This document shows, one piece after another, positions 1-64,000 of a stretch of DNA of 64,000 nt (position 1 is the stretch's first letter; each line of letters begins with the position of its first letter). This DNA is from Macrostomum lignano (lineage: Eukaryota): positions 112,940 through 176,939 of the forward strand of contig NIVC01002413.1 in the NCBI GenBank assembly GCA_002269645.1, read 5' to 3'. The translations under genes and the position numbers were made by a program. Below the pieces are notes generated by a model. That model was not told where the DNA came from. It searched no databases and was given only the letters and a program-made list of their open reading frames with translations.

Positions 1-1227
1 CAGTACATGCATCGTGGCTAAGAAATTGCTCGATGCTAAAGGCATTAAATATTCGAAAAACATGCTTTTTTGCAAAGGTCAAGCAGCTCTTTCGACTTGA
101 AATGCATTGTAAGAATGCTAGAGAACAAACTGACTGGTTGAATTCTGATTCTGAAATAGATTGCATCATAACTGAATTGTAACTCCGACTTGAATTGAAA
201 ATGCAGTGTGGAAGCGTAGCACCAGAATTGCGTAACCATATTGTTAACTGATACTGACTGACTGAGAAACTGATTATGTCATAACTGCTTCGTGTGATTT
301 ACTCTATGCTTGGATTTTCAAGTGTTGAATTATATAAGTGCAAAATTTAATGTTATCAAAACGATGAGAGCTAGGCTAGAGGTGAACAAACTGAACTGCT
401 AAATGCAGCGACGATGGTTCGAATTTTCATAGAGTATAATTTTTTTAATTAAAGCTTTTCAACGTCAGGAAAACTAAAATACTTTTAAAAAAGAATCGTC
501 ACGTAAAAATCATAGAAGCGTCATGTAAAAAATCATAGAAGCGTCATGTAAACAATCATAGAAGCGTCATGTAAACAATCATAGAAGTGTCATGTAAAAA
601 AATCATAGAAGCGTCATGTAAAAATCATAGAAGCGCCATGTAAACAATCATAGAAGCGTCATGTGAAAATCATAAAAGCGTCACGTAAAGAATCATAGAA
701 GCGTCATGTAAACAATCATAGAAGCGTCATGTAAAAAAATCATAGAAGCGTCACGTAAACAATCATAGAAGCGTCATGTAAAAATCATAGAAGCGTCATG
801 TAAAAATCATAGAAGCGCCATGTAAACAATCATAGAAGCGTCATGTGAAAATCATAAAAGCGTCACGTAAAGAATCATAGAAGCGTCATGTAAACAATCA
901 TAGAAGCGTCATGTAAAAAAATCATAGAAGCGTCACGTAAACAATCATAGAAGCGTCATGTAAAAATCATAGAAGCGTCATGTAAACAATCATAGAAGCG
1001 TCATGTAAACAATCATAGAAGCGTCATGTAAACAATCATAGAAGCGTCATGTAAACAATCATAGAAGCGTCATGTAAAAAATCATAGAAGCGTCTTGTAA
1101 ACAATCATACAAGCGTCATGTAAAAATCATAGAAGCGTCATGTAAACAATCATAGAAGCGTCATGTAAACAATCATAGAAGCGTCATGTAAAAAATCATA
1201 GAAGCGTCATGTAAACAATCATAGAAG
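1..1227. repeat. Copy 1 of a >=1.2-kb direct duplication (copy 2 at 5789-7015); may extend left of the window
   Basis: Sequence from position 1 (cagtacatgcatcgtgg...) recurs at 5789. The ORF track shows an identical 64-aa ORF at 45..239 and 5833..6027 (offset 5788). Identity continues through the variant pattern of the adjacent minisatellite to ...atagaag. Confidence 0.93.
492..1227. repeat. 22-24-bp minisatellite (AATCATAGAAGCGTCATGTAAA[C/A])
   Basis: About 32 tandem copies read directly. Confidence 0.95.
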
Positions 1228-1260
1228 TGCATTGCATTCAGCTTGAAATTGAAATTGAAA

Positions 1261-4200
1261 TTGTGTGCGTGCATTCAGCTTGATTGGCTGCGGCAAGCAA
1301 GCTCGAAAGAGCTCGCTTCGCTCGCTCTTTCTCGCTATCTACCATCTATTGCCAGGACCTGCACCGGAGCGGTTACGAAAATTAGATTTCTCGGTAGTTG
1401 CTCGCACTCTTTTGCACTACTTGAGTAGTCTGATTTTCGAACGGCAGGCTGGTTCCAGCAGGTAGTTCCTCTGGATAAAAGCGCTTACCGCGCCCATTGG
1501 CTTTCCAGCTGCCTTAATCGTTTCCGGTGATCTTGTGTGCGTGCATTCAGCTTGATTGGCTGCGGCAAGCAAGCTCGAAAGAGCTCGCTTCGCTCGCTCT
1601 TTCTCGCTATCTACCATCTATTGCCAGGACCTGCACCGGAGCGGTTACGAAAATTAGATTTCTCGGTAGTTGCTCGCACTCTTTTGCACTACTTGAGTAG
1701 TCTGATTTTCGAACGGCAGGCTGGTTCCAGCAGGTAGTTCCTCTGGATAAAAGCGCTTACCGCGCCCATTGGCTTTCCAGCTGCCTTAATCGTTTCCGGT
1801 GATCTTGTGTGCGTGCATTCAGCTTGATTGGCTGCGGCAAGCAAGCTCGAAAGAGCTCGCTTCGCTCGCTCTTTCTCGCTATCTACCATCTATTGCCAGG
1901 ACCTGCACCGGAGCGGTTACGAAAATTAGATTTCTCGGTAGTTGCTCGCACTCTTTTGCACTACTTGAGTAGTCTGATTTTCGAACGGCAGGCTGGTTCC
2001 AGCAGGTAGTTCCTCTGGATAAAAGCGCTTACCGCGCCCATTGGCTTTCCAGCTGCCTTAATCGTTTCCGGTGATCTTGTGTGCGTGCATTCAGCTTGAT
2101 TGGCTGCGGCAAGCAAGCTCGAAAGAGCTCGCTTCGCTCGCTCTTTCTCGCTATCTACCATCTATTGCCAGGACCTGCACCGGAGCGGTTACGAAAATTA
2201 GATTTCTCGGTAGTTGCTCGCACTCTTTTGCACTACTTGAGTAGTCTGATTTTCGAACGGCAGGCTGGTTCCAGCAGGTAGTTCCTCTGGATAAAAGCGC
2301 TTACCGCGCCCATTGGCTTTCCAGCTGCCTTAATCGTTTCCGGTGATCTTGTGTGCGTGCATTCAGCTTGATTGGCTGCGGCAAGCAAGCTCGAAAGAGC
2401 TCGCTTCGCTCGCTCTTTCTCGCTATCTACCATCTATTGCCAGGACCTGCACCGGAGCGGTTACGAAAATTAGATTTCTCGGTAGTTGCTCGCACTCTTT
2501 TGCACTACTTGAGTAGTCTGATTTTCGAACGGCAGGCTGGTTCCAGCAGGTAGTTCCTCTGGATAAAAGCGCTTACCGCGCCCATTGGCTTTCCAGCTGC
2601 CTTAATCGTTTCCGGTGATCTTGTGTGCGTGCATTCAGCTTGATTGGCTGCGGCAAGCAAGCTCGAAAGAGCTCGCTTCGCTCGCTCTTTCTCGCTATCT
2701 ACCATCTATTGCCAGGACCTGCACCGGAGCGGTTACGAAAATTAGATTTCTCGGTAGTTGCTCGCACTCTTTTGCACTACTTGAGTAGTCTGATTTTCGA
2801 ACGGCAGGCTGGTTCCAGCAGGTAGTTCCTCTGGATAAAAGCGCTTACCGCGCCCATTGGCTTTCCAGCTGCCTTAATCGTTTCCGGTGATCTTGTGTGC
2901 GTGCATTCAGCTTGATTGGCTGCGGCAAGCAAGCTCGAAAGAGCTCGCTTCGCTCGCTCTTTCTCGCTATCTACCATCTATTGCCAGGACCTGCACCGGA
3001 GCGGTTACGAAAATTAGATTTCTCGGTAGTTGCTCGCACTCTTTTGCACTACTTGAGTAGTCTGATTTTCGAACGGCAGGCTGGTTCCAGCAGGTAGTTC
3101 CTCTGGATAAAAGCGCTTACCGCGCCCATTGGCTTTCCAGCTGCCTTAATCGTTTCCGGTGATCTTGTGTGCGTGCATTCAGCTTGATTGGCTGCGGCAA
3201 GCAAGCTCGAAAGAGCTCGCTTCGCTCGCTCTTTCTCGCTATCTACCATCTATTGCCAGGACCTGCACCGGAGCGGTTACGAAAATTAGATTTCTCGGTA
3301 GTTGCTCGCACTCTTTTGCACTACTTGAGTAGTCTGATTTTCGAACGGCAGGCTGGTTCCAGCAGGTAGTTCCTCTGGATAAAAGCGCTTACCGCGCCCA
3401 TTGGCTTTCCAGCTGCCTTAATCGTTTCCGGTGATCTTGTGTGCGTGCATTCAGCTTGATTGGCTGCGGCAAGCAAGCTCGAAAGAGCTCGCTTCGCTCG
3501 CTCTTTCTCGCTATCTACCATCTATTGCCAGGACCTGCACCGGAGCGGTTACGAAAATTAGATTTCTCGGTAGTTGCTCGCACTCTTTTGCACTACTTGA
3601 GTAGTCTGATTTTCGAACGGCAGGCTGGTTCCAGCAGGTAGTTCCTCTGGATAAAAGCGCTTACCGCGCCCATTGGCTTTCCAGCTGCCTTAATCGTTTC
3701 CGGTGATCTTGTGTGCGTGCATTCAGCTTGATTGGCTGCGGCAAGCAAGCTCGAAAGAGCTCGCTTCGCTCGCTCTTTCTCGCTATCTACCATCTATTGC
3801 CAGGACCTGCACCGGAGCGGTTACGAAAATTAGATTTCTCGGTAGTTGCTCGCACTCTTTTGCACTACTTGAGTAGTCTGATTTTCGAACGGCAGGCTGG
3901 TTCCAGCAGGTAGTTCCTCTGGATAAAAGCGCTTACCGCGCCCATTGGCTTTCCAGCTGCCTTAATCGTTTCCGGTGATCTTGTGTGCGTGCATTCAGCT
4001 TGATTGGCTGCGGCAAGCAAGCTCGAAAGAGCTCGCTTCGCTCGCTCTTTCTCGCTATCTACCATCTATTGCCAGGACCTGCACCGGAGCGGTTACGAAA
4101 ATTAGATTTCTCGGTAGTTGCTCGCACTCTTTTGCACTACTTGAGTAGTCTGATTTTCGAACGGCAGGCTGGTTCCAGCAGGTAGTTCCTCTGGATAAAA

Positions 4201-5694
4201 GCGCTTACCGCGCCCATTGGCTTTCCAGCTGCCTTAATCGTTTCCGGTGATCTTGTGTGCGTGCATTCAGCTTGATTGGCTGCGGCAAGCAAGCTCGAAA
4301 GAGCTCGCTTCGCTCGCTCTTTCTCGCTATCTACCATCTATTGCCAGGACCTGCACCGGAGCGGTTACGAAAATTAGATTTCTCGGTAGTTGCTCGCACT
4401 CTTTTGCACTACTTGAGTAGTCTGATTTTCGAACGGCAGGCTGGTTCCAGCAGGTAGTTCCTCTGGATAAAAGCGCTTACCGCGCCCATTGGCTTTCCAG
4501 CTGCCTTAATCGTTTCCGGTGATCTTGTGTGCGTGCATTCAGCTTGATTGGCTGCGGCAAGCAAGCTCGAAAGAGCTCGCTTCGCTCGCTCTTTCTCGCT
4601 ATCTACCATCTATTGCCAGGACCTGCACCGGAGCGGTTACGAAAATTAGATTTCTCGGTAGTTGCTCGCACTCTTTTGCACTACTTGAGTAGTCTGATTT
4701 TCGAACGGCAGGCTGGTTCCAGCAGGTAGTTCCTCTGGATAAAAGCGCTTACCGCGCCCATTGGCTTTCCAGCTGCCTTAATCGTTTCCGGTGATCTTGT
4801 GTGCGTGCATTCAGCTTGATTGGCTGCGGCAAGCAAGCTCGAAAGAGCTCGCTTCGCTCGCTCTTTCTCGCTATCTACCATCTATTGCCAGGACCTGCAC
4901 CGGAGCGGTTACGAAAATTAGATTTCTCGGTAGTTGCTCGCACTCTTTTGCACTACTTGAGTAGTCTGATTTTCGAACGGCAGGCTGGTTCCAGCAGGTA
5001 GTTCCTCTGGATAAAAGCGCTTACCGCGCCCATTGGCTTTCCAGCTGCCTTAATCGTTTCCGGTGATCTTGTGTGCGTGCATTCAGCTTGATTGGCTGCG
5101 GCAAGCAAGCTCGAAAGAGCTCGCTTCGCTCGCTCTTTCTCGCTATCTACCATCTATTGCCAGGACCTGCACCGGAGCGGTTACGAAAATTAGATTTCTC
5201 GGTAGTTGCTCGCACTCTTTTGCACTACTTGAGTAGTCTGATTTTCGAACGGCAGGCTGGTTCCAGCAGGTAGTTCCTCTGGATAAAAGCGCTTACCGCG
5301 CCCATTGGCTTTCCAGCTGCCTTAATCGTTTCCGGTGATCTTGTGTGCGTGCATTCAGCTTGATTGGCTGCGGCAAGCAAGCTCGAAAGAGCTCGCTTCG
5401 CTCGCTCTTTCTCGCTATCTACCATCTATTGCCAGGACCTGCACCGGAGCGGTTACGAAAATTAGATTTCTCGGTAGTTGCTCGCACTCTTTTGCACTAC
5501 TTGAGTAGTCTGATTTTCGAACGGCAGGCTGGTTCCAGCAGGTAGTTCCTCTGGATAAAAGCGCTTACCGCGCCCATTGGCTTTCCAGCTGCCTTAATCG
5601 TTTCCGGTGATCTTGTGTGCGTGCATTCAGCTTGATTGGCTGCGGCAAGCAAGCTCGAAAGAGCTCGCTTCGCTCGCTCTTTCTCGCTATCTAC
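1261..5694. repeat. Tandem array of 16 full + 1 partial (82 bp) apparently identical 272-bp units
   Basis: ORF track repeats identically every 272 bp (1265, 1537 ... 5617). Unit starts TTGTGTGCGTGCATTCAGC and ends TTTCCGGTGATC. Confidence 0.97.
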
Positions 5695-5800
5695 TATCTA
5701 TCTATCTATCTATGTGATCGATTAGAGAAAAAATGGCTGGACCGATTTTGTTCGAACTTGCACTGTTCGATTAGAAATTTTCCCGTGACAGTACATGCAT
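5687..5800 (+). mobile_element. Possible 5' region of a non-autonomous Helitron/Helentron-like element: (TATC)n microsatellite followed by AAAATGGCTGGACCGATTTTG
   Basis: A short microsatellite followed by a GGCTGGACCGATTTT-type motif resembles the arrangement in invertebrate non-autonomous Helitrons (from memory). No Rep/helicase or terminal hairpin was identified. Confidence 0.35.
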
Positions 5801-7015
5801 CGTGGCTAAGAAATTGCTCGATGCTAAAGGCATTAAATATTCGAAAAACATGCTTTTTTGCAAAGGTCAAGCAGCTCTTTCGACTTGAAATGCATTGTAA
5901 GAATGCTAGAGAACAAACTGACTGGTTGAATTCTGATTCTGAAATAGATTGCATCATAACTGAATTGTAACTCCGACTTGAATTGAAAATGCAGTGTGGA
6001 AGCGTAGCACCAGAATTGCGTAACCATATTGTTAACTGATACTGACTGACTGAGAAACTGATTATGTCATAACTGCTTCGTGTGATTTACTCTATGCTTG
6101 GATTTTCAAGTGTTGAATTATATAAGTGCAAAATTTAATGTTATCAAAACGATGAGAGCTAGGCTAGAGGTGAACAAACTGAACTGCTAAATGCAGCGAC
6201 GATGGTTCGAATTTTCATAGAGTATAATTTTTTTAATTAAAGCTTTTCAACGTCAGGAAAACTAAAATACTTTTAAAAAAGAATCGTCACGTAAAAATCA
6301 TAGAAGCGTCATGTAAAAAATCATAGAAGCGTCATGTAAACAATCATAGAAGCGTCATGTAAACAATCATAGAAGTGTCATGTAAAAAAATCATAGAAGC
6401 GTCATGTAAAAATCATAGAAGCGCCATGTAAACAATCATAGAAGCGTCATGTGAAAATCATAAAAGCGTCACGTAAAGAATCATAGAAGCGTCATGTAAA
6501 CAATCATAGAAGCGTCATGTAAAAAAATCATAGAAGCGTCACGTAAACAATCATAGAAGCGTCATGTAAAAATCATAGAAGCGTCATGTAAAAATCATAG
6601 AAGCGCCATGTAAACAATCATAGAAGCGTCATGTGAAAATCATAAAAGCGTCACGTAAAGAATCATAGAAGCGTCATGTAAACAATCATAGAAGCGTCAT
6701 GTAAAAAAATCATAGAAGCGTCACGTAAACAATCATAGAAGCGTCATGTAAAAATCATAGAAGCGTCATGTAAACAATCATAGAAGCGTCATGTAAACAA
6801 TCATAGAAGCGTCATGTAAACAATCATAGAAGCGTCATGTAAACAATCATAGAAGCGTCATGTAAAAAATCATAGAAGCGTCTTGTAAACAATCATACAA
6901 GCGTCATGTAAAAATCATAGAAGCGTCATGTAAACAATCATAGAAGCGTCATGTAAACAATCATAGAAGCGTCATGTAAAAAATCATAGAAGCGTCATGT
7001 AAACAATCATAGAAG
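5789..7015. repeat. Copy 2 of the 1.2-kb direct duplication
   Basis: Matches 1-1227 with offset 5788. Confidence 0.93.
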
Positions 7016-8830
7016 CGTCATTTAAAAAATCATAGAAACGTCATGTAAAAATCATAGAAGCGTCATGTAAAAAATCATAGAAGCGTCATGTAAACAATCA
7101 TAAAAGCATCATGTAAAAATCATTGAAGCGTCATATAAACAATCATAGAAGCGTCATGTAAAAAATCATAGAAGCGACATGTAAACAGTCATAGAAGCGT
7201 CATGTAAAAATCTTAAAAGCGTCATGTAAAAAATCATAGAAGCGTCATGTAAAAAATCATAGAAGCGTCATGTAAACAATCATAGAAGCGTCATGTAAAA
7301 AATCGTAGAAGCGTCATATAAAAATCATAGAAGCGTCATGTAAACAATCATAGAAGCGTCATGTAAACAATCATAGAAGCGTCATGTAAAAAATCATAGA
7401 AGCGTCATGTAAAGAATCGTAGAAGCGTCATGTAAAAAATCATAGAAGCGTCATGTAAAAAATCATAGAAGCGTCATGTAAAAAATCGTAGAAGCGTCAT
7501 ATAAAAATCATAGAAGCGTCATTTAAAAAATCATAAAAGCGTCACGTAAAGAATCATAGAAGCGTCATGTAAACAATCATAGAAGCGTCATGTAAAAAAA
7601 TCATAGAAGCGTCACGTAAACAATCATAAGAGCGTCGTGTAAAAATCATAGAAGCGTCATGTAAACAATCATAGAAGCGTCATGTAAACAATCATAGAAG
7701 CGTCATGTAAACAATCATAAAAGCATCATGTAAAAATCATTGAAGCGTCATATAAACAATCATAGAAGCGTCATGTAAAAAATCATAGAAGCGACATGTA
7801 AACAATCATAGAAGCGTCATGTAAAAATCTTAAAAGCGTCATGTAAAAAATCATAGAAGCGTCATGTAAAAAATCATAGAAGCGTCATGTAAACAATCAT
7901 AGAAGCGTCATGTAAAAAATCGTAGAAGCGTCATGTAAAAAATCATAGAAGCATCATGTAAAAAATCATAGAAGCGTCATGTAAAGAATCGTAGAAGCGT
8001 CATGTAAAAAATCATAGAAGCGTCATGTAAAAAATCATAGAAGCGTCATGTCAAAAATCGTAGAAGCGTCATATAAAAATCATAGAAGCGTCATTTAAAA
8101 AATCATAAAAGCGTCATGTAAAAAATCATAGAAGCGTCTTGTAAACAATCATACAAGCGTCATGTAAAAATCATAGAAGCGTCATGTAAAAAATCATAGA
8201 AGCGTCATGTAAACAATCATAGAAGCGTCATGTAAAAAATCGTAGAAGCGTCATGTAAAAATCATAGAAGCGTCATGTAAACAATCATAGAAGCGTCATG
8301 TAAACAATCATAGAAGTTTCATGTAAAAAATCATAGAAGCGTCATGTAAAGAATCGTAGAAGCGTCATATAAAAATCATAGAAGCGTCATTTAAAAAATT
8401 ATAAAAGCGTCATGTAAAAAATCATAGAAGCGTCATGTAAAGAATCGTAGAAGCGTCATATAAAAATCATAGAAGCGTCATTTAAAAAATTATAAAAGCG
8501 TCATGTAAAAAATCATAGAAGCGTCATGTAAAGAATCGTAGAAGCGTCATATAAAAATCATAGAAGCGTCATGTAAACAATCATAGAAGCGTCATGTAAA
8601 AAATCATAGAAGCGTCATGTAAAAAAGTCATAGAAGCGTCATGTAAACAATCGTAGAAGCGTCATATAAAAATCATAGAAGCGTCATGTAAACAATCATA
8701 GAAGCGTCATGTAAAAAATCATAGAAGCGTCATGTAAACAATCATAGAAGCGTCATGTAAAAAATCATAGAAGCGTCATGTAAAAATCCAAAGAAGCGTC
8801 ATGTCAGACATTAAAGGTGTCATGTAAAAA
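6280..8830. repeat. 22-24-bp minisatellite (same family as 492-1227), ~110 copies, degenerating at the right end
   Basis: Direct reading. Confidence 0.95.
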
Positions 8831-9910
8831 TTGAATGAAGCTATAGTACATTGCTGTGCTGGGGAGAATTACTGAGACGTCAAGGCTCACAGAGAATAAC
8901 TGAGATTACAGGGGGGGGGGGTTTCTGAGATGTCAAAGCAAAGTCAGAAGCTACTTCAAAGTTCATGTACTTTACTCAATTTTTTTATTGCATTCTTTGT
9001 TGGCTCGCCACGGGGGGGGGCGCTGATAGAAGAAGAGTCATGTAAAAAATAAAAGTAGCACTATGTATACATAAAAGAAAAGTCATGTCGAAGTTAAAAG
9101 ATTCATTTGGGAATTGCTACGATGTCAAAGCTAGGTGGAAATCGTTATAGTGCTGTGATTCTTAAAGAAGGAATCACTAAAATGTCAAGGCTTAGGGGAG
9201 AAGAATTGCTGAGATTTCAAGGCTTTAGGTTGGGTTAAAGTTAGGTTTAGGTCAGGTGTGGGTTGAGGGTTATATTTTATCGGGTTTCAAGGTTAACAGA
9301 ATAACAGAAGATTTTTTAGATTTCAAGGTTTATGGGGGCCATCGCTGACATGTTAAGGCTTACGGGGGGAATAGCTGAGATGTCAAGGCTCACGGGGTAT
9401 AAATGAGATTTCAAGGCTAAAGTCAGAAGCTACATGTAGTTTATTGAAAACTTTTTATTACATTATTTGATGCCTCCTCAGGGGAGGGATCGCTGATAGA
9501 AAAAGCATAATGTAAAAAATAAAAGAAGCTTCATGTCGAAGTTAAGAGATTCATTTGGGAATCCCTACGATGTCGAGGCTTGCAGGGAATCGCTATAATG
9601 CTGTAGTAGTGCTATAATGACTCAGAATTACTGAAATTTCAATGTTTTAGGGTTAGGTTAGGGTTAGGGTTAGGGTTAGGGTTAGGCTAGGGTTAGGGTT
9701 AGAAGGTTGACAGATATTTTTAGATTTCCAAGGCTTATTGGGGGCATTGCTGAGATGTCAAGGGGGGAAGTTGATATGTTAAAGCTTGTGGGGGGGGGAA
9801 TTACTGACATGTCAAGGCTTACAAGGTTTGACAGGAGATTTTTTAAGATTTCAAGGATACATGTAGCTTATTAAAAAAACGTGTATTGCATTTCTTTGGC
9901 TCCCCAACGG
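8830..9910. repeat. Degenerate repeat region: diverged ~470-bp tandem duplication with recurrent GCTGAGATGTCAAGGCT motifs
   Basis: Paired blocks, e.g. gctgatagaa...tgtaaaaaataaaag and tcatgtcgaagttaa.agattcatttgggaat, occur at ~9020-9115 and ~9490-9565. Confidence 0.7.
9647..9702 (+). repeat. Interstitial telomere-type (TTAGGG)n run, ~9 units with variants
   Basis: ttagggttaggttagggttagggttagggttagggttaggctagggttagggttag. Confidence 0.85.
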
Positions 9911-10795
9911 GGGGCGTAGATTGCTAGTTTTCAGTCTAAATTCTAATCGAATATTTTTAGCTCAGTAATTAATTTATTAGCAGGGGCCTATGCAGACTCG
10001 CAAATTTTAGTTAGAAGTCAGACAATAAAAATTGTCTACCTTTTTTTACCGTCTGGCGTCCATTAGGCTTACCTACCTTTTATTTTTAATTCTAAGTTTT
10101 ACAAAAGAGCCTGGACTGTTTTACTTAGATTTTTAAGTACCAAATAAAACTCATTAACAAACAAGCGAATTGTGCTAGCTAGGCTAGGCTATGCAACCTA
10201 CTTAGGCCTAGTGTAAGTAATTTGATTTTGACTTAGTTAGGCCTAGTCATAGTTTTGCAACTAACCCAACACAAAAAATGAAACAAATCTTTAGTTTAAT
10301 TTTGTTAAAAAATCTTTTTTAATTTAACATAGTGTAAAAAATGAATTGCCAAAGCCAACACTTGAATTTCCAATCTAGAGGTGCTAAAACAGAGTGGCGT
10401 ACTCTTAAGATGAATCTGACGATGCGACAATTTATTATACATGTATATTAGTTAATATTGAGAAATAAAACAAAGAGTATGTTATAAACCAGTTATGAAA
10501 ACTTTTAATTATAAATACATACAGTAAAAAGTACAATAAAATATAAATAGAATACAAATACAAATAATGCACGATATGAAATAAATACAAAATATGATTA
10601 CTTTTAAAATAAACAAAGATACATTACAATAGACCTAGGGCCTACGTTTTTTGAGTTTTTTTTAAACCCAATTTGTTAGGCCTATATTATCATTATGCTA
10701 ATTTCTATTAATTTAATGGCTTTGTATTGCATTTTAAATCTATAAAATAAAGTCTATCAAAATTTTCATTTTCACTTTTCAAATTACTAATGGAT

Positions 10796-11566
10796 TGTGA
10801 CAGGCCTTTTGGCTCTGTCTTTCTAAACTTCTAACTATTAGTGTTTATTAAATATCCTACGAGCTGCCACCAAAGTTGTTACAGGCCTTTCACCTCTTAC
10901 TTTATCAATTTTAATCCCACCGATTTGCCAACTACAGTTATCCTGATTATACTTGCTTTTACTCCCTAACTATTTCTTAGAATTTCATTTAAATATTTCT
11001 GGGTAGCGTTCTTAGTAGCGTTTCTGGTAGCGTTCTTAGTAGCGTTTCTGGTAGCTTATGGCTTGCTTTCTGGTAGCGTTCTAGTAGCTTATGGCCTGAG
11101 CGGTCTAGTACTGGTATATGTATTAGTGTATAGTCCTAATCGGGCGTTCACCGAGACTAGAGGGTCACGGCGCCTCTCTTGGTATATCTCCAAGAATTAG
11201 TCCCAATTCCCTTCTCTTAGCAAATTTCTTAGAATCGTTTCACAGGTTTTGCAAATAAATAAGTCGCTATTTAGCTCAAAGACTTTGAAATGGTTTAGAT
11301 TGAACTGCTTATTCTGTTCGCAATTATTTGCTCACGAGTAAAAGACAGTTAGAGTATATTTGTCGCAAAACCGCTCCTATATATAGTGGTTTCCCCCCCA
11401 TACGATTAAAACAAAAAAAATAATTCCCCAATTTATTTTGCGCAGTAAAACAAAAATATTCGGTACGGTAAAACAAAATATTTATCTAGTATTTCGCACG
11501 AGTTTAGTTTCTAAGAAAACATACCTTTATTGCTCAAAATTCGTACAGTATTGAAGCACTACTACA
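10796..11566 (-). repeat. 3' LTR (771 bp)
   Basis: Appears identical to 15014-15784; preceded on the minus strand by the PPT. Confidence 0.95.
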
Positions 11567-11580
11567 ACTTCCTCCTCTTA
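11567..11580 (-). other. Polypurine tract (TAAGAGGAGGAAGT) abutting the 3' LTR
   Basis: Plus strand reads acttcctcctctta immediately after the LTR end ...actaca. Confidence 0.85.
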
Positions 11581-11802
11581 ATATCAAGTTTGAACGAACA
11601 ATTACAGTGAAAAATTGATATCAATATAGGTGAAAAGTGCGCAACTAAGTGCAAAAAAATATATATGAGTGCTAAGTCAACATACTAGTGCATAAAATGG
11701 TTGTGCAAAAATTGTGGAAGCATTGTTAAAACTATTAAAGGCAAAAGTAAAGCACAGGTGAGATAGTAAACGCAATAGTTAGTTCAATTCTGATAGTTCA
11801 AC

Positions 11803-12645
11803 TCAAATAAATTTGCATGGTTCAGGTAGATCACGGTAATAAGGCCAGCCGATTTGAGAGAAGAACCAGTTGTACTCCTCGTCTAGTACAGCTAGCGAAG
11901 GTGGCGGGTTGACTTGCCTGGCCCTTTGGATACGATGGGCGACATCTTGCAGAATCGCAACCGCTTCTTGGTGGCTAAACTGTTCCCTAAGGAACTTCAG
12001 GTGCTGCCAGATCTGAGACCCTTGAGGATATCGCTGCCGCATGTCAGATCGATGGTACGCGACCTTCAGCGAGTACTGCTCAATATGGAAGCGCAATTTC
12101 TCGACCTCAGATCCACGAGTCTCTACAAGCTTTCGGACAATTCGATGATAGTCTTGCTGCGGTGTCGGCGGCTGCGAAGCTGGTTGTTGACTCGGCTGCA
12201 GAGCTGGCTGTGGAGCTAGCTGCGGAACTGCCTGCAGACTCGGCGGCTGTTGAGCCGTTGTTGGCGCGGCCTCGGGCTTCTTCCGCCGCGGTGCTGGAGG
12301 CTTCTTCGATGGCGGGGCAGATGGCGGCGACACTAGCTGCTGCGTTCTTCCTGCTGTTGACGAGCCTGGCGTGGCCTTGATAACGTACGAACGAATGGGC
12401 GCCGCTGCCTGTGTTGTCAGCAAGGCGGCTCGCTTTTGCTCTGGGCCATCCACGTTTAATTGGCGGCACGGCGATGATGCTTGTGGCGATGCCCTCGGCC
12501 TTTTGTTGCTTACACCAGGCGCCTTTGGTCTTGTTGGACAACGTAGCGGCGCCTCGTTCTCGTCAACATTAGGCTCCGGCTGAGGCTCAATCTCTTCGGA
12601 CAGGTCACCGATCAACTCTTGCAGAATGTCGACTGAGTTATCCAT
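11803..12645 (-). CDS. Intact 280-aa accessory ORF of unknown function inside the LTR element (acidic N-terminus, Pro/Gln/Ala linker with basic clusters, ~115-aa helical C-terminal domain)
   Basis: ATG-initiated, uninterrupted, non-repetitive, same strand as gag. Sits between the pol remnant and the PPT. No signal peptide or TM segment, so not env-like. Confidence 0.7.
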   Translation of the reverse strand: MDNSVDILQELIGDLSEEIEPQPEPNVDENEAPLRCPTRPKAPGVSNKRPRASPQASSPCRQLNVDGPEQKRAALLTTQAAAPIRSYVIKATPGSSTAGRTQQLVSPPSAPPSKKPPAPRRKKPEAAPTTAQQPPSLQAVPQLAPQPALQPSQQPASQPPTPQQDYHRIVRKLVETRGSEVEKLRFHIEQYSLKVAYHRSDMRQRYPQGSQIWQHLKFLREQFSHQEAVAILQDVAHRIQRARQVNPPPSLAVLDEEYNWFFSQIGWPYYRDLPEPCKFI

Positions 12646-12726
12646 ATGGTTCTCTTCGAATGACTCTTAGAATAGAAAGGAAGCTAGCAGTGAGCTATGG
12701 GATCTGTGGGGCCTGCGGGGAGCTCG

Positions 12727-12793
12727 TATTTATAGGCTGGCGGGCCGAAAAACTGGACCTCTTCGAAGCACTCCCCTCGCGCGTGGGGCGGGG
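12727..12793 (-). promoter_or_regulatory. Candidate internal promoter for the accessory ORF: GC box (12785-12793) and TATAAATA (12734-12727)
   Basis: GGGGCGGGG lies ~50 bp upstream of a TATA box, which is ~80 bp upstream of the ATG at 12645, within a local GC-rich island. Confidence 0.55.
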
Positions 12794-13043
12794 CATGCCA
12801 GATTTGACAGATTTGACAACTAAATTTTTATGGATTTTCTATTTATTTTTATAACTTTTTTATTTTTTGATAGATTTTCTTGAGTAAAGTATCAAATTAA
12901 AGATCGCATTTTGTAGATTAATATGGTATTTACAGATTCGCTCTATGTACAGCATGTCAAATTTTATAAGCAGATAAGTAATTCTAATACGAAAATTTAA
13001 CTGTTTAACACTGTTTCTTATGGGAAATTGCTTACATCACTGC

Positions 13044-13592
13044 TTAAGGTGCTAAATATCTCGCGTAGCGCCTTCGGGGCACAAATCCTGTCGCGCCTTC
13101 TCTTTCTCTCTCTTGCTGAGTCACTCTATTGTCTCGGGGTCTCAAATTATAGCCTCCTACTGTGTTAGCACGTTCCTCCTCTAACTCTATTGCTCCTTCT
13201 TCTTCTTCTGATGGCTCATCTGAGTCAGTCGCTCTCTCTGTATTCTCACTGTTCAATTCCTCATTTCCTTCGTTTTCACTCTGCGAATTCGGATCTGCGA
13301 ATACTCTCCATTGAATTCTGTTTTCTTCGTCTGAGCTTTCCTCCTCTAAAATTTGAACTTCTGGAATTCTATTTTCTTTTTGTCTATGGCAAATTCTTTT
13401 CTTCGGCTTCGGCGGTTCCTTCTTCTTAGTTGACACTGGTGCTGGTTTTAAATTATTATTAATTTCTTCTGGTAAATCAATTTCGGATTTCGGCACTGGA
13501 GTCAGATTATTTCTATGCACTAATAGTTTTTCTCTTCGAACAACTTTGCAGATTCTCACAGCTTCTCCTCGAAATCTCATCTTCATTTTCAT
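13044..13592 (-). pseudogene. Probable pol remnant: Gypsy integrase C-terminal tail
   Basis: Contains ...VHRNNLTPV and YNLRPR-type motifs typical of Gypsy integrase C-termini (from memory). Upstream frames are broken and no RT YxDD was found. Confidence 0.5.
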
Positions 13593-14333
13593 CTCATCTC
13601 AACTCAACAACTTCTCGACTCAATATCTCAACTCGACCCTGACCTCTCGAAAGCTTCTCTGCTGAACTCATGCCAGCTACAGCTCTACTGTCACGGGTCC
13701 TACAACTCTTAACAAATTCTCAAATCTCGAATCTCCTTCCGCTATCTCAGTTTGGCCTCGTCAGTAGAATCATAGAAATTCTGTATTAATCTGCTCTTTA
13801 GGCCTTACTGCCCTTCCTTTCCTGCATGGCCTGACTCTCTGAACCTTTTTTGGCTCTTCTGAAAGCGTCATCGGCCTCTTCTTTCTGCCTTTGGCCAATC
13901 CGCAATTGGTCAGCATGCGTAGCTGTCCGCGCGTCATGCCAATCTCTGCAATTCTCTTCGCACAATTCTGCACAGTTCTCTCAGCATCAACTTCTCGTCA
14001 ACTTCTCTGAGTAAAATAATCTTCCTTCAATGTTTTCAGTCCGAAATTGCAGTTCCCTGGCTTTCCTAAATAAGTTTCTTAGTAAAACGGCCCTTTTAAG
14101 GTCAAACGGCCCTTTTAAGGGTCACCTTCCTAAAATTTAATTATTTTATTTCTTTTAGACAGCTTATTGCCTTGCAACATGCCAACAAAATACCTCTTAA
14201 TCAAATGTTTTTGGGTTTTTCTGAATTTTTTATTCGTTTTTATATTTATGCATATATATTTGAAACATATTTACAGATTTGCTTTACAGACACTTTTAAT
14301 TTGCTGATTCGCTTGAGTTCGCTCACTTTCTGT

Positions 14334-14912
14334 TTATGGCGGCTTCTGCTGGGCGTACCGATTGAAGTTGATTCGGCACTGGTGTCCTGCTTGAGGCCTA
14401 ATGGGTCCTGGCTGGTTGCAGAAGAAGCAGTGACCAGGTGTCGGCTCTGGCCTGATTCCACTGAATCTGTTCAGGCGGCGCGGTCTTGGCACTGACTGAT
14501 GCTGCTGCCCTGTCTTTGGTTCTAGGCTAATGTTCGTTAGCACGAAGGTCAAGGTCATTAGACACTCTACTAATGCATCAATTCCCTCTTTTCGGTTCTG
14601 CTGCTTCGGCTCAAATTCTTCGATTATTCGTCGCCTAATTTCCTGATACTGACTCTGCTCTTTTCTGTGACTGATTCGGCGTTTCAGTCCCTCTGGGATG
14701 TTTAGATTAGCAAAGAGAGCTTCCTTCTGTTTCTCGCCTGTAATCCCTTGGATTCTGCACTGCTGCTCAAACGTGTTCATCCACTGCCTAATGTTCTGAC
14801 CAGGTGTGAACTTTTCTACTTGCACTTCAGCCTCTTTCGATCCTAACTTGAGATGTTTCCGCAGTTCCTCTGCCAGCATGGCGATGGCATCATTAGCCTG
14901 ATTCTGATTCAT
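14334..14912 (-). CDS. Gag-like ORF (192 aa) with a degenerate zinc knuckle
   Basis: First ORF after the PBS. FTPGQNIRQWMNTFEQQC resembles Gypsy capsid N-termini. CFFCNQPGP...GHQC is a distorted CCHC motif. Confidence 0.6.
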   Translation of the reverse strand: MNQNQANDAIAMLAEELRKHLKLGSKEAEVQVEKFTPGQNIRQWMNTFEQQCRIQGITGEKQKEALFANLNIPEGLKRRISHRKEQSQYQEIRRRIIEEFEPKQQNRKEGIDALVECLMTLTFVLTNISLEPKTGQQHQSVPRPRRLNRFSGIRPEPTPGHCFFCNQPGPIRPQAGHQCRINFNRYAQQKPP

Positions 14913-15000
14913 CTTTTCTCTACGAAAAACCTTTCAAATTATTCTTCGGAATTCTTCTGAATCTAGCTTTAAGAGTTCGCGCCGTTTCTCTAATCCTTAT

Positions 15001-15011
15001 CGCTGCCACCA
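15001..15011 (-). other. Primer-binding site TGGTGGCAGCG, complementary to the 3' end of tRNA-Leu (...CGCUGCCACCA)
   Basis: Lies 2 nt inside the 5' LTR end; plus strand reads cgctgccacca-gc-tgtgaca. Confidence 0.8.
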
Positions 15012-15013
15012 GC

Positions 15014-15784
15014 TGTGACAGGCCTTTTGGCTCTGTCTTTCTAAACTTCTAACTATTAGTGTTTATTAAATATCCTACGAGCTGCCACCAAAGTTGTTAC
15101 AGGCCTTTCACCTCTTACTTTATCAATTTTAATCCCACCGATTTGCCAACTACAGTTATCCTGATTATACTTGCTTTTACTCCCTAACTATTTCTTAGAA
15201 TTTCATTTAAATATTTCTGGGTAGCGTTCTTAGTAGCGTTTCTGGTAGCGTTCTTAGTAGCGTTTCTGGTAGCTTATGGCTTGCTTTCTGGTAGCGTTCT
15301 AGTAGCTTATGGCCTGAGCGGTCTAGTACTGGTATATGTATTAGTGTATAGTCCTAATCGGGCGTTCACCGAGACTAGAGGGTCACGGCGCCTCTCTTGG
15401 TATATCTCCAAGAATTAGTCCCAATTCCCTTCTCTTAGCAAATTTCTTAGAATCGTTTCACAGGTTTTGCAAATAAATAAGTCGCTATTTAGCTCAAAGA
15501 CTTTGAAATGGTTTAGATTGAACTGCTTATTCTGTTCGCAATTATTTGCTCACGAGTAAAAGACAGTTAGAGTATATTTGTCGCAAAACCGCTCCTATAT
15601 ATAGTGGTTTCCCCCCCATACGATTAAAACAAAAAAAATAATTCCCCAATTTATTTTGCGCAGTAAAACAAAAATATTCGGTACGGTAAAACAAAATATT
15701 TATCTAGTATTTCGCACGAGTTTAGTTTCTAAGAAAACATACCTTTATTGCTCAAAATTCGTACAGTATTGAAGCACTACTACA
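15014..15784 (-). repeat. 5' LTR (771 bp)
   Basis: Appears identical to 10796-11566; followed on the minus strand by the PBS. Confidence 0.95.
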
Positions 15785-17994
15785 GGATAAACTTAGTATT
15801 GTTTGGTAGCCACACTCTGAATCATGTAGCATACTCCCAAAAATTTGGGCATGCATTGGCAATGAATACCAAAAATAGATAGGCCTATGCACAGTTAGCA
15901 TGCATCACTTCTGAAAAAAGTGCATGCATACCTAGTATACACTTTATAGAATCATATAAGAGTTTATTGTAAAGTAGAAAAAAGATGAAAAAAAATATTT
16001 TTAAGCATAAATTTCAAGCCTTCTAGGTTTCTTTAACTCGCAATAAAGTATTTAAACAAATCTTTGCATGCATCAATTTCCACTATAAATAGTATAGCCA
16101 AAAAAGCAGAAAAATTAACCAAATTACTTGCCAAAATGGTCTATTATGCAATTTAAAAAAGGTTGTTTATTGTCACAATATAAAAAAGGTCATTTATTAT
16201 TGTAACACTGGTGTAATTCTGAGAATGTGTTTGTACTCAATTTTTTTTCAGTGTGCATTTGTAATTGTTCAATTTTTGTTTGGGCATGCACCTAGCATGA
16301 TCTGGACTATGGGTTAGTAGTTGGTATTTCTGCTTGGTTGGTTAGTTATGTTAGTATTTTTGATATTAAATAAAAGAAACTAGATAGGTCTAGTCTTAAT
16401 AGAGTCAGTTAAAGGCTTTCAAAACTTTACATTTTATATGCATTAATACTTCTTTTTTATACTTTACTATTTTATATTTGATAAATAAACTAAATAGGCC
16501 TAGTATTTCTAGTCACATGTATATGTGACTATTTTGACAGACTTGATTTTCATGGGTTTAAAATGCAATGCAAAATGAATCTGTCAAAATTGCCAATAAT
16601 TGCCAACATATTGCCAATCAATTTGTAATTTATAATATAAATAACATATAAAGTTTATTACAATACATAAATTTTGATATTTGATTGCTTTTTAACTATC
16701 AAGTCTAATATATAATAGTAGGCCTACTTTTATGCTTTTTAAATGTCACAAAATAATACCATTTTTCATTTACAATAAGGCCTATAGATCATTATTAACT
16801 TTGCAACAATCAAAAATAAAAACAAAAATATGTTGCACATATTTAACCTTAAAATTTTTACCAAAAGCTTAAAAACTAATCTTTTTCTAATCATAAGATT
16901 GGCCAGATTCTAGCCTAAGCTTAAAGCAGTAGATTGGCTTAATTTAATTATTGACTTACTTGGAATCATAGAATTCTATGCTTAGAATTATACATATGCG
17001 ACATCCTAATTTTAACTAGCCATGTGACTTACTTTTTTGAACAAAATGCAATCTACCTATGATAGAAACCCTAAAGCAAAATTGTTATAATTTTAGGTAA
17101 ATGGTAGAAGTAGTTATGACTATCTAACTATCTTATTAATTCTAAATGCTTTGTCATCTAATTAATACTATGTCTGTATTTTTAGGGTGGGAATTTTTAT
17201 GACTTACCCTTAGTCTACCACAATTTACAGTAGCCAGGTTGGCAAGCAGTTGCACATGTATGCTTGGTATTCTCTATGTCTTGGAGCAAGACACTTAATC
17301 CTACATTACTAGTTATTTCTTGTTATAACCTGTTACAAGGTTTTTATTGTCTTTAAAAGGTTGCTACTAAATAAAGTTTAAGGGTCAGGCATATATGCTT
17401 AGCTCTACTTTTAAAAATATATATTTTATTTATTTTAACTATACAACTATTGATATTACTATATTATGTTATTTGTCTTTGAATTAATATGCTCGTATCT
17501 AAAAATTATTATCAAGTATATTTAAAATAAGTTAAGTGATTCTATCTCATTAGTAATCCTTAGAGCAAAAAATTTCTAACCATTGATTTTTATAATAAAA
17601 ACATTTTGCTTGAAAAATTCTATCCATTCTTTTGTCTAAATAAATTGTTCATAATGATATGCCCTTTAACTTGCACTTAAATATATTTACTATCAATTAC
17701 AGATCTTTTTAGTAACCAGTAGTTATTGCTATATGGTTTTAATATTACATTTTATTGTTTTTTTATCATTGGTACTCACATTCCATTTGTCACTTTTATA
17801 GTCTAGCAAAACTCACTAAATTAATAAAATCAAAGCAAAAAATAGATGAAAATGAATAAAAACTTGAATAGTAGTTGAAAAATAATGAGAAAAGATTTTG
17901 ATTGCATGCATGCAAAGCAAAGCTATTTTGCAATAAGGCTGTCTAGTATATAGGTGTTTTAAAGTTTTTTAAGAGATTGTAATGTGTGCATCAT

Positions 17995-18086
17995 AATAGA
18001 TAGCTGCAGCTGAGTTGTTGGTTGCAAATCTGCCCATTAGGGCAGGTGTAATCAATTATTATTATTATTAATATTATTATTATTAT
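17995..18086 (+). mobile_element. 5'-truncated copy of the 3' tail of the SINE at 27306-27611, with (ATT)n tail
   Basis: tagctgcagctgagttgttggttgcaaatctgccc...gtaatcaattattatt aligns with tagctgcggctgagctgtcggttgcacatctggccc...gtgatcaattattatt. Confidence 0.75.
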
Positions 18087-18575
18087 CTTATATTTCATAT
18101 ATACCAAACTATTATTAGTACTGGTCAATCTAGCTAGTATTTTTTGGTAGATTAGGACTAGATCACAAAACTGATTGTATTATATTATGATTATTAGTAC
18201 AAGTGAAATCAGTTTTTCCAATACTTTGTAAATGTGTAAAAACTGGTGCATACTTTCTTGGCCTGATAAAATTATAGAGCTATATAAAATAACACTTTGC
18301 AGCCACACTTGCCTGAAGTCTGCAGAACCAAGCAGTGCAGTGTGCGCAAGAGACAGTTGCTGGTTAACTAATTAAGGGGCCATTGTGATCGCCCCTTCAG
18401 CTAATCCTTCGACTAAAAACTACAAGATAGGAGGTACATTTTTAAAGACTTTAAATTCCTAATTTAAATCGGAATTCTGGATTTTAAACAGGACAAAAAA
18501 GATCGGCAAAAGAAAAAGAAAAGGAAACAGCAACAACAGCAAGACGAGTCTCCTAGAAGCCAGGCTTTAGTCAGC

Positions 18576-19202
18576 ATGTCTTCGTCAACTGCTGTAGTGT
18601 CGGCCGCCGAGGTTTCCGCCGCTGCCGCTTCGTCATCGTCAGTTCTTTCAACAACAACAGCAACAACAGACTCGCCCGTGGCCGCGAAGAAGAGCGTCGA
18701 GTTGCCGTCTGCGCCGCCACCAGATCCGCCTAGCACTGCCGAATCCACCGATGCTAGCGAAGCGCCAGTCGCTAGCGTAGCTCCAAGCGGCGACGGACCG
18801 CCGCCATTTGACGATAATAATGCTGCCAATACTGCAGCCTCGTGTGCATCAGCCGTAAGAGTCGGCGGTAACAGCGCCGAAGGCAGCCGAGCCAGCAGCA
18901 AGAAAGCATCAGCTTCGGCGTCTCCTGCGAGACATCCGGCGGCTGCTGCTGCGTCATCGGCTACAGATACGCTGGCAACCCAGCAGCAGCGCGAGGAACT
19001 GGAAGATCTAGCTAAACGCCTGGCTGACTATCTGCGAGTAATGGAGGATGGCATTGGCGTGCGAGACACTCTTAACGACGATATTGGATCCTTCTTGGAG
19101 AAGACTCTGTCTTGCGATAATCTGCGCAAAGATCGGGCTCACCTGCTGGAGCTGGACGAGTGGCTCAAGCATCAGGCCAAGATTCTTGATCAGGGCTCTC
19201 AG
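18576..19202 (+). CDS. R3HDM/ARPP21-like: R3H-domain RNA-binding protein (R3HDM1/2-ARPP21-encore family), exon 1 of 2; spliced protein ~797 aa
   Basis: FLEKTL...DRAHLLELD resembles the helix preceding R3H in ARPP21 (FLINTLKNNSRDRMILLKME). Phase-0 donor CAG|gtggac. Confidence 0.72.
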
Positions 19203-19299
19203 GTGGACTTTTATACTGACCACTATTCATGGATCAATGCTGCTATATTAGTTCTTAGATAGGGTCACGACTCACCGTAGACTTTTGCTATCTCCATTG

Positions 19300-20850
19300 C
19301 TTGTCCAGCCCTCCCAGATCTTCAGTTGCTGGGCCAGCCTTCCAGAGTGTCAGTCGCTGGGCCATCAGCCTCCCAGATTCTTAGTTGCTGGGTCAGCCTC
19401 CCAGATTCTCAGTTGCTGGGCCATCAGCTTCCCAGATTCTCAGTTGCTGGGTCAGCCTCCCAGATTCTCAGTTGCTGGGCCAGTCTCCCAGATTCTCAGT
19501 TGCTGGGCCAGCCTCACAGATCCTCAGTTGCTGGGCCAGCCTCACAGATCCTCAGTTTCTGGGCCAGCCTCCCAGATCTTCAGTTGCTGGGCCAGCCTCC
19601 CAGATCCTCAGTTGCTGGGCCAGCCTCCCAGATCTTTAGTTGCTGGGCCAGCCTCCCAGATCCTCAGTTGCTGGGCCAGCCTCCCAGATCTTCAGTTGCT
19701 GGGTCAGCTTCCCAGATTCTCAGTTGCTGGGCCAGCCTCACAGATCCTCAGTTGCTGGGCCAGCCTCACAGATCCTCAGTTGCTGGGCCAGCCTCCCAGA
19801 TCTTCAGTTGCTGGGCCAGCCTCCCAGATCCTCAGTTGCTAGGCCAGCCTCCCAGATCCTCAGTTGCTGGGCCAGCCTCCTAGATCCTCAGTTGCTAGGC
19901 CAGCCTCTGAGATCCTCAGTTGCTAGGCCAGCCTCCCAGATCCTCAGTTGCTGGGCCAGCCTCTGAGATCCTCAGTTGCTAGGCCAGCCTCCCAGATTCT
20001 CAGTTGCTAGGTCAGCCTCCCAGATTCTCAGTTGCTGGGCCAGCCTTCCAGATCCTCAGTTGCTGGGCCAGCCTCCCAGATCCTCAGTTGCTGGGCCAGC
20101 CTCTGAGATCCTCAGTTGCTAGGCCAGCCTCCCAGATTCTCAGTTGCTAGGTCAGCCTCCCAGATTCTCAGTTGCTGGGCCAGCCTCCCAGATCTTCAGT
20201 TGCTGGGTCAGCTTCCCAGATTCTCAGTTGCTGGGCCAGCCTCACAGATCCTCAGTTGCTAGGCCAGCCTCACAGATCCTCAGTTTCTGGGCCAGCCTCC
20301 CAGATCTTCAGTTGCTGGGCCAGCCTCCCAGATCCTCAGTTGCTAGGCCAGCCTCCCAGATCCTCAGTTGCTGGGCCAGCCTCCTAGATCCTCAGTTGCT
20401 AGGCCAGCCTCTGAGATCCTCAGTTGCTAGGCCAGCCTCCCAGATCCTCAGTTGCTGGGCCAGCCTCTGAGATCCTCAGTTGCTAGGCCAGCCTCCCAGA
20501 TCCTCAGTTGCTGGGCCAGCCTCCTAGATCCTCAGTTGCTAGGCCAGCCTCTGAGATCCTCAGTTGCTAGGCCAGCCTCCCAGATCCTCAGTTGCTGGGC
20601 CAGCCTCTGAGATCCTCAGTTGCTAGGCCAGCCTCCCAGATTCTCAGTTGCTAGGTCAGCCTCCCAGATTCTCAGTTGCTGGGCCAGCCTCCCAGATTCT
20701 CAGTTGCTGGGCCAGCCTCCCAAATCCTCAGTTGCTAGGCCAGTCTCCCAGATCCTCAGTTGCTGGGCCGGCCTCCCAGATCCTCAGTTGCTGGGCCGGC
20801 CTCCCAGAGTGTCAGTTGCTGGGCCAGCCTCTCAGATCCTCAGTTGCTAG
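19300..20850. repeat. 28-bp intronic minisatellite (CAGCCTCCCAGATCCTCAGTTGCTGGGC), ~55 copies
   Basis: Direct reading; 28-aa periodicity in the shadow ORFs. Confidence 0.95.
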
Positions 20851-20888
20851 GCAACTATACACAATGCACCGCCCGTACTCCCCCGCAG

Positions 20889-22655
20889 GACGGAGATGAG
20901 ACTCTGTGGACCAATCAGGACCCGCGAACTCGCATGCTGATGCACAAGCTGTGCGCATTCTACGGCCTCGATCACAACATAATGGGCCCCTACCAGAACA
21001 ACACAATCAGAATTGAACGTCAAAAAGATCGATTTCGCAATTGGAATTTTTCTGTCAGCGATCTGGCCAGATACTACGAGTTGAGAGACCTGCTGCAACA
21101 GTCTGGCAGCACCGGCGGTGGTCAAAACGGCGGCGGAGCTAACAAAGAGGCCAGCCCCACTGTGCTGTTGAATGGCCAGCAGCAGCAGCAGCAGCCCTCT
21201 TCATCAACTTCCGGTTCCGGGGATCACCAACCCTCGCCGACTGGGAAGAAGGCTGCGCCAGTAGCAGGAGGCGGTGGCGCTGGTCCCCCCCGGCCGCCGC
21301 AGATGCAGTCGCCGGCATCGTCAGGCAGTTCAAAGCATCATCCACACGGCGTGCCTAATCAGGCCGGCGGCGGCGGCGGGCACCGCGCCGGCGGACCCCC
21401 GTACGAGGATTTTAATAATCGTCGACGCAAAGAAATTGGCGGCGGTGTTGGCGGCTCGCCGTCGCCTTCGTCAGCAGCAGTCGTTGGGCAGTCTGGAGTG
21501 CGGCAACAGCAGCACCAGCCGCATCATCAGCATCAGCAATCGATGGATGAGGCATCGGCAGGTGCATCAGGCGGCAGGCCCTGCTCAGGAACGGCCAGTC
21601 CCCAGCCAAATTACTATGCCCCGGTTTACCTTAGAGACGATACGCAGGTGTTCCGGCTGCTGCCCTGTCGGGTATCTGAGCTCAATAGAGGCGAGCCAGT
21701 CTACCTGGACGCTCGCGGGCCCCTAATCAGCGCTGCCGATGGCTGCAGTCTGTACAGATTCGATCCAGAGCAGCGCAATGCTCTGGCCCAGGCTCCGCTG
21801 TCTGTGCAGCCTAATCTGCCTGCTCAGCTGCCACAACAGCATCAGCAGCAGCATCATCTCACTGGCCAGCGACTACCTCCGCCGCCTCCGATGCAGCATC
21901 AGCAGCAGCATCAGCAACAGGCTCAGCATCTCGCTGCCGAGCATTACACAGCCGTGTCGCTTTCGCAGCAGCAGCAACCGCAACAGCAGCAGATATTTTA
22001 TCAGGCTGTCACACCTGCTCAGATTGCTGCCTATCATCACCAGCAACAGCAGCACCACCAGCAGCAGCATCAGCAGCACTATTCTCAAGCTTCAATTGTT
22101 CCCGCTTATCCTTCGGCCGCTGCTGTTCAACCCGCCGCTGCGCCAGTGTACATCCATCAACAGCATCAGCATCAACAGTCCGCCGCCGCTGCAGCAGCCG
22201 CTGCCGCTGCCGCCGCCGCTGCCGCTCATCAGCACGTGGCTTCGCCTCCGCCGCAGCCTCCGCCACCGCCGCCTCAGCAGCCGCAGCCGCCAACCACGCA
22301 TCAGCTGCATCATCAGCATCAGCATTCTGTTGCGGCAGTTGCGGCCGCGGCTGCTCAGCACTATCAGCAGCAGCAGCAGGCTGCTCTGTACGCAGCAGCT
22401 TACCACCAGCAGCAGCAACAGCAGCAGCAGCAATACCAGCACATGGCAGCAGCTGCTCGATTTGCTCAGGGCCCGGCTTTTCAGTTTGTGCCTCAGCATC
22501 AGCCGCAGCAGCATCCGCAGTCTGCCGCTACCGCTGCCGCCGCAGCCGCCGCCGCCGCTGCTCAAATGAGATTCTCGCAACAGCAACAGCAGCAATACAC
22601 AGGAGGTGGCGGCGGAGCCGGTGGCCCCGCAGACTCTCAGCGATCTTCATCTTGA
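20889..22655 (+). CDS. R3HDM/ARPP21-like: R3H-domain protein, exon 2 (R3H core followed by long Q/H/A/P low-complexity region)
   Basis: Phase-0 acceptor ccgtactcccccgcag|GAC. RMLMHKLCAFYGLDHNI matches the R3H consensus RMLVHRVAAYFGLDHNV. Confidence 0.8.
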   Translation, partial: DGDETLWTNQDPRTRMLMHKLCAFYGLDHNIMGPYQNNTIRIERQKDRFRNWNFSVSDLARYYELRDLLQQSGSTGGGQNGGGANKEASPTVLLNGQQQQQQPSSSTSGSGDHQPSPTGKKAAPVAGGGGAGPPRPPQMQSPASSGSSKHHPHGVPNQAGGGGGHRAGGPPYEDFNNRRRKEIGGGVGGSPSPSSAAVVGQSGVRQQQHQPHHQHQQSMDEASAGASGGRPCSGTASPQPNYYAPVYLRDDTQVFRLLPCRVSELNRGEPVYLDARGPLISAADGCSLYRFDPEQRNALAQAPLSVQPNLPAQLPQQHQQQHHLTGQRLPPPPPMQHQQQHQQQAQHLAAEHYTAVSLSQQQQPQQQQIFYQAVTPAQIAAYHHQQQQHHQQQHQQHYSQASIVPAYPSAAAVQPAAAPVYIHQQHQHQQSAAAAAAAAAAAAAAAHQHVASPPPQPPPPPPQQPQPPTTHQLHHQHQHSVAAVAAAAAQHYQQQQQAALYAAAYHQQQQQQQQQYQHMAAAARFAQGPAFQFVPQHQPQQHPQSAATAAAAAAAAAAQMRFSQQQQQQYTGGGGGAGGPADSQRSSS

Positions 22656-22877
22656 GTAGACAGTCTGATTGATAAAATGTTGAAATGAAGAATCACTAAT
22701 TCTTATTGAGATGATTGGATTTATTATTATATCTAATATTTGCGCTGAGAGTAACTTGCAGTGAGTCCTCTCACGACTATTTATAAATATTACTGTTTCT
22801 GTGCCTCTGCTTTGGACCTGACTTTCTCTAGGATAGAGATCTTATACCAGCCTGAAAGTGAAGTTAGATCTCAAATT

Positions 22878-23012
22878 CGCCGAAGGATCACCTGAGGCTC
22901 CGCCGAAGGATCACCTGAGGCTCCGCCGAAGGATCACCTGAGGCTCCGCCGAAGGATCACCTGAGGCTCCGCCGAAGGATCACCTGAGGCTCCGCCGAAG
23001 GATCACCTGAGG
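22878..23012. repeat. 23-bp tandem repeat (CGCCGAAGGATCACCTGAGGCTC) x~5.9, probably in the 3' UTR
   Basis: Direct reading. Confidence 0.9.
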
Positions 23013-25464
23013 TTTATGAGTCTAATTAAGGACAACAGGAAAGCGAGAAAATAAGTACAGGTCAAGGCTAATGAGGTTCGGATTTCAGTGGCAGGTTAAA
23101 ACCGTATTAGCCAGTTTTGTCTCTTGATGGCCTATTTACCTAAGTAACTGTCTGCTCTCACGCTCTGCCACTTGTATTGGAATATATTGTAGCCCATCTG
23201 CTCTACTCAAAAACAGAATTTAAAATTCTCTAGTCTATCAAGATGTCTCCGCTGCTATGAAAGTGCAACGTGTCCCATAGTGTGTATTTGGAATATTTTG
23301 TAGCTAGTAATAGCAGCAATCGATTGCAGCCCAGTGCCGTGCCCAACTAAACTCTAGTAAAGAAGTCTAATCTCTTCCAACACCATCCTGCTGTTGTTAA
23401 TTTGTTAATTTTTTAATCAAACTAATTACATTTTAGTTGCTCGCACGCGTTAAAGCTACTGAGAGTAGCATTTGCTTAAGTTATGCCCTCTTTTTTAAAC
23501 TGTTTGATTTTTGTCTTTTTTGTTTGTTTGTTTTAATTTTTAACTGTTAATAAAAAGCCGGCAAATGTTTTTTGTGTAATTTGTTCAAAATGGTACTACT
23601 GAAACTAAGTAGGGTGTCCGCCAATCGGGTAGTAAATAATAATTAGATGACGAGGCATTGCTGGTATAATGTTAAGTTATATTTACTCCCGCTTTTTACC
23701 TACTAGTTGCGCGGACAATATATATTTTAAATTAAATTGATTTCAGTTGCAATATTTTTAACTAAGCCAACGAATCTTCTTCATCCTGTCCCAGGCTTAA
23801 TCATTTTGCCTCAGCGATCGTGCCTGCATTTCTAGCTCACACACTGTCTCCCCCCTCTTCCCCCTCTCTATCTTTTGTTACGGTTACCTTGGTTGAAATT
23901 TTTGGGAAGTTAACTTAGTTAGCTTCCGAAATTATTTGCTTTGTTATTTGCTCCGAAATAACTTTTATCTCATTCACATCGTGTTTCAATTGTCTAAGGT
24001 TGGTCTGCTTGTCTGTTGGCCTATGTAGGATTAAACTGCTGTCAATTTATATTGTACTCGATGTCAGGAAGCACTTTTTATTTACTACTGTATGCTAATG
24101 TACCAGTTTCCAATCCAAGTCCAAGAAAGACTGGTCCCTAATTGTCTATGGCCCAAACCGAGGTCAATTAGGCTTGGCTCCGCAGACCCCCTTTTTGGGC
24201 CATAGACAGTGAAAAGCAAGAAGTCTTCAATAGCTTCTTGATATCTTAGACTCATTTGGCTTGGAAAATGTTATGACCGTTACTCTCATTAATTATTAAT
24301 TACAGTTATTATTATTACAGTAATTAGAATGATACTTAACTTAAAAAACACCAATTCGCAAATCTTGAATCAAGTCCTGTGATTGATTTTGTGCGTGGTT
24401 TTTTTCAATTTAATTGTTCTGTCTTCATTGCTTATATCAGATTGTGTTACTATTTAACATATATTAGTGCATCCGTTTCGTCAGAACTGTTTTGCATTGC
24501 GCTCCGTCTGTTTCTGCTAGCCCATACATATAGATTTTTATTACTTGTTTAGTTAACACGCAACCAAATGTTTCTACTCTTGTCACTTGTCAGTAGCAAG
24601 TAAGGAAAATGAGAGACTTCTTCAGATAAGGAAAGGCAAATCAAATTGTCACGTGACTCGCATCGATTTATCAGTTGGGTTCGATGTACATTGGTGTAGC
24701 TCAATGTACACTGGCTGTTTAAACTCCGCGGCATGGGCTGGGCAAATAGAATTGAGGGTGCACCAAGAGAAAATAAACCTAGAGATATGTCCTAATGTTA
24801 TACTACTGAATTGGAAGTAGCACAAGCGCTTATGGAGCGCTTTTTTGACTCTGCTAGAACAGAAAATGAAAATTCTCATTTTGAACAGTATATCTCACTG
24901 ATTGGCATCATTTATTACCTGTTATTTTGTTGCGTAATTTTACCTGCTCTAAATCCTCCCTTTATATATTTATTATCTCTCTCCTTCAGTCTCGTTTGTG
25001 ATGCTATTTGTGGCGCGTACAATATGAGATTATAAACTAATCTTAGTGACTGGCGTTAACTGACTCATTAATATATAGATAATAACTTATTAGTAGCTAG
25101 GTAAGTATTCTTATCTTTTAATACTTATATTATGTTTACTAATGTTTCTTTCGACCTAACCGAAAAATGCTCATCGTGCTATACATTGTAACTTAAAATA
25201 AGTAAATTTATCATCAATTATTACTGTATGATTCTGTAATAAGTAATTTGTATTATTAATAATAATATTAATATCCGTATGTAGCCTAACGGTTAAACAA
25301 AAAATATAAAAACAAGTAGCTATGCGCTGACACACGCAAGAAAGACGCATTGTACTTTCAATACAATTCTTGTTCTAAGCCAAATATTTTATTGTTTGGT
25401 TTTTTTGTCTTCTTTGTTTTTCTTTTTCATTGAACAGGGCGCCCAGACATTCAAGGATTGTAGA

Positions 25465-26232
25465 GGGTGCTGATTCAGGGGTGTCAGGGGTGTCAGGGGT
25501 GCTAATTCAGGGGTGTCAGGGGTGCTGATTCATGAGTGTCAGGGGTGCTGATTCAGGGGTGTCAGGGGTGCTGATTCATGAGTTTCAGGGGTGCTGATTC
25601 AGGGGTGTCAGGGGTGCTGATTCAGGAGTGTCAGGGTGCTGATTCATGCGTGTCAGGGTGCTGATTCAGGAGTGTCAGGGTGCTGATTCAGGGGTGTCAG
25701 GGGTGCTGATTCAGGGGTGTCAGGGGTGCTGATTCAGGAGTGTCAGGGTGCTGATTCAGGGGTGTCAGGGTGCTGATTCAGGAGTGTCAGGGTGCTGATT
25801 CAGGAGTGTCAGGGGTGCTGATTCAGGGGTGTCAGGGTGCTGATTCAGGAGTGTCAGGGGTGTCAGGGTGCTGATTCAGGAGTGTCAGGGGTGTCAGGGT
25901 GCTGATTCAGGAGTGTCAGGGTGCTGATTCAGGAGTGTCAGGGTGCTGATTCAGGAGTGTCAGGGTGCTGATTCAGGAGTGTCAGGGGTGTCAGGGTGCT
26001 GATTCAGGAGTGTCAGGGTGCTGATTCAGGAGTGTCAGGGGTGCTGATTCAGGGGTGTCAGGGTGCTGATTCAGGAGTGTCAGGGTGCTGATTCAGGAGT
26101 GTCAGGGTGCTGATTCAGGAGTGTCAGGGGTGCTGATTCAGGGGTGTCAGGGTGCTGATTCAGGGGTGTCAGGGTGCTGATTCAGGGGTGTCAGTGGTGC
26201 TGATTTATGAGTGTCAGGGGTGCTGATTCAGA
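25465..26232. repeat. 22-23-bp minisatellite (GGTGCTGATTCAGGAGTGTCAG)
   Basis: Direct reading. Confidence 0.93.
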
Positions 26233-26952
26233 GAGTGAAGATGGCACGAACAGCCAGAAATCTCATGCCTCATCGCCAGATCGTTCTCTCGAGATGAAAG
26301 AATAAAAATATTCATAATATGATGGATGCTATCAATAATCTTAAAAGTGTTTTAAAAATACATATAGAGATATTTTTCTTCTGCAGAGCACAAATTTTAA
26401 TATGGAATTGTTTTTGTTGTTGCATTTTCAAGAGCTAAATGGCATTCAGGGCTATAGAAGTGTAATGCAAAACTTATGGACAGATTCTTGTTGCAATTTG
26501 CATGCGTGCCCTGAGAGATGTACGTTTATCGGGGGTGGGTGGGGGTGTTTGAGGGCTGGCGCGCGGAAAACGTGAATATGAAGAGTCAGTTGCTTTGTAT
26601 AGTTTGAACGAATAGACACTGCTTCAACCACAATAAATGATTGTACAGTGCGCATAGGCTGTGGGCTACTAAAGGCTCTGTATGTTTAGGGAGCGAGGGC
26701 GAGAGCAAGAGAGAGAGAAAGAATGTCAAAAACACGGAGAAAAAATTGACAAAAGGCTGCTTGCACCACCTCTCGGTCTTAAGAAGCTGCGCACGTGTCA
26801 CGCGCTCTTAACCCCTCACCTGTACCCCCACCCCCACCCCGCATACCCCTTGTCGTTGCCGCCTTAAATTTCAGCGCCCTGCATCTGTGCCTCCCGAGTG
26901 CTGTCTTGACATTTTAGCTAGTATCATCACACATCGTTTCGTCATTAAACTC

Positions 26953-27242
26953 ATGGCAGCTGCAGTGAAGTCAAGCGGCTTGAAGCTCTCAGGTACAGCC
27001 GCGGCAGCTGGTCATCGCGCTGACAGCAACGTCGGGGATGCCTGCACCGAGATCTCCTTCGGCTCCATTGGCGACGACGAATCTGTGGTTGTCGGCGGTG
27101 GTGGCAACGGCGGCGGCGGCATTCCGGAGCAGCTGCTGGACAGTATCGGGCTGGCCGAGTACAGCAACGACGAGAAGTTCCAGTTGGACAGCGTGTTGCA
27201 GAGGGTCCACGCTGCTCAGGCGATGGACGAGAAGCGGAAAGA
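26953..27242 (+). CDS. SYTL4/5-like (btsz): Synaptotagmin-like protein (Slp/exophilin; Rab-binding domain + C2A + C2B), exon 1; gene spans 26953-34046, ~816 aa (894 aa with the optional exon)
   Basis: First in-frame ATG. SHD1-like helix EKFQLDSVLQRVHAAQAMDEKR. Phase-2 donor GA|gtgaga. Confidence 0.8.
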
Positions 27243-27305
27243 GTGAGAGACACGTGTCTGGCAAGTTTGTCTAACACACAGCTTGGGTCTAACACTATCT
27301 GGAAC

Positions 27306-27611
27306 GGGTTGTAGCCCAGTGGTTAGAGCGTTGGACTCGCGACTGGAAGGTCGGGGGTTCGATTCCCAATCCCACTAGAACCAATTTGTGTCCTTGAGCA
27401 GGACACTCAACTCTGCATTGCTTCACTTCACCCAGCTGTAAATGGGTGCCAGCATTAGCTGGGGTAATTGAGAGTGTGTGTGGCGATCCCCCAGTCCTTG
27501 GACCGAACAGACGTACGCAGCCTTCAGATGCGCCGCGCAATAGCTGCGGCTGAGCTGTCGGTTGCACATCTGGCCCGATTGAGGCAGCTGTGATCAATTA
27601 TTATTATTATC
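27306..27611 (+). mobile_element. tRNA-derived SINE with a CORE/Meta-type central domain and (ATT)n tail, in intron 1
   Basis: A box TAGCCCAGTGG, B box GGTTCGATTCC, central tgtgtccttgagcaggacact...cacccagctgtaaatgggt, and a 3' tail shared with 17995-18086. Confidence 0.8.
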
Positions 27612-27692
27612 AGGATGTTGATGCTTTGTGTCTATCAGGTTTATTGCTTGTATCTTAACAAGCTCACGTCAATTTCTATTCCTAACCTCCAG

Positions 27693-28027
27693 ACGACTTC
27701 GTCAGCAGCTGCAGACGGCCCTGACCGAGGCCAGTTCAGTTCAGGAGAGACTGCAATCAGGCCTGCTGTACACAATGTGCGAGCTCTGCGGCGGCAAGCT
27801 CTACCCGTTCAGTAAGCGCTACGTTTGCCAGCGCTGCCAGAACCTCGCCTGCTCCAACTGCGTCCATCTGGTGCACAAGTCTGTGCAGTGCCACCTGTGC
27901 CATCTGGAGTTCGTCACCGAGGCCCAGTCTGGAGAATGGTTCCTGGCTGAGGTGCGGCGCAGGACCGAGCGAGCCTACTTTGGCCCCGAGATTTTGCGGG
28001 CATCGCTGAGGAGGGAGCGAAAACGGC
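27693..28027 (+). CDS. SYTL4/5-like (btsz): SYTL exon 2: Rab-binding FYVE-like Zn finger and SGEWF motif
   Basis: CELC...CQRC...CSNC...CHLC followed by SGEWF; phases 2/1 consistent. Confidence 0.9.
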
Positions 28028-28048
28028 GTGAGTGTCCGGGGGGAGATC

Positions 28049-28430
28049 TGATAGATGCCTTATAGATGTCAGATAGATGTCTTATGGAGATGACTGATAG
28101 ATGCCTTATAGATGTCAGATAGATGTCTTATGGAGATGACTGATAGATGCCTTATAGATGTCAGATAGATGTCTTATGGAGATGGCTGATAGATGCCTTA
28201 TAGATGTCAGATAGATGTCTTATGGAGATGACTGATAGATGCCTTATAGATGTCAGATAGATGTCTTATGGAGATGACTGATAGATGCCTTATAGATGTC
28301 TGATAGATGCCTTATATAGATTTCTTATAGATGTCCTATAGCGATGTCTGATAGATTCCTTATAGAGATGTCTGATAGATGTCTTATAAATATGTCTGCT
28401 AGAGATGTCTGATAGATGCCTTAGACAGAT
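28049..28430. repeat. 46-bp (2 x ~23) intronic minisatellite (ATAGATGCCTTATAGATGTCAGATAGATGTCTTATGGAGATGACTG)
   Basis: Direct reading. Confidence 0.9.
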
Positions 28431-28469
28431 CTAACAGACGCTCTCATCTCCGCGAACCCCTCGTTTCAG

Positions 28470-28906
28470 TCGTATCCGAGGAAAGAATGCGTAGAGCTTC
28501 AGCCACGCCTGCGCCCGGCTCCACCGCAGCTGCCGCCCCAGCGGTGGAAGTTGGCGCCGTCTCAAAAACTAAAGGCGCCGACGCGCCAGACAGCGCCAGT
28601 GCCGGGGCAGCGTCGGCGCCGCCGCCAGCTTCTGAAACTCGCCCAGCCGATAGCGGCAAAGAAGACGCTAAAAAGAAGAAGAAAGACAAGAAAGAAAGAG
28701 AGAAGGAGAAGGAGAAGGCGAAGCAGAAGCAGAAAGAGGAGAAGAAACGAGAGAAACGGCGGAGGCACTCGCCGGAGCTGCCGCCGCCGCCCCCGCCGCC
28801 GCCGCCAGTTGAACTAACCGTAATCGAACCATCGGCTGGCGTCATCGTGGAAGCTGATGCTCAGTCAAATCAGGAAGTGGCCGTTGTCGAAGAAGTCAAT
28901 GTTCAG
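28470..28906 (+). CDS. SYTL4/5-like (btsz): SYTL exon 3 (low-complexity linker, KE-rich and poly-Pro)
   Basis: Phase-1 acceptor tcgtttcag|TC; phase-0 donor CAG|gtgagc. Confidence 0.75.
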
Positions 28907-28923
28907 GTGAGCGAAAGTTTTTG

Positions 28924-29492
28924 GGGGCGCTTTAGCACGAGGGGCGCCAGCATCAGGGGCGCCAGCACCAGGGGCGCCAGCACCAGGGGCGCCAGCACCA
29001 GGGGCGCCAGCACCAGGGGCGCCAGCACCAGGGGCGCCAGCACCAGGGGCGCCAGCACCAGGGGCGCCAGCACCAGGGGCGCCAGCACCAGGGGCGCCAG
29101 CACCAGGGGCGCCAGCACCAGGGGCGCCAGCACCAGGGGCGCCAGCACCAGGGGCGCCAGCACCAGGGTCGCCAGCACCAGGGGCGCCAGCACCAGGGGC
29201 GCCAGCACCAGGGGCGCCAGCATCAGGGGCGCCAGCACCAGGGGCGCCAGCATCAGGGGCGCCAGCACCAGGGGCGCCAGCACCAGGGGCGCCAGCACCA
29301 GGGGCGCCAGCACCAGGGGCGCCAGCACCAGGGGCGCCAGCATCAGGGGCGCCAGCACCAGGGGCGCCAGCACCAGGGGCGCCAGCACCAGGGGCGCCAG
29401 CATCAGGGGCGCCAGCACCAGGGGCGCCAGCACCAGGGGCGCCAGCACCAGGGGCGCCAGCATCAGGGGCGCCAGCACCAGGGGCGCCAGCA
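28924..29492. repeat. 15-bp intronic minisatellite (GGGGCGCCAGCACCA), ~38 copies
   Basis: Direct reading. Confidence 0.95.
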
Positions 29493-29745
29493 CTCACACA
29501 TGAGTTTACAGCGGCCCTAACTTTACGAGCGTATTTATCGTAATGCATGTACACTTCACTTTGCCTTGGGGTGTTTGTCCCTCAAGCTGGGCGTCAATTG
29601 CACGAGCAGAGCCAAGCCGAGATTCCAATTTAGCCCCAAATTAATGCGACTGCACTTAGAATCGAGCCTAGGCCGCTGGCACATCAGAGTGCCCTGCTAA
29701 TACCTGTAGTCTTAACTCGCAAACCCGATCTTTCCCACCGTACAG

Positions 29746-30126
29746 ATGGAAGCCGCCGCCCCTGAAGCTGTAGACGGAGACGGCCAGCCGGAGGAGCAAG
29801 ATCTGCAACACCAGCAAGAAGCAGAAAATGGGGAAGCGGCAGATGGGGAAGCGGCAGATGAGGAAGCGGCAGATGGGGAAGCGGCAGATGGGGAAGCGGC
29901 AGATGGGGAAGCGGCAGATGATGGGGAAGCGGCAGGACAAGAACAGGAAGAAGAGCTTGGCGAGCCCGAGGAACTTGAAGCTGCCGCCTCATCGGGTCCG
30001 GTCGCCCCAGAGATTGTCGTCACCGAGGAGATCGCGGATGAAGATGAAGATGGAGCTGCTGCGGCTGCGGCCGAGGCTGACAAAGCCAGCACCTCGGGGA
30101 CGTCCAACCTGCGGATTGTGGATGCT
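29746..30126 (+). CDS. SYTL4/5-like (btsz): SYTL exon 4 (acidic linker with EAADG repeats)
   Basis: Acceptor tttcccaccgtacag|ATG; phase-0 donor GCT|gtaagt. Confidence 0.78.
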
Positions 30127-30133
30127 GTAAGTC

Positions 30134-30490
<357 letters not shown>

Positions 30491-30510
30491 TATGCCTCCC
30501 ACATCCACAG

Positions 30511-30744
30511 CTGAAGCTAAAGCTTCCCTCCCCTATTTGCCAGTCAGCCGTCTCTCTCCCAGACAGGCAGCTCAGTCTCAGTGGCGCCGCTTTAAATCTT
30601 CTAAAGCGACGTCGCTCCTTCTTGAAGCTGTCGGCACCACCGCGACCGCCCCCGCCGATCGTTGAGATCGCCAAGCGGGCATCGGCGGCTTTTCTGGACC
30701 TTCGACTGCGGTCGGTGCTGCACCGGCTGCAGCTTCTGGAAAAA
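30511..30744 (+). CDS. Possible optional phase-0/0 SYTL exon (78 codons)
   Basis: Acceptor ctcccacatccacag|CTG; open frame with KRRRSF; weak donor AAA|gtactt. Confidence 0.4.
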
Positions 30745-30929
30745 GTACTTTTCTTAATTAGCCCTTAAAGCCCTCGGCATCCAGCTGCGAATGGCCGCTT
30801 TTTAAACCTTTTGGCGCTGCTTTTTATTTCTATCGCGGTGGTTGAGGCGATTTTTAAATTAGATCAATTTTTTGCTTGGTGATGGCTGCTTGCGCTAGCT
30901 GTACTATCTCACTTTTTCTCCAGTCCGAG

Positions 30930-31262
30930 CACTCATTCTTCTCATCTAATCTCGCCTCATGCTTCTCATCTAATCTCCCCCTCATTCTTCTCATCTAATC
31001 TCCTCTCATTCTTCTCATCTAATCTCCTCTCATTCTTCTCATCTAATCTCCTCTCATTCTTCTCAACTAATCTCCTCTCATGCTTCTCATCTAATCTCCT
31101 CTCATTCTTCTCGTCTAATCTCCTCTCATTCTTCTCATTTAATCTCCTCTCATTCTTCTCATCTAATCTCCTCTCATTCTTCTCATCTAATCTCCTCTCA
31201 TTCTTCTCATCTAATCTCCTCTCATTCTTCTCATCTAATCTCCTCTTTTTTCTCATCTAATT
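30930..31262. repeat. 24-bp intronic minisatellite (CTCATTCTTCTCATCTAATCTCCT)
   Basis: Direct reading. Confidence 0.92.
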
Positions 31263-31357
31263 CCCCCTCTTTCTCCTCATTATTTTATGTAATTTACGAT
31301 ATTCATGGTGTTAAAAACTGGAGTTTAACGCAATAAAATTCGAACATTCCTCATCAG

Positions 31358-31678
31358 ACCAGCTGCGAGTCTGTGCTGAGCAACATCAGCGAGACAGAAG
31401 ACTCTTACCGGGGCATTCGCGCCTCAGGCGAGGTGGAAATCTCGGCAAAATTCTCGTCAGGAGTGCTGACCGTGCTAGTGCACCGCTGCCGCAACCTGGC
31501 CAGGATCGATGGCAGGCAGCCGAGTCCCTACGTGAAGACCTACCTGCTGCCGGACAAGACTAAGCGGTCGAAACGTCGAACCAATGCCCGTCGGGGCACC
31601 TGCAATCCGAGCTTCGGAGCTCAGCCGCTGGTGTACCCTGATCTGACCTCTGGTGATCTGGAGATGCGGACTCTGCAG
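31358..31678 (+). CDS. SYTL4/5-like (btsz): SYTL exon: C2A N-terminal half
   Basis: SGEV...PYVKTYLLPDKTKRSKRRT...TCNPSF...LEMRTLQ; phases 0/0. Confidence 0.92.
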
Positions 31679-31812
31679 GTACCAGCTGGGATTTATGGGT
31701 TTTTGATTATGATCTCTGGCGTTGATTTGTAAGTTGTGATGTTTGATCATGACCATGATCATCATTCATCATTCATCATTTATGATTCATGATTTATGAT
31801 ATTATTTAATTG

Positions 31813-32155
31813 AACACTGTATGACCAGAAAGGTAGCACTGTAGGACTAGTATGGAAGCACTGTATGACAAGAAAGGAAACACTGTATGACCAGTAAGAA
31901 ACACTGTATGACCAGTAAGAAAGCACTGTAGGACTAGTATGGAAGCACTGTATGACCAGAAAGGAAACACTGTATGACCAGTAAGGAAACACTGTATGAC
32001 CAGTAAGAAAGCACTGTATGACCAGTAAGGAAGTACTGTATGACCAGTAAGAAAGCACTGTATGACCAGTAAGAAAGCACTGTATGACCAGTAAGAAAGC
32101 ACTGTATGACCAGTAAGGAAGCACTGTATGACCAGTAAGGAAGTACTGTGTGACC
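31813..32155. repeat. ~22-bp intronic minisatellite (CACTGTATGACCAGTAAGAAAG)
   Basis: Direct reading. Confidence 0.9.
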
Positions 32156-32271
32156 AAAAGAAAAATATAAAATTCTCTATAAAGCTAAGAACACTGTCTC
32201 ACGAGTCACCACCTTTTAAGAAGGTATCAACTATTTCAGCTAAAACTGCATACAATTTCCCTTGCCCTCAG

Positions 32272-32606
32272 GTGTCAGTGTGGCACTCCGTGGCCCTGGG
32301 CGCCAACCTATTCCTAGGCCAGGCACTCGTGCCAATGGAGCAGTGCGACCAAATCTTCTCAGGCGGCAAGCACTGGCTGCCGCTGAGGGACCGGCACACC
32401 AGTCCTGGCGGCGTGTCGCTGCCAACCCTGATGTACCAGGGCGAGATCGCCGTATCAATTCGGTTTGAAGCCGACAATAAATCGGAAGAGTCGGATAATA
32501 ACGATGAGGCTAGAGGCCGACTGGAGATCTGGGTTCGGTCCTGTAGGAAGCTGGCCTCCGCTACTGGTGGAGCGGCCACTCTCAACGTGTCACCCTACGT
32601 GAAATG
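32272..32606 (+). CDS. SYTL4/5-like (btsz): SYTL exon: C2A end and C2B start
   Basis: VSVWH...NLFLGQALVP...WLPL...YQGEI...GRLEIWVRSCRKL...PYVK; phases 0/2. Confidence 0.9.
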
Positions 32607-32629
32607 GTGATTTTATATGGGGTTGTGGC

Positions 32630-33110
32630 ATCTGTATGACTGAAATCATCCACTCTGTATGACTGAATTCATCCGTTCTGTATGACTGAAATCATCCACT
32701 CTGTATGACTGAAATCATCCACTCTGTATGACTGAAATCATCCATTCTGTATGACTGAATTCATCCGTTTTGTATGACTGAAATCATCCATTCTGTATGA
32801 CTGAATTCATCCGTTCTGTATGACTGAATTCATCCACTCTGTATGATTGAAATCATCCACTCTGTATGACTGAAATCATCCATTCTGTATGACTGAAATA
32901 ATCCACTTTGTATGACTGAATTCATCCGTTTTGTATGACTGAAATCATCCATTCTGTATGACTGAATTCATCCGTTCTGTATGACTGAATTCATCCACTC
33001 TGTATGACTGAAATAATCCACTTTGTATGACTGAAATCATCGATTCTGAATGACTGAAATCACTCAGTTTGCATGACTGAAATAACCCTGTCTGTATGAC
33101 TGAAATCATT
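32630..33110. repeat. 23-bp intronic minisatellite (CTGTATGACTGAAATCATCCACT)
   Basis: Direct reading. Confidence 0.9.
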
Positions 33111-33244
33111 CAGCTCTCTCCTTCTGGCTTAGAGGATACAAGAGTGCACAGTATGTTGTCGGAGTGCTCAGGTTACTTAGAGTGCTCAGAAGTACTCAGT
33201 GGTGTTGAGTCCTGTTACTCATTTCCCCCCGCCCGTCCTCGCAG

Positions 33245-33453
33245 CTACCTGCTCCCCAGCAGGCATCAGGCGTCCAAGCGCAAGTCCAAGGTGGTGAAAG
33301 CCAACCCGAACCCAGAATTCAACGCCATGCTCACCTACAACGGAGTCACTCGGCGCGAACTGCGCGACCGGTCTATTGAGCTGACCGTTTGGGATCACGT
33401 GCTGCTGGGGAGAAACGACTTTCTCGGTGGTGTTCGTCTTAATATCGGAGACA
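33245..33453 (+). CDS. SYTL4/5-like (btsz): SYTL exon: C2B core
   Basis: Splice TG|C gives PYVKCYLLP; K..VVKANPNPEFN...IELTVWDH...NDFLGGVRL. Confidence 0.92.
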
Positions 33454-33464
33454 GTGAGTGTGCT

Positions 33465-33885
33465 GTACATGTGGCTGATTCTCTACCCTAAATGTACATC
33501 TGGCTGATTCTCTGCCCCTAAATGTACATCTGGCTGATTCTCTGCCCCTAAATGTACATCTGGCTGATTCTCTGCCCCTAAATGTACATCTGGCTGATTC
33601 TCTACCCTACATGTAAATGTACATCTGGCTGATTCTCTGCCCCTAAATGTACATCTGGCTGATTCTCTGCTCCTAAATGTACATCTGGCTGATTCTCTGC
33701 CCCTAAATGTACATCTGGCTGATTCTCTACCCTAAATGTACATCTGGCTGATTCTCTGCCCTAAATGTACATCTGGCTGATTCTCTACCCTAAATGTACA
33801 TCTGGCTGATTCTCTGCCCTAAATGTACATCTGGCTGATTCTCTGCCCCTAAATGTGCATCTGGCTGATTCTCTGCCCCTGAATG
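33465..33885. repeat. 30-bp intronic minisatellite (AAATGTACATCTGGCTGATTCTCTGCCCCT)
   Basis: Direct reading. Confidence 0.92.
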
Positions 33886-33903
33886 TACATCAATCCATTG
33901 CAG

Positions 33904-34046
33904 CTGCCCGCTATTCCTGGATGGACGCCAGGGGCCACGAGCAGACATTGTGGACTGGCATGCTGTCAAATCCAAGCAAGTGGATCGACGCCAGCCTCAT
34001 TTTGCGACCCAATATGGACCCCCTAGCAACGCACATTGCCCAGTGA
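33904..34046 (+). CDS. SYTL4/5-like (btsz): SYTL terminal exon
   Basis: WMDARGHEQTLWTGMLSNPSKWIDASLILR matches the Slp C-terminal WMDS.GEE..LW..M...P..W.E..L.LR motif; phase-1 acceptor; TGA stop. Confidence 0.9.
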
Positions 34047-34622
34047 GTTGAGATTTCTCATTGGCAAAGTATCGACTTATCTTAGTCCTCTTTCTGTCCC
34101 TTAATTATTTGAATTACCTTTTAACTGCCAAGTCTGCTCTGGTCTATGTTTATTTATTGCTCCTATCTATTTTTGCCGTTTTTTGTAAAAAAAATAAATA
34201 ATTAATCTCCTTTTGCAGTGCGTGTGCATCGCTAATCTTTAAAATATGTTTTAATCACAATACGCTCGTAAAGTTTTTGGCCGTCAAATTTTAATCAACC
34301 TTCGAAATATTAATTTCAATTCAATTTTAGCTAGAAAAATTTTAAGTCCTTGCTTTTTTATCGAACTGTGTCTGGTGGAGTACTGTAAACAGTTTTAGCA
34401 CACATTTGTTATAATTGCTGTGTTATACCGACCTGTTAATTCTATTAATTTTAATTTGTGTGCGGAAAATGTTTGCCTGTGAAAGTATAAGCCCGCGAAT
34501 AGAGAATACACTGATTACTTAATGAACTTGCACCTCCCGTGAGCCATCGAAAACCTTGTTTGGAAGACTTTTAAAGTGATTTAAGCTTTTTAAACGACCC
34601 GATTCATATTTTTGTTGGCTAA

Positions 34623-34674
34623 TTAGTTAGTTAGTTAGTTACTTACTTACTTAGTTAGTTAGTCAGTCATTCAT

Positions 34675-34714
<40 letters not shown>

Positions 34715-34728
34715 GTAGTAGTTAGTTG

Positions 34729-34767
<39 letters not shown>

Positions 34768-34843
34768 GGTTAGTTAGTTAGTTAGTTAGTTAGTTGGTTA
34801 GTTAGTTACTTAGTTAGGTAGTAGTTAGTTGGTTAGTTAGTTA
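34623..34843. repeat. (TTAG)n microsatellite
   Basis: Direct reading. Confidence 0.92.
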
Positions 34844-35664
34844 AAAAGACACGATCTACTAATCAGTAGTGCACAACCGACTGAACGAATACAATAAAAA
34901 TATACCTATTCAGCTTTTAAACTACTAACAGTAGTGTGTTTCAAGTTTCGCCTCTTAAACCTCTCTGATTTTTTTCCTATGGGGAGCTTCGATTTGTGGA
35001 GGATAGATTGATGAGAAAAAAATACTTCCGATTCCTCGAGGTGCAGTCTCCGAACTATACGAGCTAAATACCCCAAACTTCATCGCTAATGACGTGACAC
35101 CCCACAATGCCGCTCGTTATAGACAAATCATTGTCACCAAGGCACTGCTGTGTAGCCACCCCCACTCGGTTCCCCTCTCAATCGCGCTTGTCTAAGAGTA
35201 TTAATGATTGACATCTGTCAGCACTTGAAAATCAACATTGACAACTTCTTGTGAGTCGGCTTTAGCAAGAAATTTGGAATGAGGTGGGGAGGAAAGAGGG
35301 GAGAGGAGAGGGGGTGTTATGCGGGAGCACAGTTTTGAAGTGGGTGCTTCAAAACTGTGCTCCATTGCGACATGTCTCCAACTCTAGCCCTTGACGCGAT
35401 ATGTCCAACATAGTGGAACATTACTATGCATTATTAATATAGTGAAATACAAGCGATTAAGCCACCTTTATAGGAGGGATTTTAACATGCTCTCGAGCAT
35501 GGAGTGACAAATACGCTAAGCTTCTACTCAACTATTCGCTGTTTGAATTGAAATTCTGCTCAAGTTTAATTTGCGTCATTCAAATGGCGATTAGTGCGAT
35601 CTCGGCGGATCAATATTTGAGTAAATAAAATGTATTAAGCTGATTGGGTATAAAATTTATAAGG

Positions 35665-36068
35665 GGGCGCCAATAGGGACGCTAGTAGGGGGCGTCAGTA
35701 AGAGGGCGCTAGTAGGGGGCGCCAGTAAGGGGGCGCTAGAAGGAGGCGCCAGTAATGGGGCGCTAGAAGGAGGCGTCAGTAAGGAGGCGCCAGTAAGGGG
35801 GCGCTAGTGGGGCGCTAGTAAGGGGCGCTAGTAGGGGGTGCTAGTAGGGGGCGCTAGTAGGGGGCGCTAGTAGGGGGCGCTAGTAGGGGGCGCTAGTAGG
35901 GGGCGCTAGTAGGGGGCGCCAGTAAGGGGGCGCTAGTAGGTTACGCTAGTAGGGGGCGCTAGTAGAGGGCGCTAGTAGGGGGCGCTAGTAGGGGGCGCCA
36001 GTAAGGGGGCGCTAGTAGGGGGCGCCAGTAAGGGGGCGCCAGTAAGGGGGCGCTAGTAGGTGGCGCTA
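35665..36068. repeat. 13-14-bp minisatellite (TAGTAGGGGGCGC / AGTAAGGGGGCGCC)
   Basis: Direct reading. Confidence 0.9.
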
Positions 36069-36689
36069 TTAGTTTTTCTTCTTTAAATTTCCTTCTTTAT
36101 CAGAGCTCCAATATTGAAATTCCAATAAAAACAATATTTAATAATTGCAGTGAGCACAACACTGCTGGAACTGTTTTGTTCTCATACTTTCTTAAGTGCT
36201 ATTAGTGCTATAGACATGTATTGATGAGGCTCTCAGTTGAGCCAGGACCGGTCAAGCCTTTGACAACAGCTCAAGAGAAAGCTCCACTTTTGGAGAACAA
36301 AGTTGCCGCTCTTGTGACTGGCAGGTGAGAAGGAAATTAATAAAACTCTGACAGCCGCGGCCTTGAGAAATATTAGCTGTCAATCAAACTCTACTAACAG
36401 TGTTAACTGCAACCAGTTGACAAGCGATCCCACAAGATTCTTTCAAGACTGTGACAGTTTTATAATTAGAAATTCTGTCAAAATTGTCAATTTGTCTTGA
36501 TCGGGTTTGTGATTTATTATACAATACCTGGACCTCAAGCCCTGCACTTAATTCGTGCTGTCAGTTTAAAAAAATTCATAAATTTATCATGTGAGTAAAG
36601 TTGATTGATTGATTGATGCATTGATTGATTGATTGATTGGTTCATCATGTCTATTGCTTATAAATTTGCATCTATTTGATATCTATAGA

Positions 36690-37505
36690 CACAATCTACT
36701 GATCTCTATAGAATCAAGCTACTGATATCTATAGAAACATGCTACTGATATCAATAGACACAATCTACGGTTATCTATAGACACATTCGAATGATATCTA
36801 TAGACACAATCTACTGATATCTATAGAAACATGCTACTGATATCAATAGACACAATCTACGGTTATCAATAGACACATTCTACTGATATCTATAGACACA
36901 ATCTACTGAAATCTATAGACACAATCTACTGATATCTATAGACACAATCTACTGATATCTATAGAAACATGCTACTGATATCAATAGAGACTATCTACGG
37001 TTATCTATAGACACATTCTACTGATATCAATAGACACAATCTACTTATATCTATAGACGCAATCTACTGATATCTATAGACGCAATCTACTGATATCTAT
37101 AGAAACATGCTACTGATATCTATAGACACAATCTACTGATATCAATAGACACAATCTACGGTTATCAATAGACACATTCTACTGATATCTATAGAAACAT
37201 GCTACTGAAATCTATAGACACAATCTACTGATATCTATAGACACAATCTACTGATATCTATAGAAACATGCTACTGATATCAATAGAGACTATCTACGGT
37301 TATCTATAGACACATTCTACTGATATCAATAGACACAATCTACTTATATCTATAGACGCAATCTACTGATATCTATAGACGCAATCTACTGATATCTATA
37401 GACACAATCTACTGATATCTATAGACACAATCTACTGATATCTATAGACACAATCTACTGATATCTATAGACACAATCTACTGATATCTATAGATACAAT
37501 CTACG
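36690..37505. repeat. 23-bp minisatellite (CTACTGATATCTATAGACACAAT)
   Basis: Direct reading. Confidence 0.92.
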
Positions 37506-38169
37506 GCAAACTACGTCTGTTTTGATCTAATCAGTCAGAACCTGTCGCTTAGACTCAAATATGATTGAATGAGTCATATTTTAGTAGCTCAAATATCAGA
37601 TTTTAAAGCGGGAGATTTATACAAAAAAATAGATGAAATAGAATGCTTTTAGGCGCCCGTTGATGCATATGATGCCGGGTGGGTCTGACTTTACAGGGGA
37701 GAATAAGCAGCGCCATTGGCCATTGTCTTTGTCGCGCCCATACTCGAGCTGTCTGTCTGTCAGATTTTTTATCAAGCGAAATTTTTCAACGCTTTTGTTT
37801 CTCCCGGATGCCGTTTCTCACCGTTACGGGCAACTGAATTCTCTTCAAAAGCTTTTTTTCTCTAGATTTTATCCGCCTTTTAAAAAGGATGAATTTACGG
37901 GCCTACTCTTGAGAATTATCCCATTGTTGAGCCTAAGCAGTCCATTGTATTCCCGGGAGGTTGGGGCAGCTGTTTGCAGAAATCCCTTCGGGTCGCTTTC
38001 GATTTGATTTTTTGTTCTGACTCAAAGCAACCAAGGTCTGTTGCTTTTAGCGAGCTGGAAATGAAATAAAAACAACTGCATTTGTGAGAATTCGGGCTGG
38101 GTAGCTAAATTGGCTGATTAACACCTGTCAATGTATCCTGCTCGGCTTGATCTGCCGCCTACCTTCTCT

Positions 38170-40200
38170 GGCTGAAAGCCATCTACCCTTCACTATCCAC
38201 CCTTCTCTATCTACCCTTCTCTATCTACCCTTCTCTATCTACCCTTCTCTATCTACCCTTCTCTATCTACCCTTCTCTATCTACCCTTCTCTATCTACCC
38301 TTCTCTATCTACCCTTCTCTATCTACCCTTCTCTATCTACCCTTCTCTATCTACCCTTCTCTATCTACCCTTCTCTATCTACCCTTCTCTATCTACCCTT
38401 CACTATCTACCCTTCTCTATCTACCCTTCTCTATCTACCCTTCTCTATCTACCCTTCTCTATCTACCCTTCTCTATCTACCCTTCTCTATCTACCCTTCT
38501 CTATCTACCCTTCTCTATCTACCCTTCTCTATCTACCCTTCTCTATCTACCCTTCTCTATCTACCCTTCTCTATCTACCCTTCTCTATCTACCCTTCTCT
38601 ATCTACCCTTCTCTATCTACCCTTCTCTATCTACCCTTCTCTATCTACCCTTCTCTATCTACCCTTCTCTATCGACCCTTCTCTATCTACCCTTCTCTAT
38701 CTACCCTTCTCTATCTACCCTTCTCTATCTACCCTTCTCTATCTACCCTTCTCTATCTACCCTTCTCTATCTACCCTTCTCTATCTACCCTTCTCTATCT
38801 ACCCTTCTCTATCTACCCTTCTCTATCTACCCTTCTCTATCTACCCTTCTCTATCTACCCTTCTCTATCTACCCTTCTCTATCTACCCTTCTCTATCTAC
38901 CCTTCTCTATCTACCCTTCTCTATCTACCCTTCTCTATCTACCCTTCTCTATCTACCCTTCTCTATCTACCCTTCTCTATCTACCCTTCTCTATCTACCC
39001 TTATCTATCTACCCTTGTCTATCTACCCTTCTCTATCTACCCTTCTCTATCTACCCTTCACTATCTACCCTTCACTATCTACCCTTATCTATCTACCCTT
39101 GTCTATCTACCCTTCTCTATCTACCCTTCTCTATCTACCCTTCACTATCTACCCTTCACTATCTACCCTTCTCTTTCTACCTCCTCTATCTACCCTTCTT
39201 TATCTACCCTTCACTATCTACCCTTCTCTATCTACCCTTCTCTATCTACCCTCTCTATCTACTCTTCTCTATCTACCCTTCTCTATCAACCCTTCACTAT
39301 CTACCCTTCTCTATCTACCCTTCTCTATCTACCCTTCTCTATACACCCTTCTCTATCTACCCTTATCTATCTACCCTTGTCTATCTACCCTTCTCTATCT
39401 ACCCTTCTCTATCTACCCTTCACTATCTACCCTTCACTATCTACCCTTCTCTATCTACCTCCTCTATCTACCCTTCTCTATCTACCCTTGTCTATCTACC
39501 CTTCTCTATCTACCCTTCTCTATCTACCCTCTCTATCTACTCTTCTCTATCTACCCTTCTCTATCAACCCTTCACTATCTACCCTTCTCTATCTACCCTT
39601 CTCTATCTACCCTTCTCTATACACCCTTCTCTATCTACCCTTCTGTATCTACCCTTCTCTATCTACCCTTCTTTATCTACCCTTCACTATCTACCCTTCT
39701 CTATCTACTTCTCTATCTACTTCTCTATCTACCCTCTCTATCTACCCTTTCAATCTACCCTCTCTATCTGCCCTCTTATCTACCCTCTTATCTACCCTCT
39801 TATCTACCCTATCTACTCTCTTATCTAACCTATTCATCTACCCTAACTATCTACCCTCGCTATCTACCCTCTTATCTACCCTCTTATCTGCCCTCTTATC
39901 TTACCCTCTCTATCTGCCCTCTTATCTACCCTCTCTCTATCTACTCTCTATCTACTCTCATTATCTACTCTCTTTATCTATTCTCTCAATCTACCCTCCT
40001 TTATCTACCCCCTCTTTATCTACCCTCTTCTATCTTCCCTCTATTTATATACCCTCTCTCTATCTACCCTCTCTATCTACCCTCTCTATCTACCCTCTCT
40101 ATCCACTCTCCCCTTATCTACCCTTTCTTTATCAACCCTCTAAATCTACTAAATGCATATACCTTTTCTCTCTACCAGATCTATCCATTTCTTATCTTTG
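38170..40200. repeat. 14-bp satellite (CTACCCTTCTCTAT), homogeneous on the left and decaying to the right
   Basis: Direct reading; 14-aa periodic shadow ORF. Confidence 0.95.
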
Positions 40201-40684
40201 AATCTCTTTAGCTAAAAATGCCATGGTTAAAGCACAGCAAATGGAGAATCACGTTAACAATGCCTGCTGTTGCGGCTCAGTGCTTTGAATTTTCGGGAGA
40301 AGCAAATACCAAAGCGGATCCAGGAATTCAGGCATACGCTGACAAGTCAAATAATAGGGGGAATATCTCCTGTGCCGTGTGTGCCGAGCGAGTTGGCGGC
40401 ATTATTGAAAGGAAATTAATTCCTACCCAGCGCCTGGGGTTTCCATTTAGCCGCTGTCAGTCAAATGCCGACTTCAAAGGAAATGCTCCGACTGTTCGAG
40501 ACTGGATTTGCATTCGACAAATAACATTGCCCATTGAAACTGTGAAAAGCTATTGAAATCCGAATGGGCGGCTTCGTTTGAAATCTGCCAAGCTCTCTGC
40601 TTCTAGTCAACAATTATTTGCCTCTAATTTCTGCAACCAAAAATAAGCAGCCATGGTTTGTCTCCGATCCAGATCTATCAACCA

Positions 40685-43600
40685 TTCTATCCCTGATTCT
40701 ATCCCTGATTCTGTCCCTGATTCTATCCCTGATTCTATCCCTGATTCTATCCCTGATTCTATCCCTGATTCTATCCCTGATTCTATCCCTGATTCTATCC
40801 CTGATTCTGTGTTGATTCTATCCCTGATTCTATCCCTGATTCTATCCCTGATTCTGTCCTGATTCTATCCCTGATTCTATCCCTGATTCTATCCCTGATT
40901 CTATCCCTGATTCTATCCCTAATTCTATCCCTGATTCTATCCCTGATTCTATCCCTGATTCTATCCCTGATTCTATCCCTGATTCTATCCCTGATTCTAT
41001 CCCTGATTCTATCCCTGATTCTATCCCTGATTCTATCCCTGATTCTATCCCTGATTCTATCCCTGATTCTATCCCTGATTCTATCCCTGATTCTATGCCT
41101 GATTCTATCCCTGATTCTATCCCTGATTCTATGCCTGATTCCATCCCTGATTCTATCCCCGATTCTATCCCTGATTCTATCCCTGATTCTATCCCTGATT
41201 CTATCCCTGATTCTATCCCTGATTCTATCCCTGATTCTATCCTTGATTCTATCCCTGATTCTATCCCTGATTCTATCCCTGATTCTATCCCTGATTCTAT
41301 CCCTGATTCTATCCCTGATTCTATCCCGGATTCTATCCCTGATTCTATCCCTGATTCTATCCCTGATTCTATCCCTGATTCTATCCCTGATTCTATCCCT
41401 GATTCTATCCCTGATTCTATCCCCGATTCTATCCCTGATTCTATCCCTGATTCTATCCTTGATTATATCCCTGATTCTATCCCTGATTCTATCCCTGATT
41501 CTATCCCTGATTCTATCCCTGATTCTATCCCTGATTCTATCCCTGATTCTATCCCTGATTCTATCCCGGATTCTATCCCTGATTCTATCCCGGATTCTAT
41601 CCCTGATTCTATCCCTGATTCTATGCCTAATTCTATCCCTGATTCTATCCCTGATTCTATGCCTAATTCTATCCCTGATTCTATCCCTGATTCTATGCCT
41701 GATTCCATCCCTGATTCTATCCCCGATTCTATCCCTGATTCTATCCCTGATTCTATCCCTGATTCTATCCCTGATTCTATCCCTGATTCTATCCCTGATT
41801 CTATCCTTGATTCTATCCCTGATTCTATCCCTGATTCTATCCCTGATTCTATCCCTGATTCTATCTCTGATTCTCTCCCTGATTCTATCCCTGATTCTAT
41901 CCCTGATTCTCTCCCTGATTCTATCCCTGATTCTATCCCTGATTCTATCCCTGATTCTATCCCTGATTCTATCCCTGATTCTATGCCTGATTCTATCCCT
42001 GATTCTATCCCTGATTCTATCCTTGATTCTATCCCTGATTCATTCCTCGATTCTATTCTCTATTCTATCCTCAATTCTATCCTCGATTTTATCCCTGATT
42101 CTATCCCTGATTCTATCCCTGATTCTATCCCTGATTCTATCCCGGATTCTATCCCTGATTCTATCCCCGATTCTATCCTTGATTCTATCCCTGATTCTAT
42201 CCCTGATTCTATCCCTGATTCTGTCCCTGATCCTATCCCTGATTCTGTCCCTGATTCTATCCCTGATTCTATCCCTGATTCTATCCCTGATTTTCTCCCT
42301 GATTCTATCCCTGATTCTATCCCTGATTCTATCCCTGATTCTATCCCTGATTCTATCCCTGATTCTATCCCTGATTCTATCCCTGATTCTATGCCTGATT
42401 CTATCCCTGATTCTATCCCTGATTCTATCCCTGATTCTATCCCTGATTCTATCCCTGATTCTATCCCTGATTCTATCCCTGATTCTATCCCTGATTCTTT
42501 CCCTGATTCTATCCCTAATTCTATCCCTGATTATATCCCTGATTCTATCCCTGATTCTCTCCCTGATTCTGTCCCTGATTCTATCCCTGATTCTATCCCT
42601 GATTCTATCCCTGATTCTATCCCTGATTCTATCCCTGATTCTATCCCTGATTCTATCCCGGATTCTATCCCGGATTCTATCCCTGATTCTATCCCTGATT
42701 CTATCCCTGATTCTATCCCTGATTCTATCCCTGATTCTATCCCTGATTCTATCCCTGATTCTATCCCTGATTCTATCCCTGATTCTATCCCTGATTCTAT
42801 CCCTGATTCTATCCCTGATTCTATCCCTGATTCTATCCCTGATTCTATCCCTGATTCTATCCCTGATTCTATCCCTGATTCCATCCCTGATTCTATCCCT
42901 GATTCTATCCCTGATTCTATCCCTGATTCTATCCCTGATTCTATCCCTGATTCTATCCCTGATTCTATCCCTGATTCTATCCCTGATTCTATCCTTGATT
43001 CTATCCCTGATTCATTCCTCGATTCTATTCTCTATTCTATCCTCAATTCTATCCTCGATTCTATCCCTGATTCTATCCCTGATTCTATCCCTGATTCCAT
43101 CCCTGATTCTATCCCCGATTCTATCCCTGATTCTATCCTTGATTCTATCCCTGATTCTGTCCCTGATTCTGTCCCTGATTCCATCCTTGATTCTATCCCT
43201 GATTCATTCCTCGATTCTATTCTCTATTCTATCCTCAATTCTATCCTCGATTCTATCCCTGATTCTATCCCGCATTCTATCCCTGATTCTATCCCCGATT
43301 CTATCCTTGATTCTATCCCTGATTCTATCCCTGATTCTATCCCTGATTCTGTCCCTGATCCTATCCCTGATTCTGTCCCTGATTCTATCCTTGATTCTAT
43401 CCCTGATTCTATCCCTGATTCTATCCCTGATTCTATCCCCGATTCTATCCTTGATTCTATCCCTGATTCTATCCCTGATTCTATCCCTGATTCTGTCCCT
43501 GATCCTATCCCTGATTCTGTCCCTGATTCTATCCTTGATCCTATCCCTGATTCATTCCTCGATTCTATTCTCTATTCTATCCCTGATTCATTCCTCGATT

Positions 43601-43703
43601 CTATTCTCTATTCTATCCCTGATTCTATCCCTGATTCTATCCCGGATTCTATCCCTGATTCTATCCCTGATTCTATCCCTGATTCTATCCCGGATTCTAT
43701 CCC
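40685..43703. repeat. 12-bp satellite (CTATCCCTGATT), ~250 copies
   Basis: Direct reading. Confidence 0.96.
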
Positions 43704-44189
43704 AAGAATCTTCCTCTGACCCCCTTAGAAAAGAATCTTCAGTTGACCCCTTTTCTGAGGACAGCTGTTTTGCCCTCTATAAAACAAAGGAGGTCCCTTG
43801 ACCCTCTTTGAACTTATCTTAAAAGTACATTGTTTCCTAAGCATTCGATTCCAGCCCCAAACGCTTGCAACACAGAAGCAGTGAGTGGCTACTGCCAAAA
43901 AGCAGTTATTAATTATGATAGTGTTTGGCACGGCTGATTTCTTAGCTGGCCCTAACAATTTCGATTGCTCTTTGATCTGTGCCGCCATTCCACATTGGCC
44001 GACAGGTTGGGAAAAAAGGGGGAAACAGGATATGGGAAATGTTCATAGGGATGTCTGTGCGGGGTCCGCGCCCAGGAACTGCCGCTTCTCTGGGGACAAT
44101 TATTTATGAATGAGCAGCTTAGGAGGCGGTCATCAATTATCTTAGTATAGGGCCTCCGCCCGCTTCCAAATTCTGTCAGAAGATGAGAT

Positions 44190-45397
<1,208 letters not shown>

Positions 45398-45845
45398 CAA
45401 ACAGACCTGGACAGGTGCGTGTTGACTCGGAAATGTGTTAAAGGCATTGTAAATCCATAATTCCCTTTTCGGCACAGCAAACAACCGCCCCCCCCCCCGG
45501 AATTTATTTGCCCCCTGTGCAGTGTAGCCCCCGCCCACACCGCAGGGACTTCGTCACAGAGCACTGGATCAGTTTTCATTTACAGCCACCGCCTCTGTCC
45601 AGCTCCGATGCTCGCCGTTCCGCAAGCAATCGAAAGCCTGCTGTTGTCATAAAAAAGCATTTTTATGGGGGAGCCCCGGCTGCTGTTATTGCCCCCCCAT
45701 GCGGTGGATTCCCCAATCTCTTCTGCCTGCCTGCGTGAGAATCGGATTGTAAAACAACACGCCAAGCAGTCGAGGACTTCTTGAACTAGAATTTGGACTG
45801 GTCAACTCCCTCTCCTTAAACACGCTTTGTTCAGCGTCATCCTTC

Positions 45846-46160
45846 TTGAGCCTTGGCATCTCAGCAACCCCCTTTATTGAGCCATGGCATCTCAGCAACT
45901 CCCCACATGAGCCATGGCATCTCAGCAACTCCCCATTAAGTCTTGGCATCTCAGCAACTCCCCATTAAGTCTTGGCATCTCAGCAACTCCCCATTAAGTC
46001 TTGGCATCTCAGCAACTCCCCATTAAGTCTTGGCATCTCAGCAACTCCCCATTAAGCCTTGGCATCTCAGCAACTCCCCACATGAGCCATGGCATCTCAG
46101 CAACTCCCCACATGAGCCTTGGCATCTCAGCAACTCCCCTTTATTGAGCCAAGGCATCTC
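45846..46160. repeat. 29-33-bp minisatellite (GGCATCTCAGCAACTCCCCATTAAGTCTT)
   Basis: Direct reading. Confidence 0.9.
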
Positions 46161-46403
46161 AAGGTTTGCACTCCAGATCTTCCTTGGCGCCTGCCTTGCC
46201 TGCGTGCTTTGCCCCTGTAAATGAATGACTTATACATTGTAAATCGAAGACACTGTAAACTCTGTGCACAATGGGGTCTGAATGACACCTGCCCTTCCAT
46301 AAAAAAGTATAATTTGGTAGTGAAGAAAGTTTGCAGAGTGGGGACTTGCGGAAACATGGAATTACTGGGAGAGTAGGGAGATTCATTCAGTGAGATCAGA
46401 TCA

Positions 46404-46880
46404 GTTCTATGATGTGAGATTCGTTCTATGATGTGAGATTCGTTCTGTGATGTGAGATTCGTTCTATGATATGAGATTCGTTCTATAATATAAGATTCGT
46501 TCTATGATATTAAATTCGTTCTATGATATGAGATTCGTTCTATAATATGAGATTCGTTCTATGATATGAGATTCGTTTTATGATATGAGATTCGTGCTAT
46601 AATGTGAGATTCGTTCTATAATGTAAGATTCGTTCTTTGATGTGAGATTCGTTCTATGATATGAGATTCGTTCTATAATATAAGATTCGTTCTATGATAT
46701 TAAATTCGTTCTATGATATGAGATTCGTTCTATAATATGAGATTCGTTCTATGATATGAGATTCGTTTTATGATATGAGATTCGTGCTATAATGTAAGAT
46801 TCGTTCTTTGATATGAGATTCGTTTTATGATATGAGATTCGTGCTATAATGTGAGATTCGTTCTGTGAGATGAGATTCGG
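46404..46880. repeat. 19-bp minisatellite (GATTCGTTCTATGATATGA)
   Basis: Direct reading. Confidence 0.92.
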
Positions 46881-47392
46881 TCGAGAATGGTTCTAAAAGT
46901 GAAGATTCGTTCTGAGGCGTGCTTTTTTATATGGATAGTCCTGTATCTACACGTATAAATCCGTCTATTATTTTTCATCAATCCATCAATCAGGAATCTA
47001 CATAAGACAATTCTAATGAATCAAATTAATCAACCGCCTATAAGCCATATTTGTGACTTCTGACTTTGGCAAGTCAAGCGTGACACAAAAAATGACTGCA
47101 AGAGAAAATAGATCTTAATCTGCATTAAGTATGTCAAAGCTCATCTAGTACATTTATATAATTGCATTGTTAACACGCAACCATGCGATTAGAACTATGG
47201 AATCTTGAGCCCCTATCGCTTGTCAGTCAATGTCAGTCATCATGCATGCAAATGCCGTATATTGTGATTTATTATTACAAAATAATTTGACGCGACTGAG
47301 TGACGAAGGTTGATTAATAGTTATCTGTCATAATCGCACCTTATCGCTTTAAGTTCGTTAATTTTATAGGCGATTTAAAACTTTCAGATGTC

Positions 47393-48150
47393 CCTGTCCT
47401 TCAGGTAGCGCCGCTCTCTCCCACCTCCTGTCCTTCAGGTAGCGCCGCTCTCTCCCACCTCCTGTTCTTCAGGTAGCGCCGCTCTCCCCCACCTCCTGTC
47501 CTTCAGGTAGCGCCGCTCTCTCCTACCTCCTGTCCTTCAGGTAGCGCCGCTCTCTCCCACCTCCTGTCCTTCAGGTAGCGCCGCTCTCTCCCACCTCCTG
47601 TCCTTCAGGTAGCGCCGCTCTCCCCCACCTCCTGTCCTTCAGGTAGCGCCGCTCTCTCCCACCTCCTGTCCTTCAGGTAGCGCCGCTCTCCCCCACCTCC
47701 TGTCCTTCAGGTAGCGCCGCTCTCTCCCACCTCCTGTCCTTCAGGTAGCGCCGCTCTCCCCCACCTCCTGTCCTTCAGGTAGCGCCGCTCTCCCCCACCT
47801 CCTGTCCTTCAGGTAGCGCCGCTCTCTCCCACCTCCTGTCCTTCAGGTAGCGCCGCTCTCTCCCACCTCCTGTCCTTCAGGTAGCGCCGCTCTCTCCCAC
47901 CTCCTGTCCTTCAGGTAGCGCCGCTCTCTCCCACCTCCTGTCCTCCAGGTACCTCTGCTCTCTCGCACCTCCTGTCCTTCAGGTAGCGCTGCTCTCTCCT
48001 ACCTCCTGTCCTTCAGGTAGCGCCGCTCTCTCCCACCTCCTGTCCTTCAGGTATCTCTGCTCTCTCCCACCTCCTGTCCTTCAGGTAGCGCCGCTCTCCC
48101 CCACCTCCTGTCCTTCAGGTAGCGCCGCTCTCTCCCACCTCCTGTCTTTT
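47393..48150 (+). repeat. 34-bp minisatellite (TCCTGTCCTTCAGGTAGCGCCGCTCTCTCCCACC), ~22 copies
   Basis: Direct reading; reverse complement of the array at 61206-62995. Confidence 0.95.
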
Positions 48151-49137
48151 AGATAGCGCTGATATCTCTACATCTCCCTCTTTTTTACTTTCATCTCCTT
48201 GCCCCCCCCTTTCAATGAATGGCAACGCAGCAATGAACAAAGGCGAGCTTGTTTAACACAGGTAAATGTCATTTTGACGCGCAAATAATCTCAATATTTG
48301 GCAGGGACCGCAAATTTTACTTTTTTATAATTGTATACCATTTTTTGCATAGCTGCTATACTATAAAAGAATATATAAATTAAGTTTACTATTACAAGTG
48401 ATGAAAAGCAAAAGAAAAATTACAAGCCCTAATTAGCTATGTACAATTGCATTTTAATGTACGAAGTGGTACATTTTTGTTTTCAATTGTGTATATTATA
48501 GCTATGAATATAGTGATTCTATATAATCTTGGTTTGGCAAACAAACACAACAAAAGCGCACACACAACCGCAGGTTGCACCGCAACTTGACATTTTAGAA
48601 ATATTAGAAAAATTATCAACAAATATTAATAGTTGGCTTTTTAGGGAGCATGGGTGGTGTTAAAGCGTGTTTATAGTAGGCTTCATCAGATTACAATGAA
48701 AGTTTGGTCTGAGCCAGTTAATAAATTATACTATAGATTAGTGAGACTTGTCAAATTAAAACAGTTGAAGGAATAAAATGAGGAATTAACATCCGTTAGT
48801 TATCTCTTAGATTTGGTTATTTTGTTAAAACGTGCTTTTTCGAAGAAAAAAAAGCATCAAAGCATTAAAACAATTTGGCTTTGTTTAATTAAACAAATAG
48901 AATATAACGACAAAATAACACAATATAGTTTCACGGCTATCATTATCACTTGAGTCTTCAGATTCATTTTTTATGCAGTTTTTTTCTAAACATCTCTTCT
49001 TTTATGGGCTCAAAATGCGGGTTGGACAAAGTACAGATAAGAACGCTTACTAAAACTCAAAAGGAATTTTTACTGAGATTCTGATTAGAACATCCCCAAT
49101 ATTTTGAGTTTGAGTCCTGTCTCAAGCGTGGGCATTG

Positions 49138-50541
49138 TTAAACCAACGGAGCGGCGCCGTGAAGGGCAGCCAATCTGCTCAGGAAGCCCGAACTGCTCGA
49201 GCTGCCTGCCGAGTTGGCGCCGCCTGCGCTGGCGCCATTGGCGCCATTTAAGCTACTGGCGCTGCGCAGGTGCTGCTGACTGAAGTACGGATGGTAGCGC
49301 TGCAGCAGCTGCTGATGATGCTGCTGCTGATGCTGATGATGCTCAGAAGGCGTCACCGCCGCCCCCATCGCAGCTGCCATCCACTTTCGTATGCTTTCCA
49401 GATGCTGATCCTGCTGAGTCTGGCTTTGATGAGGCGTCGATGCTCCCGCCAGAGTCTGCTCATGATGACTGCTCACTGGAGTTGCGACCGAGGTGGCAGA
49501 AGCTGCGGCAGCGGCCGCCGCCGCCATCGCCGCCATGGCAGCGTAAGGCGAAATAGGCGCTGACACAGGCGGAGACTGCGGCTGCGGAGAGACTCTGGCG
49601 GCCGTCTGCTGCTGCGTCGTCTGCTGTTGCTGCTGCTGCGCCTCGTGAGACCGCATGTGCCGCATCAGCTGATCAGGCGACGGAAAATGCTTGCCGCAGA
49701 AGATGCAAAACTCGGCAGTCGGCATGGACGATGCTGAAGAAGATGACGGAGACGACTGCTCCGGAGGCTGCTGCACAGTTGAAGGTGCTGCTGCGGTCGG
49801 CGAAGGAGCAGCGGCTGTCGCGAACTGGAAGTAGTTCATCATGACTGCCCTGGCGTGGACGCAGTGCGGACAGGCGCACACAGCCGCGGTGTGGCCTTCG
49901 GGGACGCTCAGGCCGCTCCAGGCTGCCGCCATGGTGAGCTGGTGAAGCAGCTGCGACGAATGCTGATGAGACGAGTGCTGCTGGTGATGATGATGAGGCA
50001 GTTGCGGATGCTGATGATGCAGGGAAGTGCCAATGCCGAATCCAGCTTGCAGAGCACTTGTCGGTGTCGGCAGGTGTGGCGGCGGCGGCGGCGGCAGCGG
50101 TGGAGGCGGCGGCGGCATGAGATAAGTCGAAGCCGAAGCTCCAGTAGGATGCTGCGAGCAGGCGGCGGCTGTGGCGGCTGCGGCGGCCGCGGCGGCGGCT
50201 TCCAGAAGCTTCTTGTGCTGCTCGAGGGTCGACTGGCTGGCCATCGGCTCGTTGCCGCTTTTGCTGCCGGCAGTAGGCGAGGACAGCTGCGACAGCTTGC
50301 GACTCTCAGACTGACCGTTCTGCGTGCTGGCTGAGGAGGGCCGGCTTCCGTGATGAAGCTGGTGGTGCTGGTGATGGTGGTGATGATGCTGGGACTTCTT
50401 GCTTGACGGCGAATGCTGCTGCTGCTGCTGTCGGCCTGTCGATGATGGAGACATTGCCGAGGAAGACGCCGACAAGGAGCAGCCAGACGATGCGTCTTTG
50501 CCGATGCTGTCGCACGTCTTTGCCAGCAGGGCCAGCGGACT
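49138..50541 (-). CDS. ZNF503/ZNF703-like (noc/elB): NET-family (NocA/Nlz/Elbow/TLP-1) zinc-finger transcriptional corepressor, exon 2; spliced protein ~529 aa
   Basis: Phase-0 acceptor ctcatcccag|AGT gives the Sp box SPLALLAKTCDSIG. Also present: buttonhead-like CACPHC, a single C2H2 finger CIFCGKHFPSPDQLMRHMRSH and a C-terminal RYHPY motif. Confidence 0.9.
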   Translation of the reverse strand, partial: SPLALLAKTCDSIGKDASSGCSLSASSSAMSPSSTGRQQQQQHSPSSKKSQHHHHHHQHHQLHHGSRPSSASTQNGQSESRKLSQLSSPTAGSKSGNEPMASQSTLEQHKKLLEAAAAAAAAATAAACSQHPTGASASTYLMPPPPPPLPPPPPPHLPTPTSALQAGFGIGTSLHHQHPQLPHHHHQQHSSHQHSSQLLHQLTMAAAWSGLSVPEGHTAAVCACPHCVHARAVMMNYFQFATAAAPSPTAAAPSTVQQPPEQSSPSSSSASSMPTAEFCIFCGKHFPSPDQLMRHMRSHEAQQQQQQTTQQQTAARVSPQPQSPPVSAPISPYAAMAAMAAAAAAAASATSVATPVSSHHEQTLAGASTPHQSQTQQDQHLESIRKWMAAAMGAAVTPSEHHQHQQQHHQQLLQRYHPYFSQQHLRSASSLNGANGASAGGANSAGSSSSSGFLSRLAALHGAAPLV

Positions 50542-50571
50542 CTGGGATGAGATGAATGGGAAATATGTACG

Positions 50572-50728
50572 ATCATCGTATCATCATCATAGTCATAATC
50601 ATTAAATCATAATTATCATAACCATCATAGTCATAATCATCATAACCATCATCATCATAGTCATAATCATCATAATCATCAAATCATCATGATCATTATC
50701 ATCATAGTCATCATCATCATCATAATCT
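50572..50728. repeat. (ATC)-based degenerate microsatellite near the 3' end of the NET intron
   Basis: Direct reading. Confidence 0.85.
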
Positions 50729-51805
50729 CCACCAATTTTCCCTCGAATAGCTAAAAAACCCAGCAACAGGGCCGCGACGGAATTCTCGAATAACTAACTG
50801 TACGAACGTCGGAGCACAAAGGAGAGAGAAAGCTCTTTGATCTATGCCGCCGCCAGTCACGCACAGTAGGGGGGGGGGGATTGGGGGTTGCACAGCCATG
50901 CGTGTGTGCTTGGGGTGGGTCTGTCGGTTGTAAAGTTTGCAAAGAGTGTAATAATCATAACTGCTGCTGCTGCACCGGTTAATAAAAACTTATTGCACCT
51001 TCGGTTAAGAATTGAACGCCGCCCAAACCCCCGCCCTGACACTGTTGTAAATCAACAAAGGAGAGACAGGAGAGAGAAGGGGAGAGGTCGTCGGACCTCC
51101 TAGACAAGAGGAGGAGAAGGGGTGAGGGGGACAGGCATTGAGCAATAAATTACACAGCACAGTGTGTAGCACTTTATTGCAACACTAACTAAAGCTCCTT
51201 TTTAAGCTATCCCCTAAATAATAAAATATCGTATAATAATAATGCTCGTTTTACAACCGTCATATTTTGGGGTTGGGGCCGGTATTAGGCTCTAAAAAAT
51301 GCTCAGAAACGTAATTTCTGTTGCGCTGCTGCAATTGCGACTGTCAACCCCGCTCTGGGCCACTAAAAATTTAAGCGCTAAGGGTTGTAAAGCTTTTGAA
51401 CGCGGAGTTCGGTTCTTTTTTACTTTTTTAGGGGGCTGTAATGCTTGCAGCAATAATTTATAATGTATATTCATGTCGGCTAGCTTAGTTTTAGTCAATG
51501 CTGGGAGGCTAATGCAGATACAACAATAGCGTCTATCCTGTCCGTCTGTCCAGTGTCTGTCTACCTAATCTACCTCGTGAGCATACTATAGGTGTAAATA
51601 ATCACTTTGAATTGGAGAGGTAGAGTGGTAGGTTGTAAAATGAAACATCAAAGAGTTTTAATCCTTTTTATACAGCAATTCTCCATCCACTTGGGGTGTC
51701 CGTCTGAGATATTAAAGCGCATATGTACCAGTCGCTGAAAAGCCAAACCTCTGCCTTACTGTCACATAAACGGTATACAGGAGTTGAATAATGCCATGGC
51801 ATATT

Positions 51806-53293
51806 AGCACCAGGGGCTTTAGCACCAGGGGCTTTAGCACCAGGGGCTTTAGCACCAAGGGCTTTAGCACCAGGGCTTTAGCACCAGGGGCTTTAGCACC
51901 AGGGCTTTAGCACCAGGGGCTTTAGCACCAGTAGCTTTAGCACCAGGGGCTTTAGCACCAGTAGCTTTAGCACCAGGGGCTTTAGCACCAGGGGCTTTAG
52001 CACCAAGGGGCTTTAGCACCAGTAGCTTTAGCACCAGGGGCTTTAGCACCAGTAGCTTTAGCACCAGTAGCTTTAGCACCAGGGCTTTAGCACCAGGGGC
52101 TTTAGCACCAGGGGCTTTAGCACCAGGGGCTTTAGCACCAGTAGCTTTAGCACCAGGGGCTTTAGCGCCAGTAGCTTTAGCACCAGGGGCTTTAGCACCA
52201 GTAGCTTTAGCACCAGGGGCTTTAGCACCAGTAGCTTTAGCACCAGGGGCTTTAGCACCAGGGGCTTTAGCACCAAGGGGCTTTAGCACCAGGGGCTTTA
52301 GCACCAGGGGCTTTAGCACCAGTAGCTTTAGCACCAGTAGCTTTAGCACCAGGGCTTTAGCACCAGGGGCTTTAGCACCAGTAGCTTTAGCACCAGGGGC
52401 TTTAGCACCAGTAGCTTTAGCACCAGGGGCTTTAGCACCAGTAGCTTTAGCACCAGGGGCTTTAGCACCAGTAGCTTTAGCACCAGGGGCTTTAGCACCA
52501 GGGGCTTTAGCACCAGTAGCTTTAGCACCAGTAGCTTTAGCACCAGGGCTTTAGCACCAGGGGCTTTAGCACCAGTAGCTTTAGCACCAGGGGCTTTAGC
52601 ACCAGTAGCTTTAGCACCAGGGGCTTTAGCACCAGTAGCTTTAGCACCAGGGGCTTTAGCACCAGTAGCTTTAGCACCAGGGGCTTTAGCACCAGGGGCT
52701 TTAGCACCAGTAGCTTTAGCACCAGTAGCTTTAGCACCAGGGGCTTTAGCACCAGTAGCTTTAGCACCAGGGGCTTTAGCACCAGTAGCTTTAGCACCAG
52801 GGGCTTTAGCACCAGTAGCTTTAGCACCAGGGGCTTTAGCACCAGTAGCTTTAGCACCAGGGGCTTTAGCACCAGTAGCTTTAGCACCAGGGGCTTTAGC
52901 ACCAGGGGCTTTAGCACCAGTAGCTTTAGCACCAGGGGCTTTAGCACCAGTAGCTTTAGCACCAGTAGCTTTAGCACCAGTAGCTTTAGCACCAGGGGCT
53001 TTAGCACCAGTAGCTTTAGCACCAGGGGCTTTAGCACCAGTAGCTTTAGCACCAGGGGCTTTAGCACCAGTAGCTTTAGCACCAGGGGCTTTAGCACCAG
53101 GGGCTTTAGCACCAGTAGCTTTAGCACCAGGGGCTTTAGCACCAGTAGCTTTAGCACCAGTAGCTTTAGCACCAGTAGCTTTAGCACCAGGGGCTTTAGC
53201 ACCAGTAGCTTTAGCACCAGGGGCGCCAGCACCAGGGGCTTTAGCACCAGGGGCTTTAGCACCAGGGCGCCAGCACCAGGGGCGCCAGCACCA
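51806..53293. repeat. 15-bp minisatellite (GGGGCTTTAGCACCA / GTAGCTTTAGCACCA), ~100 copies, intronic
   Basis: Direct reading. Confidence 0.95.
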
Positions 53294-53934
53294 TACTTAA
53301 CTTCTATAGCACATTGTTGTTGCTGGGAAATTCTACGAAACTAAACTTCATTGCGATTGGGGGGTGTTTTAGACCAGGTTCTAGCAATGAGCCTGACAAC
53401 CTGGAATCTGTTTGATTGATTGATTGATCGGTCTGTTCCTATAAATATGTCATTCAATAACACTAACTCCTCAATACATAGAGTATAAAGTTGGCGGAAA
53501 TCCAAAATGCTGCGCTATATGCAAAGCAATGCTTATATAACCGCATCCATCATTCATCATTGGGGTCTTGACGTTCAATTGACAGGCGAGACCCTCGCTG
53601 TCTGCATGCACGCAGAAGCGAACGCAGAAGTTTTTGCCGACTCCAATCGCTCAATCAGTCAGGTCTCCTCCTCAATTTACATGCCGCTGACAGGACACAA
53701 ACTAAACTTCTTTGACAGGGACCCGAGGGAAGCAGAACTGCAAACTGACGGGCTGTGCTGGGGCAGACAGAAATATTATAAATCTTCTCTAGTTTTGCAA
53801 TCCATCTTATTTTCTTTGGTTTCTCTGCTTGGAGAGAAACGTCTGTCCACCACAGCAGCCCACCCGGTCTTGCCTGTCAGAGAGTTGAAGAAAATCTTCT
53901 GTTACTGGTTCAGGCCTGTTCTCAACTCTCCGAC

Positions 53935-56108
53935 CTCAAATCTCTCCCTTCTGACTCTCAGCCTCTATCAATCTCTGATCCTCTGACTCTCACCCCTCAT
54001 TTTCTATCAATCTCCGATCCTCTGACTCTCAACCCTCATTTTCTATCAATCTCCGATCCTCTGACTCTCAACCCTCATTTTCTATCAATCTCCGATCCTC
54101 TGACTCTCACCCCTCGTTTTCTATCAATCTCCGATCCTCTGACTCTCACCCCTCGTTTTCTATCAATCTCCGATCCTCTGACTCTCACCCCTCATTTTCC
54201 ATCAATCTCCGATCCTCTGACTCTCACCCCTCGTTTTCTATCAATCTCCGATCCTCTGACTCTCACCCCTCGTTTTCTATCAATCTCCGATCCTCTGACT
54301 CTCACCCCTCGTTTTCTATCAATCTCCGATCCTCTGACTCTCACCCCTCGTTTTCTATCAATCTCCGATCCTCTGACTCTCACCCCTCATTTTCCATCAA
54401 TCTCCGATCCTCTGACTCTCACCCCTCATTTTCCATCAATCTCCGATCCTCTGACTCTCACCCCTCGTTTTCTATCAATCTCCGATCCTCTGACTCTCAC
54501 CCCTCGTTTTCTATCAATCTCCGATCCTCTGACTCTCAACCCTCATTTTCTATCAATCTCCGATCCTCTGACTCTCACCCCTCGTTTTCTATCAATCTCC
54601 GATCCTCTGACTCTCACCCCTCGTTTTCTATCAATCTCCGATCCTCTGACTCTCAACCCTCGTTTTCTATCAATCTTCGATCCTCTGACTCTCACCCCTC
54701 GTTTTCTATCAATCTCCGATCCTCTGACTCTCACCCCTCATTTTCTATCAATCTCCGATCCTCTGACTCTCAACCCTCATTTTCTATCAATCTCCGATCC
54801 TCTGACTCTCAACCCTCGTTTTCTATCAATCTCCGATCCTCTGACTCTCACCCTCATTTTCTATCAATCTCCGATCCTCTGACTCTCACCCCTCATTTTC
54901 TATCAATCTCCGATCCTCTGACTCTCAACCCTCGTTTTCTATCAATCTCCGATTCTCTGACTCTCACCCCTCATTTTCTATCAATCTCCGATCCTCTGAC
55001 TCTCAACCCTCGTTTTCTATCAATCTCCGATCCTCTGACTCTCACCCCTTGTTTTCTATCAATCTCCGATCCTCTGACTCTCACCCCTCGTTTTCTATCA
55101 ATCTCCGATCCTCTGACTCTCACCCCTCGTTTTCTATCAATCTCCGATCCTCTGACTCTCACCCCTCGTTTTCTATCAATCTCCGATCCTCTGACTCTCA
55201 ACCCTCATTTTCTATCAATCTCTGATCCTCTGACTCTCAACCCTCATTTTCTATCAATCTCCGATCCTCTGACTCTCACCCCTCGTTTTCTATCAATCTC
55301 CGATCCTCTGACTCTCAAACCTCATTTTCTATCAATCTTCGATCCTCTGACTCTCAACCCTCATTTTCTATCAATCTCCGATCCTCTGACTCTCACCCCT
55401 CGTTTTCTATCAATCTCCGATCCTCTGACTCTCAACCCTCGTTTTCTATCAATCTTCGATCCTCTGACTCTCACCCCTCGTTTTCTATCAATCTCCGATC
55501 CTCTGACTCTCACCCCTCATTTTCTATCAATCTCCGATCCTCTGACTCTCAACCCTCATTTTCTATCAATCTCCGATCCTCTGACTCTCAACCCTCATTT
55601 TCTATCAATCTCCGATCCTCTGACTCTCAACCCTCATTTTCTATCAATCTCCGATCCTCTGACTCTCACCCCTTGTTTTCTATCAATCTCCGATCCTCTG
55701 ACTCTCACCCTCATTTTCTATCAATCTCCGATCCTCTGACTCTCACCCTCATTTTCTATCAATCTCCGATCCTCTGACTCTCACCCTCATTTTCTATCAA
55801 TCTCCGATCCTCTGACTCTCACCCTCATTTTCTATCAATCTCCGATCCTCTGACTCTCACCCTCATTTTCTATCAATCTCCGATCCTCTGACTCTCAACC
55901 CTCATTTTCTATCAATCTCCGATCCTCTGACTCTCAACCCTCATTTTCTATCAATCTCCGATCCTCTGACTCTCACCCTCATTTTCTATCAATCTCCGAT
56001 CCTCTGACTCTCAACCCTCGTTTTCTATCAATCTTCGATCCTCTGACTCTCACCCCTCGTTTTCTATCAATCTCCGATCCTCTGACTCTCAACCCTCATT
56101 TTCTCTCC
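53935..56108. repeat. 38-39-bp minisatellite (CTCTCACCCCTCGTTTTCTATCAATCTCCGATCCTCTGA), ~55 copies, intronic
   Basis: Direct reading; 13-aa periodic shadow ORFs. Confidence 0.95.
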
Positions 56109-56624
56109 TAGGTAAAAATCCATTCCCGATTATAATTCATACAGTAACCTCTGGCTTAAAGTCCCTCCCAAATCACAAAAATTGTCTTATTTAGTTGACT
56201 GACTGGAAGATCAACTTGGAAAGCTGACTCTGGATACGTGAGACATTCTGCGCATGCATTTCAGGATAAAAGGGGCATTGCAGGAGATGGGAAAAGTGGA
56301 GGGGAGAGAGAAGGGTTGGATGAAGGCTGACAGACAGGCTGACAGACAGGCTGACAGACGGGGACCTCGACCCGACCCTTCAGGATAAGTGACGTGTATC
56401 AAATCCTACAGTTGACTGCCTGGCTGGCTGACCCGCCAGTTTCCTTGGGGATTTTCTCCCTAGATTCTCTTCCCCCCTTATTTCTCTTCCAATTTCCCCA
56501 TCACAGCTCTCAAGCGTCTGTCTGTTTAACTGCATGTCTGTCCTTCTGTCACGAAGATTCTTTTTTGCAGCGAGGGACCGTGAACAGCTCAGTCAGAATG
56601 TCTTGCCTAAAACTTCCTATTTTG

Positions 56625-57263
56625 TTCTTCACCCTTATCCGACATCCGATCCTTATCCGACATCCCATCCTTATCCGACATCCCATCCTTATCCGACATC
56701 CCATCCTTATCCGACATCCCATCCTTATCCGACATCCCATCCTTATCCGACATCCCATCCTTATCCGACATCCCATCCTTATCCGACATCCAATCCTTAT
56801 CTGATATCCCATCCTTATCTGATATCCCATCCTTATCTGATATCCCATCCTTATCTGATATCCCATCCTTATCTGATATCCCATCCTTATCTGATATCCC
56901 ATCCTTATCTGATATCCCATCCTTATCTGATATCCCACCCTTATCTGATATCCCATCCTTATCTGATATCCCATCCTTATCTGATATCCCATCCTTATCT
57001 GATATCCCACCCTTATCTGATATCCCATCCTTATCTGACATCCCACCCTTATCTGATATCCCACCCTTATCTGATATCCCATCCTTATCTGATATCCCAT
57101 CCTTATCTGATATCTCATCCTTATCTGATATCTCATCCTTATCTGACATCCCACCCTTATCTGATATCCCACCCTTATCTGATATCCCATCCTTATCTGA
57201 TATCCCATCCTTGTCTGATATCTCATCCTTATCTGACATCCCACCCTTATCTGATATCCCATC
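56625..57263. repeat. 18-bp minisatellite (CCTTATCCGACATCCCAT / CCTTATCTGATATCCCAT), intronic
   Basis: Direct reading. Confidence 0.94.
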
Positions 57264-57425
57264 ACCCCACCGCGATCCCATTGATTGCTATTGAAACCGA
57301 ACCAAAACTTTATGAAGAGCCAAGCAATCAGCGGCAAATACAAACGGCAAAAGACCCAGCTAAGTGATTCGTAGAAATGCCAGACAGAATCAGTTTGCTA
57401 ATTAACGAATATTTTCGATTCTCAC

Positions 57426-57611
57426 CTGATTGGGCTGGTTGCACTCCAAGTAGTCCGGATGCAGGTACTGGCCTGTCAACTTTCGAGACAACGATTGCTT
57501 GCCATTGCTGCTGCTGCTGCTATTAGAAGAAAGTTTCGCCGCTGATTTCATAGCGTCGTTTCCCTGCTCTGACTTCAACTCGGCAATGTCGCTGCTACTT
57601 CCGCTGGTCAT
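57426..57611 (-). CDS. ZNF503/ZNF703-like (noc/elB): NET-family gene, coding exon 1 (62 codons)
   Basis: GQYLHPDYL matches the noc/ZNF503 motif (QYLQPDYL / ILHPEYL) that precedes the Sp box. Phase-0 donor CAG|gtgag joins in frame to 50541. Confidence 0.85.
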
Positions 57612-58623
57612 AGTTTGATTTATGATAATTTCTTGAATCTTTTCCAACGGGATGGATTGATCTCTGCTTTGGAAAAGAACTGAACCGTATTTGCTTTCAA
57701 ATATAAAAACTGGAGAAGGGAGGTTGGGGAGCGTGGGAGGTTGAGGTTGGGGTCTCGAGCCTTCCTGGTTGGTTGAGGCGGGCAACTGTCCTGTCTGTCC
57801 CCCACTTTAGATTGTTGAGTATTCGCTATATGTTGTGTTTTAGTGCGGGCAGTCGGCTGCTTTATCTGAAGCGCACATATATATATATAGGTGTATACAA
57901 TATGCGCCGGTCCAATCAAACGACACGAGGAGAAAGGGATTGCGAACAAAACCTTGGGGCTACAACTAACGCCAACTAACTATAGTCTACAAGGGAAATT
58001 GGAGGCAAGGAGAGAGACATGGGGTTGGTTGGCATCAAAGGCCTTAGCCGACATTTGCCATGTGTCAATAGAGAACAGAGAGAATAGGGGAGAGAGAGAG
58101 AGAGAGTTGGGAGAGGCGGACGGCCTCCCCGAGTGAAATCCGGTCGTGCGCCTCTTCTACACTTCACCCTTCACTTCACTGCAGATCTTCCACTTCTGAA
58201 CTCCTCCCGTACCTGCCAATCAAGCTCTGCTGGCTGGCAGGGGCGATAAATGGAGGAAATGAGAGGGGGCAGAGAGGGAGGGAGAGAGAGTGACAGCGCG
58301 CGGCCCTGTTAAATGTCTCTCGTCAATGGATTTCATGTGGCAGACTGGCATTCAGGCCTGACAGGAGGTCTATCACTCACCGACCGGGGCCTGTGTGACA
58401 CCCAGAGAGGCCCGCCTCGCAACCAACACACACAGAGTATTCTAGAGGCATACCTTTCTCCCTTCCCTCTACTTTGCCAATACCACGTCTCTCTCTCTCT
58501 CTCTCCTCCGTACCGCCTCGGCGCGCCCAAGCCCCCCCACCCAAGTTTTGATTGGCAGCTGTCGGCAAGATCAAAGGACGCGCGGGCCCGCGGACCGACC
58601 TTAAAAAATCGCCCCCACGTGGG

Positions 58624-58654
<31 letters not shown>

Positions 58655-58867
58655 CAACCCCCTCCCCCCGACTTCACTCTCCTGTCAGTCAATGCGCTAT
58701 ATTATAGTTGGGCAAGTTGTGTTCAAGTTGGACTTGCCACGGGGCATTGCGAGACAGAGAGCGGCTCCGTTTAACAAACCCGGAATTAGAAGAAAATAGC
58801 GAATGTGCATGCTGTACTGCTGAGTTCAGCTGACTGAAGTACAAAAACATCAAGGAAAATTATGATT

Positions 58868-60712
58868 TTGTGTCAGGAGTGTTTCAAAGTTCAGTTAAAT
58901 GTGTCAGGAGTGTCACATTCCAGTAAAATGTGTCAGGAGTGTCAGGGTCCAGTAAAATGTGTCAGGAGTGTGGCCGAGTCCAGTTAAATGTGTCAGGAGT
59001 GTGGCAGAGTCCAGTTAAATGTGTCAGGAGTGTGGCAGAGTCCAGTAAAATGTGTCTAGAGTGTCAGAGTCCAGTAAAATGTGTCAGGAGTGTCAGAATC
59101 CAGTTAAATGTGTCAGGAGTGTGTCAGAGTCCAGTAAAATGTGTCAGGAGTGTCACACTCCAGTAAAATATGTCAAGAGTGTCACATTCCAGTAAAATGT
59201 GTCAGGAGTGTGTCAGAGTCCAGTTAAATGTGTCAGGAGTGTGGCAGAGTCCAGTTAAATGTGTCAGGAGTGTGGCAGAGTCCAGTTAAATGTTTCAGGA
59301 GTGTGGCAGGGTCCAGTTAAATGTGTCAAGAGTGTGGCAGAGTCCAGTTAAATGTGTCAGGAGTGTGGCAGAGTCCAGTTAAATGTGTCAGGAGTGTGGC
59401 AGAGTCCAGTAAAATGTGTCAGGAGTGTCAGAATCCAGTTAAATGTGTCAGGAGTGTGTCAGAGTCCAGTAAAATGTGTCAGGAGTGTCAGAATCCAGTA
59501 AAATGTGTCAGGAGTGTGTCAGAGTCCAGTAAAATATGTCAAGAGTGTCACATTCCAGTAAAATGTGTCAGGAGTGTGTCAGAGTCCAGTTAAATGTGTC
59601 AGGAGTGTGGCAGAGTCCAGTTAAATGTGTCAGGAGTGTGTCAGAGTCCAGTTAAATGTTTCAGGAGTGTGGCAGGGTCCAGTTAAATGTGTCAAGAGTG
59701 TGGCAGAGTCCAGTTAAATGTGTCAGGAGTGTGGCAGAGTCCAGTAAAATGTGTCAGGAGTGTGGCAGAGTCCAGTAAAATGTGTCAGGAGTGTCAGAAT
59801 CCAGTAAAATGTGTCAGGAGTGTGTCAGAGTCCAGTAAAATATGTCAAGAGTGTCACATTCCAGTAAAATGTGTCAGGAGTGTGTCAGAGTCCAGTTAAA
59901 TGTGTCAGGAGTGTGGCAGAGTCCAGTAAAATGTGTCAGGAGTGTCAGAGTCCAGTAAAATGTGTCAGGAGTGTGGCAGAGTCCAGTTAAATGTGTTAGG
60001 AGTGTGTCAGAGTCCAGTTAAATGTGTCAGGAGTGTCAGAGTCCAGTAAAATGTGTCAGGAGTGTCAGAGTCCACTAAAATGTGTCAGGAGTGTCAGGGT
60101 CCAGTACAATGTGTCAGGAGTGTCAGAGTCCACTAAAATGTGTCAGGAGTGTCAGAGTCCACTAAAATGTGTCAGGAGCGTCAGAGTCCAGTAAAATGTG
60201 TCAGGAGTGTCAGGGTCCAGTACAATGTGTCAGGAGTGTCAGAGTCCACTAAAATGTGTCAGGAGTGTCAGAGTCCACTAAAATGTGTCAGGAGCGTCAG
60301 AGTCCAGTAAAATGTGTCAGGAGTGTCAGGGTCCAGTACAATGTGTCAGGAGTGTCAGAGTCCACTAAAATGTGTCAGGAGTGTCAGGGTCCAGTACAAT
60401 GTGTCAGGAGTGTCAGAGTCCACTAAAATGTGTCAGGAGTGTCAGAGTCCACTAAAATGTGTCAGGAGCGTCAGAGTCCAGTAAAATGTGTCAGGAGTGT
60501 CAGGGTCCAGTACAATGTGTCAGGAGTGTCAGAGTCCACTAAAATGTGTCAGGAGTGTCAGAGTCCACTAAAATGTGTCAGGAGCGTCAGAGTCCAGTAA
60601 AATGTGTCAGGAGTGTCAGGGTCCAGTACAATGTGTCAGGAGTGTCAGAGTCCACTAATATGTGTCAGGAGTGTCACATTCCAGTTAAATGTGTCAGCAG
60701 TGTGTCAGAGTC
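58868..60712. repeat. 29-31-bp minisatellite (GTGTCAGGAGTGTCAGAGTCCAGTAAAAT)
   Basis: Direct reading. Confidence 0.94.
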
Positions 60713-61205
60713 TTTGTTAGAAAAAGGTTTGAGATAATACTATAAGAATATGCAAGAAACAGAATGTGTCAGGTGGTGGCCAGAGGACTGAATTAGAAAA
60801 AAGAAATGCCTTGAGAGTGACATAACTGTCAGAGGTGTCAGACAAGATTATGTCACTATTTTAGTTCTGTAGATTTTTCGTCAAGTACGAGTAAAATGCG
60901 TCGAAAAAGGTCTTAGTGCCTGTGTGTCAGATAATTCGAGCTGTCATTCTCATGCAAAACCCCAATCTCGGCTACCATTGAATTCGAAAAAAACATACAC
61001 ACGCAGAATTCCAACGCCCCACGCCCATGCAGTTACCGTTGCTCTTATCGTGGGGTTGAAAGCTGTGGGTGTTATAGTATGCTTAATTGATTGGGTTGCT
61101 CAGATATACAGTTTAACAGCTGTATGTACAACTGGTGATCAACTGACTGCAATATGGGCAGACAGTGATTTAGGATTTATAGCGATAGGGATAAGCACAG
61201 TCACA

Positions 61206-62995
61206 GAAGGACAGGAGGTGGGAGAGAGCGGCGCTACCTGAAGGACAGGAGGTGGGAGAGAGCGGCGCTACCTGAAGGACAGGAGGTGGAGAGAGCGGCG
61301 CTACCTGAAGGACAGGAGGTGGGGAGAGCGGCGCTACCTGAAGGACAGGAGGTGGGAGAGAGCGGCGCTACCTGAAGGACAGGAGGTAGGAGAGAGCAGC
61401 GCTACCTGAAGGACAGGAGGTGGGAGAGAGCAGAGGTACCTGAAGGACAGGAGGTGGGGAGAGCGGCGCTACCTGAAGGACAGGAGGTGGGAGAGAGCAG
61501 AGGTACCTGAAGGACAGGAGGTGGGGGAGAGCGGCGCTACCTGAAGGACAGGAGGTGGGAGAGAGCAGAGGTACCTGAAGGACAGGAGGTGGGAGAGAGC
61601 GGTGCAACCTGAAGGACAGGTGGGAGAGAACGGCGCTAACTGAAGGACAGGAGGTGGGGGCAGTGGCGCTACCTGAAGGACAGAAGTTGGGAGAGAGCGG
61701 CGCTACCTGAAGGACAGGAGGTGGGAGAGAGCAGAGATACCTGAAGGACAGGAGGTGGGAGAGAGCGGCGCTACCTGAAGGACAGGAGGTGGGAGAGAGC
61801 AGAGATACCTGAAGGACAGGAGGTGGGAGAGAGCGGCGCTACCTGAAGGACAGGAGGTGGGAGAGAGCGGCGCTACCTGAAGGACAGGAGGTGGGAGAGA
61901 GCAGAGGTACCTGGAGGACAGGAGGTGGGAGAGAGCGGCGCTACCTGAAGGACAGGAGGTGGGAGAGAGCGGCGCTACCTGAAGGACAGGAGGCGGGAGA
62001 GAGCGGCGCTACCTGAAGGACAGGAGGTGGGAGAGAGCAGAAGTACCTGGAGGACAGGAGGTGGGAGAGAGCGGCGCTACCTGAAGGACAGGAGGCGGGA
62101 GAGAGCGGCGCTACCTGAAGGACAGGAGGTGGGAGAGAGCAGAGGTACCTGGAGGACAGGAGGTGGAGAGAGCGGCGCTAGCTGAAGGACAGGAGGTGGA
62201 GAGAGCGGCGCTACCTGAAGGACAGGAGGTGGGAGAGAGCAGAGATACCTGAAGGACAGGAGGTGGGAGAGAACGGCGCTACCTGAAGGACAGGAGGTGG
62301 GAGAGAGCGGCGCTAGCTGAAGGACAGGAGGTGGGAGAGAGCGGCGCTACCTGAAGGACAGGAGGTGGGAGAGAGCGGCGCTACCTGAAGGACAGGAGGT
62401 GGGGAGAGCGGCGCTACCTGAAGGACAGGAGGTGGGGGAGAGCGGCGCTACCTGAAGGACAGGAGGTGGGGGAGAGCGGCGCTACCTGAAGGACAGGAGG
62501 TGGGGGAGAGCGGCGCTACCTGAAGGACAGGAGGTGGGGGAGAGCGGTGCTACCTGAAGGACAGGAGGTGGGGGAGAGCGGCGCAACCTGAAGGACAGGA
62601 GGTGGGGGAGAGCGGCGCTACCTGAAGGACAGGAGGTGGGAGAGAGCGGCGCTACCTGAAGGACAGGAGGTGGGGAGAGCGGCGCTACCTGAAGGACAGG
62701 AGGTGGGGGAGAGCGGCGCTACCTGAAGGACAGGAGGTGGGAGAGAGCGGCGCTACCTGAAGGACAGGAGGTGGGAGAGAGCAGAGTACCTGAAGGACAG
62801 GAGGTGGGGGAGAGCGGCGCTACCTGAAGGACAGGAGGTGGGAGAGAGCAGAGGTACCTGAAGGACAGGAGGTGGGGAGAGCGGCGCTACCTGAAGGACA
62901 GGAGGTGGAGAGAGCAGAGGTACCTGAAGGACATGAGGTGGAGAGAGCGGTGCAACCTGAAGGACAGGAGGTGGGAGAGAGCGGCGCTAGTAAGG
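61206..62995 (-). repeat. 34-bp minisatellite, inverted relative to 47393-48150, ~52 copies
   Basis: GGTGGGAGAGAGCGGCGCTACCTGAAGGACAGGA is the reverse complement of the 47.4-kb unit. Confidence 0.95.
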
Positions 62996-63705
62996 ACATG
63001 ATGTAGAGAAGCAGGGGAAAAGGAGAAGAGATTAACGATGCAAATGTAGGGAGTAGAAGAGCGATAATCAAGCGAGGCCTGTGCATAGTGGAAGCGCATA
63101 AAACATTCTTGCAGTTTTTATTATTATTTTAATTGCCCCCCCCCCCCAGCTCGCCATTTTATAATGATTTTCTGTTCGAATTCGGCAATAAATTTTTCAG
63201 GATTTTACAATCTGTAGACTCCCAACTGGCAGTATAATTAAGCGGGCCATTGTAAATTACACCGCCTGCAAGCATCCTTAATAGCTCTAAAAAACAAGCC
63301 TAAAGTTTTACGACTACAAAAAATGCGGCGCAGTTTATTGAGGGGCTTCAGCTTTTATAAACGCTGACTGAGTCACAAATCAGTTTATTGTTACGCTCAA
63401 CTTCCTCCATCAAAGTATTTTTATTGCTAACTATAGTACTACTAGATTTTTTTAGTTTGCTAAAAAAGCCCAAGGGCCGACCCTTCTTTGTTTTTTTGTC
63501 CAAGATTTACAACAGAGTTTGTCCTCATAGTTTGCGTTGGATTTTCAATTTTTTCCACTTGCTAGCAGCAGCGCCTGTTGCTTGTTTATAGTTTCTGCAA
63601 TTGCATTGATTGGAGTCTGCTTTTTTGTCGATAATCCGTCAGGCAAGGACGTGGGTTTGAGATAATAAAAAAGGCATAGTGTGGGGGGTAGATTAAAAGA
63701 GGAGA

Positions 63706-63798
63706 GGGTAGAGGAGGAGGAGAGAGAGAGAGAGGAGTGAGGAGAGAGAGAGAGAGGAGGAGAGAGGAGAGAGTGAGAGAGAGAGAGAGAGGAGAGAG

Positions 63799-63833
<35 letters not shown>

Positions 63834-63934
63834 TGGAGAGAGGAGAGAGGAGAGAGGAGAGAGAGAGAGGAGAGAGGAGAGAGAGGAGGAGAGAAGAGGA
63901 GAGAGGAGAGAGGAGAGCAGGAGAGAGGAGAGAG

Positions 63935-63968
<34 letters not shown>

Positions 63969-64000
63969 GAGAGAAGGAGAGAGAAGGAGAGAGGAGAGAG
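63706..64000. repeat. GA/GGA purine-rich microsatellite running off the window end
   Basis: Direct reading. Confidence 0.92.

Follow-up and report, generated by a model that had tools for sequence, protein, structure and literature searches.

The third gene of a Ty3/Gypsy LTR retrotransposon of Macrostomum lignano, here called ORF3, is under purifying selection, and ORF3 together with the U3 of its element behaves as a cassette that is exchanged across near-identical gag-pol backbones. Judging by the sequence upstream of it, ORF3 is likely made from an internal TATA promoter of its own. By analogy with better-known proteins we tentatively favor the view, to which we give somewhat less than an even chance, that it is a nuclear self-activator or de-repressor of its element's own LTR, acting by transactivation or anti-silencing. 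All window coordinates below refer to the 64,000-nucleotide stretch of M. lignano DNA that we analyzed (the window).

The carrier of ORF3 in the window is a young, pol-less element of 4989 bp whose two 771-bp LTRs are 100% identical (Table 1). It possesses the hallmarks of Ty3/Gypsy elements (TG...CA LTRs, a primer-binding-site-like motif, a polypurine tract and a target-site duplication); the reverse transcriptase, RNase H and integrase core are missing. The same primer-binding-site-like motif, which we take to correspond to tRNA-Leu, follows the 5' LTR in 17 of the 17 elements listed, and 4-bp target-site duplications flank 16 of 17. Full-length relatives (L032, L048) encode a gag with a CCHC zinc knuckle followed by a pol in the order PR-RT-RH-INT and are therefore Ty3/Gypsy elements. 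Database matches to the reverse transcriptase were unnamed or unclassified (~33-51% identity), three short motifs were not found in the file of six heat-shock families of PMC12801592, and the element is assigned to no named Ty3/Gypsy clade such as Mag, CsRN1, Gmr1/Osvaldo or Mdg3.

Table 1. Features of the ORF3-bearing element in the window, with the location of the stand-alone homologue
Feature	Position	Strand	Remarks
5' LTR	15014..15784	(-)	771 bp, TG...CA; TATA near 15603; 100% identical to 3' LTR
Primer-binding-site-like sequence	15002..15011	(-)	directly after 5' LTR
Short gag-derived ORF	14334..14912	(-)	192 aa; belongs to a distinct pol-less lineage; purifying selection
Integrase C-terminal remnant of pol	13044..13598	(-)	97% identical to the L032 pol end
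GC box	12785..12794	(-)	from sequence; confined to close sister families
GGTCCAGTTTTTC block of the likely internal promoter	12747..12759	(-)	conserved, non-coding; 31/34 near-branch loci
TATA box TATAAATA	12727..12734	(-)	predicted start ~12705 (TATA+29)
ORF3	11803..12645	(-)	280 aa, ATG start; third gene of the element
ORF3 modules			acidic helix 6-15; AP(L/E)RxPTRP motif; KR...KRAA and short helix 68-80; P/Q linker; helical domain ~166-280
Polypurine tract	11567..11580	(-)	from sequence
3' LTR	10796..11566	(-)	U3 with TTCN3GAA palindrome (11517-11509) and TTGTTT repeats; 12/24-nt tandem array 10996-11088
Target-site duplication	10792..10795	(-)	ATCC, 4 bp; partner 15785-15788
Stand-alone gene	L100:4639-5169 (G000:C846); also L072, L073		identical to P0005

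Several further observations concern the LTRs and the rest of the window. The LTR, like those of several relatives, holds an inner second copy of its own end and of the primer-binding-site-like motif about 80 nt before the true end (15090 and 10872). Its tandem array (10996-11088 and 15214-15306) lies downstream of the TATA and has a short core that reappears in many near-branch LTRs, where its period varies, and that gives way to other units in the remaining branches; some tandem repeat is present in 24 of 28 LTRs. The TTCN3GAA palindrome, found in the window at 15735-15727 and 11517-11509, occurs in 18 of 35 U3s as against 6% in shuffled sequences, and at least two TTGTTT words occur in 27 of 35 U3s, a count taken with no control. 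We take these to be STAT-type and forkhead-type motifs, respectively. Heat-shock elements of the published pattern were found in none of the LTRs of 22 elements, three of which had one match inside pol. The closest copy of the window's element, L031, has an extra stretch (4052-6250), which lies inside its integrase remnant and contains an open frame of 733 codons. Elsewhere in the window, a 1227-bp direct repeat (1-1227 and 5789-7015, within 1-8850) flanks a near-perfect tandem array of 16 copies of 272 bp, with 23-bp satellites alongside, and low-complexity, exon-like frames at 18468-19262 and 20739-22655 on the plus strand, split by a 28-bp minisatellite and lacking a Pfam match, are a probable host gene.

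An earlier, sequence-only reading had described ORF3 as a 280-aa frame with an acidic N-terminus, basic clusters, a disordered P/Q linker, a compact helical C-terminal domain and no transmembrane segment, and this architecture held up well. The frame is real, it contains MDNSVDILQELIGDLSEEIE, NKRPR and KKPPAPRRKKP, its residues 1-40 carry a net charge of -9, and proline plus glutamine make up 48% of residues 100-165. Both basic clusters are thus present, although KKPPAPRRKKP is not conserved among relatives. AlphaFold predicted helices at residues 6-15 and 68-80 of the full protein, low-confidence linkers and a confident helical domain at ~163-280, and modelled the last 115 residues alone as a five-helix domain (pLDDT 91, pTM 0.85). 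The 19-residue hydropathy maximum is 0.77, indicating no transmembrane segment; the 280 residues include three cysteines and no N-glycosylation sequon (NxS/T), and the acidic, non-hydrophobic N-terminus would argue against a signal peptide. At 280 aa, the allele in the window falls 21 codons short of its two closest copies, which have 301 aa. A homodimer prediction made with no alignment scored 0.01, which is evidence in neither direction.

A homologue search had been suggested in that reading, and it revealed a large family in the same genome: the C-terminal domain (C-domain) gave 140 matches among 150 scored candidates, at identities from 100% down to 26%, and a divergent family member used as query gave 150 matches, in a list overlapping the first. 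By manual count of 40 fetched loci, 16 have gag/pol, 18 are pol-less with a short gag, one has only an integrase remnant and five have neither; among further divergent loci, pol matches were found at 19 of 20. ORF3 is placed after pol in the full-length elements and is retained in the pol-less ones. A search of 5.8 billion proteins together with a profile search of 1.84 billion representatives returned four M. lignano records, a cluster from a sequencing run (P0002/P0007) and a repeat-rich protein, P0006 (E 4e-7, 42 profile positions), which was set aside as likely spurious; the profile search accounted for six matches, and a second profile search scored 7989 candidates for one match. P0004 is a chimeric-looking gene model containing an ORF3-family fragment. 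All named true homologues found in these searches are Macrostomum proteins.

Neither sequence nor fold comparison connected ORF3 to a described family. Full-length ORF3 matched no Pfam family at E<=1, and 32 ORF3 C-domains gave weak, scattered matches to 20 families, each seen in at most two members; no match to a Tas family was seen in either set, although Pfam presumably includes a Tas model, and none to DUF1985 or DUF287, the domains of VANC. A sequence search of the PDB gave four matches, none significant (best E 0.3). The Foldseek search with the AlphaFold domain model that the sequence-only reading had suggested likewise produced nothing significant (best E 1.3 in the PDB and in BFVD). 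The best VIA fold comparison (Z 8.3, rmsd 2.8, 89 aligned) fell below the Z of ~13 needed for helical bundles, and an Atlas search via the homologue P0001 gave no feature match and only structure rows below the naming bar. Missing fold matches of this kind do not demonstrate a new fold. In the published literature we found no description of the family, which may be mentioned in supplements 2-4 of PMC12801592 or in the earlier classification paper cited there; in the main text of that paper on M. lignano LTR elements the word 'ORF' occurs 0 times.

Selection on ORF3 is evident from comparison of its alleles. Among 1176 pairs of 49 distinct domains, pN was lower than pS in all 65 pairs with pN<0.25 and pS>0.05; these are raw pN/pS values, the dN/dS summary being distorted by saturated distant pairs. 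Between the window-type domain and its sister family pN is 0.10 and pS 0.80-0.84. The claim that this is a genuine accessory retroelement ORF on a Gypsy-type carrier is thereby borne out. The build of the protein is conserved as well: the first 30 residues have a net charge of -7 to -11 in 26 of 27 full-length proteins (the exception is N-truncated), the PTRP motif is retained in 24 of the 27, and a KR-x(10-22)-K[RK][AS] pair is found in 16 of 27 aligned proteins, all of them near-branch, and is absent from the 11 deep-branch proteins. The linkers expand freely as tandem peptide repeats. The C-domain is basic (pI 8.1-11.3) in 50 of 54 loci and neutral or acidic in four.

These results bear on the possibility that ORF3 is a decayed piece of env or gag, or neutral cargo, which we regard as extremely improbable. 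ORF3 does sit where env is found in three-ORF elements, and the five fetched loci lacking gag and pol nearby are remnants. However, a protein with no transmembrane segment or sequon, with no consistent Pfam family among 32 members and with no viral fold match is not an env or gag fragment; gag is moreover a separate ORF, and purifying selection on ORF3 is strong.

The sequence-only reading had also placed a GC box and a TATA box upstream of ORF3 as an internal promoter. Both are there. Counted over the two strands of the whole window, TATAAATA occurs ten times; the GC box has two occurrences, which fall at the one spot upstream of ORF3, but it is restricted to the close sister families. The conserved promoter element is instead a GGTCCAGTTTT block just upstream of the TATA. 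It precedes ORF3 in 31 of 34 near-branch loci and in 0 of 19 deep-branch loci, and within 40 nt after it a strict TATAWA is found in 22, and a TATA-like word in 27, of the 34 near-branch loci, a set that includes near-identical copies. The frame in which the block is read differs from copy to copy; it is therefore kept as non-coding sequence. Three deep-branch loci have CCAAT plus TATA, and the L088-L099 group has no strict TATA within 260 nt.

Transcript evidence for this promoter is weak. None of the sequencing runs listed as containing the sequence is recorded as RNA, and those used here, X1 among them, are only guessed to be RNA. Run X1 contains an exact 1158-nt contig of the window allele, with coverage continuing upstream of 12693. 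That contig's end at 12693 does not mark a start site, because it is a 30-nt assembly-graph overlap with the next contig; what stands of the promoter claim is the conserved promoter-like block. The predicted start near 12705 is carried over from the stand-alone homologue described below. No joint between the 5' LTR and ORF3 was present among the 11 contig joints listed, and splicing remains compatible with the data. Finally, across 12 elements the internal promoter shares no more sequence with its own U3 than with mismatched ones (22.5 versus 23.2), and no motif rose above background.

One homologue, P0005, is a stand-alone gene of 118 aa, on the plus strand of L100, that has the promoter block and TATA but, of the protein, only the helical domain; it lacks both the acidic helix and the last WP tail. 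We found no gag, pol or LTR in the 29.7 kb surrounding the L100 gene, nor in 9.9 kb at L072 and L073, a search in which faint remnants may have escaped, tblastn having missed the C-domain itself in L104. The flanks of the three copies are 94-98% alike, and the copies are probably duplicates of one locus. In run X1 an exact 754-nt contig begins at L100:4692, 30 nt after the first T of the TATA, with a depth of 90 as against 0-6.5 upstream. The bin 4554-4667 is empty in three RNA-type runs and has ~110 coverage in run X16, which is even across the region; the X5 contig of the gene starts 30 nt later than that of X1. The contig start at 4692 gives a weak hint that the promoter works with no LTR present, contigs carrying no strand and a DNA variant at 4691 being also able to end a contig there. 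Also counting against it, a contig joint at L100:3416-4942 suggests antisense (minus-strand) processed transcripts that cross the stand-alone ORF into a neighboring gene. A loose end is shared by three runs at L100:3424 and seen in one run at L100:5100. We take these ends to resemble a trans-splice leader on the minus strand, a likeness not confirmed against passages of PMC5730564.

The stand-alone gene is probably host-captured. Because it carries the promoter block of the element, it would more likely derive from the element than be its source. For the suggestion that ORF3 is itself a captured gene, no donor was identified.

The exchange of cassettes is seen when backbones and ORF3 alleles are compared in the same elements. 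Across 21 elements the RT-RH region is 84-100% identical and the C-domain 21-98%. L032 and L036/L039 are 96-100% identical in their gag-pol bins and 44-71% identical in their ORF3 and LTR bins, and similar patterns surround L048 and L099. ORF3 and U3 travel together: a similar U3 was found in 0 of 783 pairs with C-domain identity below 60%, versus 24 of 26 pairs at 95% or more. There are exceptions. L032 and L069 have nearly the same LTR and ORF3 alleles that are saturated at silent sites, and therefore the pairing is not one-to-one; two other pairs share the same ORF3 and have unlike U3s, possibly through boundary errors. The RT-RH tree and the C-domain tree agree on a 9-member and a 7-member group, which makes ORF3 an old component of the clade. 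Linkage of ORF3 and U3 can be explained by their adjacency and by the lack of homology for crossover, with no cognate pairing.

The pol-less elements, comprising the window's and 18 fetched loci, form an old lineage with a selected short gag of its own. The short gag of the window is 33-40% identical to full-length gag and 56-98% identical among pol-less copies, and relative to divergent pol-less copies it shows pN 0.16-0.24 and pS 0.71-0.95. The lineage carries ORF3+LTR cassettes of different full-length families. Whole ORF3 is kept in 13 of 18 pol-less copies by manual count, which may reflect recent cassette pick-up and to that extent weakens the case for self-activation.

Many deeply diverged alleles thus coexist on near-identical, young backbones, with LTR pairs of cassette-bearing elements mostly 97-100% identical, and the pol-less lineage collects cassettes too. 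Such a pattern might be expected of a selfish immunity or addiction module in which each cassette type serves as a self label and either blocks elements of other types or gives protection against them, much as phage immunity groups do. We consider this a long shot, since the cassette has no second partner gene and exclusion needs no activation-type helix.

For self-activation of the LTR, the footing is the position of ORF3 after pol, selection, its modular build, the promoter block, the absence of a membrane segment and the way ORF3 and U3 move as a pair; the steps of nuclear import, target binding and activation are drawn from sequence features and from analogy with Tas, VANC and Grande gene23. 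The internal promoter would yield a short ORF3 mRNA with no need of the LTR, and the protein made from it would enter the nucleus by means of its KR...KR motifs. Docking at the LTR would fall to the basic helical domain, with DNA, chromatin or a host repressor as its binding partner, and a co-activator would be brought in by the acidic amphipathic N-terminal helix. Divergence of ORF3 would then go hand in hand with that of its target, the two being exchanged as a unit, and the stand-alone helical-domain gene, as a host-captured copy, could compete with full ORF3. Several observations count against self-activation. No known DNA-binding fold is matched by the ORF3 domain, an internal promoter has no more sequence in common with its cognate U3 than with others, and the linkage can stem from adjacency, with the L032/L069 exception to one-to-one pairing. 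The paired basic motif is missing in the 11 deep-branch proteins, four of 54 domains are not basic, and the L088-L099 group is without a strict TATA. In addition, U3s keep the TTCN3GAA palindrome, so host factors may drive the LTR unaided.

The missing promoter-U3 motif would be accommodated if ORF3 were a general antagonist of host defense with no LTR target of its own, its domain binding a silencing or restriction factor and its linear motifs recruiting an adaptor or ligase. We regard this as unlikely, though well worth entertaining. Several short conserved motifs lie within disordered sequence, the domain is all-helical, a kind that often binds proteins, and the deep divergence of alleles on uniform backbones fits a conflict with the host. 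That diversity is, however, accompanied by strong purifying selection, with no pair having pN above pS, and the constant acidic amphipathic N-terminus plus basic domain would better fit a transcription activator.

A third view, that ORF3 acts on the RNA or particle of the element (export, packaging or nuclear import of the integration complex) in the manner of Rev- or Vpr-type accessory proteins, seems to us distinctly improbable. The C-domain is basic and arginine-rich, the LTR tandem arrays lie downstream of the TATA and hence within the transcript, with repeats in 24 of 28 LTRs, and such a role has been proposed for extra ORFs of plant elements (PMC7264820). Yet variation in ORF3 is uncoupled from that in gag-pol, not what one would expect of a protein that works with Gag or integrase, and a separate promoter would rather suit an early regulator.

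Extending self-activation to its fullest form, the clade would encode its own activator of undescribed fold; many diverged activator-U3 cognate pairs would be reassorted on a common gag-pol backbone, an old pol-less satellite lineage would exploit them, and the host would have captured the promoter and binding domain minus the activation helix as a dominant-negative repressor. We think this composite scenario unlikely as a whole.

Third ORFs of LTR elements that have no known function are a standing question, and most of the resolved animal cases are env genes or borrowed enzymes. The ORF3 family offers a lineage-specific, well-predicted domain in dozens of natural alleles, together with promoter variants that match them and a stand-alone copy that is truncated. 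Macrostomum is a genus with working reporter transgenesis (PMC12801592), and with these alleles self-activation, anti-silencing and host counter-capture become directly testable.

By analogy, we propose that ORF3 resembles foamy virus Tas and Arabidopsis VANC in its way of working; it is a member of neither family. Like Tas (PMC4929722), ORF3 falls in the range of ~250-300 aa and is coded directly ahead of the 3' LTR, in its case behind a likely internal promoter. The bovine foamy virus protein, BTas, has an N-terminal DNA-binding part and a C-terminal activation part and binds both the LTR and the internal promoter (PMC4929722). In ORF3, by contrast, the acidic helix comes first and the folded basic domain last, and Tas comes from an env-bearing retrovirus (PMC4929722). 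The likeness to Tas drawn in the sequence-only reading therefore extends to layout only, there being no family match, a reversed domain order and no motif shared by promoter and U3.

In Arabidopsis VANDAL elements, VANC proteins are much more variable than the transposase and contain tandem peptide repeats (PMC5735166). ORF3 is likewise element-coded and more variable than the core enzyme, combines conserved domains with tandem peptide repeats, and is accompanied by tandem arrays in non-coding DNA. Unlike ORF3, VANC belongs to a DNA transposon, has DUF1985/DUF287 domains and removes DNA methylation (PMC5735166), and the LTR array core seen here is common to many near-branch cassettes.

Among retrotransposons, GENE23 of maize Grande is a nuclear protein of unknown function with its own promoter (PMC7264820). 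Like gene23 and the additional ORFs of plant elements, ORF3 lies between pol and the 3' LTR of a Ty3/Gypsy element, lacks database homologues and likely has a promoter of its own; the plant ORFs are antisense (PMC7264820), whereas ORF3 is sense, is found in an animal and has no visible homology to them. In Oikopleura, the animal LTR elements Tor3b and Tor4b transcribe a third ORF from a promoter after or in pol, but its product is a membrane glycoprotein (env) (PMC4402516), and ORF3 has neither transmembrane segment nor sequons. LTR elements of bdelloid rotifers, also invertebrates, have family-specific, non-env ORF3s that are recognizable enzymes (GDSL, DEDDy) or transmembrane/coiled-coil proteins (PMC5408684), whereas the ORF3 domain described here has no recognizable source. 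Third ORFs with their own promoter (Grande, Oikopleura Tor) and non-env ORF3s (bdelloids) are thus already known. Cassette exchange and a host-captured copy do not appear in the passages of PMC7264820 on plant ORFs, and what is new here is the swapping of ORF3/U3 cassettes on gag-pol backbones that are 96-100% identical.
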